A stretch of 63,668 bases of DNA, filler included, from Craspedostauros australis (Eukaryota): assembly GCA_030167865.1 (NCBI GenBank). It is 8 parts of 8 records of this genome, joined end to end, with 100 filler letters (N's around TTAATTAATTAA, not from the genome) between each part and the next. Parts side by side here need not be neighbours in the genome. Positions count along the whole stretch, not along the records: positions 1 to 12,794 come from JALAGF010006501.1; 7 more parts are not named here. One strand, written 5' to 3'. The position numbers and the translations under genes are program-made. Shown here one piece after another: positions 1 through 63,668 of this stretch (within the stretch, counting starts at the first letter, position 1; each line of letters begins with the position of its first letter). Under the pieces are notes generated by a model. That model saw only the letters and a list, made by a program, of their open reading frames with translations. It was not told the DNA's origin and made no database searches.

Positions 1-891
1 CAAGCAAACCAGTGACAACAAGGGGCCAAAACTCCACAACTAGTGTTATCGTGAGTGCATCAACTGCGACCTGGAGGTAGTAGGCACTGACATCATCGTA
101 TGACGTCAGAGGATCGGTCATTGTGATCCTCGGAATCGAGATTATATTTTAGTCATGGTATGCTGACCTGTCTAGCCTAGCNGANTGCATCATCNAGCAC
201 GTGGCAACAACATTTAGGATNCAGAACAACATCGTCAGAGGTGATGCATGCACCTNGTCGACGTAGACGGATCAATCCATATGTGATCAAACAGAGATCA
301 AGATTAGGCAAGACCAGGAGAGATGAAGAAAGACCCAAGGGCAAGAATAACACGAGATATCGTGTAGATCAACATGCCATCTTGGGCAATGTTTTAGGAA
401 AGACTGCGAGATAAACCACGAGGTAATCGAGCAGCATGTTAGCAACCCGTGCAATAGGCACCATCATTAGCAATAGGAGATCATCATCTCATAATACAAA
501 CTCAATCATCAATTGACTACAACTAACTTAGAACACAACAACACCAAACACACCGACTCCACCTATTGGATTGATCACCCAGGCGGCGTCGTAAGTGCAG
601 TGTTTGGTGCTCCCCTCTTGTCCTGTGTGTAATTGCTGATTATCATTCTCTGCGATTAGCGCGGAAGAACGCCCTTGCTTGATTGGCTCCCCCACAGCAA
701 AGCACGGAACAACTGTTGTAGCTGGAGAGCATGCGAAGCCCCACAAGAAAGCTCGTTTCGTCATTGCCAAGTCGCAGTTGACTTGCGCACAATTAGTACT
801 AGTTCAACGGTTACTTGTTGACATTGTTGTTTTTTGCCTCATTTTGACATTTCTAGTTGCACAAGAGCTCATAATTCGCAAGAACACGAGA

Positions 892-1905
892 ATGCTTCTA
901 CCAAGTGGAACTGTCGCCGCTGTGGGGTTCGGGCTGATTGGGTCTCGCCCAAGAGGCTTGGGCACAAACAGCCTTTCCAGGGAGTCACTGCGGCAGTTCG
1001 CATCCGTGTTCGGAACGCACCCTGACATCATGCACATCTTGTGGAACGAGCTCTGTCATGCGCGAGCTCTGCCGCTCACGGCGAAACCGAAACATCTCCT
1101 GTGGACGTGCGCGTTTCTTCGTCTGTATGTGTCTGAGACTGCCCTGGCCACCATGTGCAAGTGTTCTGCCAAAACACTTCAGAAATGGATGTGGCTAATG
1201 ATGGAAGCCGTTGAAACCGTTAAAGATTGCATTGTAAGTACTAATAAATTCGCACACCCGAACTGCGACACAAAATTCTGTTCACTCCATTCACTCACAC
1301 ATGGTTCTGATTTTTCCTGGTACCGCTCCCATTGACAGATTGTCTGGAACCGTCGTTTTGTTGGCGCAAGTCACGATGCAAAAGCTCTTGTCACTGTGGA
1401 CGGGACTGACATGCAAATCACCGAACCCAAACCGTTTAGCCAGAAGTGGTGCTCGTTCAAATTTCGCGCTGCTGGTTTGCGTTACGAGTTGGCTGTTGCG
1501 ATTTCCACTGGTGAGATCGTTTGGGCGAATGGTCCTTTCCCGTGTGGCCTGTTGAACGATCTTTCGATCTTCCGTCTGGGTCTGAAACCAAAATTAGTGC
1601 AGCACGAAGTCGTCGTTGCAGATGCCGGATACCGTGGGGACCCGTGTGTGTTTCCCCCAACTTTTCGCGCGGATGGCATCATGCGGTGCCGCCATGAAAC
1701 GGTCAACAGGAGAATCAAGCACTGGCAATGCATGCACCTGAAGTGGCGGCACCATGTGGACAAGCATCGCCTTGCATTCAACGCGGTTGCCATCGTGACG
1801 CAAATTGAATTGAGCAACGGCTACCCCTCGTTTGACGTGGTTGTCGCGATGCAAGAAGCACGCGAACGTGCCATCGCCCGTGCAGATGCACAACACACAC
1901 ACTAA
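892..1905 (+). CDS. PIF/Harbinger-type DDE transposase (DDE_Tnp_4-like), 2 exons: 892-1233, 1339-1905 (about 302 aa)
   Basis: Intron 1234 GTAAGT...TTGACAG 1338 joins KDCI|IVWNRRF in frame. Motifs VDGTD, GLRYELAV, GPFPCG..ND, ADAGYRG and RHETVNRRIK give a D-D-E triad. N-terminal region has F.SVFG..P and KHLLW...FLRLY. TIRs not located. Confidence 0.85.
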
Positions 1906-3170
1906 TTAGCGCATCCCACGTAGTACAAACAAATAGCTAGAATTTAACAAGCATAAAATTATAATCGTAGATGTCCTCGCTTGTCTGTTGTAGTGAGTTC
2001 GTGTTTGGTGTCCTGGTTTGAAAAGGCAAGCACAGCATCACACTGACTGGTTCATCGTGTACATGCTATGCTTTACTGTGGGGAACACTATTTGTCAACA
2101 ATGCATCTCGGACCCACTGACAGTGCAGTTTGGAGAACGGGTAAGGATGTTCGTCCCCATGGGGCGACATGCTTCCTGGATGAAAAGAGGATGGACTAGG
2201 CAACCTGACACGAACTTGTATGCAAGAGAGTCCTGCTACAATACAGTGAATACATCAGAGAAACACCAGGTTACCGTGGAACCCCGTGGACGCGGACTGG
2301 AGGTGGTTGGGAGCATGGGGCACCACCGCCACCGCCGGGGACAGGAGAGACACAAACGCTGTGGCCACCACCAACTGATGTAGCGCACATGGACGAACAG
2401 CACGCGAACAAATTGTGCTGCCTTGAAACAAGAACGATGGTGGAGGAAACAAACAACTTTGCCTGGGCAGAGTGTGACAGTGGACGAACTCCGTTGATTG
2501 AACTGCAGAGTATGATGCGTCATTCTGTGTATGTTGTAGGAGCACGTGATGCATCGGAACAGCAATGTGAGATGGAACCGCCGGGACAAAGGCACAAAAG
2601 TTACCTGCACGAAGAAACGTACGAGTTGGAAAGACGATGTCCACCTGAGGACATCGCGCCGACGAGCAAGGGGGCAAATGTGTCCCACGGCGATGATGAA
2701 GGAAAGGGGCGATCCCATGGGTCGTGGGTCTGGAAATTTGCGTGTGTTGGAGCAGACGCGACAGGGGTGGAACGAGCGCAAAGCGGACATCATTGTCATT
2801 GGCACACAGTGCAGGACATGTCAGCCACGTACGAAAATGAGCTCGACGTCATGTCGACACGGGAAAGGCGTGCTCAAGTAGTCCCATTTGTGCATGACTT
2901 TACCAATCCCAAAACCGTGCAACACGCCTCAAGCGTGAAGAAAGCAAAAACCGACCATTATATGGCATTTACCGCGCTCTCCATGGCATTGCCCTCCGAC
3001 CGACCTCTTCTGCTACTCGTACTTGACCCATCGCCTTCCGAGGGTACGATCTAGACTGCGATCATAGGAGCGGATGGGTCTGCCTTGGCTCCTGTTTCTC
3101 TGTTTGCATTGAAGACTCATTCCTCGATGTCTTGTTGGGGGTTTGCACTCCACCCATCGCCTTCCAAGGG

Positions 3171-3415
3171 TGCGATCATAGCATGCGATCATAGCATGCG
3201 ATCATAACATGCGATCATAACATGCGATCATAACATGCGATCATAACATGCGATCATAACATGCGATCATAACATGCGATCATANNNNNNNNNNNNNNNN
3301 NNNNNNNNNNNNNNNNNNNNNNNNNATGCGATCATAGAATGCGATCATAGAATGCGATCATAGAATGCGATCATAGAATGCGATCATAGAATGCGATCAT
3401 AGAATGCGATCATAG
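3171..3415. repeat. 13-bp minisatellite (CATGCGATCATAA / AATGCGATCATAG), interrupted by an N gap
   Basis: Tandem copies visible on both sides of the gap at 3285-3325. Left copies mostly end -TAAC, right copies -TAGA. Confidence 0.95.
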
Positions 3416-4070
3416 GAGCGGATGAGGAATACCGCTTTGGCTGTTCTGTCCGTGTCCCATGATAAAGAACATCTGCGAAAGTAGAAGGATGAGTGTCAGA
3501 GTGCGTGGTACAAGTACAAAGTAATCGGAGATATGATTTCTACGAGTACAGCGTGTGCGATGGGGGACGATACAGCATCAATACGTGCGCTACGGCACGA
3601 AAGGATACCACTTCTGATGGTTGACACCTCAACTTCCCACTATCACTGCCACGGATGCAAATGACAGACGTGGGGCAGCTGCCCCCATGCATCACCTCTT
3701 TGGGCCAAGTATCGAAGTGTGTACTCTGTGAGGAGTTGCGACATTTGGAGCGTTGTATCGTTGCTCCTTTGACCACCACGCCCGCACTGATGAGTGCGAG
3801 CAAGAGACTGTTGCTGCAGAGAAGCGAAGTTGCTCTCTCTGCCTCGCCCAAGATTGATCTTGTTGACATGCCTGAAATTGTTTGGAACATCTCATTTCCT
3901 CGCCCTCACAATACATCAACAACATCATCCATCAACCACCACAACTCACAATCTCGAGAGAGACAGAGAGAGCCCAACTTCCGCTGGTGCCATTCACATC
4001 TTCGTCACTGGTGTGACCGACGCAAAACCCACCAACACAGCCGCAGCCGCAGCCACATTCATACCCAACA

Positions 4071-7000
4071 ATGGATGACAAGACAACATATGATGCGTCT
4101 GCTAAACTTCCGCCACCAATCCCTGTCCCCTCTGCGCCAGTAGCATCTGAAGCAGACATGCAAGCAGACATGCAAGCCTATGTTCCAGTTGCAGAGGTCG
4201 TCCCAGGATGGAGCTGGAAAGGTGTTGTGACTGTGGTGTTGCTCGTCGTCGGTGTAGCCGGTACCACTGCAGCAGGCGTAGTGTTCCTCCTAAGTGACGA
4301 GACCAGCAGCAACAGCAACATAGACGGCAGCAGTGGTAATCAGCCCACCGCAAATGGCCCCCGTGATCGGTTATCACAAAATCCAACCCTCACATCCACA
4401 GATGTACCAAGTGATCTACCCTCGTCGAACCTAACCCTCACACCCACACATATACCGAGTGATCTACCCTCGTCGAACCCAACTCACACACCGACGGAGA
4501 TACTGAGTGATCGGCCATCACAAAATCCAACTCACACACCGATGGAGATACCGAGTGATCTACCCTCAGATACACCGAGTGATCTACCCTCGGACATACT
4601 GAGTGATCTACCCTCGTCGAACCCAACCCACACACCGACGGAGATCCTGAGTGATCGGCCATCACAAAATCCAACCCACACACCGACGGATACACCGAGT
4701 GATCTACCCTCAGATGTACCAAGTGATCTACCCTCGTCGAACCCAACTCACACACCGACGGATATAGCGAGTGATCTACCCTCGTCAATCCCAACCCACA
4801 CACCCACGGATACATCGAGTGATTTAGCCTCGTCGAACCCAACTCGCACACCCACGCATATACCGAGTCATCGACCCTCGTCGAACCCAACGCACAGCTT
4901 CGATCAATCGGATGCTTTCTTCACCATTTGGGAGGTGCTCGCGCCCATACTCCAAGAAGAGCCAACTTTCATCGATGCAGCCATACTCGCCAGCTCAGCC
5001 AGTACCGCGCATCGAACGCTGGACTGGATGGCAAACAGCAACCACCAATACCTCACATCAATGATCGTGGAAGATGTACAAGCCAATGCCACGCGTCTAT
5101 TGGAGTACTATGCAGTAGTGAGCATATACTTTTCACTCGATGGAGCCAATTGGATCGACAAGATGGACTTTCTATCAGATGCTGACGTGTGCGACTGGCA
5201 CTCTTCCTCTGGTGGTGTGACATGCGATGATGGCCATGTGGTACAAGTAGCTTTGGGTGACGAAGGCATGCGGGGCACGCTCGATGCAGCCCTGTATCAT
5301 CTCTCGCACCTTGAGCAATGGTCAATGGAAATGACTTACAGCTCCCGCCCACAGATCAATGGTATCATCTTCAGTCACATTGGCATGTTGAGTATGCTAT
5401 CAGAGCTAACTCTAGTGTACATGGAACTGCGAGGTGCGTTTCCGTCGGAATTGTATCCACTTACACAATTGACACATCTTGACCTGCATTCCAGCAGCTT
5501 CGCTGGACCACTTCCTTCCGAGATTGGTCAACTCACAGCGCTCACCTATCTTGATCTGAGATATACTGACTTCACTGGACACCTTCCATCCGAGATTGGT
5601 CAACTCACAGCGCTCACCATTCTTAATCTGAGATATATTGACTTAACTGGGCAGCTTCCGTCCGAGATTGGTCAACTGACAGCTCTCACCTATCTTGATC
5701 TAGAAGGGACCAATTTCACTAGACCGCTTCCATCCGAGATTGGTCAACTCACAGCTCTCACCCGTCTTGATCTGGGAACTACTGACTTCACTGGGTGGCT
5801 TCCATCCGAGATTGGTCAACTGACAGCGCTCACCTATCTTGATTTGGCAACTACTGGCTTGGCTGGACGGCTTCCATCCGAGATTGGTCAACTGACAGCC
5901 CTCGCTTTTCTTCTTCTGAGATATACTGGCTTGACTGGACAGCTTCCATCCGAGATTGGTCAACTCACAGCTCTCACCCGTCTTGATCTGGGAACTACTG
6001 ACTTCACTGGGTGGCTTCCATCCGAGATTGGTCAACTCACAGCTCTCATCAGTCTTGATCTGAGATCTGTCGATCTCACTGGGCGCTTTCCATCCGAGAT
6101 CGGTCAACTGACAGCGCTCACCTTTCTCGTCATGCAGTTCACCGATCTCACTGGACGGCTTCCGTCCGAGATCGGTCGGCTGACAGCGCTTACCTATCTT
6201 GATCTGGCACCTACTGACTTAACGGGACAGATTCCATCCGAGATTGGTCAGCTGACAGCCCTCGCTTCTCTTGATTTGGGACCTACTGACTTAACTGGAC
6301 AGATTCCATCCGAGATTGGTCAACTGACAGCTCTCACCAGTCTTGATCTGGGAACTACTGACTTAACTGGACAGATTCCATCCGAGATTTGTCAGCTGAC
6401 AGCACTGAAACGTCTTGATCTGAGATATACCGATCTAACTGGGCAGCTTCCATCCGAGATCGGTCAGCTGACAGCGCTCACCTATCTTGATCTGGCACCT
6501 ACTGACTTCACTGGGAAGCTTCCATCCGAGATTGGTCAGCTGACAGCGCTCGCCTTGCTTGATCTAAGATCTACTGAGTTCACTGGGCAGCTTCCATCCG
6601 ATATTGGTCAACTGACAGCATTGAGATATCTTGACCTACTATGGGCCGACTTCACTGGGCAGCTTCCATCCGAGATTGGTCAGCTGACAGCACTGAAACA
6701 TCTTGAACTGGCTTTGACTGGCTTCACTGGACAGCTTCCATCCAAGATTGGCCAGCTTACAGCGCTCACCTTTCTTGGCCTGGGTTTGACCGATCTCACT
6801 GGACAGCTTCCATCCGAGATTGGTCAGCTGACAGCACTGAAACGCCTTGCTCTAAGATATACTGATCTAACTGGGCAGCTTCCATCCGAGATTGGTCAGC
6901 TGACAGCTCTCACCCGTCTTGATTTGGGATCGACTGACTTCACTGGACGGCTTCCATCCGAGATTGGTCAACTGACAGCGCTCACCTTTCTTGATCTGAG

Positions 7001-7514
7001 ATCTGCTGACTTCACTGGGCAGCTTCCATCCGAGATTGGCCGACTGGCGGCGCTCACCTTGCTTGGTCTAGAATTGACCAAATTCACTGGGCGGCTTCCA
7101 TCCGAGATTGGTCATCTGGCAGCACTGAAACAACTTGAACTGGCTTTGTCTGGCTTCACTGGACAGCTTCCATCCGACATTGGTCAGCTGACAGCACTGA
7201 AACATCTTGAACTGCATTTCACTGACTTCACTGGACAGCTTCCATCCAAGATTGGCCAGCTGACAGCGCTCATCTTTCTTGATCTGAGATCTGCTGACTT
7301 CACTGGACAGCTTCCATCCGAGATTGGTCAACTGGCAGCATTGCGATATCTTGATTTGGGACCGACTGACTTCACTGGACGGCTTCCATCCGAGATTGGT
7401 CAACTGACAGCCCTCACCTTTCTTGATTTGGAAGGGACCAATTTCACTAGACCGCTTCCAACTCAGCTTGGTCTCCTCACATCATTGGATATAGGCAAGA
7501 TTCCTGGAATCTAA
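4071..7514 (+). CDS. Single-pass (probably type II) membrane LRR receptor-like protein: short N-terminal tail, TM, Pro/Ser/Thr stalk, LRRNT-like cap, about 30 plant-type 24-aa LRRs; no kinase domain
   Basis: 1147-aa intronless ORF. Hydrophobic segment at about aa 52-74 (VVTVVLLVVGVAGTTAAGVVFLL); SDLPSSNPTHTPT repeats; cap YYAVVSIYFSLDGANW...DVCDW...GVTC; repeats LTALxxLxLxxTxFTGxLPSEIGQ. Confidence 0.92.
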   Translation: MDDKTTYDASAKLPPPIPVPSAPVASEADMQADMQAYVPVAEVVPGWSWKGVVTVVLLVVGVAGTTAAGVVFLLSDETSSNSNIDGSSGNQPTANGPRDRLSQNPTLTSTDVPSDLPSSNLTLTPTHIPSDLPSSNPTHTPTEILSDRPSQNPTHTPMEIPSDLPSDTPSDLPSDILSDLPSSNPTHTPTEILSDRPSQNPTHTPTDTPSDLPSDVPSDLPSSNPTHTPTDIASDLPSSIPTHTPTDTSSDLASSNPTRTPTHIPSHRPSSNPTHSFDQSDAFFTIWEVLAPILQEEPTFIDAAILASSASTAHRTLDWMANSNHQYLTSMIVEDVQANATRLLEYYAVVSIYFSLDGANWIDKMDFLSDADVCDWHSSSGGVTCDDGHVVQVALGDEGMRGTLDAALYHLSHLEQWSMEMTYSSRPQINGIIFSHIGMLSMLSELTLVYMELRGAFPSELYPLTQLTHLDLHSSSFAGPLPSEIGQLTALTYLDLRYTDFTGHLPSEIGQLTALTILNLRYIDLTGQLPSEIGQLTALTYLDLEGTNFTRPLPSEIGQLTALTRLDLGTTDFTGWLPSEIGQLTALTYLDLATTGLAGRLPSEIGQLTALAFLLLRYTGLTGQLPSEIGQLTALTRLDLGTTDFTGWLPSEIGQLTALISLDLRSVDLTGRFPSEIGQLTALTFLVMQFTDLTGRLPSEIGRLTALTYLDLAPTDLTGQIPSEIGQLTALASLDLGPTDLTGQIPSEIGQLTALTSLDLGTTDLTGQIPSEICQLTALKRLDLRYTDLTGQLPSEIGQLTALTYLDLAPTDFTGKLPSEIGQLTALALLDLRSTEFTGQLPSDIGQLTALRYLDLLWADFTGQLPSEIGQLTALKHLELALTGFTGQLPSKIGQLTALTFLGLGLTDLTGQLPSEIGQLTALKRLALRYTDLTGQLPSEIGQLTALTRLDLGSTDFTGRLPSEIGQLTALTFLDLRSADFTGQLPSEIGRLAALTLLGLELTKFTGRLPSEIGHLAALKQLELALSGFTGQLPSDIGQLTALKHLELHFTDFTGQLPSKIGQLTALIFLDLRSADFTGQLPSEIGQLAALRYLDLGPTDFTGRLPSEIGQLTALTFLDLEGTNFTRPLPTQLGLLTSLDIGKIPGI
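4366..4896 (+). repeat. Coding tandem repeat making a mucin-like Pro/Ser/Thr stalk
   Basis: Recurrent AGTGATCTACCC / TCGTCGAACCCA / ACTCACACACCG 12-nt modules. Confidence 0.85.
5460..7475 (+). repeat. 28 tandem 72-bp LRR-coding units
   Basis: Near-invariant CTTCCATCCGAGATTGGTCA(A/G)CT core every 72 bp; 28 x 72 = 2016 bp. Confidence 0.95.
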
Positions 7515-8224
7515 TTCAGCATCATTATCCCAAAACAACTGGCCAAGCTTATGTACTGTTTTGGGATGATTGGAGATGGTGTGCTGCTGAGATATAGCAT
7601 CAAGAGTAGTTACCAAAGTCGTTGGCCTCCTTGCTTGTCCCTAAATACTAGACTAGTTGGGACAGACTTGGTCCGGGACCCATCCGGGACTCAATCGTCC
7701 ATGTCGTGTACATGGTACCCGGTATCCGAAACCGATACTGCAATGAAAGGCTACCGCGCGCATGGTGTGTAGTTGAACCACGATCCATGCTCTGCTCACC
7801 CTCCAGCTCATGCACCCACGCCACCTGTCCAGCTAACCATCTTGCAGAACCTGCACGCATCTTGAAGTACATCCACACCCATGGATCAAGTACTGCTCTA
7901 CGGATGGAGCCGCTGAATGGCTGTGAGTGTGTCGAACCATCACGACATGTTGCTGAGCAACAAGAACGGCTGAAGTACGACAGCGTGAACCCTGTCCTTT
8001 TACTCGATCGTCCTATGAACTGTAAGCTTAACACATAAAACAAGCAATCAGAAACAATCTTCACAGCTTACTTCCGAGTCTACTACAATTACATCATCGT
8101 CTGATACAGCTTTGTTCTCAACATCAAACGGCGTCAAAACCGGTTGAAGGACAGACCATCCTCCTGACAACGTGCAAAAGACACGGAATACCAACTAGAC
8201 TTGTCCATTTCTCATAGAACTATA

Positions 8225-8970
8225 TATTGGAAATCCGGGGTTATTGTTAGTACTGTAATCTAACCCACTGTTAGAAACTGTACCGTTTTAGAACTGTGAG
8301 CACAATCTCACTTTCTCTTCCGATTTCATCTTCGTAGCAGGCATCTGTCGCAGTGGCGACACGGGGCGTCCTGTTGTCTCTTAGGTGCTTCCCCCTTCAT
8401 TCATCATGCTCTGTTCTTGCTTCCTTGTCTCTGCATCGTCGTAGCTGTCTACGCTTGCATGGTAGGGATCTGCAGTCTTGAGCACTTGCCTATCTCATGT
8501 TTCCGTTGTTGATCTCATGACACCATTGTCTCATGATCGATGTCACCCTTGGCGATGTTTCAAACCCTGGGATGTTCTGATCCTTTCTGATGTTCCAAAC
8601 CTGCGGATGTTCTTGTCCACAGGAGGGGCACGTGCTATCCTCTGAAGAAGGTGCGTCACTTGCCCATGGACTTGCTGTTCTGATCGACGTCGTCATTTGC
8701 ATGGTTGCCATGGTTGGCGCGGTATCGGGACCCCCTGATCCGCCATAGGTGTCGTCTTTGCGTTACTGGAGGACAGGCTATCCTCCTCGCGGTAGTACAG
8801 GTGTCAATCACGTCCGTGTCCTTAGTCATAGTCAGAATGACATGGTATTCAAAGGTGTGACGAATAGTCTCCGAACATGTGACGAATAATATTCAAAGCT
8901 GTGACGAGTAATGTTGGGAGGTGCGGCAATCGTGGGTATTCCGACAAAGTCGTACCCTCAATTCCTATCA
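8225..8970 (-). repeat. 3' LTR of copia A (TGATAGGAAT...ATTTCCAATA, about 746 bp)
   Basis: Starts right after the PPT; both ends are homologous to the LTR at 10774-11565. Confidence 0.8.
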
Positions 8971-9044
8971 CCCTTCCATTGTCGCATCGACAACATAACA
9001 TCCATCATCACTATCCTTCTCTCTCACCTTTCGCCTTACTCCCA

Positions 9045-10773
9045 TTAATCCATTGCAGACCGCAGTTGGATGAAGTGGCTCTTGTGGTTGTCGTAGATCT
9101 CCTTTTTGGTGTTCTTTGTGAAGCCGTCTGCGATGTTGTCTTCCGATCGCACGAACTTGGTTACGGCTTCTCCATTTTTGACGAGCTCACGTATGAAGTG
9201 ATGTCGGATGTCGATGTGCCTTGTCCTTGCGGAAGTCGATGGGTTGGAGGCGATGAAGATCGCTCCAACGTTGTCGACCATAACGTCCGCGGGTTTGTGC
9301 ATCTTTAATCCGATGTCGCTCATCAGTTGCGTCACGAAGCGGATCTCTTTCCCTGCTTCTGACAGTGCGACGTACTCTGCTTCTGTCGAGCTGAGTGTTA
9401 CGCTGCGTTGTGCCTTTGATCTCCATATGATCGGCACTCCTTGTAATAGGACGATGTGCCCTCCTACACTGATGCGATTGTCCTTGTCACCCGCGAATTT
9501 GCTGTCAGTGAATATTGCAATCTTCCATGCATCGTTGGCAAGTGGACTTGGTTTCATCTTCAGTCCATAATCTCTCGTGTCCCATACGAACTTCATGACT
9601 CGTAGCATCTCTTTGTATGCTAAGGCTGTTGGTCCGTCCAGCACCTTGGTCAATTCTCGCACTGCATTGGCGATGTCGGGTCGAGAGTGTTTCACCAGGT
9701 ATAGCAGCATGCCTACTCCACTTCGGTATCTACTGTGTCGCTGTTCGTCCACCTTGGGTGCATCACTATTCCTTTGGATGTCCTGCCCTGGCGTCCCAGG
9801 TGTTCCGTATCGTTGTNNNNNNNNNNNNNNNNNNNNNNNNNNNNNNNNNNNNNNNNNNNNNNNNNNACAGTGCGACGTACTCTGCTTCTGTCGAGCTGAG
9901 TGTTACGCTGCGTTGTGCCTTTGATCTCCATATGATCGGCACTCCTTGTAATAGGACGATGTGCCCTCCTACACTGATGCGATTGTCCTTGTCACCCGCG
10001 AATTTGCTGTCAGTGAATATTGCAATCTTCCATGCATCGTTGGCAAGTGGACTTGGTTTCATCTTCAGTCCATAATCTCTCGTGTCCCATACGAACTTCA
10101 TGACTCGTAGCATCTCTTTGTATGCTAAGGCTGTTGGTCCGTCCAGCACCTTGGTCAATTCTTGCACTGCATTGGCGATGTCGGGTCGAGAGTGTTTCAC
10201 CAGGTATAGCAGCATGCCTACTCCACTTCGGTATCTGCTGTGTCGCTGTTCGTCCACCTTGGGTGCATCACTATTCCTTTGGATGTCCTGCCCTGGCGTC
10301 CCAGGTGTTCCGTATCGTTGTAGTTTCACCACATCGCTTCCGAACGTATCGATGATGTTCTTGAGGATGTGTGGCTGGTTGACCCAACAGTTCGACTTGT
10401 CGTGGTTGAATATGATCTTGCAGCTCAGGTAGTCTTCCAGATCTTCCTCCACTTTGACGCCGAACCGTTCTGCTCGGATGTCCTTCACGAGCTTCTTCAG
10501 TTCCTGCTCTCCACCGATGCAGAGGCAATCGTCCACATAGGTACCGATCAGTAGCAGTCTCCCTTCCTGATTCCGAATCAGTAGGCAAGGGTCCACCTCG
10601 CTTTGTCTGAACCCTAGTTTGAATAGGATGTCGACGAGCTTCTTATTCCATTGTCTCGCGCTCTGCACGAGTCCGTAGATGGTCTTCTTGAGCAGCAGAC
10701 ATTCGTCAGTTTCGTGCTTCATGCCTTTCGGGCATTGCATGTAGATCTCCTCGTCGAGGTCTTCATGCAGGAA
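9045..10773 (-). pseudogene. copia A pol fragment (RT + RNaseH), 5'-truncated by the insertion; about 455 bp duplicated across the N gap
   Basis: ORFs 9766-10740 and 9045-9752 overlap in protein sequence. The frame continues upstream only to FLHEDL at the LTR B junction. Confidence 0.85.
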
Positions 10774-11565
10774 TGTTGGAAATCCGGGGTTATAGATATA
10801 GTCTAATGCTTATTACACTGTACCGTTTTAGAACTGTGAGAACAACATACTCATTTCTCAAATCGTCAACTCGTTTGCCCATGATGATGATGATGGCCTC
10901 CTGTAGTTGCCCCTCATAATCATCATCACAATCTCTCTCTCCGTCATGTCCATTTCATTGCTCATGACAAGTGCATTTCATCATGCTCAGCTGTTGAGAG
11001 ATCAGTCTACACTCCTGAGGCGCATGCATGCCGATGCTCGATTCACTCTCTTCTCATTAGACATCCGTCACTCATTCAGTGCACTCTTCCGTGTTGTTCA
11101 CTCATTCTTCTCACATGTCCACCAACATTCACACTTGCTCAGAACATGGAGTTCTGGCACGATCAGTGCAGTCCTTCGATGCTGTTCCAGTCCGCGCTTT
11201 GTTCTCCTTCGCTGGTTCTCTGTCAGTCACGTAATCATGTTCTGGGTTCCGAGCGACTCAACCGTGATAGCGTTTTCGCATAGATGTCTCAGGTTAACCG
11301 GTCAACCCTCATGCTTGGAACACTTTGGTGTTCCGGTCTCCCTTTCACATCCATCGTTCGCCATGTCCGTTCGTCAATCCACTCAAACCATGTCTCACAA
11401 TTAGTCTGTCCGTCGTCCGTCATACTCTTGACACACAGAGGAGGAGGTCCACAATGGACTTGGGAGCGTGTCCGACTTTGATAGATCGGTCAGTCTAATT
11501 TTGGTATTATGGGAGGTGCGGCAATCTAGGATAATACGACATAGTCGCACCCTCGATTCCTGACA
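10774..11565 (-). repeat. 3' LTR of copia B (TGTCAGGAAT...ATTTCCAACA, 792 bp)
   Basis: TG...CA ends with short imperfect inverted termini, preceded by the PPT. Confidence 0.85.
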
Positions 11566-12794
11566 CCCTTCCATTGTCGCATCGACATCATACCATAGAC
11601 TCCACACTCCATCACTCTCTTGCACCACCATCCCTCTTACTCTTCTCGGTCCACTGCTGACCGAGGCTGGATGATATCTCCCTTGTGTCTGTCGTAGATC
11701 TCTTTCTTCGTGTTCTTGGTGAAGCCGTCNNNNATGTTGTCCTCTGAACGTACGAACCGGGCTCTAGCCTCTTTGTTCGCAATCAGCTCTCGGATGAAGT
11801 GATGTCGGATATCGATGTGTCTTGTTCTGGCCGATGTAGATGGGTTGGAAGCAATGAAGATTGCTCCCACGTTGTCAACCATCACGTCTGTTGGCTTGTG
11901 TATCTCCAACCCGATGTCACTTATCAATTGCGCCAGGAAGCGGATCTCCTTGCCTGCTTCCGACAGTGCAACGTACTCTGCCTCCGTTGAGCTCAGCGTC
12001 ACGCTGCGTTGTGCCTTCGANNNNNNNNNNNNNNNNNNNNNNNNNNNNNNNNNNNNNNNNNNNNNNNNNNNNNNNNNNNNNNNNNNNNNNNNNNNNNNNN
12101 NNNNNNNGGTGTACACCACAATCTTCCATGCATCGTTCTCCAAAGGTTTCGGTCTCATCTTCAGACCGTACTCCCTCGTGTCCGACACGAACTTCATGAC
12201 TCTCAGCATCTCTTTGTATGCTGCGGCCGTTGGTCCGTCCAACACCTTGGTCAGTTCTCGCACTGCATTGGCGATGTCGGGTCGTGAGTGCTTCACCAGG
12301 TACAGCAACATCCCCACTCCGCTTCGGTAGTTGCTGTGTCGCTGCTTGTCGACCTTTGGTGAGTCACTCTCTCTCTGGATGCCTTGTCCCGGCGTCCCTG
12401 GTGTACCGTANNNNNNNNNNNNNNNNNNNNNNNNNNNNNNNNNNNNNNNNNNNNNNNNNNNNNNNNNNNNNNNNNNNNNNNNNNNNNNNNNNNNNNNNNN
12501 NNNNNNNNNNNNNNNNNNNNNNNNNNNNNNNNNNNNNNNNNNNNNNNNNNNNNNNNNNNNNNNNNNNNNNNNNNNNNNNNNNNNNNNNNNNTTCAGCTCC
12601 TGTTCATCCCCGATGCACAGGCAGTCGTCGACGTAGGTTCCGATCAGTAACAGTCTCCCTTCCTGATTCCGAATCAGGAGGCATGGATCCACCTTGCTCT
12701 GTCTGAATCTCATTTCGATCAGGATGTCGACCAGCTTCTTGTTCCATTGCCTGGCGCTCTGCACGAGCCCATAGATCGTCTTCTTGAGCAACAA
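10774..12794 (-). mobile_element. Ty1/copia LTR retrotransposon B, 3' part (RT-RNaseH 11637-12794, PPT, 3' LTR); close relative of A
   Basis: Same RT/RNaseH motifs (YVDD, SSTEAEY, TRHIDIR) with many synonymous differences from A; PPT AATGGAAGGG; cut by the scaffold end. Confidence 0.92.
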
Positions 12795-12838
12795 NNNNNN
12801 NNNNNNNNNNNNNNNNNNNNNNNNNNNNNNNNNNNNNN

Positions 12839-12850
12839 TTAATTAATTAA
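12839..12850. other. Artificial scaffold linker TTAATTAATTAA within Ns (also 16856-16867, 23245-23256, 54106-54117, 57137-57148, 59300-59311, 61384-61395)
   Basis: Identical palindromic 12-mer with stops in all six frames, always embedded in N runs. Confidence 0.97.
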
Positions 12851-12894
12851 NNNNNNNNNNNNNNNNNNNNNNNNNNNNNNNNNNNNNNNNNNNN

Positions 12895-15800
12895 TATAGC
12901 AAGCTGATCCGTGGCACTCAAAGGAGGCACGGATTGGATCGAAGGTCCAACTGGGTAAAACCAAAGGTGCATCACATCCTGGTGAAACACAGCTGAATAA
13001 GCGCAAGAATACGGCGTTCGGAGAGACGAAATCCGAACGGGCAAGGCCATCCAACGCGCAATCCATCCGCGACGTTTCATCGCTTTTCAAGACCAACAAA
13101 ACAACAAACATTCCATCAACAACGCCCATTTGCGCTCAGTCCACCTTTCTGATTGGCTGTGAATTCCTACGGTTCACACAATCACTGGTGCGTCACATCG
13201 GTTCACAACTCCTTCGCCATCCCAATCATCCATCGGACATCGGTCGCGCGCCAACAAGTAATCCAACCGGGAAATTCACACGGACCTGAGTGACATCTTT
13301 TCACCGGTCACCCTTCGCATCGGATTAAGTGTGGGTGTCTTCGCATTCTGTCAATCGGGAAATTCGCTTGGTCCCATTGGGTGTTTTTATCAATCAATCA
13401 TCCAAGATCACCCAACTACAGTCCACTCGAGATACCGTTGACACCTTCGCCGTCACTGACGCTTTCCATCCGGCACCACTTCCAATCCCGACGAATTCCG
13501 ACAAGCGCAGAAAGTCACCGTCACATTCTGGCGAACGTTTCGACATCACAGCGGATCGCGCAGTCATTTCCAAGTGTGACCACTTTCCTGGGAGCTGCGG
13601 GAAAATACTCGTCCGATAATATTAGCAAATTGGACCAACGACCACATCATCGCAACGCTCAACTACACGATGTCCAACGCAATCCCAATCAACGACCCCA
13701 TCCTGGCGCACGTCCTCAACGTTCTCGGATATGACGACTCGTCTACTGAATGGCTTATCTTGCATGCCGAAGAGATCCGAACCATCATGGATTTCGCTTC
13801 GCTCCATCGCGAGGACATGCTCGAGTTCAATGCCACCTTCGAACGATCTGATCCTGAACCCGACTACGTAGCCCAGCTGTCTAAGCTAGCAGTTCGGAAA
13901 TTCACAAGTGCCATTGGCTGGTTCAGTGTTCAACCTAACCCCACTGCAGAGACATGGCAGGAACTCAACCAAGCTTCGTACATGGAGTATGTCGCTCGGA
14001 CGTTCACACCCTCGCCTGCATCCTCCACCGCCATGCCTGACGCAGCCACCAGCGCATTCCCCTTCGAACCAACGAAGACCGAACCAACGGAGAAGACCGG
14101 ACGCGACCTTGCCGCAGGTTTCAACCGTAGCATCAAACGTAACATTAGCGACTACCCAAAGTTGTCTGATGATAAATACTTCGCTACGTTCCATCGTCGT
14201 CTGCGTGCCACCGCTGCTGCTCATGGCATCTCCAATGTTCTCGATGTTGACTACACCCCATCCGATGAACAAGCCGAGCTCTTCAAAGTGCAGTCCACCT
14301 TCCTGTTCAACGTGTTTGTATCCAACCTGCAGACCACGAAGAGNNNNNNNNNNNNNNNNNNNNNNNNNNNNNNNNNNNNNNNNNNNNNNNNNNNNNNNNN
14401 NNNNNNNNNNNNNNNNNNNNNNNNNNNNNNNNNNNNNNNNNNNNNNNNNNNNNNNNNNNNNNNNNNNNNNNNNNNNNNNNNNNNNNNNNNNNNNNNNNNN
14501 NNNNNNNNNNNNNNNNNNGACCTGTGGCAACACAAGGTTCACGAACTTGAGGCTTTGCGTGATGATCCAATCGACGACGCAACGAAGAAGGAGTGGTTGA
14601 CCAACGCCATTGAGGCAGACAAGGCGCTGTACCAGTCTATCTTCCAGACTGACTACCTGCAGACCGCGATCCTGGCCTACTCACCTGGCACAACCACGAC
14701 CACCATGGAGTTCGATACCCTCGTTGAGCTCGTCCGTTCGTACGCTGTCCAACTCGATGGCCACGACGCCAACAAGCCNNNNNNNNNNNNNNNNNNNNNN
14801 NNNNNNNNNNNNNNNNNNNNNNNNNNNNNNNNNNNNNNNNNNNNNNNNNNNNNNNNNNNNNNNNNNNNNNNNNNNNNNNNNNNNNNNNNNNNNNNNNNNN
14901 NNNNNGAGGAGTTCCAGAAGCTGTCGGATAAGCAACGCAGCGACTTCCTCCAAGCCCGGCGAGCCAAGTCTGGACGTGGTAAGAAGGACAAGACTAGACG
15001 CTCCGCCAACAACACAAACCGCAGTGACTCCTCATCCAACCAGAACGACCAACAGGACACTCAGACCAACGACAATGGTAGTAACAATAACGAGTCTAGT
15101 TCTACCGCAGGAACAGCAATCAACCGTATGCTATCCAGTGCCATGTCTAGCGCGTCTGGGAACCCGCCGACTACCCTCGTCATTGACGGTCGCACCTACA
15201 CCCTGTCTCACACGAACGTATCGTACAAGTTCAACAACGCGAACGTGACTGTGCAAGGCGCATTGGTGGATGGAGGTGCGAACGGCGGTCTCGTTGGAGA
15301 TGACATGCTGGTGATGGAGTCCACGTCCAACCGGGCTGATGTTTCTGGAATCGGTGACGCAGAGATCAAGGATCTGGCGCTGGTCACGGCCACCGCTGTC
15401 ATCCAGACCATCTCAGGACCGGTAATCGGTTGGTTCCATCAGTACGCCAACTACGGGAAAGGGCGCACCATCCATTCTGCCAACCAGCTCGCGGCGTTTG
15501 GATTGGATGTCAANNNNNGACCCAAGAACCTCCCTGGCGGTCGGCAAACCATCGTCACGCCAGACGGATTCATCATCCCACTCACCGTGCGTCAAGGCCT
15601 CGCATACATGGATATGCGCAAGCCAACTCAGGCGGAACTAGACGATCTGCCACACGTGTTCTTCACCTCCGACCAAGAATGGGACCCATCTGTCCTGGAC
15701 GGGGAGGCTGATCTGGACAACNNNNNNNNNNNNNNNNNNNNNNNNNNNNNNNNNNNNNNNNNNNNNNNNNNCCATGTCTAGCGCGTCTGGGAACCCGCCG

Positions 15801-16811
15801 ACTACCCTCGTCATTGACGGTCGCACCTACACCCTGTCCCACACGAACGTATCGTACAAGTTCAACAACGCGAACGTGACGGTGCAAGGCGCATTGGTGG
15901 ACGGAGGTGCGAACGGCGGTCTCGTTGGAGATGACATGCTGGTGATGGAGTCCACGTCCAACCGAGCTGATGTTTCTGGAATCGGTGACGCAGAGATCAA
16001 GGATCTGGCGCTGGTCACAGCCACCGCTGTCATCCAGACCATCTCAGGACCGGTGATCGGTTGGTTCCATCAGTACGCCAACTACGGGAAAGGGCGCACC
16101 ATCCATTCTGCCAATCAACTCGCGGCGTTTGGATTGGATGTCAATGAGCGACCCAAGAACCTCCCTGGCGGTCGGCAAACCGTCGTCACACCAGACGGAT
16201 TCATCATCCCGCTCACCGTGCGTCAAGGCCTCGCATACATGGACATGCACAAGCCAACTCAGGCGGAACTAGACGATCTGCCACACGTGTTCTTCACCTC
16301 CGACCAAGAATGGGACCCATCTATCCTGGACGGGGAGGCTGATCTGGACAACATTCCCGCAACCGAACGCGGCGACGGCGACGACATCGACATCACCATC
16401 TCCAAGTGCGTTCAGTACGTTCAATCCGCTGCTACGCTCGGGGATGGGGAGAAGGCAACCAAGGCCGGACCACGCAACATCGTGGGTAAAGCGCCCAACT
16501 TCCATGCGCTACGGCCGTACTTTGGGTGGATTCCAGCAGACCGCGTGCGTGACACTCTTGCATGTACTACCCAGTGGTACCGCATGTCTGAGCGTTATCC
16601 CATGCGTAAACACTATAGGTCTAGATTCCCCGCAGCCAATGTCAGTCGACTACACGATGTTGTTTCCATGGACACGTTGTTCTCTGACACGCCTGCTCAT
16701 CATGATGGAGTCCCCGGACATGGTGGGTGTACCATGGTGCAGGTGTTTGTAGGATCCAACACGCGCCTCACAGCGGCGTACCCTCTGGCAAGCGAATCCC
16801 ATGTTCCCCAT
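12895..16811 (+). mobile_element. Diatom CoDi-like Ty1/copia retrotransposon, 5' part (probable LTR end near 13121, leader, gag, protease, start of integrase)
   Basis: gag-like SIKRNISDYPKL...RATAAAHGISNVLD; protease LVDGGANGG; integrase approach PMRKHYRSRFPAANV.RL...VSMDTLFSDTPA. Order PR then IN is copia-type. Confidence 0.88.
13670..16811 (+). CDS. gag-pol polyprotein (partial; gapped; protease region duplicated across the gap at 15722-15771)
   Basis: ORFs 13670-15781 and 15774-16859 share about 190 aa of near-identical sequence; no stops in the sequenced parts. Confidence 0.85.
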
Positions 16812-19035
16812 NNNNNNNNNNNNNNNNNNNNNNNNNNNNNNNNNNNNNNNNNNNNTTAATTAATTAANNNNNNNNNNNNNNNNNNNNNNNNNNNNNNNNN
16901 NNNNNNNNNNNGAACCCAGACGACGGATCTTGACCCACGGTACTTGGGCTACACAACCCACACGCATTGTCATACAGGACATCACAGGAGATTCCCCTCG
17001 AAGAGAAGAACCATAGCAAGAATCTCATAATCCGCACGTTTCTTCACCATCTACCAGTATTCTAAATTGACTACTTGTGGAACAGAAGACTCTCGTCCGG
17101 ATCGCTTGCCAGTCAAGCCTCTGTCTACAGCTAAAGAACAGCCAACAAGACAACAGCCATTACGTTTGGGCTCTATTATGTGAGGTATCGGTGTCAATAA
17201 CTGCAGGGCAAGGCAGATCGAGCCACGCCGGTGTTGGAACACTCAAGTACTCCGGTCAACGTAATGTATCCTTTATGTTGCTTTTCATTATTGACTTTGC
17301 AGTCAAGTCCACCGCTCTATGCCGATCCTACTCCCACGCAGTTGGCGCAAGGTGGATATCGTCACCGCCCATAGGGAAAATGCAAAGGGTGTATGGAAAA
17401 GATATGCAACGCGACGCATGGCCTCCAGAGACGGAGCAGCATTGGGCATTCTAGTTCTTTATGCTTCAAACGGTAGGTTGGACCTATGCCGCGATTCAAT
17501 TGGAGCCTCGACGGTGATGACATGAATGACCCTTCGCAACATGCTGATGTGTCCTTCACCTTGTGCAGTGCCTTGAACACAACCCATCGTACGTACATGA
17601 TAGATGGCGCACGAGTTTCAATCATCTTCGATCGGTATTGAATCGTCGCCTTGATTGCAGAACTGATTGTGGAGTCGGTGGAGACGATATCTCTGCTTTT
17701 CGATGTCTTTGCCTCTGAGTTTCAAACCCATGGACGTTCAACATGCGGACATGCTTGCAGCGCCTCGTTATGTCGTGCTGTGCCGTGCACATGTGAAGTG
17801 TTCTGCTCTTGAGCATGTCGAGCAATCGCTGTTGCCGAAGCTTCGCCGACAACCAGCGTATGTGGTGCGCGTTGCGCATGCGTGGTCTTCTTGGATACTG
17901 CGATGTCGGTTACTGGTTGTGCTTTTCAATGTGATCCGGGCCATCGATCTGCGTGGCGCAAAAGCTGCCATTGATGATGCCGCTGATCGTGATGGCAAGA
18001 GCTGCATCCGCGGACCTTCACATCGTGATCATCGTGACTTCATCCGTGGTGACGCGGCCATCATGAGATTGTTGAAAGCGTTGCTGGCATGCTTGCAGGA
18101 GCAATACTGTGCTCTGTGATTCTCCATCTCTCAGTCTCATATCACCTTCTCTTGATCATGGCCGTTGGTTGCCATCCCATCATGTCTGGTTACGTTGATA
18201 CCTCATTTCTTCTCTTCACTGCACGGACGGATCTCTGTCAACTCGATTGTCATGTGGTCATCAATAGCATTGCTGATAGTCTTCTCATCTTCATCTGCCT
18301 TCCTCGTCCCACACCACATCACACCACACAGCCATGTCCATTCCTCTTCATGCCATCCCCACCGCCGTAGCCTTTGTCTCGTCTCGTGTCTGCCGTTCTG
18401 GCGAACAAGGAAGAGAAGCCACAAATTTGGTGATGTTGCGCGCCATTTTTGTTCTTGTTTGATCGTGTCCAAATGAGTCCCTAGCTTCCACGATCGAAGT
18501 GTGTGATCCATTCAGATGGGTTGAGAAAGGTATCCACAAAGATCCGTCACCCCCATCAAACCGCGTCTCCAACTCCTCTCTCTCTCTCTTGTGCGTATTT
18601 CATCCGAGCAACATCATTGAACCACTGGATGAAGCATGTTCGAAGGCATTCATCAATCTGAAGTATTATGCGCAGCTTTTGCAGTAAGCGATGCAGCATC
18701 CCGCTTCAAATCAACGGATGCAACGATGGAGTTGAGTTGAGCGCTCCTTCGTGTTCGTAGAATTGGCCAAACCGGAATGGCGTCAAATCAAGATCTCTGC
18801 TGTCCCCAGGAGTGCGGTGGACGCCTCGACCATTATCATTCGCACGCTCATGGTATTCTATTGTATGGCAATCTATTGTGTGGTATTCTATTGTATTCTA
18901 TTGTATGGTGAAAATTGTGTGTCCGTGTGCAGACGGGCGGTGCAGGTAACGCAGACGACATTCATGGTTGCGTACTCGCTCGGCGATTGGCTGCAACCGC
19001 ATCTGCGACTTCAAGTCTAAGCGCAGGAAAGCAAG

Positions 19036-20830
19036 TTACTGAACCATCATCGCTGGTAGCACCTTGTGAAGAACAGGACTGAACCATTGCTGGACGATGT
19101 CCTTCGATCCGTACCATCTCGATTCCGTGGCTTCAGATGCGTGAGATGTGTGCTGATCGTGCTCATGTTGATGCTGATGCTGGTTCTGCAGCATGGAGGT
19201 GTGGTACACGTTGTCCAAGGTGATCTGGAGATTGGAACCCTCCAGGTGTGCAAGCGGCACAGGGACGATGCCATCACCGTCCTGGTGTCCTTGACCGGAA
19301 AGCAACTTGTACGATTGGTACGCAAGCATGTGATCAGCATCTNNNNNNNNNNNNNNNNNNNNNNNNNNNNNNNNNNNNNNNNNNNNNNNNNNNNNNNNNN
19401 NTGCAGATCCGGCAGCAGACACGTAGAAGAGACGGTCGTTGAAGAAGGCACCTGGGAAGGTGTCATGAACGATGCGGAGTGCACCGCCAGTGATATCGAC
19501 AGAGCCCTTGGGGCATGGGATGTGGGGAGACCCGAGCGTGACGATTCCCAGAATACTGTCGATGTCAATCTCCAGATCCTTGCCGNNNNNNNNNNNNNNN
19601 NNNNNNNNNNNNNNNNNNNNNNNNNNNNNNNNNNNATGTTGATGCTGATGCTGGTTCTGCAGCATGGAGGTGTGGTACACGTTGTCCAAGGTGATCTGGA
19701 GATTGGAACCCTCCAGGTGTGCAAGCGGCACAGGGACGATGCCATCACCGTCCTGGTGTCCTTGACCGGAAAGCAACTTGTACGATTGGTACGCAAGCAT
19801 GTGATCAGCATCTGGCTGTGAGGTGATGGTGTTTGGAGAAGGGATGTGCGCTTGCTGCTGCTCGACGTTCAATGCAGATCCGGCAGCAGACACGTAGAAG
19901 AGACGGTCGTTGAAGAAGGCACCTGGGAAGGTGTCATGAACGATGCGGAGTGCACCGCCAGTGATATCGACAGAGCCCTTGGGGCATGGGATGTGGGGAG
20001 ACCCGAGCGTGACGATTCCCAGAATACTGTCGATGTCAATCTCCAGATCCTTGCCGTTGGTATCATCCATTCCGTATCCGACAGCGGCTCTGTTTATTGG
20101 AAGGAGGCGAATGATGAATGATGCATGGTGATGATGCATGGGGGAGAACGCGGGTGTTGATAGTGTGAGTGAAATGAATGGAGTAGAGCAGAGTGGAGGG
20201 CTGAAGCATGCACAGGAGCAGTCGCGCAGGAGCAAAGCCGCACCAAACTCACCTTGCGAGCCAGCCACCGGCAGAGTGTCCCACCAGGATGATCTTGGCG
20301 GTCGTGCCTTCCTCCTTGGCGACATCCTGGATTCTCTTGACCTCNTTNGCCACCTTCTGAAGGTACCATCGGTACGCCCACTTGGTTGCTGGTGCCTTGA
20401 AGGTCATGAAGTCGAGATCGCACATGCCGAATGCAATGGTCTGTGCCCAATCTTGTCGCTGGAGTGGCAGGACGTGGATGTGATCCATTGCGTTGGTCAT
20501 GTCGTCGTTGTTGCTGTTGTTATTGCTGTTGTCGTTGTCGTTGCCCCACCATCCAGCGTCGATGGCTTGCTGTGCGATGTTGGGAACAAGGTCGTCGACG
20601 TAGTCGTTGGCTGCGGTTGCGAAGCCTGGAAGAACGAGGACGTGCGTTTGCTGTGGATTGATGTGAGTTGCCGTGGCGGCTGGTGGCGGTCCTTGTCGTG
20701 TGTGTGTGGTTGATGTTTTTGACGCCGATGGTGTGTTGTGTGTCACCCACGCTTGGCAGTTTGTGATAGAGTTGCACAGACACAGCAGCGTGAGTGTGAT
20801 GAGTGCCGTCGTGTTGTTGTATGCTGTCAT
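19036..20830 (-). CDS. alpha/beta-hydrolase (PGAP1-like lipase/esterase), probably plastid-targeted; exon 1 20830-20253, exon 2 from 20089 (contains an assembly duplication)
   Basis: VLVLPGF, ILVGHSAGGWLAR nucleophile elbow, IVTLGSPH, GDGIVP, VYH. Intron GTGAGT...AAACAG at 20252-20090. Signal peptide ends CQA|W (ASAFAP-like). Confidence 0.87.
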
Positions 20831-22729
20831 TGCGGTTGCTGTTGTTGTTGTTGTTGTGGTTTGTGGGGTGGATGGATTTGTATTTTGTGAGAGGAAGGTT
20901 GATCCGCGTTGCTTTGCTTTGTTTCTCACAGACACCACAGAGAGAGGACGAAGAAGGTGCCAGCTTGCCGATTCAGGAGAGGCAACCTCCGCAATCTGTC
21001 ATACAGGTTCCAGTCATGGCGGAATACATGTGAGTGCAGAGAACACAACGCCTGGGGCAGTCTCAGCCACACTTCCATCCCCAAGCATTGGTCTTGTTCG
21101 GCACACAGGAAATACAGGTGAGGCCACAAACAGCAAGCACTCGCAAAGCACGCGAAGTTGTGGTGTTGTGTGGTGAAAGTGAGCTTCGTGCAAACGTTTG
21201 GAAACATGAACACTGGTTTGTCATGAATTCGTTGCCACGTCTCTCCTTGATGGCCAATCAGAAGCCTCTATAGAGGCTTCCGTCAACACAACTCCAATGG
21301 TCTCACACCCAACCACGAATAGCACATTACGAAAGACAACATCCCTTCTCCCCACACAACAACAATACGAGATACACAGTTGGGCGTGCTGGTCGTGAAT
21401 GACTTATCCTGCCCATTCCAACTGTTAATTGGTTCTCGGAGAAAAGCCCATAAATCCGCAAACATCATCATCATTACGCGATGAGTACCCAAGAGAACAA
21501 CAACAACAAGAACAACAACAACAAGAACAACAAGACAACAGGTCCTTCACGACTCAACCAGTTCACATTTTCACCAAACAAGATGGAGCAAACTGGTTGC
21601 AGAGCAACTGCAGAGAGGAGGATGGATCGCCTGCATGGTATGCATGGCGAAGATGGTATTGGTCTGTATGATTGGATCCGTGTCACCATGATGATGATGA
21701 TGATCAGAAGCACGCGAGACGTCGCATTGCCAGCAGTCTATCACTGTGTGCGGGTCTGTGTTCTCGCTTTTGCGGTTGCGGATGCTGCCGCAGTCGCCCG
21801 CCACAACTGTACGTCATACTCAGACTCAAATAGCAAGGCAAACAGAGTAGCTGGTCTTCAAGTGTCGCACGATTGGTGATGGTGCTCAAGCTGCTGTTCC
21901 CTGCCAATGCTCCCTCATCACGAAAGCTGCTGGACTACTGGGTTGCATGTACATACTTCGACCATGTGTAGGTCGCCTGTGTGGATGGTGAGACGTGCGC
22001 ATCTGTCCGAGTATGAATACGTGCCGAGAGAGAAGAGGAGGAAGGATGGCACGATCATGAGGATGTCCGTGGTTCGGACTTGCAGCGCGCGAGTATCGTG
22101 CTGTTTTGTGTTGCTTGGCGTGACGGCATCCATGGACTGGTATGCATGGTGAGGAGTTTTGCGTTGCCACTCTGCCGTTGCTTGGGCCAAAGCATGTGGT
22201 ATGTGATTTGATTTGGGATTGGGATCACCACACAAGACCAACCTCTCCCCACTCACCGGTGTTGTTGCATCATCGCTCTTGCCTCGTTCGGGCCTGGTTG
22301 AGTGTTTGTGTGTGAACACCAAATGTTCGCCGTTGGCGTGGACTGGTGAATGACGTGTTTCGACAACCAACCAGATCGCTCCTTCACATTTCGGGATTGG
22401 TGATTGAGTCTCGTGGGGAGAACGGAGACGATAAGTGGGGATCGGTCAAACTGGTGACGTTGCTGTGAATGGCGATTCTGCATGGAGTATCATGACTCCA
22501 ACACCCACGTGTTGTTCTTCTCCCTCTGTACAGTCTTCTCCATTGTGGTTGTGCTCGTGAATGTGCGCAACTGTGCGTTGGCGTGGATTCTTCCGATGTC
22601 CATCCTCTCCTCACAAAATCAAAAGCGACACAACCACAACAGCAACAACGAAGCAAAAGAGGACAATCAGACTCCACCAAATCAACAACAAATAATACAC
22701 ACAACACACACAACACACACTATACAATC

Positions 22730-23200
22730 ATGAACAGCAACAGCAAGCCAACCACATCCAGCGTCAAGCTCTCCCTTTTCCTTGGACTCCTCGTCCTCGC
22801 AGCACCATGCGCCAACAACCAAGCACAGGCATTCNNNNNNNNNNNNNNNNNNNNNNNNNNNNNNNNNNNNNNNNNNNNNNNNNNNNNNNNNNNNNNNNNN
22901 NNNNNNNNNNNNNNNNNNNNNNNNNNNNNNNNNNNNNNNNNNNNNNNNNNNNNNNNNNNNNNNNNNNNNNNNNNNNNNNNNNNNNNNNNNNNNNNNNNNN
23001 NNNNNNNNNNCACCGCCAACGCTGACGCCACACCATCCCTGCCATCAACGTCGACATCCCGACGTGCATGGATGCATTCCATGGCCGCATTGGCCGTCGC
23101 CGCCACATGCACAACAGAACAGAAGCAGCTCAACCTGTCAGACGAGCAACTGGCACAGATCATCATCAGCGACATCGTCAACAAGAAGTCGCTCGTCACC
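22730..23200 (+). CDS. Probable plastid/thylakoid-lumen protein, 5' part (possibly SnoaL/DUF2358-like)
   Basis: Signal peptide ending AQA|F, then a twin-arginine SRRAWM plus hydrophobic stretch; truncated by the scaffold end. Confidence 0.65.
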
Positions 23201-23586
23201 NNNNNNNNNNNNNNNNNNNNNNNNNNNNNNNNNNNNNNNNNNNNTTAATTAATTAANNNNNNNNNNNNNNNNNNNNNNNNNNNNNNNNNNNNNNNNNNNN
23301 CTCATCCATATATATCTGGTCTTGCTCCTCTGCTGACGTTCATGCTCTGCTCCTCACGTTCCCGCTGACGTTAGATTCCTCTCGGCTCGTAGATTATTTG
23401 TTTCTGAAGATTCCGAGATTCTTTCGTCATATTCGAGGATTCTGCTGTAAATTTCCGTTTTCGGGTTTGGAACATTTGATCGTGAGAAGGAGTTCTGGAC
23501 AAACAAATATGTGTGAGCAGTCATTTGCGCAACTGTGACCCCTACCGGGTCATACACGAATCTGAATATTCGTCATGTTCCAACAG

Positions 23587-26509
23587 TCCTACACCTCCTC
23601 CATCTTTGCCACCTTGAGTGACGATGGCACTCTCGAGGGCATGTTTGACGATGTGGACAAGTACGACAACGGCGGTGGTACCGTGGATGGGGTGTACGAT
23701 ACCCAGGAGGAGGACTTCGTTGGTCTGCACGCAGATGGTGCGCTGACCTCTGACATGGCATTGGCTATGGCTGCCGCTGTGATCGTGGCAATCGCCATGG
23801 TGATCCACACTCGCAGCCCCTTCATCACCTTGATTGGATCGATCCAGATCATGCTCAGTTTCCCGCTGTCATACTTCATCTACAGCCTGATCCTCGGCAT
23901 GGAGTTCTTTCCTTTCCTGAATTTCCTTGGCATGTTCGTCATCTTCGGGCTCGGCGCGGACGATGTAAGTATGGCCCCACACTCTTGCCATGGACAAAAC
24001 ATGAAGGAAGCAGCTAATCCGACATTGCATCTAACCAATCACACATCTTTTCCTCCCACTCTTTGCCACTGTACCGCTATTCAATACACCATACTAATAC
24101 CATCATGCCGTACAACAACACTTCGAACTTGGATGAATGAAACATACGCAGGTCTTCGTTGCAATGGACAAGTGGAAGAATGCCCGTTTGGAACATCCCA
24201 ATGCCACCACTGAAGACATCGCGGCCGTGGCGTTGCCGGATGCTGCTTCTGCGATGTTCCTCACAACGATCACCACCGCAGTTGCGTTCTTCGCCACCGC
24301 TATCTGCCCAGTGGCCCCGATCAAGATGTTCGCGATCTTCTGCGGCCTCCTCGTCCTCCTGGACTACGTGCTCAATGTACTCTTGGTGTTTCCCGCTCTT
24401 TGCATGTACGACCTTGCCCTCGAAGAGCACGGTGACGAGGCCAGTCGATTCATCCACTTGAAGTGCCGCCAGGTGGGCGATCAGGATGGCGATGCCGACG
24501 AAGAAGCAGGCAGCGACGATGTTGATAGAGAGGCAGGCGTTGAAACATCCCAGGCCGAAAACAAGACCAACCACAAGATAAACCAACGTCACGATTCAGC
24601 GGAGGATGCCGAAGACGAGGCTGGGCACATGTCTCTCATCCAGCGTTGCCTCGTCGTTCTGTTCACTATCCTGAAGCGTGGAAAATGGCCAATTTTGGTG
24701 GTCTGCGTTGTCGCGCTTGTGCTCACCTCTGTGTTTGCCGCAACCTTGGAACTTCCCACTTCCTCGGATGTCCGCATTCTGGGTGAAGATGTGGAATTCG
24801 AGCAGGCATACATCCGACGACAGAAGCTTCTGTATGATCAGCTGGAGAGGGCCGGAGGCAGCGTTGCTTACATTATTTGGGGAGTGAAGGCTGCGGACAC
24901 GGGCAACCATGGTAAGTGCATCACATTGCTTCATGCGGAGAAATGCCATCTGAGGTAGCATCACACGCGCACACTACAAGCATGGAGATCTCTTTGATCT
25001 TTCACTCACTCGCCTTCATTCATTCATGGATGCATTCCGAATTGCACCTGTTCAACGTCAATCGTCACCAATCTTCTGCTCATCACAAAAAAAATCCCCA
25101 CGTATTTCAGACAATCCCAACGAATGGACACAACTCGTTCTTGATGACACCTTCGATCCTTCCACTCAGGAAAGCCAGCAATACCTCCTCGATATCTGCA
25201 GTGACACCTTTGCGGAAGACTTCGCCAAACCCATCGGCTCCAACTACACATGCTCATTCACCGGATTCAACCAATGGCTCGTCGACGAATCATCTTCCAC
25301 CTTGCCCAGCAAGATTTATGAGGAGAACTGCGCTGGGGCAAGCCGGGTCCCAATGGCATCCGGTAGCTTCCATGAGTGCATGTCATCCTGGGCGAAGGAA
25401 GTCAAAGACTTGAATGTGATGTCCAGAAACAACCGCGTCACAATCATGCTGGTCCCATTCAACTCCCGCGTGCGCTACGACGATAACTACGACAAGCTCG
25501 ACGACGAGTGGAAGCTCATCGACAGCTGGATGCGAGAGCAAAACAAGGACAAGGCGCCCGAAGAAGCTGGCCAAGCATTATTTTCGTCCGTTGTCTTCTG
25601 GTGGTATGACACCAACGGGTACGTTCCTCCTTGCTTTGTGGCGCGAATTTCTGCCTCCTCGTATTCGCATCTAGTCAAGACAATCAACGACGACTGAACG
25701 ACTCACCATCTTCGCCTCAAAACGTCTCTCTCCTCAATCCTTTGCTATCGTACTCTCGTTTACTCCACTGCAATTTGATCTACCAATCAACCTCCCACCT
25801 TACCTTCGTATCCTCATGAAACCCCTTCACTCGAAACCGCACCCGCGCCCGCACTCGCATTCATTCCAACAGACAAATGCTCAAGACAGCGTACGGGTCC
25901 GCTGGCATTGCACTCGGCGCTGCCACCATCATGCTGTTGGTGACGTCCCGTTCCTTGCTCCTGACCCTCTTCTCGACAACAACTGTGGCCTATGTTCTCA
26001 CTTCTGTCACCGCCACGCTGGTGTCCCTTGGCTGGACGTTGGGGTTCCTCGAATCCATCTGCTTCGCCATCCTGATTGGAATCTCTTGCGACTTTGTCCT
26101 TCACTTCGCACACGCCTACACCACCTTGAAAGGAGACGTGGACCGTGAAGTGCGCACCAAGTACGCATTGCTCCATATGGGCCCATCCATCTTGGCGGCA
26201 GGCGTCACTACCATCGCATCCGCAGCAATCATGAGCTTCACAGTCATCATTTTCTTCCAGAAGTTCGGTCTCATCTTGCTCATCGCCGTGGTACAAGCAA
26301 CGTTGGGCGCCTTCATCATGTTCAACACTCTGGTGATGTGTTTCGGTCCCAAGAATCCCACCATGCTGTACGAGACTTTGAAGGAGAGAATCATGAACAA
26401 GATGTCAAGCCAGGGTGCAGTGGGCAAGGATAGGGATGGCAGCGCCAGCAGCGACGAAGAACGCAATATCGCCGTCACTTCTTCCACGCACGCATCTCGC
26501 ACCGACTGA
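23587..26509 (+). CDS. Patched/Dispatched-family sterol-sensing-domain (RND) membrane protein, 5'-partial; exons 23587-23964, 24152-24911, 25111-25618, 25873-26509
   Basis: FPFLNFLG..VIFGLGADD|VFV (GxxxDD), AMFLTTITTAVAF, second repeat ESICFAILIGISCDFVLH. All three introns are GT-AG and keep the frame. Confidence 0.92.
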
Positions 26510-27003
26510 TAAGATGCAACTGCATACAATTGCATATGAATACAATTGTGCTATCCGTGGAGAAACGTGCTTGGCGTGGCAGGAGAAGACGCCACAAAGC
26601 AGATGAACCAGCCCACGGACAGCTTCGAAACACAAACGAAAGAACAAAAAGAAATACATGCGCACGCACAAACAACCACCCTTCATGAACTACACCCTGT
26701 TACTCCACGGTGCTCGACTCCAGAGCAGAATTTTTGCCAACGAGAACAGAACAAGGCAATCGAGAAGAGGAAGAGCAGCGTACTCCATTAAGATTAGTTT
26801 CCACTCGACACGACATTGCAATCGTCCACTGTGGGTATCACCTTGGCCACAACGCTGACACAGCCGCAATAAGTTGCAGCTGTGTCTCCCTTTCTCTCTT
26901 CCTCTCGATGTTTGCGTGGGTATGTGTATGGGTTCATAACTCGATGAGGTGGCGTCGCAATGTGCACCTGAATCGCCAGCGCCAGTATCCTTTGATTGAT
27001 GAC

Positions 27004-28730
27004 GAGGAAATTCACTAACCAGGTCGTTTTGGAGGCCAAAGTCCACTAACCAGGTCGTTTTGGTATTGGCCAATCACAACGGCCGGAATTTTGGCCAGCG
27101 CGTCCCTGTGACAACGGTGAAAATAATAATTTAGCCACGAAGCCAACACAAACATTTCACTGCAGAACAGTGGAAAGTAGTCTAGTTTATGATGTTGTCG
27201 ATGAATCCTGTTGAGCAGAGGGTCAAACCAGCTATTATCGATTGCATACTAACATCAGCCATTGGCATGTACCTACCTTGGAACAGCTACATCCAACTGC
27301 AAGGAGATTCAGATTACATTTAGTCAGTTCATGTGCTGTCATTCGGTCACTGTGTGTAATGAGTTGGTCATATGTGCATAGAAAATGTCAATCACAATCA
27401 AATCCAACCCGGCTCCCACTTCCAACACACTCCAAAGGATCTGGTCACGAAGTATGAGGTCTTAGATCCGTCTGGAAGGTAGTNNNNNNNNNNNNNNNNN
27501 NNNNNNNNNNNNNNNNNNNNNNNNNNNNNNNNNCCGTCTGGAAGGTAGTCAAATCTGAGAATCAAGATTTCGAGTGGTGCTGTGGGTGACAGTACTGTGA
27601 GCTACGCACCATACTGTACAGTAGATTGTCAAAATGTGCATATAAACTGTCAATCGCAATCGAATCCAACCCGCCGCCCACTTACAACACACTCCGAAGG
27701 ATCTGGCCACGGAGAATGAGGTCCTAGATCCATCTGGAAGGTGTTCAAATCGATGGATGTAGATTCCGAATGGTGCTGTGGGTGGCAGTCCGGTGCTCCA
27801 TCTACCTCACAAGACGCAATGTTGCACTTGAAATCTAGATCCATCGATTTGAACACCTTCCAGATGGATCTAGGACCTCATACTTCGTGGCCAGATCCTT
27901 TGGAGTGTGTTGTAAGTGCTCGCCGGCTTGTATTTGATTGTGATTGCCGTTTTCTATGCACATATGGGCAATCTACTGTACACTATGGTGCGTAGCTCGC
28001 AGTACTGTCACGCACAACACCACTCGAAATTTAGATTCTCAGATTTGACTACCTTCCAGACGGATCTAAGACCTCATACTTCGTGACCAGATCCTTTGGA
28101 GTGTGTTGGAAGTGGGAGCCGGGTTGGATTTCATTGCGATTGATGTTTTATATGCACATTTTGACAATCTACTGTACAGTATGGTGCGTAGCTCATAGTA
28201 CTGTCACCCACACTACATGATATCTAGATTCTCAGATATGGATGCCTTCCAGATGGACTGGAGACCTCATACTTCGTGACTGTACTCGATGAGGTGTTCT
28301 CGGAGTGGTGGAGTTGTTGTAATCAAGTATGCTTGACATTTTGTATGCACATATGACCAACATAGTACACACAGTGACCGAACGGTATCATGAGAACTGG
28401 CTATATGAGATTTATCACTCGTTGCGGCTGGATCTGGACCGTCCCAAGGTAGGTACATGCCCATGACCGATGTCAATATGCAATATAGTTGGTTTAACCC
28501 TCTCCTCGTCTTCCGCAGAACAGGATCATCAACACCATCAAAAACTGGAGTACTCTACACTACTAGACAGGGACACGGTTGATGTGTTTACTCCACGGCT
28601 AAATTAATATTTTCGATGTTGTCGTAGAGACACGCCGGCCATTTCAGTCATCCAATCATCGTGTCGGGCACCAAAACGACCTGGTTAGTGGACTTTGGCC
28701 TCCAAAACGACCTGGTTAGTGAATTTCCTC
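27004..28730. mobile_element. Non-autonomous foldback / Mutator-like DNA transposon: 61-bp perfect TIRs, arms inverted almost to the centre, 10-bp TSD GATTGATGAC
   Basis: 27004-27064 is the exact reverse complement of 28670-28730. GATTGATGAC lies at 26994-27003 and 28731-28740. No credible ORF inside. Confidence 0.92.
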
Positions 28731-29478
28731 GATTGATGACGATTCATTATTGTGCATGCTCCACGCCCATTCCTGTACATCCATTAGAACTACGGTTCGA
28801 ACACTCTCGCTTGACATCAGCTCCAGGTGACGGGAATACCTTCGAGAAGGAATGCCTCGCAATCTGTTTCTGTGTTGGGATTTTTATTTCATTGTGGTTG
28901 CCCTTGATGACGACATGCCTGAGATGTGCGTGAATCATGGAATGTCGGCGCTCTGCTCAATTTTGTTGGTGATTGGTTTTGCTGTGCTTGTAAGGGTATG
29001 GTCGCGGCTGGAATCAGCGAAGTTCAATTGGAACACGTGTTTTCATTCACGAAGGAAACTCAATTCCAACACTATTACAGCATGGAGAAGCGGGCTTCGA
29101 TCAGATTCGTCTTTGCATGGTACTCGTATTCCAACCAAGTTGGATCCACGATGTTGTCCCGATGCACCAGGTCAGAAAACGTAACAATGACACAAGAATA
29201 GCTTGAGCCAATGCCATGGCGCATGGTATCCACCCCGATGTTCCCTCTGGGTGTTGGCCATTGCGGTCGTGATGCGGAGGCGCAGCCCACACCGTTTCGT
29301 CCGAGCCTGCTTTGCTTTGTTTCGCCAGGGTGCGGGGTGCCGCGCCGCGCCAAGCCGCATGATGTCCAGCCATGCGATTTATCCGCATTTGTGGAAGATC
29401 CAATGATCTCGGACTTGGCAGAGAGCAATACTGTGCGGAATCTCCGTTCCTGCTTGGCAATGTCTCAGGCATTCGCTC

Positions 29479-31047
29479 TCAGCCCAATCCGCCACTTGCA
29501 CCCGCGTTGCTAAATCTGCAGCATCTCTGCCATCGGTCGATCTGGGTTCGAATCGCTGTGATCATTGCTTGCTGCGGCGCGCATAGGGGAGTATCGCGTG
29601 CGCGCTTCTTGTCATCCGGAGACAGCAGGGTAGGATCCTGCACCGGACCTTCGCCAAGGTATATGAAGGAATGGTTCACACCCGACATGGCTGCAAGGGT
29701 TCCATAGAATTCTGTGCGACCGTACAGATTGGGCAGTATCTCGATCACCCCGCCGCAACGGGGCATGAAAGGAATTCCAGCAAGACCAGCGCCATGAGGT
29801 GTCAAGAGGATGTCAACATTGGCGAATGCCTCCATCTGGTCCTTGAAGAAGATGCGCTCAAAGAAGAATACCGGTGGTGTGTATGGCAGCCTGAATGCCT
29901 CCCGTATACGATCGGACATGTTGTGCGCTCCGATCAGACGTCTCGTCGATTTGCGATTGAAGATGGCGATGCGTGGCGGAGCGAACTGCTTCCCATTCGG
30001 TTCACCGTCGTTGTTTTCAGAGGCCGCATGCAACGGGGTGCCTTCCAGTTCGTTCGCAGTCGTTGCGCCGCAGAACTGTTCTTGGTATTGATCTAATCCG
30101 CGAGCAGCTAGCGCCCTTCTTCGGAAGTGCTCCATATCGTCTGTGTACACTCCACGGTAACCTTCTTCTCGTATCGTATACGCCGCGAGCAGTTCCCGCG
30201 GATCCGACTTGTACTCTTTAATGAATACCTTCGGCCACGATTGGACGAGGGAGACGTTGTTTGCCTCCAAGACTCTGGCCATGCCCTTGGAGAAATGCGA
30301 GTTCATGAAGAACACGCCGAACTTTCTTGGATCAATGAGAAAGATATGTTCTGCGTGGGGAAAGCTTTGCCACAACGACCAGCACGGCACGACGTGCTGC
30401 ATTTGATGAGGAAATTCGTCGGCGTACGAGTAATCCTTGACGCTGCATACGACCGTCTTGATTCGTTCCATCGGATTCTGGTCGTCCGCGGCAGTCGCCG
30501 TGATTCCATCCCCGGCAGTTGTGGCTCCATCTCCTTTGCTGCGGCGCCACACTTCACTGAGATTGCCATGAAAGCTCTCAAAGACAACTTCGTTGTTGTA
30601 CGTTCTCGGATAGTGCGTGAAGTCCAATATATGCGGGATCTTGAAATCGGAAATATCGCAGGACACGCCGTGCAGACTGCCCAGCATCTCCTCCGTCGGC
30701 CACCGCATCATGAATGCTGGGAATTCCGTGATGTTGCGAGTCCATCGGATGGGTGGGTGGTTGCTGTTGGTTTCTTGAATCATCGATTGGAGGAAAGCGG
30801 TCTGGGGAAGGTTGGTGGCTTCCAGCCTGTGTGGTGCCAATGCGAACGACATGAAGGCCACCACGAAGATGGCAATCATGCTGATCGTCAACTGGAGATT
30901 GCCGTTGCGCATGATCCAAGGCTTGGATCGGGCTCGTGCTGCCGCATTGAGCCGTTGGTTCGGCCCATGGGAGGACAAGAATGAAGGGCCTGCAATCCGG
31001 TGCCCTTTGTGGAATAGAGTTGGCGGCTCGATCTCCATGCCAGGCAT
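29479..31047 (-). CDS. Glycosyltransferase family 61 (DUF563-like), type II membrane protein
   Basis: N-terminal TM, FPH..QH..PCWS, RIAIFNRKSTRRL, FKDQMEAFANVDILLTPHGAGLA...MP..GGVIEI. Confidence 0.88.
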   Translation of the reverse strand: MPGMEIEPPTLFHKGHRIAGPSFLSSHGPNQRLNAAARARSKPWIMRNGNLQLTISMIAIFVVAFMSFALAPHRLEATNLPQTAFLQSMIQETNSNHPPIRWTRNITEFPAFMMRWPTEEMLGSLHGVSCDISDFKIPHILDFTHYPRTYNNEVVFESFHGNLSEVWRRSKGDGATTAGDGITATAADDQNPMERIKTVVCSVKDYSYADEFPHQMQHVVPCWSLWQSFPHAEHIFLIDPRKFGVFFMNSHFSKGMARVLEANNVSLVQSWPKVFIKEYKSDPRELLAAYTIREEGYRGVYTDDMEHFRRRALAARGLDQYQEQFCGATTANELEGTPLHAASENNDGEPNGKQFAPPRIAIFNRKSTRRLIGAHNMSDRIREAFRLPYTPPVFFFERIFFKDQMEAFANVDILLTPHGAGLAGIPFMPRCGGVIEILPNLYGRTEFYGTLAAMSGVNHSFIYLGEGPVQDPTLLSPDDKKRARDTPLCAPQQAMITAIRTQIDRWQRCCRFSNAGASGGLG

Positions 31048-31749
31048 GCAATCCTCGCGATGCCAACTGTCTCCACTTCAATCGCTCACGCTATGCAGTT
31101 GGGGTTGGGGGCAGCGACAGAATGTGTCAAGTTCTGCTCTCTCCCTTGACGCCATCCATCTTCCCGCGCCTTTTCGTTGTTGGGGGCAGCCTCATCCGTG
31201 AGTGAAAAGTTTGGATCTGCACGTGACTGCAACACGCACACAACAAAAAGGAAATGGGTCGAAAGTCATCAACTGCAAGATCCTCCAACATGCTTGATCC
31301 CATTCAGCAGCAACAACAGCAGAAGGCATGTGGTGGTTCGGCTCGTTGTTCGGCTAGAGAGGTCAATGTTCATCTGACTATGGTGCAGGATTATGTGCTG
31401 TTTGTTGCTTTGGTTCTTGTTTTGGGATAGCGAAAACATGTTGGGTAGTTGTCGAGGAGGATCAGCACGTGTTATGTTGGACCTCAACGTCCCTACGGCA
31501 TGAAGGTCGTATAGATGTTCTCATCGCATTTTCGGACGTTTCCATCTCCGGCGATGGGGCAGCGGCGGACTGTGGCGTTGACGAATGCAGTACCTGTGGA
31601 AGCTCGAGGTCGGTTTTTAGACATTCGTTGAATGCATCGGTGCTGCCTGAAAGGACACAGCACCGATGGACGCGCGCGTGGAGGTGTGTGGCGAAGCAGA
31701 GTACTCCGTATCCTTGAGACACATTCATGCGTGCGCGGACCACCGACAT

Positions 31750-34417
31750 TTACGATTCTTCGACAGCTGGGGCAGGCTCCTCAGCTTCCTCGATCGCTGG
31801 TGCTTCCTCGACGGCTGGTGCTTCCTCGGCTGGCTTTTGGCCCCACATCGAGCCATCAACGGCGTTGGAGGCACCCTTTCCGAGAGGGGCAAACTCGTCG
31901 CTGGAGACGGAGAACTTTCCAGTGGCTGGTTCGGCGGTGACGGCTGGTTTTGATTGCCTCAGCTTGGCGGCTGCCTTCTCGTTGGATTTTCGGATATCCT
32001 TGGCGGTTGGGACGGAACCTCTTGGCTGGTTCTTGTACCAATCCTTCTTCTCGCGCAGGGCCTTGATGGAGTCTGGGACCTGTTCGACGCTGGTGGGTGG
32101 GTTCAAGCCGAGCAGACCGAACTGTTCGAAGGTGTCGACATTTAGTGTAAATGGACCAGACACCTGCTTCTTGGTGGCTCGGTCGCCACGGTTGCGCTTC
32201 TTCTTTCCCTTGCCCTTTCCGAAGTAGGCGTTTTCGGTCTTCTTGTTGACTGGCTTGAAGTTGGCGAATGGATCGTCCTTGACGGCGATGACCTCCTCCT
32301 TCTTGGCGGCGACCTTGTCGGATGCGGCATCTGGGTTGACGTAGGTGCGCTCGAGGTAGTTGGCGAGGTAGTCGCAGAGACCCTGCTCCTCTTCGTACGG
32401 GATCTTCTTGAGCTCCTCCTCCTCGAGTTTCTTGAGGTAGGCCTGCTTCTCCTCATCGCGCTTCTTCTGCTCGGCTTCGTACTGCATCTTCTTCTGCGCT
32501 CTGGTGGCGCGGCTGTAGTCCCACCACTTGTTCTGCTTCTCCCGGAAATCGTCGCGGGCGGCATCCTTCTCCTTCAGCTTTTCGGTGATCTCGGCGCGGA
32601 TGGCGTCGCGCTCCTTGAAGAGAGCATCGAGGGTGCCGCGCTTGTCATTCTCCTTCTCGGACAGAGTCTTCATCTCGGCCTGCTTCTCGTCGATCTCCTT
32701 CTGGACGGCATCGATTTCCTTGTCCTTGGCGCCAATGCTCTGGCTGATGTTCTTCCTCTTCTCCTTCATTCCCTCGAGGTCGCCCTCCTTGGCCTTGAGG
32801 ACCTTGACGGCGTCCTTGCTGGCCTTGAGGCCGTCCATCTTCTTGATGAGCTTCTTCTCTTCCTGCAGGGACATGGAGGTGGTCTCCTGCTGACGCTGAA
32901 GCCTCTTGATCTCGGCGTCGATCTGTTCGAGGGATGAGAATTCGATGTTGGAGCGCGCGTCCTTGCGGTCCTTGACGATCTTGTCGGCCGCGGACTTGAC
33001 GATGTCCAGCTGGGCGCGGATCGCCTTCTTTTCGTTGATGAGCTTGCTCTTCTTCTGGCGGAGCTGCTGCAGCGTCTCCTTGAGCTTTCCGAACTCGGAA
33101 TTCTTTTTCTGGCCCATGGTGGCATCGATGGTCTTTTGGAGTTCCTGTCTCTTATCCCTCAATGCCTCGAAATCGGCGGTGAGAGTAGCGAGCTTTTCCT
33201 CATGCTTGGCCTTGTTTGGGCGCTCGACCTGTTGCGATTAATGGAGTTGCAGAGTTGGTTTGATTGGTTTGATCGGATTCGTTGGTGATGTGGGCGGGCG
33301 GGTGGGTGCGTGATCGAAATATGTTTCATGGTACAAGTTGTAAGTGATGGTTGTTGAAAAGAAATGAGTGTGGAGATGCTGAAAGGTGAGTCATGGCCTT
33401 GCATTTCAGATGATTGGAGAGTCCATTGTGGGGCCATGCAACTATGGTACAGCATTGGTCCATCACAGTGACGATGCCGATAAGGCAGCGAAGATAGATA
33501 ATGAAGCGGCGCGATTGCCACAACAGGCCAGGAAGCAATTCCATCATGCTTTTGCGACGTGGCAATTCTTCTCATGTGCGTTCGGACGGCAACATGCCGA
33601 TTGATGAATGTGGTGGCTGCTGCTTTGCATATATGAATGAATGAATGAATGAATGAATGCATCGATGAGCTGCGGTGCACTGCACTGCGCTGCCCTCCAA
33701 TAGGCTTGATCGCTGCTCGCGAGATCCATGTCGCCATCATGCGCTTCAATTCCGACTGCAGAAGCGTCTGCGTTCCGAAGGTTGGTGATCGGCACTTCCT
33801 CGGTCATTTATCGTTCTCAAAGCCACCACTGTTGGCAATGACGAGAATATCGATCGTGGTCACCGCACAAGTGCTGCAGTCGTGTCCATCGCCCACCTGG
33901 TGCTTGTGCCTGTGCCATCCACATGATGCAATTCATCATCCAGACGTACGTATCTCATCACCAAAGACCACTCGCGCGCCAAACGGGAGGATGTGCACAA
34001 TACCTGCACTGCTCATGCGTTCGGGAAACTGCGTGCGTCGCGCTGTTGTTGGCTTTCTTGGTTGCCTGGCGAAGAGCGGGCTGTGCATTTTCGCCGAACG
34101 CAATGGCGCGCCTTTTGATGAATGGAATCGACCTGCAGCACCAAGACGAGTATGGACGTCGACATGAACATGGCTAGCAACATGGACAGGATGCAGCGAA
34201 GGAAGCATCACGCTCTTCGCGGGCTCGAGTAAGTACTTACGTATGGGATTGGCTTGCTGAGGTCATAAATCTCTTCGATGGGGACCTGCTCTTTCTTGCT
34301 GCCATTGCGGTTCCCGTTGGCGCCAGTCTTGGCCTCCGGTGCAGCAGCCTCGGCGCTGCCTTCGCCTTCGGCGGCAGCGACGACAGGTTCGGTTGCTGGG
34401 GGTGTTTCCTCGGCCAT
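31750..34417 (-). CDS. Coiled-coil protein similar to BFR1 (nuclear segregation) / proton-pump interactor; exons 34417-34241, 33228-31750
   Basis: IPY|VERPNK spliced via GTAAGT...CAACAG; LEQIDAEIKRL...TSMSLQEEKKLIK; PYEEE..LCDYL; strong codon bias typical of a highly expressed gene. Confidence 0.82.
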
Positions 34418-35225
34418 CTTAAACTCCCGACTGTTCGTTGTCGTGGGTATAGTAGTCGTATGTCCAGCGGAGTATTATACTCTGGAGTTGTGGAGGTGGT
34501 GCGCGGAGAGTAATTGTGGATGAGGATGTTGGGTGGCGCAACGGCGGTAGTTTTGCGGCAGCTGCTTTCGTACCGTTGGTGGTGCAAGGCGGCGTCGTAT
34601 CGTGTGTGTCGTCGTCCGTCGAATGCTTCCTTCGCGTCGTGGCTGGCCGGCTGCGGTGCGTGAGGGGGGTCTCTGTGCGGTTGTGCGCTCGGCGCGTACT
34701 TGGGCTGTTGGTCTTTGCCTGGCATTGGTCCGATCGTGTTTGTCACTGTTTGTTTGTCGCTGTTTCAGTTCTTGTTGGTTCTTGTCACCAAACGCAGTCA
34801 TCTGTTTCGTTGCCCTTCTCTCTCTGTCGTTGCAACGCTGGTTGGCTTGTGGCGTTGCGATGTGTCGATCGGTCGGCGGACAGACGTGTTCAGTACAAAA
34901 AACACGTCACGTGCCATCACAACCTCTCAAAAAATGGATTCCTTTTGCCGATCTGTTCCAAAAGATACCATCAGCGTCGCTCTTCCAATTTCGCAGCGAT
35001 TCGCCAAACCAGTCAAGAAATGAGGGGTCAACGAACAAGGCCAAGAGCTTGGATGCTTCAGAAGGCGAAAGCCATTGGGTGGTGGTGGCAGTGATGGCGA
35101 TAGTGATGGCGATAGTGATGGTAATGATCATCAGATGTGCATGGTGGTAACCGTATCTCCATCCCATTCGCTTGAGCAGACGTGCGCCATTCTGAATCAA
35201 CCCCCGAAATCGGCCCATTCTCAAC

Positions 35226-36332
35226 ATGATTGGCATTGCAATCAATGACCACCGTCCAGCCGGTGTCATGCTCTTTGCAGTCCTGCTCCTCAGTGGAATG
35301 CTCAGGACGGGTGGATTCTCAGTGGGTCGAATCCTACCAACCAACTACGAGCATGCTAAGAGCGCCATGCTCACCAAACCACAGGCCAATATCGCACTGC
35401 ATCTGTCACCGCGAGAACTAATCGAACAGTACGATTCATCGATGCAGCAAGGAACGTCACCATCCGAAACGAAACGTATGGCACGGCAACCAATCAGGAC
35501 GATTGCGAAAAGCGTGCTGTGCGTGCCGCTCGAAACCATCTCGGAGGACGTTGTCTACACGCTGCGACCGACAGGCTCTCAGTTGCAGGGACGACGCACA
35601 CTGATCAAGGCCTGCCAAACATGGGATGAAACCTTCGAAACCAACGAATACGACGACGTCCAATGCTCTCTCACCCAAATATCCACGATCGCCAACGACA
35701 TGGTCATCACGCGATGGAACGTCACGTGGGTGCCGCCGACGGCTGCCTGGTTGGAGGCCGTCGCCCAAGCATGGCCGTCCGTCCAGCCCCAGTATTGCGA
35801 GTACACCCATCTCGCTGGTACGGTCAGCACCTTCTCGTGGAGAGCCGTCGCACGCCTCTTCGTGGACGCCTCGCGCACCGGATATCTGCGCATCCCGTTG
35901 GCCTGCATCTGCGGCACGACGCAACATCGATTTCGACTCGTAGAGACCGATGCATGGCAGCTGACGTCCATCGTGGAAGATCTGGATTATGCGATTGATT
36001 TGCGCAACGGGCGGCTGCAGAACAGAAAGTGTGCCGAAGATCTGAAGCTGTTTCTGCAAGCCGGGCGGTGCATGATGATGGATCGGCAGGAGGAGTGGGA
36101 TGATGCCGTGGAGGCCGCATTGCCATGGCGCAACGTGCCTGGTTCTAACCCTCTGGACATCGAGCCTCAGGATGACGGTCCGGCGGTGATCATTGGATTT
36201 CTTGCATTTGTTGTCTTTGCTCTCACCGCGTTCGCCGTTGTCCTTGCTCCCGAGTTGATTGGGCAGAATCTATTTGGTCCGCCAAGCTACATCGTCCCTC
36301 CCAGTGAGTTGGGCTCTGTCATCGCTTACTAA
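35226..36332 (+). CDS. Hypothetical protein with signal peptide and C-terminal TM (possible NTF2/SnoaL-like core)
   Basis: 368-aa ORF; MLFAVLLLSG..GG|F leader (start may be 35268); TRWNVTW; TM VIIGFLAFVVFALTAFAVVL. Confidence 0.75.
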   Translation: MIGIAINDHRPAGVMLFAVLLLSGMLRTGGFSVGRILPTNYEHAKSAMLTKPQANIALHLSPRELIEQYDSSMQQGTSPSETKRMARQPIRTIAKSVLCVPLETISEDVVYTLRPTGSQLQGRRTLIKACQTWDETFETNEYDDVQCSLTQISTIANDMVITRWNVTWVPPTAAWLEAVAQAWPSVQPQYCEYTHLAGTVSTFSWRAVARLFVDASRTGYLRIPLACICGTTQHRFRLVETDAWQLTSIVEDLDYAIDLRNGRLQNRKCAEDLKLFLQAGRCMMMDRQEEWDDAVEAALPWRNVPGSNPLDIEPQDDGPAVIIGFLAFVVFALTAFAVVLAPELIGQNLFGPPSYIVPPSELGSVIAY

Positions 36333-36470
36333 CTCTACGAGTAGAGAGAAATGGACTTGATTGAAATATGCCAATTATCAGTATAATTGAATTGTATGTA
36401 AGGTCGAGTCGAGTGGAGTAGACTCGATCAATGCAATCTGCGTTGTGACAAAACGTCACGCTTCCACGAC

Positions 36471-37595
36471 TCAAGCCACTGTCTTCGAGCCCGCCCGCTG
36501 CGTTTTGGCGCTATGCTGCGACACGGTCGATTCTGACCGTCTCAGGGCAGGAGCCACGCCATTGATTGCGCATCGCATCACGACGAGATCATTTTCATCC
36601 ATACCTTCAACGTGCCGAGCCCTTTCAACTCCATCACGCCATTTCTTTATCATCGCGGAACGCCCTGTTCGAAGAATTGCATCAACGTCGGCCTCGTCGC
36701 GAAATTGGATTGGCGCAGCCTGACATTGCTGCTGCCTTGCTTCTCTGCACGCGCGTCCGCGTTGCCGACGTCTGCATACGCCGAGCTTGTGCAGCGTGAA
36801 CAACACGCCTAATATCGTTCCGAAAAAGGCAATGCCGAAGTACCGCGCCGCGTGATCCTTCAGCAACGCGTCGCTCACGATCAACGACGGTTTCCCGTCC
36901 AAAGAATCGATGATCTCGATTGATGGGGTGGGCAGAATGCCGTTGGATTTCCAGCTTTCGACCTCGTTGCCCTTCATGGTGACATGGACCGGCGACAGGC
37001 CTTGCGCCTGAACAATGTCGTTAATGGTGCCTTCCATCATTCCGACCTCGAATGCCAACTTCACCACGTCCGTCATCATCTCAATTGATTTCTCCTCTAG
37101 CAACTCCATCATTGATTTCTCAGCGGAACCATTGTCCGTGTCTCCATCCAGGTCGACACTTTCGTCGTTTTCCATCTCCGCGTTCATGTTCGCGTTCATG
37201 TTCATGCTCATGATAACCTGCTCGATGAATGCGTCACCGATCTGGACAATTCCAAACTCGATTTCCCATGTGGTGCAGCTCACACCCTCGATGACGTCGT
37301 CACGGACGCTGCGAATCTCACCGCGCTGCAGCACGTTGTGATTCTTATCGCCGTACCTCCCATGAGCAAATGTGTGCGTCGCGGCGCCTGCTGATGATGG
37401 GCAGACGTCACCGCCTTCCATGCCTTGCACCAAGTAGAAGTTACTGCTGCATAGAAATCTGTAGACTGGCTGCAGCAGTCGGTCGCTGATCATGGTGTGG
37501 TTGGAGGCAACGATGCCCGGCTTCCACAGTGTGAATGATAGGACGATCGGCGTCGCCTGAGCCATGGGACTGGCAGGTGCCACGACCACCATCAT
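36471..37595 (-). CDS. Hypothetical single-TM protein; 5' end uncertain
   Basis: 374-aa ORF with TM YFGIAFFGTILGVLFTL followed by basic RRRQR. Confidence 0.65.
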   Translation of the reverse strand: MMVVVAPASPMAQATPIVLSFTLWKPGIVASNHTMISDRLLQPVYRFLCSSNFYLVQGMEGGDVCPSSAGAATHTFAHGRYGDKNHNVLQRGEIRSVRDDVIEGVSCTTWEIEFGIVQIGDAFIEQVIMSMNMNANMNAEMENDESVDLDGDTDNGSAEKSMMELLEEKSIEMMTDVVKLAFEVGMMEGTINDIVQAQGLSPVHVTMKGNEVESWKSNGILPTPSIEIIDSLDGKPSLIVSDALLKDHAARYFGIAFFGTILGVLFTLHKLGVCRRRQRGRACREARQQQCQAAPIQFRDEADVDAILRTGRSAMIKKWRDGVERARHVEGMDENDLVVMRCAINGVAPALRRSESTVSQHSAKTQRAGSKTVA

Positions 37596-38306
37596 TCAGT
37601 TCCCGCACGATGGGGCATGTGGTTCGTTGAGCCCATGCGATACGGATTGTTTTCGATTTCGCTTAGAGCAGAGTAATCCTATGTGCGCCGAGTCGGTCAG
37701 AGGAGAGGTGAAAAGAGAAAAGAACACTGCTGCGAGTGTTGCAACAAGAGGAGGAAGCAGTTGCGGTTGGTAGCTTGTGGTTTGTGAGAAATGATGATGA
37801 CCCTCCTACGACTGCAATCACTCGAGCAGGATAATTCTGCTGCTGCTGCTGCTACTGCTACTGCTCCCATGTGGCCAGAGTTTGACGATGGTGGTCCGCT
37901 CTTCTTTGGTCGATGCTGCCATGCGATACGACGTCCCACTGCCCTTTCTTTGTCACCAAATCTGTTTTTTTGTCAACCAGCGCCAAATTTTGTGAGATGA
38001 ACACACGATAATTTATAGTATACCAATAGATAAGTATACTGTCTAAGTGACAACAACGAGAAAACGTGTAGGCACATAGGACCACGAGACTGGTATCTGT
38101 CCAATCCCAGCGAAGACGGATTGTGCGTCGGTATCAACCACAGCACAAAACCAGACGCAGCTACACATCCCGAAGTAGGTCGTACTCTGCACCGAACAGC
38201 TACTCTTGATTCATGACAACGGTCGTCGACAATGACGTTAAAACGAACTTAGCTACCGGCGTCTATCTGATGACATTACATTCGGCTGTCCCATGTTCAA
38301 TCCACT

Positions 38307-39551
38307 CTACTCGTCGTCATCATCGAAGAAATCGTCGATGTCTTCGTCTTCGTCGCTGGCGACCTCACTATCACTGCCGCCATCGCTGCCATCATCACTG
38401 ACATCGTCGTCGTCGCTCATACCAGAATCTTCGCTCTCTTCACCATCCCATGCTCCATCTTCATCTTCGTCCGTGGCTGCTGAGTCAGCTGAGCCATTGA
38501 CCTTGGCAGCACCATTGCCATCATCAACTTCGATCTGGGATCCGGCACCGACTGTCAACGGAAGTCGGCTTTCCAACAATTCGCTCTCAAGGTCGATGAG
38601 CCGTTCCTTCACGAAACCTACCAACCTAAAGTAGACGACGGCAAGCATTTTGAACACAATCTGCCCCATCAGGAACTTGAACGGGAATGCGGCATGCACG
38701 AATCGCGCCCACGAGAACCACGAGGACCAAACGAAGGATGACACCAGGAAGCGGTTGACGATGTACTCCAGAAGCGGCAGGAAGATGATGGACGATATGA
38801 TCATGGCCATGGCCATGACGTAGTTCAACCGCGATCCTTGCAGGAGGTTGTGCAGTAGGAACCCCTCGACGCCCGTATGCTGCAGCACGGAGTACTCGGA
38901 GGAGGGATCGAACCAACTTCGGAGGATGGAGTACTTATCGAACCACATGCCCTCAACCTTGGATGGATCGGTGCGACGCATCTGGTTCAGCAACTTCAGC
39001 GTGATCCATTCCGTCGAGTTGAGCGGTGCGATGACCTTCGTGTTGATCTGCGCATCGAAGCAGACCAGGCACGTCTTGCGCTCCTTCACGGTGACCATCG
39101 CGCAGTCCCAGTCCACCGGCTTGGGCCGCGCTCTATCTGGCGTGGTGACGGCATCGACCAACGTCGTGATGGGAAGTCCGCGTCGTGCCATCTCCTCACT
39201 CAGCAACGTGGCTCGCAGTTGCAGCAGGACCTGCTGTTGCATTCTGTAGTTGCGCAGTTTGACGTAATCTGGATGGTCCATCACGCTCTCGCTTTTCGAT
39301 TCCTCGACATCCTCCTCCTCTTCATCATCATCATCTTCGTCTTCCGTCGACATGGTGGATCCGCCTCGCACCATGATCCATGGCCGACGATCGCTGGCAA
39401 TCAGTCTGTTGTGTTTCTTCATCGTGGATGGATGCCGCATTCTCTGCACATTATGTATGTGGACGGAACCGTGGATGGACGTCGCCATCATCAGCACGTG
39501 GCTGACCAGCACGGCAACGGCGATCATCAGTGATTGTTGGCCTCGTACCAT
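38307..39551 (-). CDS. Hypothetical membrane protein: signal peptide, VRGG + acidic tract, 2-3 TMs, acidic tail
   Basis: 414-aa ORF with coding-like composition; VDWDCA...KTCL, RRTDPSKVEGMW; hydrophobic helices in the C-terminal half. Confidence 0.8.
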   Translation of the reverse strand: MVRGQQSLMIAVAVLVSHVLMMATSIHGSVHIHNVQRMRHPSTMKKHNRLIASDRRPWIMVRGGSTMSTEDEDDDDEEEEDVEESKSESVMDHPDYVKLRNYRMQQQVLLQLRATLLSEEMARRGLPITTLVDAVTTPDRARPKPVDWDCAMVTVKERKTCLVCFDAQINTKVIAPLNSTEWITLKLLNQMRRTDPSKVEGMWFDKYSILRSWFDPSSEYSVLQHTGVEGFLLHNLLQGSRLNYVMAMAMIISSIIFLPLLEYIVNRFLVSSFVWSSWFSWARFVHAAFPFKFLMGQIVFKMLAVVYFRLVGFVKERLIDLESELLESRLPLTVGAGSQIEVDDGNGAAKVNGSADSAATDEDEDGAWDGEESEDSGMSDDDDVSDDGSDGGSDSEVASDEDEDIDDFFDDDDE

Positions 39552-40063
39552 CGTTCAGTCTGCTTGTCAGGAGATGTGGAGTGTTGGGAATTGTATGAAA
39601 CGAGTATGTATGCCCAAACGTCCAATGTTTGTGTGTGATGCTGTTGTCGCTTGTTTTCCTCACAATTTGGTGCTTTGTGTTGTTTGTGGACGTTTCGTCG
39701 CGTGTTTTCGTGGAGTTGTGTGCGCAGAGATTGGTTTGTTGGCTCTTTCAGAGATGGATCTACACGTGGAAATGAAATATCTTCCCGAAAAAGCAGAACT
39801 ATCTCGTAGTACCTCATGGTATATCGGTGATGCAAAGGATACTATGTGCAAAGGGGTATCATGTTGAATTGGCGAATCTGACTCACACTCCAACATTTCC
39901 CATCTCATTTCTTTCTTCATCACGGGAACAAGTCACATCATGTCTCCTGGTATCAAGGCAACATCAACAGATCTCAGAACACAAATCCAAATGGAGCCTC
40001 GTCCCATGCTCCAAGCCAAGCCAAGCCAAGCCAAGCGTGAGTAAAAGTAAACTCTAACCAACG

Positions 40064-40753
40064 ATGAAGTCGCCCACCCTCCTCGCTCTCGCTGCCGCGG
40101 CCTGCATCGCCGCACCCGCGTCCGTCACCGCGGAGGAATACCTCAACGTCTACGGCAACGAGCTGCAACCATGCTCGCAGAATGGCATGGCGCGCACCGG
40201 ATACACGCGCACGGGATACTGCGTCGATCGCAACGATGACGCCGGATCGCATCACATCTGCATCGACGTGTCCACGAGCACGGGCGGCAACTTCTGCGAA
40301 GTCACGGGACAGTCCGACTGGTGCTCCGCGTGGGGGGCCTGCAACGAGGACAGCAGCCAGGATTGCCAGATCCAGAACTGGTGCGTCTGCCAGTGGGCCT
40401 TCGCGAGCTATCTGCAGTACGCGGGCGGGTGCAGCAAGATTCAGGATATCGTGTGCGACAGCATCAATATTCATGCCGTGCGCGCCTACGCTGCGGCCGC
40501 AGGAGCCAAGTACCGCAACGCGCTCGACTGTCTGGCCAGTCGCTGCGACCTCGATCTTTCCAACGAGTCGCTGTACGGTGTCGTGGCATCCGCCTCGGGG
40601 GGCCAGGTGAGGACGCTTGTGTTCATCGTTGCGCTTGCTGCCGCCGCTGTCTTTGGAGGCGTGCTGTGGTACAGGTCACGCAAGGCGCAAGAACAGCAAA
40701 ACAACTTGGGCCAGAAGCTGGTTCCTCAATCTGCCGACCAGCACCTCGCGTGA
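40064..40753 (+). CDS. DUF2237-like Cys-rich protein with signal peptide and C-terminal TM
   Basis: NVYGNELQPCS...TGYTRTGYC...DAGSHHICI...WCVCQWAF pattern; strong codon bias. Confidence 0.82.
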   Translation: MKSPTLLALAAAACIAAPASVTAEEYLNVYGNELQPCSQNGMARTGYTRTGYCVDRNDDAGSHHICIDVSTSTGGNFCEVTGQSDWCSAWGACNEDSSQDCQIQNWCVCQWAFASYLQYAGGCSKIQDIVCDSINIHAVRAYAAAAGAKYRNALDCLASRCDLDLSNESLYGVVASASGGQVRTLVFIVALAAAAVFGGVLWYRSRKAQEQQNNLGQKLVPQSADQHLA

Positions 40754-41904
40754 CCGCTCGAGATGCGCTGAATGGATGGTGCGAGAAGAATAGGAGTAGG
40801 AGAAGAAGGGAGACGTGAAAGAAGAGGAGTGCTGATCTTCATTTGATGTGTTGTTGTTTTACTATTACTATGTACTCTACGATTAATAGACTGCTCTCGA
40901 GTGTGCCACATTAACACTCTGCGCGATTACCAAACCGTACCACACTACTCTATTCGACAACGCCTTGCGGGTTCCTCCTCATTCTATGCGAATTTGACTG
41001 CATCAGGAGTCAATGAAATGAATTCAGGATCCGCATTGGAGGTCTCAATCATTCCCGCGAAGCAATGCAAAGATGCTGTCGGTCAGACGGATAATCAGAA
41101 GTGCACAGTCCAATACTCACACTGTGTAGCAGCATGTAGCTTCGAAAGGTCAAGGCTAATCATATAATAGGCCGTGGAGTAGAGTAGAGTAAAGCGGAAT
41201 AATCCCAGAATCTGTTGAAGAGGATGTGTACGTATCCAACAACGATGAACACAACTTCGCTGGATGACGTGAGTGATGATGAAATTCCGGAGCAGAAGCA
41301 ATGCGAATTAGCGCTTCGTGATGTTGGAATCTCTGAGAAATGGGCGTAAGCGGCCATTCAATTCTGCAGGTTGGCAGAAATGTGGCCTAAAATAGGCCTA
41401 CTTGCGATACTTCATTGGGCAAAAGTACGAGCAGTGTTGGTACAATGCGGCTGGTGTCTGCGAAGCGTTTCGTTTGCACTGGCCAAGAATGCGGTGACTT
41501 GTGTTTTACGAAGCGGTAGTACGTTTTTGCCTCAAAAGCGAAAAAACAAACGACTGCCTCACCAGCACTGCCACAGAACACGTACACCAAACGGTTCTTC
41601 AAAACGTCCGGTTGTGGCAAAGCGTCATCATCCACCACATCGGTTGTCCTCACACATTGGATTGCACAAGTTCATCAGCAGCCAATGCATTGACAAGAGC
41701 CAAGATCACGCCAGATCACGCATCATACCCCTCACTCTATTCTCCGACGTTTGACACAGATTCGTTCGTCGGTTTCCAGCGACAACACAACTTGGCAACA
41801 CTCATTGCATCATCGCAGCATCACAGATCAGAACAAGACAGAATACTCTCGTACTCCACTCCACTCTGATCCACACTCTGCCTACCAACCAATAGAGACC
41901 AACG

Positions 41905-42854
41905 ATGAACGCGACACCCATGGCGCTCCTCGCCGTCCTTGTCATCCTCGCGCTGCACACGAGCAACGCATCGACATCATCCGCGAACATCAACCTCGAT
42001 GGCATCAGCCCGTGTCCGCCGCAGGAATCTCAAACCAGAGCCGTGCCTGTGACGTTCGTGGCAGATACGCGGCTGCCCACCGATGTGGGACAGTTCCGTC
42101 TGCGCGCCTATCGAATAGATGCCGCGAATCCGAATGAGCATATCGGCACAGAACCGTGCGTCATCTACTGCGCCACCAAGAGTCCGTTTGGTTCGGACGG
42201 CAAGCTCATGGAAGGCGTTCCGATTCGAGTTCATGATCAGTGCATGACGTCCGAAGTCTTTCGCAGTCAGAGGTATGTGCTGGTATTGTGCATGCATTCG
42301 TGTATTGTTCCATTTGGTTGTGGTGGATTGCGTGCTGACCCATCGAATCGCCTCTCTCACACTGCCTCCACACAAACAGATGCGACTGCAAGGAACAATT
42401 GAAATTGGCGATGGAATATATTCGCGACAACGGCGGTGCCATCATCTACCTGCAGCAGGAAGGCCGCGGCATCGGTTTGGCCAACAAGGTGGCCGCATAC
42501 GCCATGCAGGATGCGGGTTGCGACACGGTCGACGCCAACCGCCATTTGGGATTCCCTGACGATGCACGTCAGTACGGCGTCGTGCCATCCATTCTGGCCG
42601 ATATGCAGATTGGGAGCATCCAGCTGCTGTCGAACAATCCGCGCAAATTGGAGAAGCTGACGGCGATGGGGGTCGAGGTGATCGGCATGGTGCCCGTTGT
42701 CATTCCGGAGACCAATCCGTACAATCAGCAGTATTTGGCCACGAAGCAGACGAGGATGAATCACGAGAATTTGGACTCGCTGTTTGCCAAGACGCCGGGC
42801 AAACACATGTTGCCACGCGCCCACTTGTCAAGAGCTGGAGCATCCGACAGATGA
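41905..42854 (+). CDS. ribA: GTP cyclohydrolase II (monofunctional), N-terminal signal-like peptide; exons 41905-42272, 42380-42854
   Basis: LPTDVGQF, RVHDQCMTSEVFRSQR|CDC (three Zn-binding Cys), YLQQEGRGIGLANK, DTVDAN..LG, LLSNNPRK, N..YL.TK..RMNH. Confidence 0.95.
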
Positions 42855-43200
42855 ACGAGCATACTACTGGAGTGGAGCAAAATGTTACGAGCATTACACA
42901 ACGTATTAATCGCTATCATATGCTAAATTGCATGCAATGCCATACAGTGCATACGAAAGCGCATGGTGCTTGCCAAAAAGAGACGCAACGAGGTGGTGAA
43001 GGGGGAGGGAAACAAGTGTATTGTGCACGATACCCTGCAAGAGTGAAAGACTCGTCGAGCTCCTACAATGTTCAACCAGTCGTACAGATAACTGCCTTGT
43101 TCTGCACCTGGGCGTAGAGTACACGATTTGCGAACGAAGGGGGTATTACATTAGAGTAAGGTTGTTGCATCGCCATGCGTGCAATGAACGCGCCATGGTT

Positions 43201-44917
43201 TTACTCTTCCAAGTCAACTGGATCAATGAGGAATTCGGAAAAGTCCTTGAGCTTGTCGGTGCCTCTGACCTCGTAATCAAGCAATGGCATGAGGGTGACG
43301 TGGAAGTCTTCACCGTAGAGATCGAAGCACTGTCCGATGTACTTGTCCTGCATTCTTTTTCGCGCCATCATCTTGGAGCAGATTTCCTGGGCCTCGCTGG
43401 GTAACGATGCCTTGGTCTTGTCGTACCACTCCGCCAGCTCCTCGGCGTCCTTCTCCGGGAAGATGACCTGGTTGACGACGATGTTGTGTGCGTCGATTCC
43501 GAACTTGGACAATTCCTGGACCAATCGCTCCGTCTCGTAAATGGACAAGAATTCTGGGATGCAGACGCAAACCTGTTCGTGAAGGAATTCAGTTGAGCAG
43601 TTGAGTGGGACATTGTGTTGAATTGGCAAGAGACACACAGAGAGAAGATGGGGAACAGATGAGTATCAGAGAAGTAATGTTGCGACAACCAGAAATTTGA
43701 CGTTCGACGTGGCACTTCACACCAAAGCAAAGGACACCGCTCTACTCGTCCATGTTGCCACCGCAATTGAGGAATAATACTCACGAAAGTGGTGAGAGCC
43801 GGGTCTTGGAAGGCATCGTTGACCTTGTTGATGACGGCGCGCGTATCCTCGAGACGGCCCAAGATGGCGTCCTGGGCGTTGGCTGGGTTGGAACCGCTAC
43901 CGAGCATCGCGGTCGCCTGTCCGATCAAACCTCCGAATCGGTCCTTCAATTCCATGACCTTGCCGAGCGCCTTTTCCAAGATGGTTGGGAAGGAGAGCAA
44001 TCGCAGCGTGTGACCGGTGGGAGCAGTGTCGAAGACAACAACGTCGAAGTCGAGGCCCTGCACCTGCTTCATGAGCTCGGAGAAGGACATGGCCTCGTCG
44101 ATACCTGGGATGCTGGAAGTGAGTTCGGACATCATGGCGGAAAGACCGTCGTCATCGTCCGTTCCCTGCTCCTGCATGTTTCGCTGCATCTCCTCCATGT
44201 CATTGTTGGCATCGATCTCCATGGCGCAGAGGTTGTCGAAGCCCTGGATTGGGGTTGGCTCGCGGCCGATCTTTTGGCAGAAGGCATCACTCAGGTTGTG
44301 CGCTGGATCAGTGGACACGATCAACACCTGCAATAGCAACGGTTGCGATGACAGTGGTATTGATGGCAATGGTGTTGATGATGATAAATAGAGATTGAGT
44401 CCGAGGGTGTTGGTGGGAGAGAGGAATTCACTGTCCAATAGACGCAATTCAGGTTGAGAGAGGTTCGATTGTTTGTGAATGAATTGGTGGCGAGTAATGT
44501 CGTAGCATGATTGACGAATTCATTCATTCAAACACTCCAGAGAGCCACGAGCAGAGCGAGGTCCTGTACGACTATTCCATGAATCCTTGTGCCATGGTGG
44601 AGTCATGGATGCAGAAATCCCCCAAGGTCACACAGCACCAAGTCCACCTTCCTCCGGCCAACCACACCCAATCTACTTCGCCATGCACATAACAATGCAC
44701 AACACAATGCACATAACAATGCAATGAAACCACCCCACGAAGTAGAACGCACCTTCTTCCTGCTCTTGGCAAGCTGAACACCCAAGCAGCAGCTGGTGGT
44801 CGTCTTTCCGACTCCTCCCTTGCCACCAACAAAGACCCATTGCAGCGACTTCTGGTCGATGATGTTCTTCAACGATGGCTCTGGAAGGTCTCCATCATCA
44901 ATCTCAACGTCTGTCAT
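43201..44917 (-). CDS. ASNA1: GET3/ASNA1 ATPase (tail-anchored protein targeting); exons 44917-44753, 44327-43785, 43572-43201
   Basis: [64 protein letters not shown] introns in frame. Confidence 0.97.
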
Positions 44918-45457
44918 CTTCGCGGCTGGTATCGTCTCGGTCGCTCTTCGAAGGTTGGTATGTACGGTATGCTGTCTGGGGAGCGCCTCTTTGTATGATG
45001 AATGCTCGAGTATGCCACGAACCGCGGATGTCGGACCATGTGACTGCGCTGATGCCGTGTTCCGCCCATCGTCGTTGGCGTCAAGAGACCAGCGACAATC
45101 GACGGCAGGGATCGTCACGCATCATCGCCAGGTCGCAATTCAAAAAATGACAAATCACATCTTGCGTGACGACGGACGGACGATGGGCTTTCAATCTCGA
45201 TTCCCTTGATCCAATCCAAACTTCTTCATGATTGAATATTCAAACGTGACTGAAACCAAGGAAGGGAGATGTTGATGGTAGACAAGAGCAGGCAAAGAGG
45301 GTCGATCGCGCAACTTCGTGTTCCCTCATCAAGATGTGGTCACGACGAGCCTACTATATGTAGTACATGTTTTACTGGTTTATCACAAAATGCGTATGTT
45401 TATGGTACATGAGTGTGAACTGACTTACATCACCAAGAGTACGGTAGATGCAGTGTT

Positions 45458-48400
45458 CTAAGGAACGCGGGGACTGCTGTGGAATGCGCGGATCTCTCCG
45501 ATCTTGATGGTCTTCTCGAGGGTCTTGACGATGTCCTTCAGGATCATGAGCTGATCGCTGGCCGCCGATTCCTCCTCTTTGGCCCACAGCGACATCAGCG
45601 AGATCACCCGCTCGGTGGACGATTCACGAGATCTCGAGAGGCGGCGGATCGCGAGATCGTGGAGTTCGCTCTTTAGCGTCTTGCTTTCCAGATGGGCCTC
45701 CTTGGCCTCCTTCACGGCCGTGTGGGACACCGTCAGGTCCACGTTCTCGAGCTTGTCCTTCAGCTTGCCGACGAGTTGCGGCATCTTGCGTTTCGCGATG
45801 TTGATGGCGGATGTCAGATCAGTCTTCTTCTCGAATGCTGTTGATTGCATGATCAAGGTACATGGTTACGTGATGGCATGACGACATGACCATCGCGCAG
45901 GTGACGTCGACGAGAATGGAATAGTGCAAAAGAGCAGAGCATTGGCATCAAAGTCGGATGTGTATGGTGTGAGATGTTGGAGAGCAGAGGGGGTCATTTG
46001 GAATTGCATTCAAGGTCCAAGTCACAGTCGGTGGTCACGCATGGTAAGCACCAAAACAAGTCAAATCAGTTAAGGACCAAACGTACCTGCCAAAGTCTTC
46101 GTTCTGGACTGATTGAAATGCTTCTCCAATTGAATGCCAACGCATTCCATGAACACAAAGCTCTCGATGTGTTCCACGCGTTCGTTGTATTCCTGCAGCA
46201 GCGCCTCCAGGCTGTCCACCAGCCACTTCGTCTCGCTCCTGCGTTTCTCCGTGTAAGCGCGGAATGGCTTGCCGCAGGATCCCGTCCTCGACACCTCCCA
46301 ACCGCAGGGATCGTTCAACGCGATGCCTGCATCTCGCAATCGTCGTAAAGAGGCGCTGTCCAACGACAGCGAATCATCCTGCGCCGAGATGCAATTTCCC
46401 GACAGCATGTGCTTCAGCTCCGTCATGAAGCTTGACAAAAGCTCTCCGTATTCGTGCTGACCGTCGCTCGTTGCCACATCTCTCAGCATCGCCAACGCCT
46501 CCTCGCACTGTTCGACATGCTCTCGAAGACCCACGGCGAATTTGCGCACCTGCCGTAGTTCTCGCGTTGTCTCTTCGACTCGCACACTGGCATCGTCCAC
46601 GCCGACAGCCTCCATGATTGCCATGGAGAGCTTTGGGTTCCAACGTCCGACGCGTTCGCGACAAATCTGGAACGCCTTATCGCGCAATGCGGCCTTCGCG
46701 GCTTCCTCATTCTCCACGCCCTTGTCGATTTCGACGCCCTGCTCGATCTCCTCCGTGGTGCCGTCATCCTCCTTCAGGAACTTCTTGTTGTTGCTGATGT
46801 TCACGATGCGTTGCACGAGCTGCATCTCCGTCGCGTGGTCCTCCTTGACGCCGGTATGATGCTTGTTGATGAGTTTCGTGATGGATTCTTTCGACGCGAC
46901 CGACACCTTGCCGCGCAACGTTGTGGCGGCAGAATGCAGGACCGCGCATTGCACAGCCTCGACGTTGAAGTACCGGTAGGCCATGCGGCAGGTTCGCATC
47001 TTGCTGGATTTGCACATGGACGTGAGCACGTCCTTGAGGACCACCTCGTTGCGGAGGACGTTGTCCTGCACCATGTGCACCTGCTGCTGTTGCTGCAGCT
47101 GTTCTTCATCGGACATGATGGAGGTGTTGGCGGTGTTGTTGTCACCTTCCCCGCCTCCCAGCTGCTTGTGGACCACCCGAATACCGGCCCTGAGCTGGTC
47201 CGTCAACGACGTTGGCTGTTCCGACTGCGGTGACCTGCTGGGTGAAGTGGGAGCGCTGGCAGGCGTGGATGTAGCAGAACGGTGCTTCGCTGCATGCTTC
47301 TGTATGTGAACGCACTGTGCCACGCCATGCAGGTATGCTTCCGTGGATGGACCGATCGCGCTGAGGTCTGCAACGTAGGCAGAGACGAACGGTTGCAACG
47401 CTTCCAACGCCGGGATGGACCGCTCCAACTTCTGCCGCGCCAGGATTCGCAAGCAATCATCCACAACCGACTTTTGCAATTTGCGATACGGAAAATGCAG
47501 CGTGTGTCGCTTGGCCGATTCGCCAAACTTGGTCGTCTCGATATCCTTCTCGAAGGAGAATAGGTTGGACAGGGAGATCGCGAATCTCTTCCACGCTCCA
47601 CCGGCCTTCTGTTCGTACTCCGCCCACAGCCTGGCCTTCTCGAGCGTGATCAAACAGCGCCGGCGCCAGTTCCACACCAGCTCCTTCTCCGCCTTGATCA
47701 ATTCGAGGTGGTTGACAAAGTTGGATTCGTCCGCAAACGCTGCACCCTCGACCGTGGCCATGTCCACCATGGAGTCCTGAACGTGCAACGAACGTGCATC
47801 GCCCAACGCCGGCGAGGAGCAGTTCGCTATGGACAGGGGAAATCGCATTGCTCCGCGTTGCTGGCGGTACTTATTGTGATGCATCGCCATCTGGTCGTCG
47901 CTGACATTCTGCCATGCACCGTCGCCGCACAGATCCGTTCCGAGCCATGCCCAGAGCGTCGTTGTGATGCGAGGTCCGTATTGCGTCGCGTGATCATTCT
48001 TCGTCTCCTCCTGATCTGAAAACAGAATGCTGACAGGGGTGAGAGCGACGTCCATCGGATGCGGCAGGTCGTAGGGATGCGAGCAACGGTGGAAGAATGT
48101 TTCCACTGATTCTGATCCCAACAAGTCGATGCCCTCTCGTGACACAATCCATTCACCTGCGGTTTCATCGTTCATCATTCATGATGGATGATCCAGTGAT
48201 ACCGAAGAAGTGAACAAGTACAGCAAGTGGAGCGATTGTTGAGTACAGATTGAGAATCACGCATAGTCATTGAAAGAAAGTGATTGCCAATCCAAGATAT
48301 ATGCTGGTCGGTGCTTCAATGGTAGATGTTGCAGCCTGAAATAGAATCCGACTGAACCCGTGACACAAGACGCACCTTGCCCCCGAATCCCGTTGAGCAC

Positions 48401-49417
48401 GTCGCTCAGCCATTCCTGCAGCAAGGATTCATCGACTTCCGTCAGAACGTCGTTCAAATCGCCCGGAATCCCTAGCTTGATCGCGAGACTGGGAATAATC
48501 AACGCCCCCTGAAATTCATGATGCAAGGCCTGCTCCAGCCAACAGAAATGCGACAAGGATCGCAGCGTGATGTTTGGATCCGTGTACTCGACCGCGTCGT
48601 CATCGCGACGGAAGGAGACGCCGACTCGGTACTTCCATGACTGTTCGTCCCATTCGGCCGGTGAGACGTGGACGCGCCATGGCATGACGGCGTCGATGTG
48701 CTCGCGGCCGAAGGGGCGGTTGAAGAACTCCTGGACGAACTGCTGCGATTGTGATATTTGGTGCTTGGGTGGTGGTTTGCCGTCGCCCAGAGACGATGCT
48801 CTGAGGACCGTTTCCGCATTGTGGCTGACGGGGACGGTGGATGGAGCTGGTGAGCTGGCGGTTCCACCGATGAGCGGTGCGTCCTTGGCATTCGATGCGG
48901 GTTCCGCAGCGTTGGACGATGCATCCAAGGGCGGCGCCGCCCTGAGGATGGACTTGAGGCCCTGCTTTGCCTTGGACTTGGAGCTGGCCTTGTTGTTCTT
49001 GTTCGAAGGACTGGCGCGTGGGCTCTGTCCTGGCTGCCTCTCCGGGATGTACATGACCTTCTTCGTGCTGCCGCGCTTCTGCGTGGGTGAAACAACGCCG
49101 CTCTTCCTGCCTTTGGAGGCCGTCGGCGATGAGACGCCAGTATCCGCCGGCCAGCCATCGGGCGTGGCTGCTCCGAATGGATCCGTTCCGAACGCATCGC
49201 CGAAAGCGTCGCTGGATTGCTTCGAGCTCGCAGCATTGCTGTTGCTGTTGCGGAACAACCGCGTCCTCCACGTCTTCTTCTCATTGCCGAAGCCTCCGCG
49301 AGAGGCCTTCTTTCCTTTCGCTGGGGTCAGGTCGTCTGACAGCATCACCGGGCTGGATTCGGTGGATCTCAGCAACGACACTTGTCCCTTCTTTGATGGA
49401 ATGCGGGCTTTCATCAT
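45458..49417 (-). CDS. Large PX-like plus helical (BAR-like) protein, sorting-nexin-like; exons about 49417-48376, 48156-46087, 45837-45458
   Basis: Degenerate PX segment YRVGV...LRSLSHFCWLEQAL..EF.GALIIPSL, then long amphipathic helices. Splices Q|GEW and A|AFE are in frame. Start codon uncertain. Confidence 0.7.
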
Positions 49418-52400
49418 TCTTGCCTGCTTCCGATACTTGTCACTCCACTGGATTGCACTGGATTGTATTGGAGTATGCTGTTGCTGCTTTGCTCTTTGCA
49501 GTTGACGCCTCTTCAAACACTCCGGAGTAGAAGACCGAAGTATTCTATTATGGAATACTATAGCACTCTATACTGCCTTCCACGAGTGGCTATGCTGTGA
49601 TCCACTTCAGTCTTCGTCTCTCTGTTTCAAATGGATCCGTGAAGCATGGAGACCCTGGTATAGTCGTCGTGTGATGGTGTGATGTGATGTAATGTAATGT
49701 AATATGATGTGATGCAATTCGAGTAGAGCAATGGGCAGGGACAACACCGAATCACGCACTTGAGCAAGAGAGAGAGAGAGTGGGTATGTATGTGCGGCTG
49801 TATCCAACCAACCAAGAACACGCTTTGGTGCAAGAAGGAATGAGCGTGAATGACGATGAGTGATGGAACGAGTGGACACTGAAATCGATTCTTGTTACTG
49901 CTGCTGTTGTTTGCGTTTGTGTTGGAGGGCTTTGTCGTGCAGAGGTGTCGGATTGGTTCTTGTGTTGCTGCCAATGAAAACGGCCGTTCACAAGACTGGA
50001 CTCCGCAACGCCCGGTTATTTTCACATTTGGCGGGTATTTGGACGTTACGTACACCGGGCGATCTCATCCACTCTTGTGAGACAGGGACTCTCTTGTGCG
50101 CGATTCTCAATCAGCAACAGGCCACAGGCAACAGGGACAGGGCAACAAGAACGACGCCGTTTCTGCCACCGCCAACATCGTCGCCATCGCGTCTTCCTCC
50201 CATCCAAAGGAAGGACGCAAAAGCTACCAGCACTCGCCACACGCTCCTGCATGCGCTGTTGCATCAAGGGACTTTGTGTCGAAGGTCGCAGCATCGTGAA
50301 GTCATGTGACAAGCAACAAAAACAATACTCAAAGTGCGAGAGTACTCGACCCTTCATGAGCATGCTCTGCGAACACCATTGAAACGCGTGCACATGCAGC
50401 GATTTGTTGCTGTCTCGCTCACGAAGAGTCATGAGCAAGAGGGGAGCCATTGGGATGACTCGAGCCAACAACAACGAGGCACGAAAGTCTTCGCGCGTCC
50501 ACCACCAACATGATGCTGTTGTCGCCGCCGCGTCGCTGCCACCATTCATGATGAAGTATGCACATGTCATGGGAACTCATGGTATGAGCCCCCCGAGTGA
50601 GTCGACCACTCGTTTGAAACGGACCTCCAGAAATTTTCTCTCCTACATACTAACCAAGCACATATTCGTAATCCTTGTAGGTCTAATACAAATAATTAAC
50701 CATTACATTTTTGAATCAGATCCTACTTTAAGTTTTATGGACCGATGGATATGCGCAATTTTCGATCTCTTTCGTGTTTCGGCCTCTTGCNNNCGACTAC
50801 ATCGATCCAATTTAACCCTTTGCTGTTCTTTGTTTCAGCGACTGTGTTCCGATTTTGAATTGTTTAGTCTCTTTTTCAGGTGTTCGGATGAGACCATCCA
50901 ACAGTCCATCCACGATAGCAATAGTTGTAGAATATTGGGGGAAGCGGCGCATGCGTGTTTACGTTAATTACACAATGTGCTTGTCCAATCCGTCATCGAC
51001 GTCACNNNNNNNNNNNNNNNNNNNNNNNNNNNNNNNNNNNNNNNNNNNNNNNNNNCCGTCATCGACGTCACGAAATTGGATACTTCGTCATGAAACACCA
51101 ATGATATCACGATGCGCAACATCATCAGGTCTGCTTCGTTGTGGCGAATTGGTTGAGTGGGGTTGGTACTCCTTGAGTGTTTTGTGTCGTGGTCTTTTTG
51201 GACAGTCGGTACAATTGGAGGTAAATCTCCACATCCCCCAACATGTGAGGCCGGTTGAGAGTGGCAAACTCGACACACCAAGATGAAAATGGAGCCACAC
51301 CAAAAAAATACCACAATGGCCGTCGAACGGCATGCTTGGCGCCGCACCAACCAGCCGACCAATTCAAGATCCAAGCACATCGCCGTCACCGCCACGCAAC
51401 GTTTGGTGGGTAAACGAGCGGAGGCGGGAAGAGAGGTTGATTTGGGGCCGTCGTAGGCCCCAGAAACACAATCACAATTTGGCCCCAAATCGGCTGGTTG
51501 GTTTTGGCCTGTGTGTGGCACACACAGGCCATATCAGCGCCTTCGGATACTCAAGATGCCTCAGGAAGGCCAAGACGAAGGCACCCACGAAGTTTGAGGC
51601 TCGCGGAGCACCGGGAAGGTGTCCGCGCGGAGAGAAAGGTGGTTTTNAGGAGTTTTGGTTGGGGCTCGCCTGGCACCATTCGCGTGGCTTTGGCTGTGAG
51701 GGGCGATGGGAAGACGCCCCTCAATCACCAAGCCACCCATACAAGATGGGTGCGGCATCCATTGAAGATGCACGTCGTGAAGTATGCTCTGCTCAAGTTG
51801 TCTGGAAGAGACTGCAGCTGACCATATCTGCAGNNNNNNNNNNNNNNNNNNNNNNNNNNNNNNNNNNNNNNNNNNNNNNNNNNNNNNNNNNNNNNNNNNN
51901 NNNNNNNNNNNNNNNNNNNNNNNNNNNNNNNNNNNNNNNNNNNNNNNNNNNNNNNNNNNNNNNNNNNNNNNNNNNNNNNNNNNNNNNNNNNNNNNNNNNN
52001 NNNNNNNNNNNNNNNNNNNNNNNNNNNNNAGATACGGATCCATATCTGAACTGTATCCACATCGAAACTGATTTTTCGAAAACGATCTGTTTCGGTGTGT
52101 GGCTGCATTGCTGCATGCAGAGCCAATGTCTGAGGCCAACCTTCATGGAGTGGATAGCTGGGGGGTATGCAGAGCGAATGGTATGCACAGTTTGCTGAAA
52201 TATAAGGATGATCATGATGATCATGTGTGCTCATTGGAGGGCAACATTGTGGCATCAACAATTTTTTCTCGGATCCACCACACAACACACAGCAAACCAA
52301 CATGACTTNNNNNNNNNNNNNNNNNNNNNNNNNNNNNNAATATTCTGATTAACAGATAGCCAGGCGTCTGAATGCAATGTTTATTTTTAATTTTAAGTGA

Positions 52401-52971
52401 TGTGTTGTTGAGATATAGCATGATAAGCAGATATTGGATGTGCTTTTTGGACGGCATCTAGACTCGTTTTAGTAGCCTGACCGGGCACCCACAAATCTCC
52501 ACAACTAGTGTTATCGCGGCGACGCACATCCATCACAAAATTTCCGTCCCATCATCCAACACAGCCTCACTTTCTGCATTCACCTTTGCTGTGTGAGCAT
52601 CACACCACCTCTGNNNNNNNNNNNNNNNNNNNNNNNNNNNNNNNNNNNNNNNNNNNNNNNNNNGTGTGCTCATTGGAGGGCAACATTGTGGCATCAACAA
52701 TTTTTTCTCGGATCCACCACACAACACACAGCAAACCAACATGACTTGCACAATATTTTCTATACTCATTTAACTGCAATATTCTGATTAACAGATAGCC
52801 AGGCGTCTGAATGCAATGTTTATTTTTAATTTTAAGTGATGTGTTGTTGAGATATAGCATGATAAGCAGATATTGGATGTGCTTTTTGGACGGCCTCTAG
52901 ACTCGTTTTAGTAGCCTGACCGGGCACCCACAAATCTCCACAACTAGTGTTATCGCGGCGACGCACAACCA

Positions 52972-54060
52972 TCACAAAATTTCCGTCCCATCATCCAACA
53001 CAGCCTCACTTTCTGCATTCACCTTTGCTGTGTGAGCATCACACCACCTCTGATTCTCCAATTCCTCTTCCTCTCTCTGCAATGCTTCTTCTCTTTGTTC
53101 CTCCTCTGTTGCAGCTGGCGCATTGTGGATCGCCACGATTTCAGATGCTGCTACTTTGCTTGTTGGGTTGGTGTTGGCTTCTGCCTTGATGAGAGTGGCC
53201 TCCTTCTTGTCCTTGCGTTGTTTGGCGTTGTACGCTGCAGACAGCGACGCTTTGACGAGCATGGGATTTGCGTGCAGTTGTACGTACCAGTCAGTTTTGG
53301 TCCTGTTGTCGTCCATCAATTGTTCGTGTGCTTCGTGTTCGGATGGTCTGTTTTTNGGGTCCTTCGCGGACGCTTCACTGATGTCCTTCAACTTGTCCGC
53401 GATGTAGTCTGGTAGTTCCGCTGGTTTGCGCGTTGTTTTGCTCGCCCAGCCTTGTACTGCGAGTGGTGGGTGTTCTGTTTCCGCGGTCTGGTCTTGTGGC
53501 GCCGTGGTGTGATCCGATGGCAGGTGTTGTTGTCCGTCTTGGATGGCTTTGCCGAACGCCAGCCCCTTGCTCTCCGCCGCTGTGCGCCCGAGTTTTCGCG
53601 TCTTGTCCGTCTTCCTGAACGATTCGGACGTTATCGGCAGCTTGTCGGACNNNNNNNNNNNNNNNNNNNNNNNNNNNNNNNNNNNNNNNNNNNNNNNNNN
53701 NNNNNNNNNNNNNNNNNNNNNNNNNNNNNNNNNNNNNNNNNNNNNNNNNNNNNNNNNNNNNNNNNNNNNNNNNNNNNNNNNNNNNNNNNNNTGACGTACC
53801 TGTTGTCCGTTCGCGCGGAATCGTCGTTTTGGTGCGCCAGGAAGCGTGGTGATGTTGCCTTGGAGGGACGACGCGTTGACCAGTACCGTGGTGGTACCCG
53901 CGATGTTACCAGCTTTCAGCGCAAGGAAGAGTTGGAACGGGGTCTTGATGTCCTTGCCACTTTGCACGTATTTTCGTAGTACACGTGTGATGTACGCGAA
54001 GTGGGTGTCCAGCATGCTCTTACCAGTTTGGGCCTCTGTGTAGATCCATGCGATGATTTT
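52972..54060 (-). mobile_element. C-terminal part of a probable Sola-type (Sola3-like) DDD transposase, gapped
   Basis: The frame extends upstream of the listed Met: IIAWIYTEAQTGKSMLDTHFAY...RKYVQSGKDIKTP resembles the E-x-x-x-G-K-x-x-x-D catalytic motif I associate with Sola3. Repetitive context. Confidence 0.55.
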
Positions 54061-54161
54061 GNNNNNNNNNNNNNNNNNNNNNNNNNNNNNNNNNNNNNNN
54101 NNNNNTTAATTAATTAANNNNNNNNNNNNNNNNNNNNNNNNNNNNNNNNNNNNNNNNNNNN

Positions 54162-54250
54162 TACCGTCCGTATATGAATAAGAGATTAACAGGTGAACGA
54201 TGCACATATACACGTACATCTTGACATATGCACGCATGTACATCTCGACA
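54162..54250 (+). repeat. Dispersed repeat, probably an LTR 3' end (...TGTACATCTCGACA); second copy inverted at 60214-60303
   Basis: TAACAGGTGAACGATGCACATATAC...CATGTACATCTCGACA is shared; similarity stops sharply at CA. Confidence 0.65.
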
Positions 54251-56046
54251 CAGCTGGATGATTGAGGTTGAATGGAGTCCAATGGTGTCAAAGCTTCCTG
54301 TTGCTTGCGCAAGGCCACCACAACATTGCTCCAACACTCTTTCCAACACCAACAATCATACACTTTTCAAAGGATCTCTGCCCATTGAATGTAGAGGAAA
54401 GATCCCAACCTGGATGCCNNNNNNNNNNNNNNNNNNNNNNNNNNNNNNNNNNNNNNNNNNNNNNNNNNNNNNNNNNNNNNNNNNNNNNNNNNNNNNNNNN
54501 NNNNNCACCACCAAAGCAGATGCCCCATGAGTGAAGTTGCCAAAGCTGCAATCTTGAATTCAACCCATATTGCAGGCCACAGTGGTGACTGTGACCGACA
54601 GCAGCATGTTTACGCCATTGTAATCAGCATCGTCATTTTTGTTATTGGTTTGCTGTGATGTGCGCATGTGTTGCATATGGCCAGTGTGCCAAGTATTGTG
54701 TACATTTGTAGCGTGAGCTCATCCTGCTAGCGAGCACAGACCTGTGGGTACTTGTACTCGACGACAGCACCGATGCCATTGTCGATCTTGATGCCGATGT
54801 TGTTGTTGTTGTTTTCTGGTGTCACACAAAGACCCAGAATCTCACTCACAACTGTGTTCACAAAGTCACAGCCGACGACATGATACCAAAACGGATNNNN
54901 NNNNNNNNNNNNNNNNNNNNNNNNACTGCTGTGTCGCCGTTCACATCAAAGGAACACTTCTGTCCTTGTTTTGTTGGGATTTTGTAGAAAACAATTTTGT
55001 CAATTTTGCGTTTGCTTTGGTACTATTTGGGTAGTACTATTATGAAGCGACAACAATGCTGAGCATACGATAGTCCCATCGCAACGATATCATGAACGTA
55101 TCGGTCGGAATGGTCGTTCTGTTACGACAATGAAGCTTGTCACCTCGAGATACTCAAACGGAGATACTGCATGTAAATAATTGCAGTTTATTTGCTCAAT
55201 ACGTGATTTCTGAGAAAGTGTCAAAGTTCCACAATTCCTCGTGCGAAACCAACCACGCAATCCCACCGCCTCTGTCAGCGTTCACAACGAGAATCGATCC
55301 GACAGGGAACAGATCGTCTGCGTCACACGGTACCAAATGAGAACCCCAAGCGCAACAAAGCTGGGGAAAATTGACCCAAACTCCCCTCAATTCACCCTTC
55401 AATGGGATGGCTTGCTCGTCGAAGTGATAAAGTCTAAGCCATTTGATTGGCTGGGGTCGCCGGCCATGCCAAAAAATAGCCACTCGAACCCCTCTATTGC
55501 TTATGAATTGGCTGTTTTCTAAGGATTGTGTTAATGTCATTCAGGCATTGTGACTTGATCGGCGTGACCAGCCACTATGTAAATGAGGACTGGTGCCCAT
55601 GTGCGCGTCGTTGTGAGAATCGCCCAACGCGTGTCAAGCTGTGGCGACAAGGGTGATACTGGTGAGTACAAGTACCAAACGAGTTCGGCACAACCTCCAC
55701 AACCACGACGCGACCGCTTGAGATGTCACCGCCAAGAAGGAAAACGGAACTGAAGCGAATCATTTGTTTTGTTGTTACCAGTATTGTCTTGGGTGCATGC
55801 TTCCATGATGGTGATACAAGTACGTAGCGTCTGGCGCTTGTGAAAGGCACAAGTACCCTGATGGCTGTGTCTTTGTCCTCGAGCTTGTGGTTGTGGCTCT
55901 GTCGATTGATGTAAATTCATTCAGAGTCGTCAGCTCACCATCTCATCATCTCACAATTTTGATCTCGATCAACATCCAAACCACAACCACAACCACAACC
56001 ACAACAAACACGAAATCAACAAACCAAGAAACCAAACAACATAACC

Positions 56047-57092
56047 ATGAAGCTCTCCTCAGCCCTTGCCATCCTCATCGCCGTTGCCGCAACAACATCC
56101 ATCGCCGATGCGTCTTCCGTCCCGTCCTCTGGCAACCCCGACAATGGCAAGAACGATGACAACGATGGCCATGCCCACGGTCAGCGCCGCGCCCTCAGGC
56201 GTGGTGGGGACGCACCCAAGGCCGGTCATCACCGTGAGATGGCCAAGGTGCATACCAAACGCACTAACCCCAACCATTCCAGCCATCCAGAGCACAACCC
56301 AAAACCAAGGACGAAGACCACTGGTGGCGCCAAGAGACACGGACACGGCGGCAAGCCAAACCACAAGAAGCGCGGTGGCTCCATCTCCACCAACAACTAC
56401 GAGACCCACATCGTAGGCGGCGCCGAGGCAACACAAGGAGAGTACCCCGAGTTCGTCCATTGGGCTATCGGGTGCGGCGGGTCGCTCATCACCCGTGACA
56501 TCGTCCTCACTGCCGCTCATTGCGACTCGCCAGACACGATCGGGATGGACGCCATCATTGGCGCCTACAATGAGTTCGCATGGAACGAGCCAACCGGTCC
56601 CGGCGTCCGACAGATCGTCGAAAAGAAAGTCCATCCGGACTACGCCGTCACTCAGATCAACGACATCATGTTGTACCGCCTGTCCCAACCCGCACCGGCC
56701 AACACACCAGTGATGAAGATCAATGACAAGTTTGGTGTTCCGGGAACTGATGGATCTGGCAATCCGCAGACTATGACAGTGATTGGGTTTGGAGACACAT
56801 CGGATGGTGGTAGCCCATCGGACATCTTGATGGAGCTGGACATTCAGCAGGTCGATACTACATGGTGTAACGCGGCGGATAGGTACAACGGACAAGTTTC
56901 GAACTCAGCGGAGTTCTGTGCCGGTTACCTACAGGACGGCGCCCATCAAGGCGGCAAGGACTCCTGCCAGGGCGATTCCGGCGGTCCAGTCTTCGTGACT
57001 GACGGCGGTGAGCGTGTCCAGGTCGGCGTTGTGTCTTGGGGTATTGGCTGTGCCGATCAGCGATACCCTGGAGTGTACGCTCGTGTGAGCAA
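56047..57092 (+). CDS. Secreted trypsin-like serine protease (S1A), 3'-truncated
   Basis: Signal peptide, long basic propeptide, IVGG at 56410, LTAAHC (His), NDIML (Asp), DSCQGDSGGP (Ser, with Asp189 equivalent), GVVSWG, PGVYARVS. Confidence 0.96.
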
Positions 57093-57591
57093 NNNNNNNN
57101 NNNNNNNNNNNNNNNNNNNNNNNNNNNNNNNNNNNNTTAATTAATTAANNNNNNNNNNNNNNNNNNNNNNNNNNNNNNNNNNNNNNNNNNNNACGCTGCT
57201 TTCTCATGCTTGGTTTGTGGTGTGAGGGATGGTCTCACAACACAACAACAATGACACCTCGCAACAACAACAACAAGCCAACTCGGCATAAAACACATCC
57301 CATCTTCAACAAATCCGGTTTCCGNNNNNNNNNNNNNNNNNNNNNNNNNNNNNNNNNNNNNNNNNNNNNNNNNNNNNNNNNNNNNNNNNNNNNNNNNNNN
57401 NNNNNNNNNNNNNNNNNNNNNNNNNNNNNNNNNNNNNNNNNNNNNNNNNNNNNNNNNNNNNNNNNNNNNNNNNNNNNNNNNNNNNNNNNNNTCAATCGCT
57501 TCAACAAGCATCAGTCTCGGCGAGAACGTAAGTGCCAACAGTGATGAGATGAATGATGGCATCATTTGTGTGGTGACGTGATTTTCCTGTC

Positions 57592-59255
57592 TTGCGGTGT
57601 GAATTTTGTGGTGGCCACTCACATCCCTCCTGCTTCTCTTTCTCAGCCTTTGAGAAGACATTCCGACAACGTCTGGGATTGCCGGGAACACCCGAACGCA
57701 ATCGAGACGTTCCGGGACTCGATCAGCTCTCCCTCCAGCCAGGAAGCGACAGCAGTCCTCCACGTGGAAACGAACAGAACAACAACAACAACACGGAAAA
57801 TCAAAGCAACAACAACGCACCATCCGCCAACGCCGACGAAAGCAGTGAAGACGAAGACTTCGAACTTGGCGACGACGACGACGATCAATCATTGATCACA
57901 ACGGAGTCGTACGACACCATCGAAAGCGAGGACGGCCGCCCCCACCAAGACAACATCCCTGCCATCACTCAAGACGCCAGTCCAGTCGCCCGCCTGCCAT
58001 TCGCTTCCAACGAGCGCATCGACAGTGACGAAGACGACGACGAAGACGAGTACACCTTCAAGACCGTCAAATCCAGTGACGACGTCGAGGTTGTTGGCAC
58101 ATCAGCACCACCTCCTCGTGTCCTCTTCACAGAGCTCCCTCTCCAATCCAAGCCCAGCACAAGCACACAAGACGCCAAGATGCCTGCACAAAAGGCTGCC
58201 CCAAAGAAGCCCGCCGAGAACAGCGACACGAATCTGGCTGTGTCTCAGAAGGTTCAGAGCTGCGGTGGGAAGATCTCGACTGAGATCCCTGGATTGCATT
58301 TCATCCCAATCCAGGTTCCAGATCCCAACTCTTCTGCAACCCACGCAAGCATGCGAACTGGATATATCGTGTACTTCGAGGTTCCTTTTGGAGTGACAAT
58401 GGATTCTGTCGAATTCAAGATTGTTGATGAGAGCACCATCAGCGTCAGCTACGCCAAAAGCGTGCGCAACTACAACACCAAATACAGGGTGACGGAGGAG
58501 CACCTCCAGGTTGGGAATCTGGACCCCCAGATCCAAAGCTACTTTGACATCTTCTGGGGCCACTTCAAGGCTGAGCATGACACTGAGAAACATGCAGTCA
58601 GTCTCACGGACTCATTTCCGAGCAAGGTGTAGCTGGATTTTGTGGATCCTGAAAACGGGTACGCCAAGGTTGGCGAGGATGACGATCCCATCACTCTTCT
58701 TCATTTTCAAGCAGNNNNNNNNNNNNNNNNNNNNNNNNNNNNNNNNNNNNNNNNNNNNNNNNNNGAGGTCATTGCTACATCGGCACCACCTCCTCGCGTC
58801 CTCTTCACAGAGCTCCCTCTCCAGTCCAAGCCCACAACGAGCACACAAGACGCCAAGATGCCTGCACAAAAGGCCGCCCCAAAGAAGCCCGCCGAGAACA
58901 ACGACACGAATCTGGCTGTGTCTCAGAAGGTTCAGAGCTGCGGTGGGAAGATCTCAACTGAGATCCCTGGATTGCATTTCATCCCAATCCAGGTTCCAGA
59001 TCCCAACTCTTCTGCAACCCACGCAAGCATGCGAACTGGATACATTGTGTACTTCGAGGTTCCTTTTGGAGTGACAATGGATTCTGTCGAATTCAAGATC
59101 GTTGATGAGAGCGCCATCAGTGTCAGCTACGCCAAAAACGTGCGCAACTACAACACCAAATACAGGGTGATGGAGGAGCACCTCCAGGTTGGGAATCTGG
59201 ACCCCCAGATCCAAAGCTACTTTGACATCTTCTGGGGCCACTTCAAGGCTGAGCA
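57592..59255 (+). pseudogene. Unknown protein with acidic low-complexity N-half and beta-rich C-domain; in-frame TAG at 58630; partly duplicated
   Basis: ORF 57592-58632 continues in the same frame after the stop (FPSKV*LDFVDPENG). 58086-58577 is repeated at 58765-59255 with substitutions. 5' end unresolved. Confidence 0.5.
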
Positions 59256-61439
59256 NNNNNNNNNNNNNNNNNNNNNNNNNNNNNNNNNNNNNNNNNNNNT
59301 TAATTAATTAANNNNNNNNNNNNNNNNNNNNNNNNNNNNNNNNNNNNNNNNNNNNGCGTTGATACCACCATGAACCTCATCGATTTCGCCCACTTTGCAG
59401 GAGCATCCTTTCAGAACATGGAAGAGCCACCAGATGCAGCATTCCACATGCTGAGAGCAGAATGAAGTGAGCCACTCCCGAGTGCAAAGAGAATCAGCAG
59501 AAGAAGATTGCCATCGCTGCCTTCTCCTTCCCATCCTGCAAGATCAACGTTGATACTGCCACCTCCTTCAACACCTTCAGCATGGCCAAGGCTATCCTGC
59601 AACAGCTCAAGAGCAAGGGATGCGATGTCAGTGGTGGCAACAGCATTGACAAAGCCACCAAGGAGGATATGCTGAAGGCCNNNNNNNNNNNNNNNNNNNN
59701 NNNNNNNNNNNNNNNNNNNNNNNNNNNNNNNNNNNNNNNNNNNNNNNNNNNTCCCACCACAGGGATCCAGGCAAGTACTATTCATGATGATGTTTTGAAT
59801 GCAAGCGAGATCACAACTGCCTCCTCTTTGCCAATTCCGTCAACGCTGCTAGCCTACATCACAGACTCATGGCCTACACGTACCCATCACCCAATTCTCT
59901 GTTGAAATTCCCTGTTGTCCCAACAGTACCGTGCTCATGTATCGCTCAGGAGTGATCGATCCTACACTTGCCATGTTGAAAGTGAGGGGGGTTTTGTTAT
60001 TTCTGTCCTCTGTTCTGGTTCAGTCCTGGACGATCAGGAATTTCTGATGCCACACATTTCGACAAGGGTCGTCAGGTTTTGCAGATGAATAACTGCCCTT
60101 TGCTGTGCACGGTAATGTGGCACCTGAGTTGCCCTCTCTTGTTTGCACATGTTTAAACCTCTCCTTTTGAGTTGCAAGCACCAAGTCCCAGAGTTCAATG
60201 TTTGGATGACCAATGTCGAGATGTACATGTGAGTATATGTCGAGATGTACAAGTATATGTGCATCGTTCACCTGTTATTCTCTCATACGCACTTGGACGG
60301 TACAACTACATTCGTGTCGATAGTATGCTGTGATTCNNNNNNNNNNNNNNNNNNNNNNNNNNNNNNNNNNNNNNNNNNNNNNNNNNNNNNNNNNNNNNNN
60401 NNNNNNNNNNNNNNNNNNNNNNNNNNNNNNNNNNNNNNNNNNNNNNNNNNNNNNNNNNNNNNNNNNNNNNNNNNNNNNNNNNNNNNNNNNNNNNNNNNNN
60501 NNNNNNNNNNNNNNNNNNNNNNNNNNNNNNNNNNNNNNTGACATCTGGAGAGCAGAAGGACGCCTACTGACGTCGACAGGATGTCATCATGTCACCACGT
60601 TGACATCTGTCTCCAAGTCAGAACAGGAGGTGAAGATCCGATGACCAAAGAGGATCAGCATCATGAATACAGAAGGTGAACTTCAAATGGTAAGTACTCA
60701 TGAAGTAGGAGCCAGTACTGAATGAACGGAGTGTCGAATGCGGAGTACGCATCGAACACGGAGTATCATGTAGCACAAGCGCACGATGTTGAGAGAGAGA
60801 ATACAGAGAGGAGCGAGAGAGTATCTCGCGCACCGACTCATAGTCGGAGACTGAATCTACAAAACAGATTGAAGCACCGAGAGCATCGGGCAAGAGAACG
60901 GGTGTACACCAAGAGGATTGGAGTGCCAACGTAATGAAATAGCAAATGAACGACTATCAACCAACACCATCTTCCACGATCGTAGGTTACCGTGAGCGGA
61001 ACTTGCCAACAGACCAACTGGGGATGAATACAATGTGAATGACCAAGTTGTTGACTTGCTCATTGCTCAGATCAACTTCCCGGAACTTGGCACTTGTGAA
61101 CTATTGTAGAGCTTGTCAGCGATGCCCCCCATCGCCTCTTCCTTGACTTGTTCTGCTGAAGTTTGTTTGGCATTGTTGGCTTCCATTTTTGGGTTGGTGT
61201 GTTGCTGCCATGGGACTGTGCACGGACACCAGAACCAGACCACCATCATTGCAGTTGGCAAAGCTGACACCAATGGGCAAGGATGAGGGTGGTGCTAGTG
61301 CGACAGGCATCAATGAGATGAATCTGGAGGCAGTGGATGNNNNNNNNNNNNNNNNNNNNNNNNNNNNNNNNNNNNNNNNNNNNTTAATTAATTAANNNNN
61401 NNNNNNNNNNNNNNNNNNNNNNNNNNNNNNNNNNNNNNN

Positions 61440-63668
61440 CGTTGATCCGGATGGACCCGCGCCAAGATGTCGTCCTTCAGGCTTGGCTGGAGAGAGTTGA
61501 GGAGAAAGCGGCAGGCAGTGATGTTGTTGCGGCGGTCGTACTCATCAAAATGGCTTGCCATTTCGGTTGCTTCTTCCATGATGGTCTTTTGGTTGAAGCG
61601 GTATGGATGGGCAACGACGCTGGTCGTGTCTTCGGGGTCGGATGGCTCCTTGAGGTAGGAGATGGTGTCGAGCCCTCTGGCTTTGAGTTCGGACATGAAN
61701 NNNNNNNNNNNNNNNNNNNNNNNNNNNNNNNNNNNNNNNNNNNNNNNNNNNNNNNNNNNNNNNNNNNNNNNNNNNNNNNNNNNNNNNNNNNNNNNNNNNN
61801 NNNNNNNNNNNNNNNNNNNNNNNNNNNNNNNNNNNNNNNNNNNNNNNNNNNNNNNNNNNNNNNNNNNNNNNNNNNNNGTGAAGGGGAACCAGTTCTTTCC
61901 CACCTTGACGATGTTGCCCATCACCGGCTTGGTTGGGCGATTGGCGAGTTCACGTTCCGTCTCGGCTGCGGTGCGGCCCAGTTCGAAGATTTCCTGGGAG
62001 GTGTTGACACCAGATACCTCGGTTTGAAGGAGACGCTCGTGGGCTTCCTCCCTCTNNNNNNNNNNNNNNNNNNNNNNNNNNNNNNNNNNNNNNNNNNNNN
62101 NNNNNGTCGAGCCCTCTGGCTTTGAGTTCGGACATGAAGTCGCGCTGGAAGGCTTGGAGATCGCTCTGGCGGTGGAACTTGGGTTCAAGACCCTTCTCCA
62201 TGTCAGGTTGGCTCTTGACATCGGCTCCGCTTGCAGTGGAGCGCTTCTGGAGAATGTAGAGGTAGGTGTTGGGCTCGTCAACAAGCCCAGACCAGTCAGC
62301 TTTGGGCTTTCCCCCGGTGAAGGGGAACCAGTTCTTTCCCACCTTGACGATGTTGCCCATCACCGGCTTGGTTGGGCGATTGGCGAGTTCACGTTCCGTC
62401 TCGGCTGCGGTGCGGCCCAGTTCGAAGATTTCCTGGGAGGTGTTGACACCAGAGACCTCGGTTTGAAGGAGGCGTTCGTGAGCTTCCTCCCTCTCAGCCA
62501 GATTTGCAAGGCGCTCTTCGAGAGCTTGGCTTGCCTCATTCAATCGCTGCTGTTGGGCCAGAAGGCGGGCCTGCATCTGGCTGAGTTGTTCCAAGGTTGC
62601 TGCTTGAGTGGCAGCTACCTCGGCTTGAGTTGTGGTGGCTCCACTTTGGGTGACGGTGGCCTCCGGTTGATCATCCGCCATCCTTCAAAAGCTGCGCTTG
62701 GAGAGGTTGCGGATTTCCTGATGAGCAGCNNNNNNNNNNNNNNNNNNNNNNNNNNNNNNNNNNNNNNNNNNNNNNNNNNCCCTCTGGCTTTGAGTTCGGA
62801 CATGAAATCGCGCTGGAAGGCTTGGAGATCACTCTGGCGGTGGAACTTGGGTTCAAGGCCCTTTTCCATGTCAGGTTGGCTCTTGACATCGGCTCCGCTT
62901 GCAGTGGAGCGCTTCTGGAGAACGTAGAGGTAGGTGTTGGGCTCGTCAACAAGCCCAGACCAGTCAGCTTTGGGCTTTCCCCCNNNNNNNNNNNNNNNNN
63001 NNNNNNNNNNNNNNNNNNNNNNNNNNNNNNNNNNNNNNNNNNNNNNNNNNNNNNNNNNNNNNNNNGTCTCGGCTGCGGTGCGGCCCAGTTCGAAGATTTC
63101 CTGGGAGGTGTTGACACCAGATACCTCGGTTTGAAGGAGACGCTCGTGGGCTTCCTCCCTCTCAGTCAGATTCGCAAGTCGTTCTTGAAGGACTTGGCTC
63201 GCTTCGTTCAGTTGTTGTTGCTGGGCCAGAAGGCGGGCCTGCATCTGGTTGAGTTGTTCCAAGGTTGCTGCTTGAGTGGCAGCTACCTCGGCTTGAGTTG
63301 TGGTGGCTCCACCTTGGGTGACGGTGGCCTCCGGTTGATCATCCGCCATCCTTCAAAAAAAGCTGTGCTTGGAGAGGTTGCGGATTTCCTGATGAGCAGC
63401 TGAGCTGCTGGTTCGCAGATGTTCTGCTGGAGTATCGATCGATGGTTGCAACTGTGTTGCGAGTTGTGATTGCTGAGCTTCAGTCAGCAGGTGTCTGGGA
63501 GTGAGGCAACTGTGTTGCGGGCAGTCAGCTGCACTGCTGCGGGTAGATCAGTGGGTGCCTGTGGCAGGAGCAACTGTGTTGCAGGCAGTCAGCTGCGCTG
63601 CTGCGGGTAGATCAGCAGATGATCGGCTGATTATCGTCGGAGCAACTGCGTTGCTGGCGTTCGGACAG
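61440..63668 (-). mobile_element. Probable diatom copia gag region and 5' leader, present as overlapping partial copies (ORFs 62615-63349, 61950-62681, 61440-62055)
   Basis: FTGGKPKADWSGL, RGLDTISYL..PSDP...SVV.H..RF and YDRRN...A.RFLLNSL resemble diatom copia gag as I recall it. Multi-copy variants suggest a repeat. No pol in view. Confidence 0.65.
63506..63655. repeat. Imperfect tandem repeat of about 65 bp (GCAACTGTGTTGC...GCTGCGGGTAGATCAG) upstream of gag
   Basis: GCAACTG(T/C)GTTGC recurs at about 63447, 63507, 63570 and 63642. Confidence 0.75.

Follow-up and report, generated by a model that had tools for sequence, protein, structure and literature searches.

The window analysed here (63,668 nucleotides of Craspedostauros australis DNA, assembly GCA_030167865.1) carries, in the part taken from JALAGF010006501.1, an intronless gene for a diatom LRR receptor-like protein with homogenised repeats, in which the Asn ladder has been swapped for Thr and the C-cap lost (Table 1). 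Pfam searches of the product, P0001, matched LRRs and PT repeats, together with CUPID and GAAD matches that both fell within the LRR array, and identified no kinase domain, no NACHT/NB-ARC ATPase or N-terminal effector domain, and no Roc-COR/GTPase domain; the frame stops 19 aa past the last full unit. Kyte-Doolittle windows of 19 residues exceeded 1.9 only at residues ~51-75, and this hydropathy peak, along with the flanking charges, suggested that the N-terminal tail is cytoplasmic, that the LRRs lie outside and that the protein is located at the cell surface. The architecture, with a topology read from sequence only, is that of kinase-less diatom LRR receptor-like proteins, and it agreed with the stalked, kinase-less receptor that an earlier note on this DNA had proposed. 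The TE-rich neighbourhood described there was likewise confirmed by transposon neighbours; the MITE-like repeat next to the gene gave 40 other matches among the 40 scored of 331 candidates.

Table 1. Features of the LRR receptor-like gene and its 3' flank (positions along the window).
Feature	Position	Strand	Basis
Intronless ORF, 1147 aa (P0001), predicted type II membrane LRR receptor-like protein	4071..7514	+	ORF and Pfam
N-terminal tail, ~50 aa, Pro-rich patch, MQAD/MQAN tetrapeptides, putatively cytoplasmic	4071..4220	+	inferred
Single hydrophobic helix, putative signal-anchor, residues ~51-75	4221..4295	+	Kyte-Doolittle
Ser/Pro/Thr/Asp-rich stalk, 24/48-bp repeats, 202 aa	4296..4901	+	repeats, PF04886
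N-cap region, Cys374/Cys385, degenerate first LRRs, diatom-type	4902..5438	+	Atlas clusters, genomic matches
28 plant-type LRR units of 72 bp; scaffold homogenised, beta-strand positions hypervariable	5460..7475	+	unit alignment, structure prediction
Unit 4, copy of family terminal unit type (ends FTRP), inside array	5676..5747	+	unit comparison
96-nt tract, exact duplicate at 5942-6037 (unit 5 = unit 8)	5726..5821	+	repeat scan
Terminal half-unit, stop codon 7512-7514, decayed remnant of next LRR	7455..7560	+	paralogue comparison
~550-bp dispersed repeat, 14-nt terminal inverted repeats, MITE-like, directly 3' of gene	7647..8204	.	genome matches

Outside the array, the number of MQAD/MQAN tetrapeptides differs among paralogues, and the stalk is of variable length and almost missing in some of them. 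The N-cap, with a pLDDT below 50 in the predicted structure, had nearest Atlas clusters that were mostly from Bacillariophyta, the host itself being a diatom, 119 matches in the genome and 1 weak match among 604 candidates from the protein database. The stop codon is common to the subfamily, throughout which the Cys-rich C-cap kept in outgroup paralogues has been lost. Rescue of the C-cap by an intron or by read-through was considered and rejected: no GT..AG introns were found at the joints of contigs from run X1 (145 records, contigs, only guessed to be RNA, possibly of the same source) aligned to the window gene, runs X2 and X3 gave no aligned records, and the post-stop sequence was unrelated or out of frame in most paralogues, so the C-cap remnant was treated as a fossil.

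The earlier note had described 28 units of 72 bp with a nearly invariant core and widely varying x positions, and both descriptions were borne out. The units are gap-free and lie in one open frame with no N; unit 1 is atypical, with at least 17 differences from every other unit, and unit 28 continues into the terminal unit. Across units 2-27, all 26 units agree at columns L, A, L, L4, P, S and I, and entropy at the five face positions of the beta-strand is 1.87 bits at x2, 2.71 at x3, 1.77 at x5, 2.32 at x7 and 2.81 at x8. Mean identity to the consensus is 0.79 for aa and 0.85 for nt. The ladder position is Thr in 20 of these 26 units and Asn in none, and the NxL(t/s)GxIP motif with an Asn ladder is absent from the window array; Asn occupies the ladder in 26 of 263 subfamily units, and outgroup paralogues keep it. 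In the predicted structure, beta-strands span x3-x8 in every repeat, and the best fold matches were the plant LRR receptor ectodomains GSO1, FLS2 and RGFR1. Variation is concentrated on the concave strand and the convex helix (LPSEIG) is nearly invariant, a distribution that points to binding on the concave face.

This distribution also bears on whether the protein is a target rather than a sensor, that is, a coat or adhesin used for attachment by viruses, parasites or bacteria and varied for escape, or a shed decoy. The lack of a signalling domain, the short tail, the loss of the C-cap throughout the subfamily and a long stalk that would push the domain outward would all suit such a role. However, escape variation would be expected on all exposed surfaces, whereas the variation lies on the canonical binding surface and spares the convex helix, and we regard the role of target as quite improbable.

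Modules recur at non-adjacent positions, as had been noted. Units 5 and 8 show 0 differences, and the 96-nt tract that they share is the only repeated stretch of at least 60 nt in the window array. Among other pairs, differences out of 72 nt number 5 for units 14/20, 4 for 22/26, 4 for 18/25, 6 for 18/24, 10 for 24/25 and 10 for 4/28 (4 of these within the initial 51 nt); all pairs of units 2-27 average 16.0, and inter-unit distance is flat with separation along the array (13.5-17.6 at all lags). Unit 4 is the only one of terminal type among the interior units fetched.

Such a mosaic could also be produced by short-read assembly joining paralogous units at the invariant scaffold. The assembly is fragmented (6734 contigs), contig C5404 was evidently mis-joined at an N gap, breaks or overlaps of several contigs fall within arrays, and no long piece of run X1 spans the array. 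However, the window array is free of N and only one stretch of at least 60 nt is repeated within it or in 15 other arrays; a repeat present twice leaves one possible unit order, and misassembly of the window array is therefore unlikely. Additionally, linkage decays over 10-25 nt, below any assembly word scale, and the per-column selection results are independent of unit order, so that an artefact appears extremely improbable.

Linkage between sites supported recombination inside the units. Values of r2 were 0.15 for sites 1-6 nt apart and had dropped to the null level (0.04) past ~25 nt, with a rho of -0.22 (p 0.0017) in the window gene and p<0.001 family-wide. The decay persisted in pairs with one synonymous site (p 0.014 and 0.0007) and was not significant with both sites synonymous (p 0.06 and 0.14; 27 and 20 pairs); 1 of 480 clonal simulations reached the observed decay. 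Silent codons travel with the face residues, Lys at x2 following GCACTG in 9/9 units. The recombination tests called for by the earlier note were not unanimous, as a PHI-like incompatibility test gave no signal in the window gene (p 0.23) or the pooled family (p 0.99), and of 7 other arrays 3 were positive (p<0.01) and 4 negative; since this test is confounded by multi-state face columns, the r2 decay was used. The half-module pairings listed in that note are all present, but strict four-gamete sets of multi-base haplotypes numbered 0 in the window gene under 3 block definitions (1-2 in the whole family), and the claim of new combinations therefore rests on the linkage-decay test.

The window gene belongs to a young subfamily represented by 22 contigs with N-caps 89-100% identical. 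The 16 arrays analysed hold 4-55 units each, with 190 distinct five-residue faces in 282 units and 1 stop codon in 301 units. Left out of counts were C2402 and C1678 (arrays identical to that of C1374), the partial overlaps C5403, C2692 and C3351 (two C2692 units remained in the all-pairs pN/pS and ladder counts), every first unit, any unit containing N or a stop, and two units of 63 nt. Mean pairwise aa identity of units is 0.67-0.76 in the subfamily vs 0.35-0.49 in six outgroup paralogues from this genome. With 1/16 branches starred, the N-cap tree is star-like, and no duplication order or root is therefore claimed. The nearest unit sits in a different gene for 126/282 units; exact tracts of at least 80 nt between genes occur only at array ends, in 3 gene pairs, and so do not demonstrate recent inter-gene conversion of interiors. 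Inter-gene difference averages 9.0 nt for first and 10.0 for last units, vs 18.4 for second and 14.2 for middle units.

Contigs C813 and C814 are allele-like, in that their first 505 columns match exactly, their last ~500 almost exactly, and they share an upstream contig (C5403) and a downstream one (C855); they carry 15 vs 13 units, with 11 vs 9 differing inner units; the short-read assembly suggests that they are alleles. This exchanged interior, together with the linkage decay, the conserved edge units and the terminal-type unit inside the window array, upheld the intragenic recombination that had been proposed. C1374, C2402 and C1678 hold identical 19-unit arrays, so arrays are not always unstable, and a second allele of the window gene was not found in the genome assembly. 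As a separate observation, one X1 contig matches the C5404 junction yet is nearer to the window sequence over the next 118 nt (2 vs 6 differences), which hints at exchange; contig consensus could also yield it, and it was not counted as evidence.

Selection was assessed by tests each of which assumes no recombination or uses non-tree pairs; family-wide, 117 disjoint close pairs from 261 unique units gave a pN/pS of 1.77 on the face (38 S, 192 N; bootstrap CI 1.30-2.59) and of 0.38 on the scaffold (CI 0.31-0.47), the latter indicating purifying selection. The codon model gave an omega of 1.47 on the face (2dlnL 9.2 vs omega = 1) and 0.28 on the scaffold. With pairs within 5 nt and the all-column silent rate, face pN/pS was 1.36 (CI 0.92-1.98). 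The diversifying change expected on the concave face was thus found across the subfamily but did not reach significance in the window gene alone (pN/pS 1.50, CI 0.85-4.99, 9 pairs; codon model 2dlnL 2.0).

Neutral repeat turnover, in which slippage and unequal exchange are self-running and face positions tolerate any residue, would account for a face pN/pS of 1.04 across all family pairs and for the single-gene results, and it would fit the differing numbers of stalk and tail repeats and the similar homogenised LRR arrays in 26/140 other database proteins. It fits poorly with a family-wide CI that excludes 1, with the rejection of omega = 1 on the face and with the lower values, 0.94 or 0.63, of the ladder, x10 and pre-LP columns, which are exposed but lie off the face, and we consider it very improbable.

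The description of a family with this architecture, in which variation is restricted to the face, the scaffold is under purifying selection, recombination acts below the level of the unit and family-wide face pN/pS exceeds 1, is very probably correct. We propose, with a probability of roughly 0.6, that these genes form a diatom kinase-less LRR receptor-like subfamily that diversifies its binding faces by array recombination and selection. The subfamily would have expanded recently, its proteins holding a short tail inside and a stalk and LRR solenoid outside. Because the homogenised repeats are near-identical, misaligned copies would undergo unequal crossover and short-tract gene conversion, the partners being parts of one gene, two alleles and, probably, paralogues, and this exchange would alter unit number and order and re-pair short beta-strand pieces. 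Point mutations would be favoured at the five exposed positions and the scaffold kept, giving the cell surface an extensive standing stock of binding surfaces. These features suggest a role in recognition and a selecting partner that is itself biological and changing. Parasites, viruses or bacteria would be the most likely partners, at about even odds, with signalling, if any, through a co-receptor, by analogy with the kinase-less plant RLPs cited as doing so in the available part of 10.1101/2024.04.15.589526.

The same diversifying machinery could instead serve to recognise mates, kin or self during sexual pairing or colony adhesion, the kind of role proposed for the diatom LRR proteins MRM2 and MRP2. 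In the available parts of 10.1101/2024.04.15.589526 and PMC6261938, MRM2 has a like outline, with an intracellular N-terminus of ~50 aa, one helix, an extracellular plant-type LRR and no kinase; two sex-regulated LRR receptor-like genes have Ka/Ks >1 between Pseudo-nitzschia species (PMC5485032, available part), and allorecognition genes are among the fungal HIC genes (PMC13449251, available part). However, the MRM2 family is described, in the portion of 10.1101/2024.04.15.589526 available, as small and conserved (11 genes in 8 species), whereas the present subfamily is young and multi-copy with 4-55 units, and a species-level mate signal would be expected to be stabilised, not randomised. We therefore judge this use unlikely. 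Under the preferred reading of a diversifying receptor subfamily, a doubtful extension is that mitotic recombination of near-identical arrays creates new faces within a clonal bloom, as an anticipatory receptor repertoire, with parasites or viruses selecting among clone-mates. Diatom homologues recombine in mitosis at >4 per 100 divisions (10.1101/2020.11.08.373134, available part), and the extension, if true, would amount to a cassette-free, population-level analogue of adaptive recognition in a unicellular alga.

By analogy, the fungal HIC repeat system is a closer parallel than VLR or brown-algal genes. As far as the available part of PMC13449251 goes, fungal HIC NLRs (Podospora HET-D/HET-E/HNWD) share with the diatom genes near-identical repeats having few hypervariable positions under diversifying selection, repeat gain, loss and shuffling, proposed unequal crossover and inter-gene exchange, transposon association, and the rise of HIC from low-conservation ancestors; the fungal alleles are also polymorphic in length, as the putative alleles C813 and C814 may be. 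That source sets HIC at a repeat similarity to consensus of at least 0.7; the window array gave 0.79 aa in our own approximation of Psim, not T-REKS, and the diversifying selection on hypervariable positions holds family-wide and is not significant for the window gene alone. The fungal proteins are intracellular and combine NACHT/NB-ARC with WD40, TPR or ANK sensors and cell-death effector domains, whereas the diatom protein crosses the membrane once, carries LRRs and lacks both an ATPase and an effector domain. The strategy of a fixed scaffold and shuffled face, seen in these intracellular NLRs and in exon-based brown-algal genes, would thus be extended to an intronless cell-surface receptor.

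The two analogies drawn earlier fared less well. VLRs resemble the diatom protein in their 24-aa LRR modules, variable concave face and Thr/Pro stalk. In lamprey and hagfish, somatic assembly fills an incomplete germline gene with flanking cassettes, whereas the diatom genome contains each gene in complete form and no library of donor cassettes was seen, so the analogy fails on mechanism. No other LRR units were found in window positions 1-10000 or beside 20 fetched paralogues, and of 5 extra LRR matches examined 4 were contig ends of family genes and 1 a transposon-broken 6-unit fragment, the genome searches for cassettes giving lower bounds. Brown-algal LRR-ROCO genes likewise come from a stramenopile and are built of plant-type LRR units of 72 nt/24 aa, with shuffled repeats, up to ~50 units per array, positively selected concave positions and a proposed immune role. 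In them, every exon encodes one repeat, introns contain spare repeats, splicing is alternative and a Roc-COR GTPase comes after the repeats, whereas the diatom array is one intronless frame over 28 units, with no GTPase and with exchange cuts inside units; lacking one-repeat exons and Roc-COR, it departs from that model in gene structure.

Plant LRR RLPs and receptor kinases (Cf, RXEG1, FLS2, GSO1) share the 24-aa plant-type LRR solenoid by fold matches, and face-directed diversification occurs in plant Cf genes. The plant receptors have type I topology, in which a signal peptide leads and the membrane helix is C-terminal, and they are built of heterogeneous repeats, unlike the homogenised diatom array. 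Diatom kinase-less LRR receptor-like proteins, including MRM2 and MRP2, share the short N-tail, single helix, extracellular plant-type LRR and lack of a kinase (10.1101/2024.04.15.589526; PMC6261938; available parts), and Seminavis robusta shares lineage-specific expansion, with expanded LRR families (PMC7335047, available part). The subfamily differs from other such diatom proteins in its homogenised units, Thr ladder, missing C-cap and 4-55 units. In the literature searched, with most subscription journals outside its coverage, we found no description of homogenised hypervariable LRR arrays in diatoms. The genes offer a concrete candidate for how diatoms, which are major primary producers, recognise parasites, viruses or partners, and one PCR amplicon per gene would provide a simple readout in which unit order and the five face residues can be traced across strains, clones and infections. 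An LRR solenoid that has a Thr ladder and no cap, and that would tolerate the free exchange of modules, is of interest to structural biology as well. Because the same genome keeps ordinary paralogues, in which the repeats are heterogeneous and both the Asn ladder and the C-cap are present, the origin of the system is traceable.

The tandem array fills the last 60% of the window gene's open frame, and Pfam found LRR and PT repeats in the encoded protein, with no kinase, ATPase or GTPase domain; together with the long stalk listed below, this agrees with the stalked, kinase-less receptor that an earlier note had proposed. The protein probably has a type II topology and sits at the cell surface. 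In an AlphaFold single-sequence model (mean pLDDT 65; N-cap unresolved) the units form a regular solenoid, each with a beta-strand spanning x3-x8, and the best fold matches of the model were plant receptor ectodomains, at low TM-scores of 0.3-0.4. The nearest Atlas protein clusters were mostly Bacillariophyta, which, together with the retroelement relatives named at the end, identifies the host as a diatom.

Features of the window gene, its protein and the surrounding stretch
Feature	Position	Strand	Evidence or remark
Harbinger/IS5-type DDE transposase-like, two in-frame segments	640-1902	+	recognised by eye
Open frame, 1147 aa	4071-7514	+	ORF scan
N-terminal tail, ~50 aa	before hydrophobic helix	+	sequence
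Single hydrophobic helix	residues about 51-75	+	sequence; sole such helix
Ser/Pro/Thr/Asp stalk, 202 aa	after helix, before N-cap	+	sequence
N-cap with two cysteines	between stalk and array	+	sequence
Tandem array, period 72, 28 units	5460-7475	+	repeat analysis; gap-free, N-free
MITE-like dispersed repeat, ~550 bp	7647-8204		14-nt terminal inverted repeats; just downstream of gene
Copia-type retrotransposon frames	9048-10809; 13580-16811	-; +	RT/RNase H recognised by eye; gag-protease-like frame
Glycosyltransferase 61 gene	29482-31077	-	Pfam
ArsA/GET3 ATPase gene	43371-44519	-	Pfam
Trypsin-like protease gene	55963-57090	+	Pfam

Seven scaffold columns are invariant across units 2-27, the five face positions of LxxLxLxx carry 1.8-2.8 bits each, and 27 units display 25 distinct five-residue faces, so that the fixed scaffold and hypervariable face noticed earlier were confirmed. 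The ladder position, usually Asn, is Thr. Adjacent units are not more similar than far-apart ones. The non-adjacent recurrence of modules also held, units 5 and 8 being identical within a 96-nt tract and the remaining proposed pairs lying 4-10 nt apart against a mean of 16.0. The array feature is real and beyond chance. Silent codons travel with the face residues, which indicates that copying, and not convergence, makes modules recur.

The assembly is fragmented, with at least one mis-join in the subfamily (contig C5404). The tract shared by units 5 and 8 is the only repeat of at least 60 nt in the window array, within itself or against 15 other arrays, and unit order is thereby constrained; units 5-7 may be present in a wrong number of copies. 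In sequencing run X1, 145 contigs fell on this stretch, 51 at ≥99%, and none ran across the array; these contigs do not enter the evidence. The window gene showed no second allele in genome-contig searches. Paralogue contigs C813 and C814 match without a difference through the first 505 columns and almost so through the final ~500, differ in their inner units (11 and 9), and both run into C5403 upstream and C855 downstream. In shape this is a heterozygous bubble, very recent paralogues being the alternative, and the identical flanks partly reflect how assemblers report bubbles. One identical 19-unit array is common to C1374, C2402 and C1678. Contig pairs from other LRR subfamilies with heterogeneous repeats (C3813/C3814, L072/L073; C3391/C3393, L079/L081; C4011/C4012, L077/L078) have the same 5' part in both members but diverge towards the 3' end, in their LRR faces or C-caps, and C3813 and C3814 differ in repeat number.

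Collecting paralogues genome-wide, as had been proposed, recovered a subfamily. N-cap DNA matched at least 22 contigs at 89-100% and two more at 77-78% (25 of 25 candidates scored), some of which are haplotypes or partly overlapping fragments of a single locus, and a 72-aa N-cap piece gave 119 matches among 145 candidates. Twenty paralogue contigs were fetched and 16 arrays analysed, the window array included; they hold 4 to 55 units, with a stop codon in one of 301. Pairwise identity between units averages 0.64-0.76 in the subfamily versus 0.35-0.49 in six paralogues that are more distant; these retain the Asn ladder, and the two nearest of them end in a Cys-rich C-cap. Subfamily frames stop one repeat past the array. 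Behind that stop, C5852 (L026) and C4705 (L022) carry an intact or nearly intact in-frame remnant of such a cap; all its cysteines are retained in C5852, so very recent loss or stop read-through is possible there. Asn persists at the ladder position in the 5' units of C5852 and C2061. We read these sequences as pointing to a recent change in which an ordinary LRR receptor-like gene of the diatom lost its cap and its repeats became homogenised, the N-cap tree being too star-like to root this change.

The region 2980-3690 is common to many paralogues at 78-93%, and the duplicated unit therefore includes ~1 kb of upstream sequence; upstream of the gene, a 13-bp tandem repeat (3171-3415) extends across an N gap. 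The MQAD/MQAN tetrapeptide of the inferred cytoplasmic tail varies from 0-2 to >15 copies among paralogues (L025, L002, L031), and the same N-cap follows either of two unlike N-terminal tails, one of the C1627/C1374 type and the other found in the remaining paralogues. In C5088 (L023), units 12 and 14 are 63 nt each, through an in-frame 9-nt deletion, and are duplicated inside the array.

Recombination tests gave a divided answer for the window gene: linkage decayed with distance (rho -0.22, codon-permutation p 0.0017), while neither a PHI-like nor a strict four-gamete test detected recombination. The r2 between variable sites was 0.15 when they lay 1-6 nt apart and reached background once they were more than about 25 nt apart, and only 1 of 480 clonal simulations matched the observed decay. 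Decay was also found family-wide (p<0.001) and in all four other arrays tested (p<0.01). It persisted with one site of the pair synonymous and was not significant with both synonymous (20-27 pairs). Between genes, the outermost units (first and last) are conserved and the inner ones are not, the pattern that unequal exchange predicts; the window gene has a terminal-type unit in its interior, as unit 4, and in other genes blocks of up to 445 nt are duplicated exactly. The sequences suggest, without proving it, that genes also exchange units with one another: the nearest unit belongs to another gene for 126 of 282 units, unit distances are similar within (16.5 nt) and between genes (17.2 nt), and C3389 and C5404 share an identical 3' end although their N-caps are 87% identical. 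Long exact tracts between genes were found only at array ends.

The predicted nonsynonymous excess on the face was seen family-wide and did not reach significance in the window gene alone, where its direction was the same (pN/pS 1.50, CI 0.85-4.99; omega 1.68, 2dlnL 2.0). Across 117 disjoint close pairs drawn from 261 unique units, pN/pS was 1.77 (CI 1.30-2.59) for the face, whose five positions were picked by the LRR consensus and not by their variability, against 0.94 for three further variable positions and 0.38 for the scaffold; when every family pair was included, with silent sites saturated, the face ratio was 1.04. Fitted to a fixed tree, a codon model put omega at 1.47, 0.63 and 0.28 for these three classes and rejected omega = 1 on the face (2dlnL 9.2). 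Since recombination violates the tree model, these values are supportive rather than final. Neutral repeat turnover, the alternative to selection on the face, is ranked lower.

A mechanism can be proposed in which copies with homogenised scaffolds misalign, unit number and order are altered and short strand segments re-paired through crossover and short conversion tracts, and point mutation supplies new face residues, with selection retaining the scaffold and favouring change on the face. The likely driver would be a changing biological partner. Microbial enemies are ranked first as that partner, mate or self recognition second, and an escape or decoy role lower. Through the high mitotic recombination reported for diatoms (10.1101/2020.11.08.373134), diversification within clones is conceivable, if rather unlikely.

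The same dynamics occur in fungal HIC NLRs, named for high internal conservation of their repeats (PMC13449251), and in brown-algal ROCO LRRs (PMC3341825, PMC11378527). The diatom gene belongs to neither, being without the ATPase of the former and without the Roc-COR and one-repeat exons of the latter; the brown-algal likeness drawn earlier holds for dynamics and fails on gene structure. Nor is it a VLR, and the lamprey likeness was not upheld. Its architecture is that of MRM2 and like diatom kinase-less LRR proteins, as portrayed in 10.1101/2024.04.15.589526 and PMC6261938, and LRR expansion is known in Seminavis (PMC7335047). Other proteins also have homogenised LRR arrays with variable faces: of 140 further database proteins (matches with ≥8 units), 26 reach 0.6 unit identity, and all those listed have an Asn ladder. 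A literature search covering mainly openly available papers yielded no description of such arrays in diatoms. What the window gene represents is diversification of the HIC type, carried by a diatom family of LRR proteins that are anchored in the membrane and encoded without introns.

The TE-rich neighbourhood noted earlier was substantiated by the MITE-like repeat, which recurs in 40 or more further copies of 82-94% identity, and the copia elements, just downstream of the gene. The first segment of the transposase-like sequence had no Pfam match. The two named relatives of the gag-protease-like frame come from Phaeodactylum and Nitzschia, and similar LTR sequence adjoins paralogues C813/C814, C5088, C5287 and C853.
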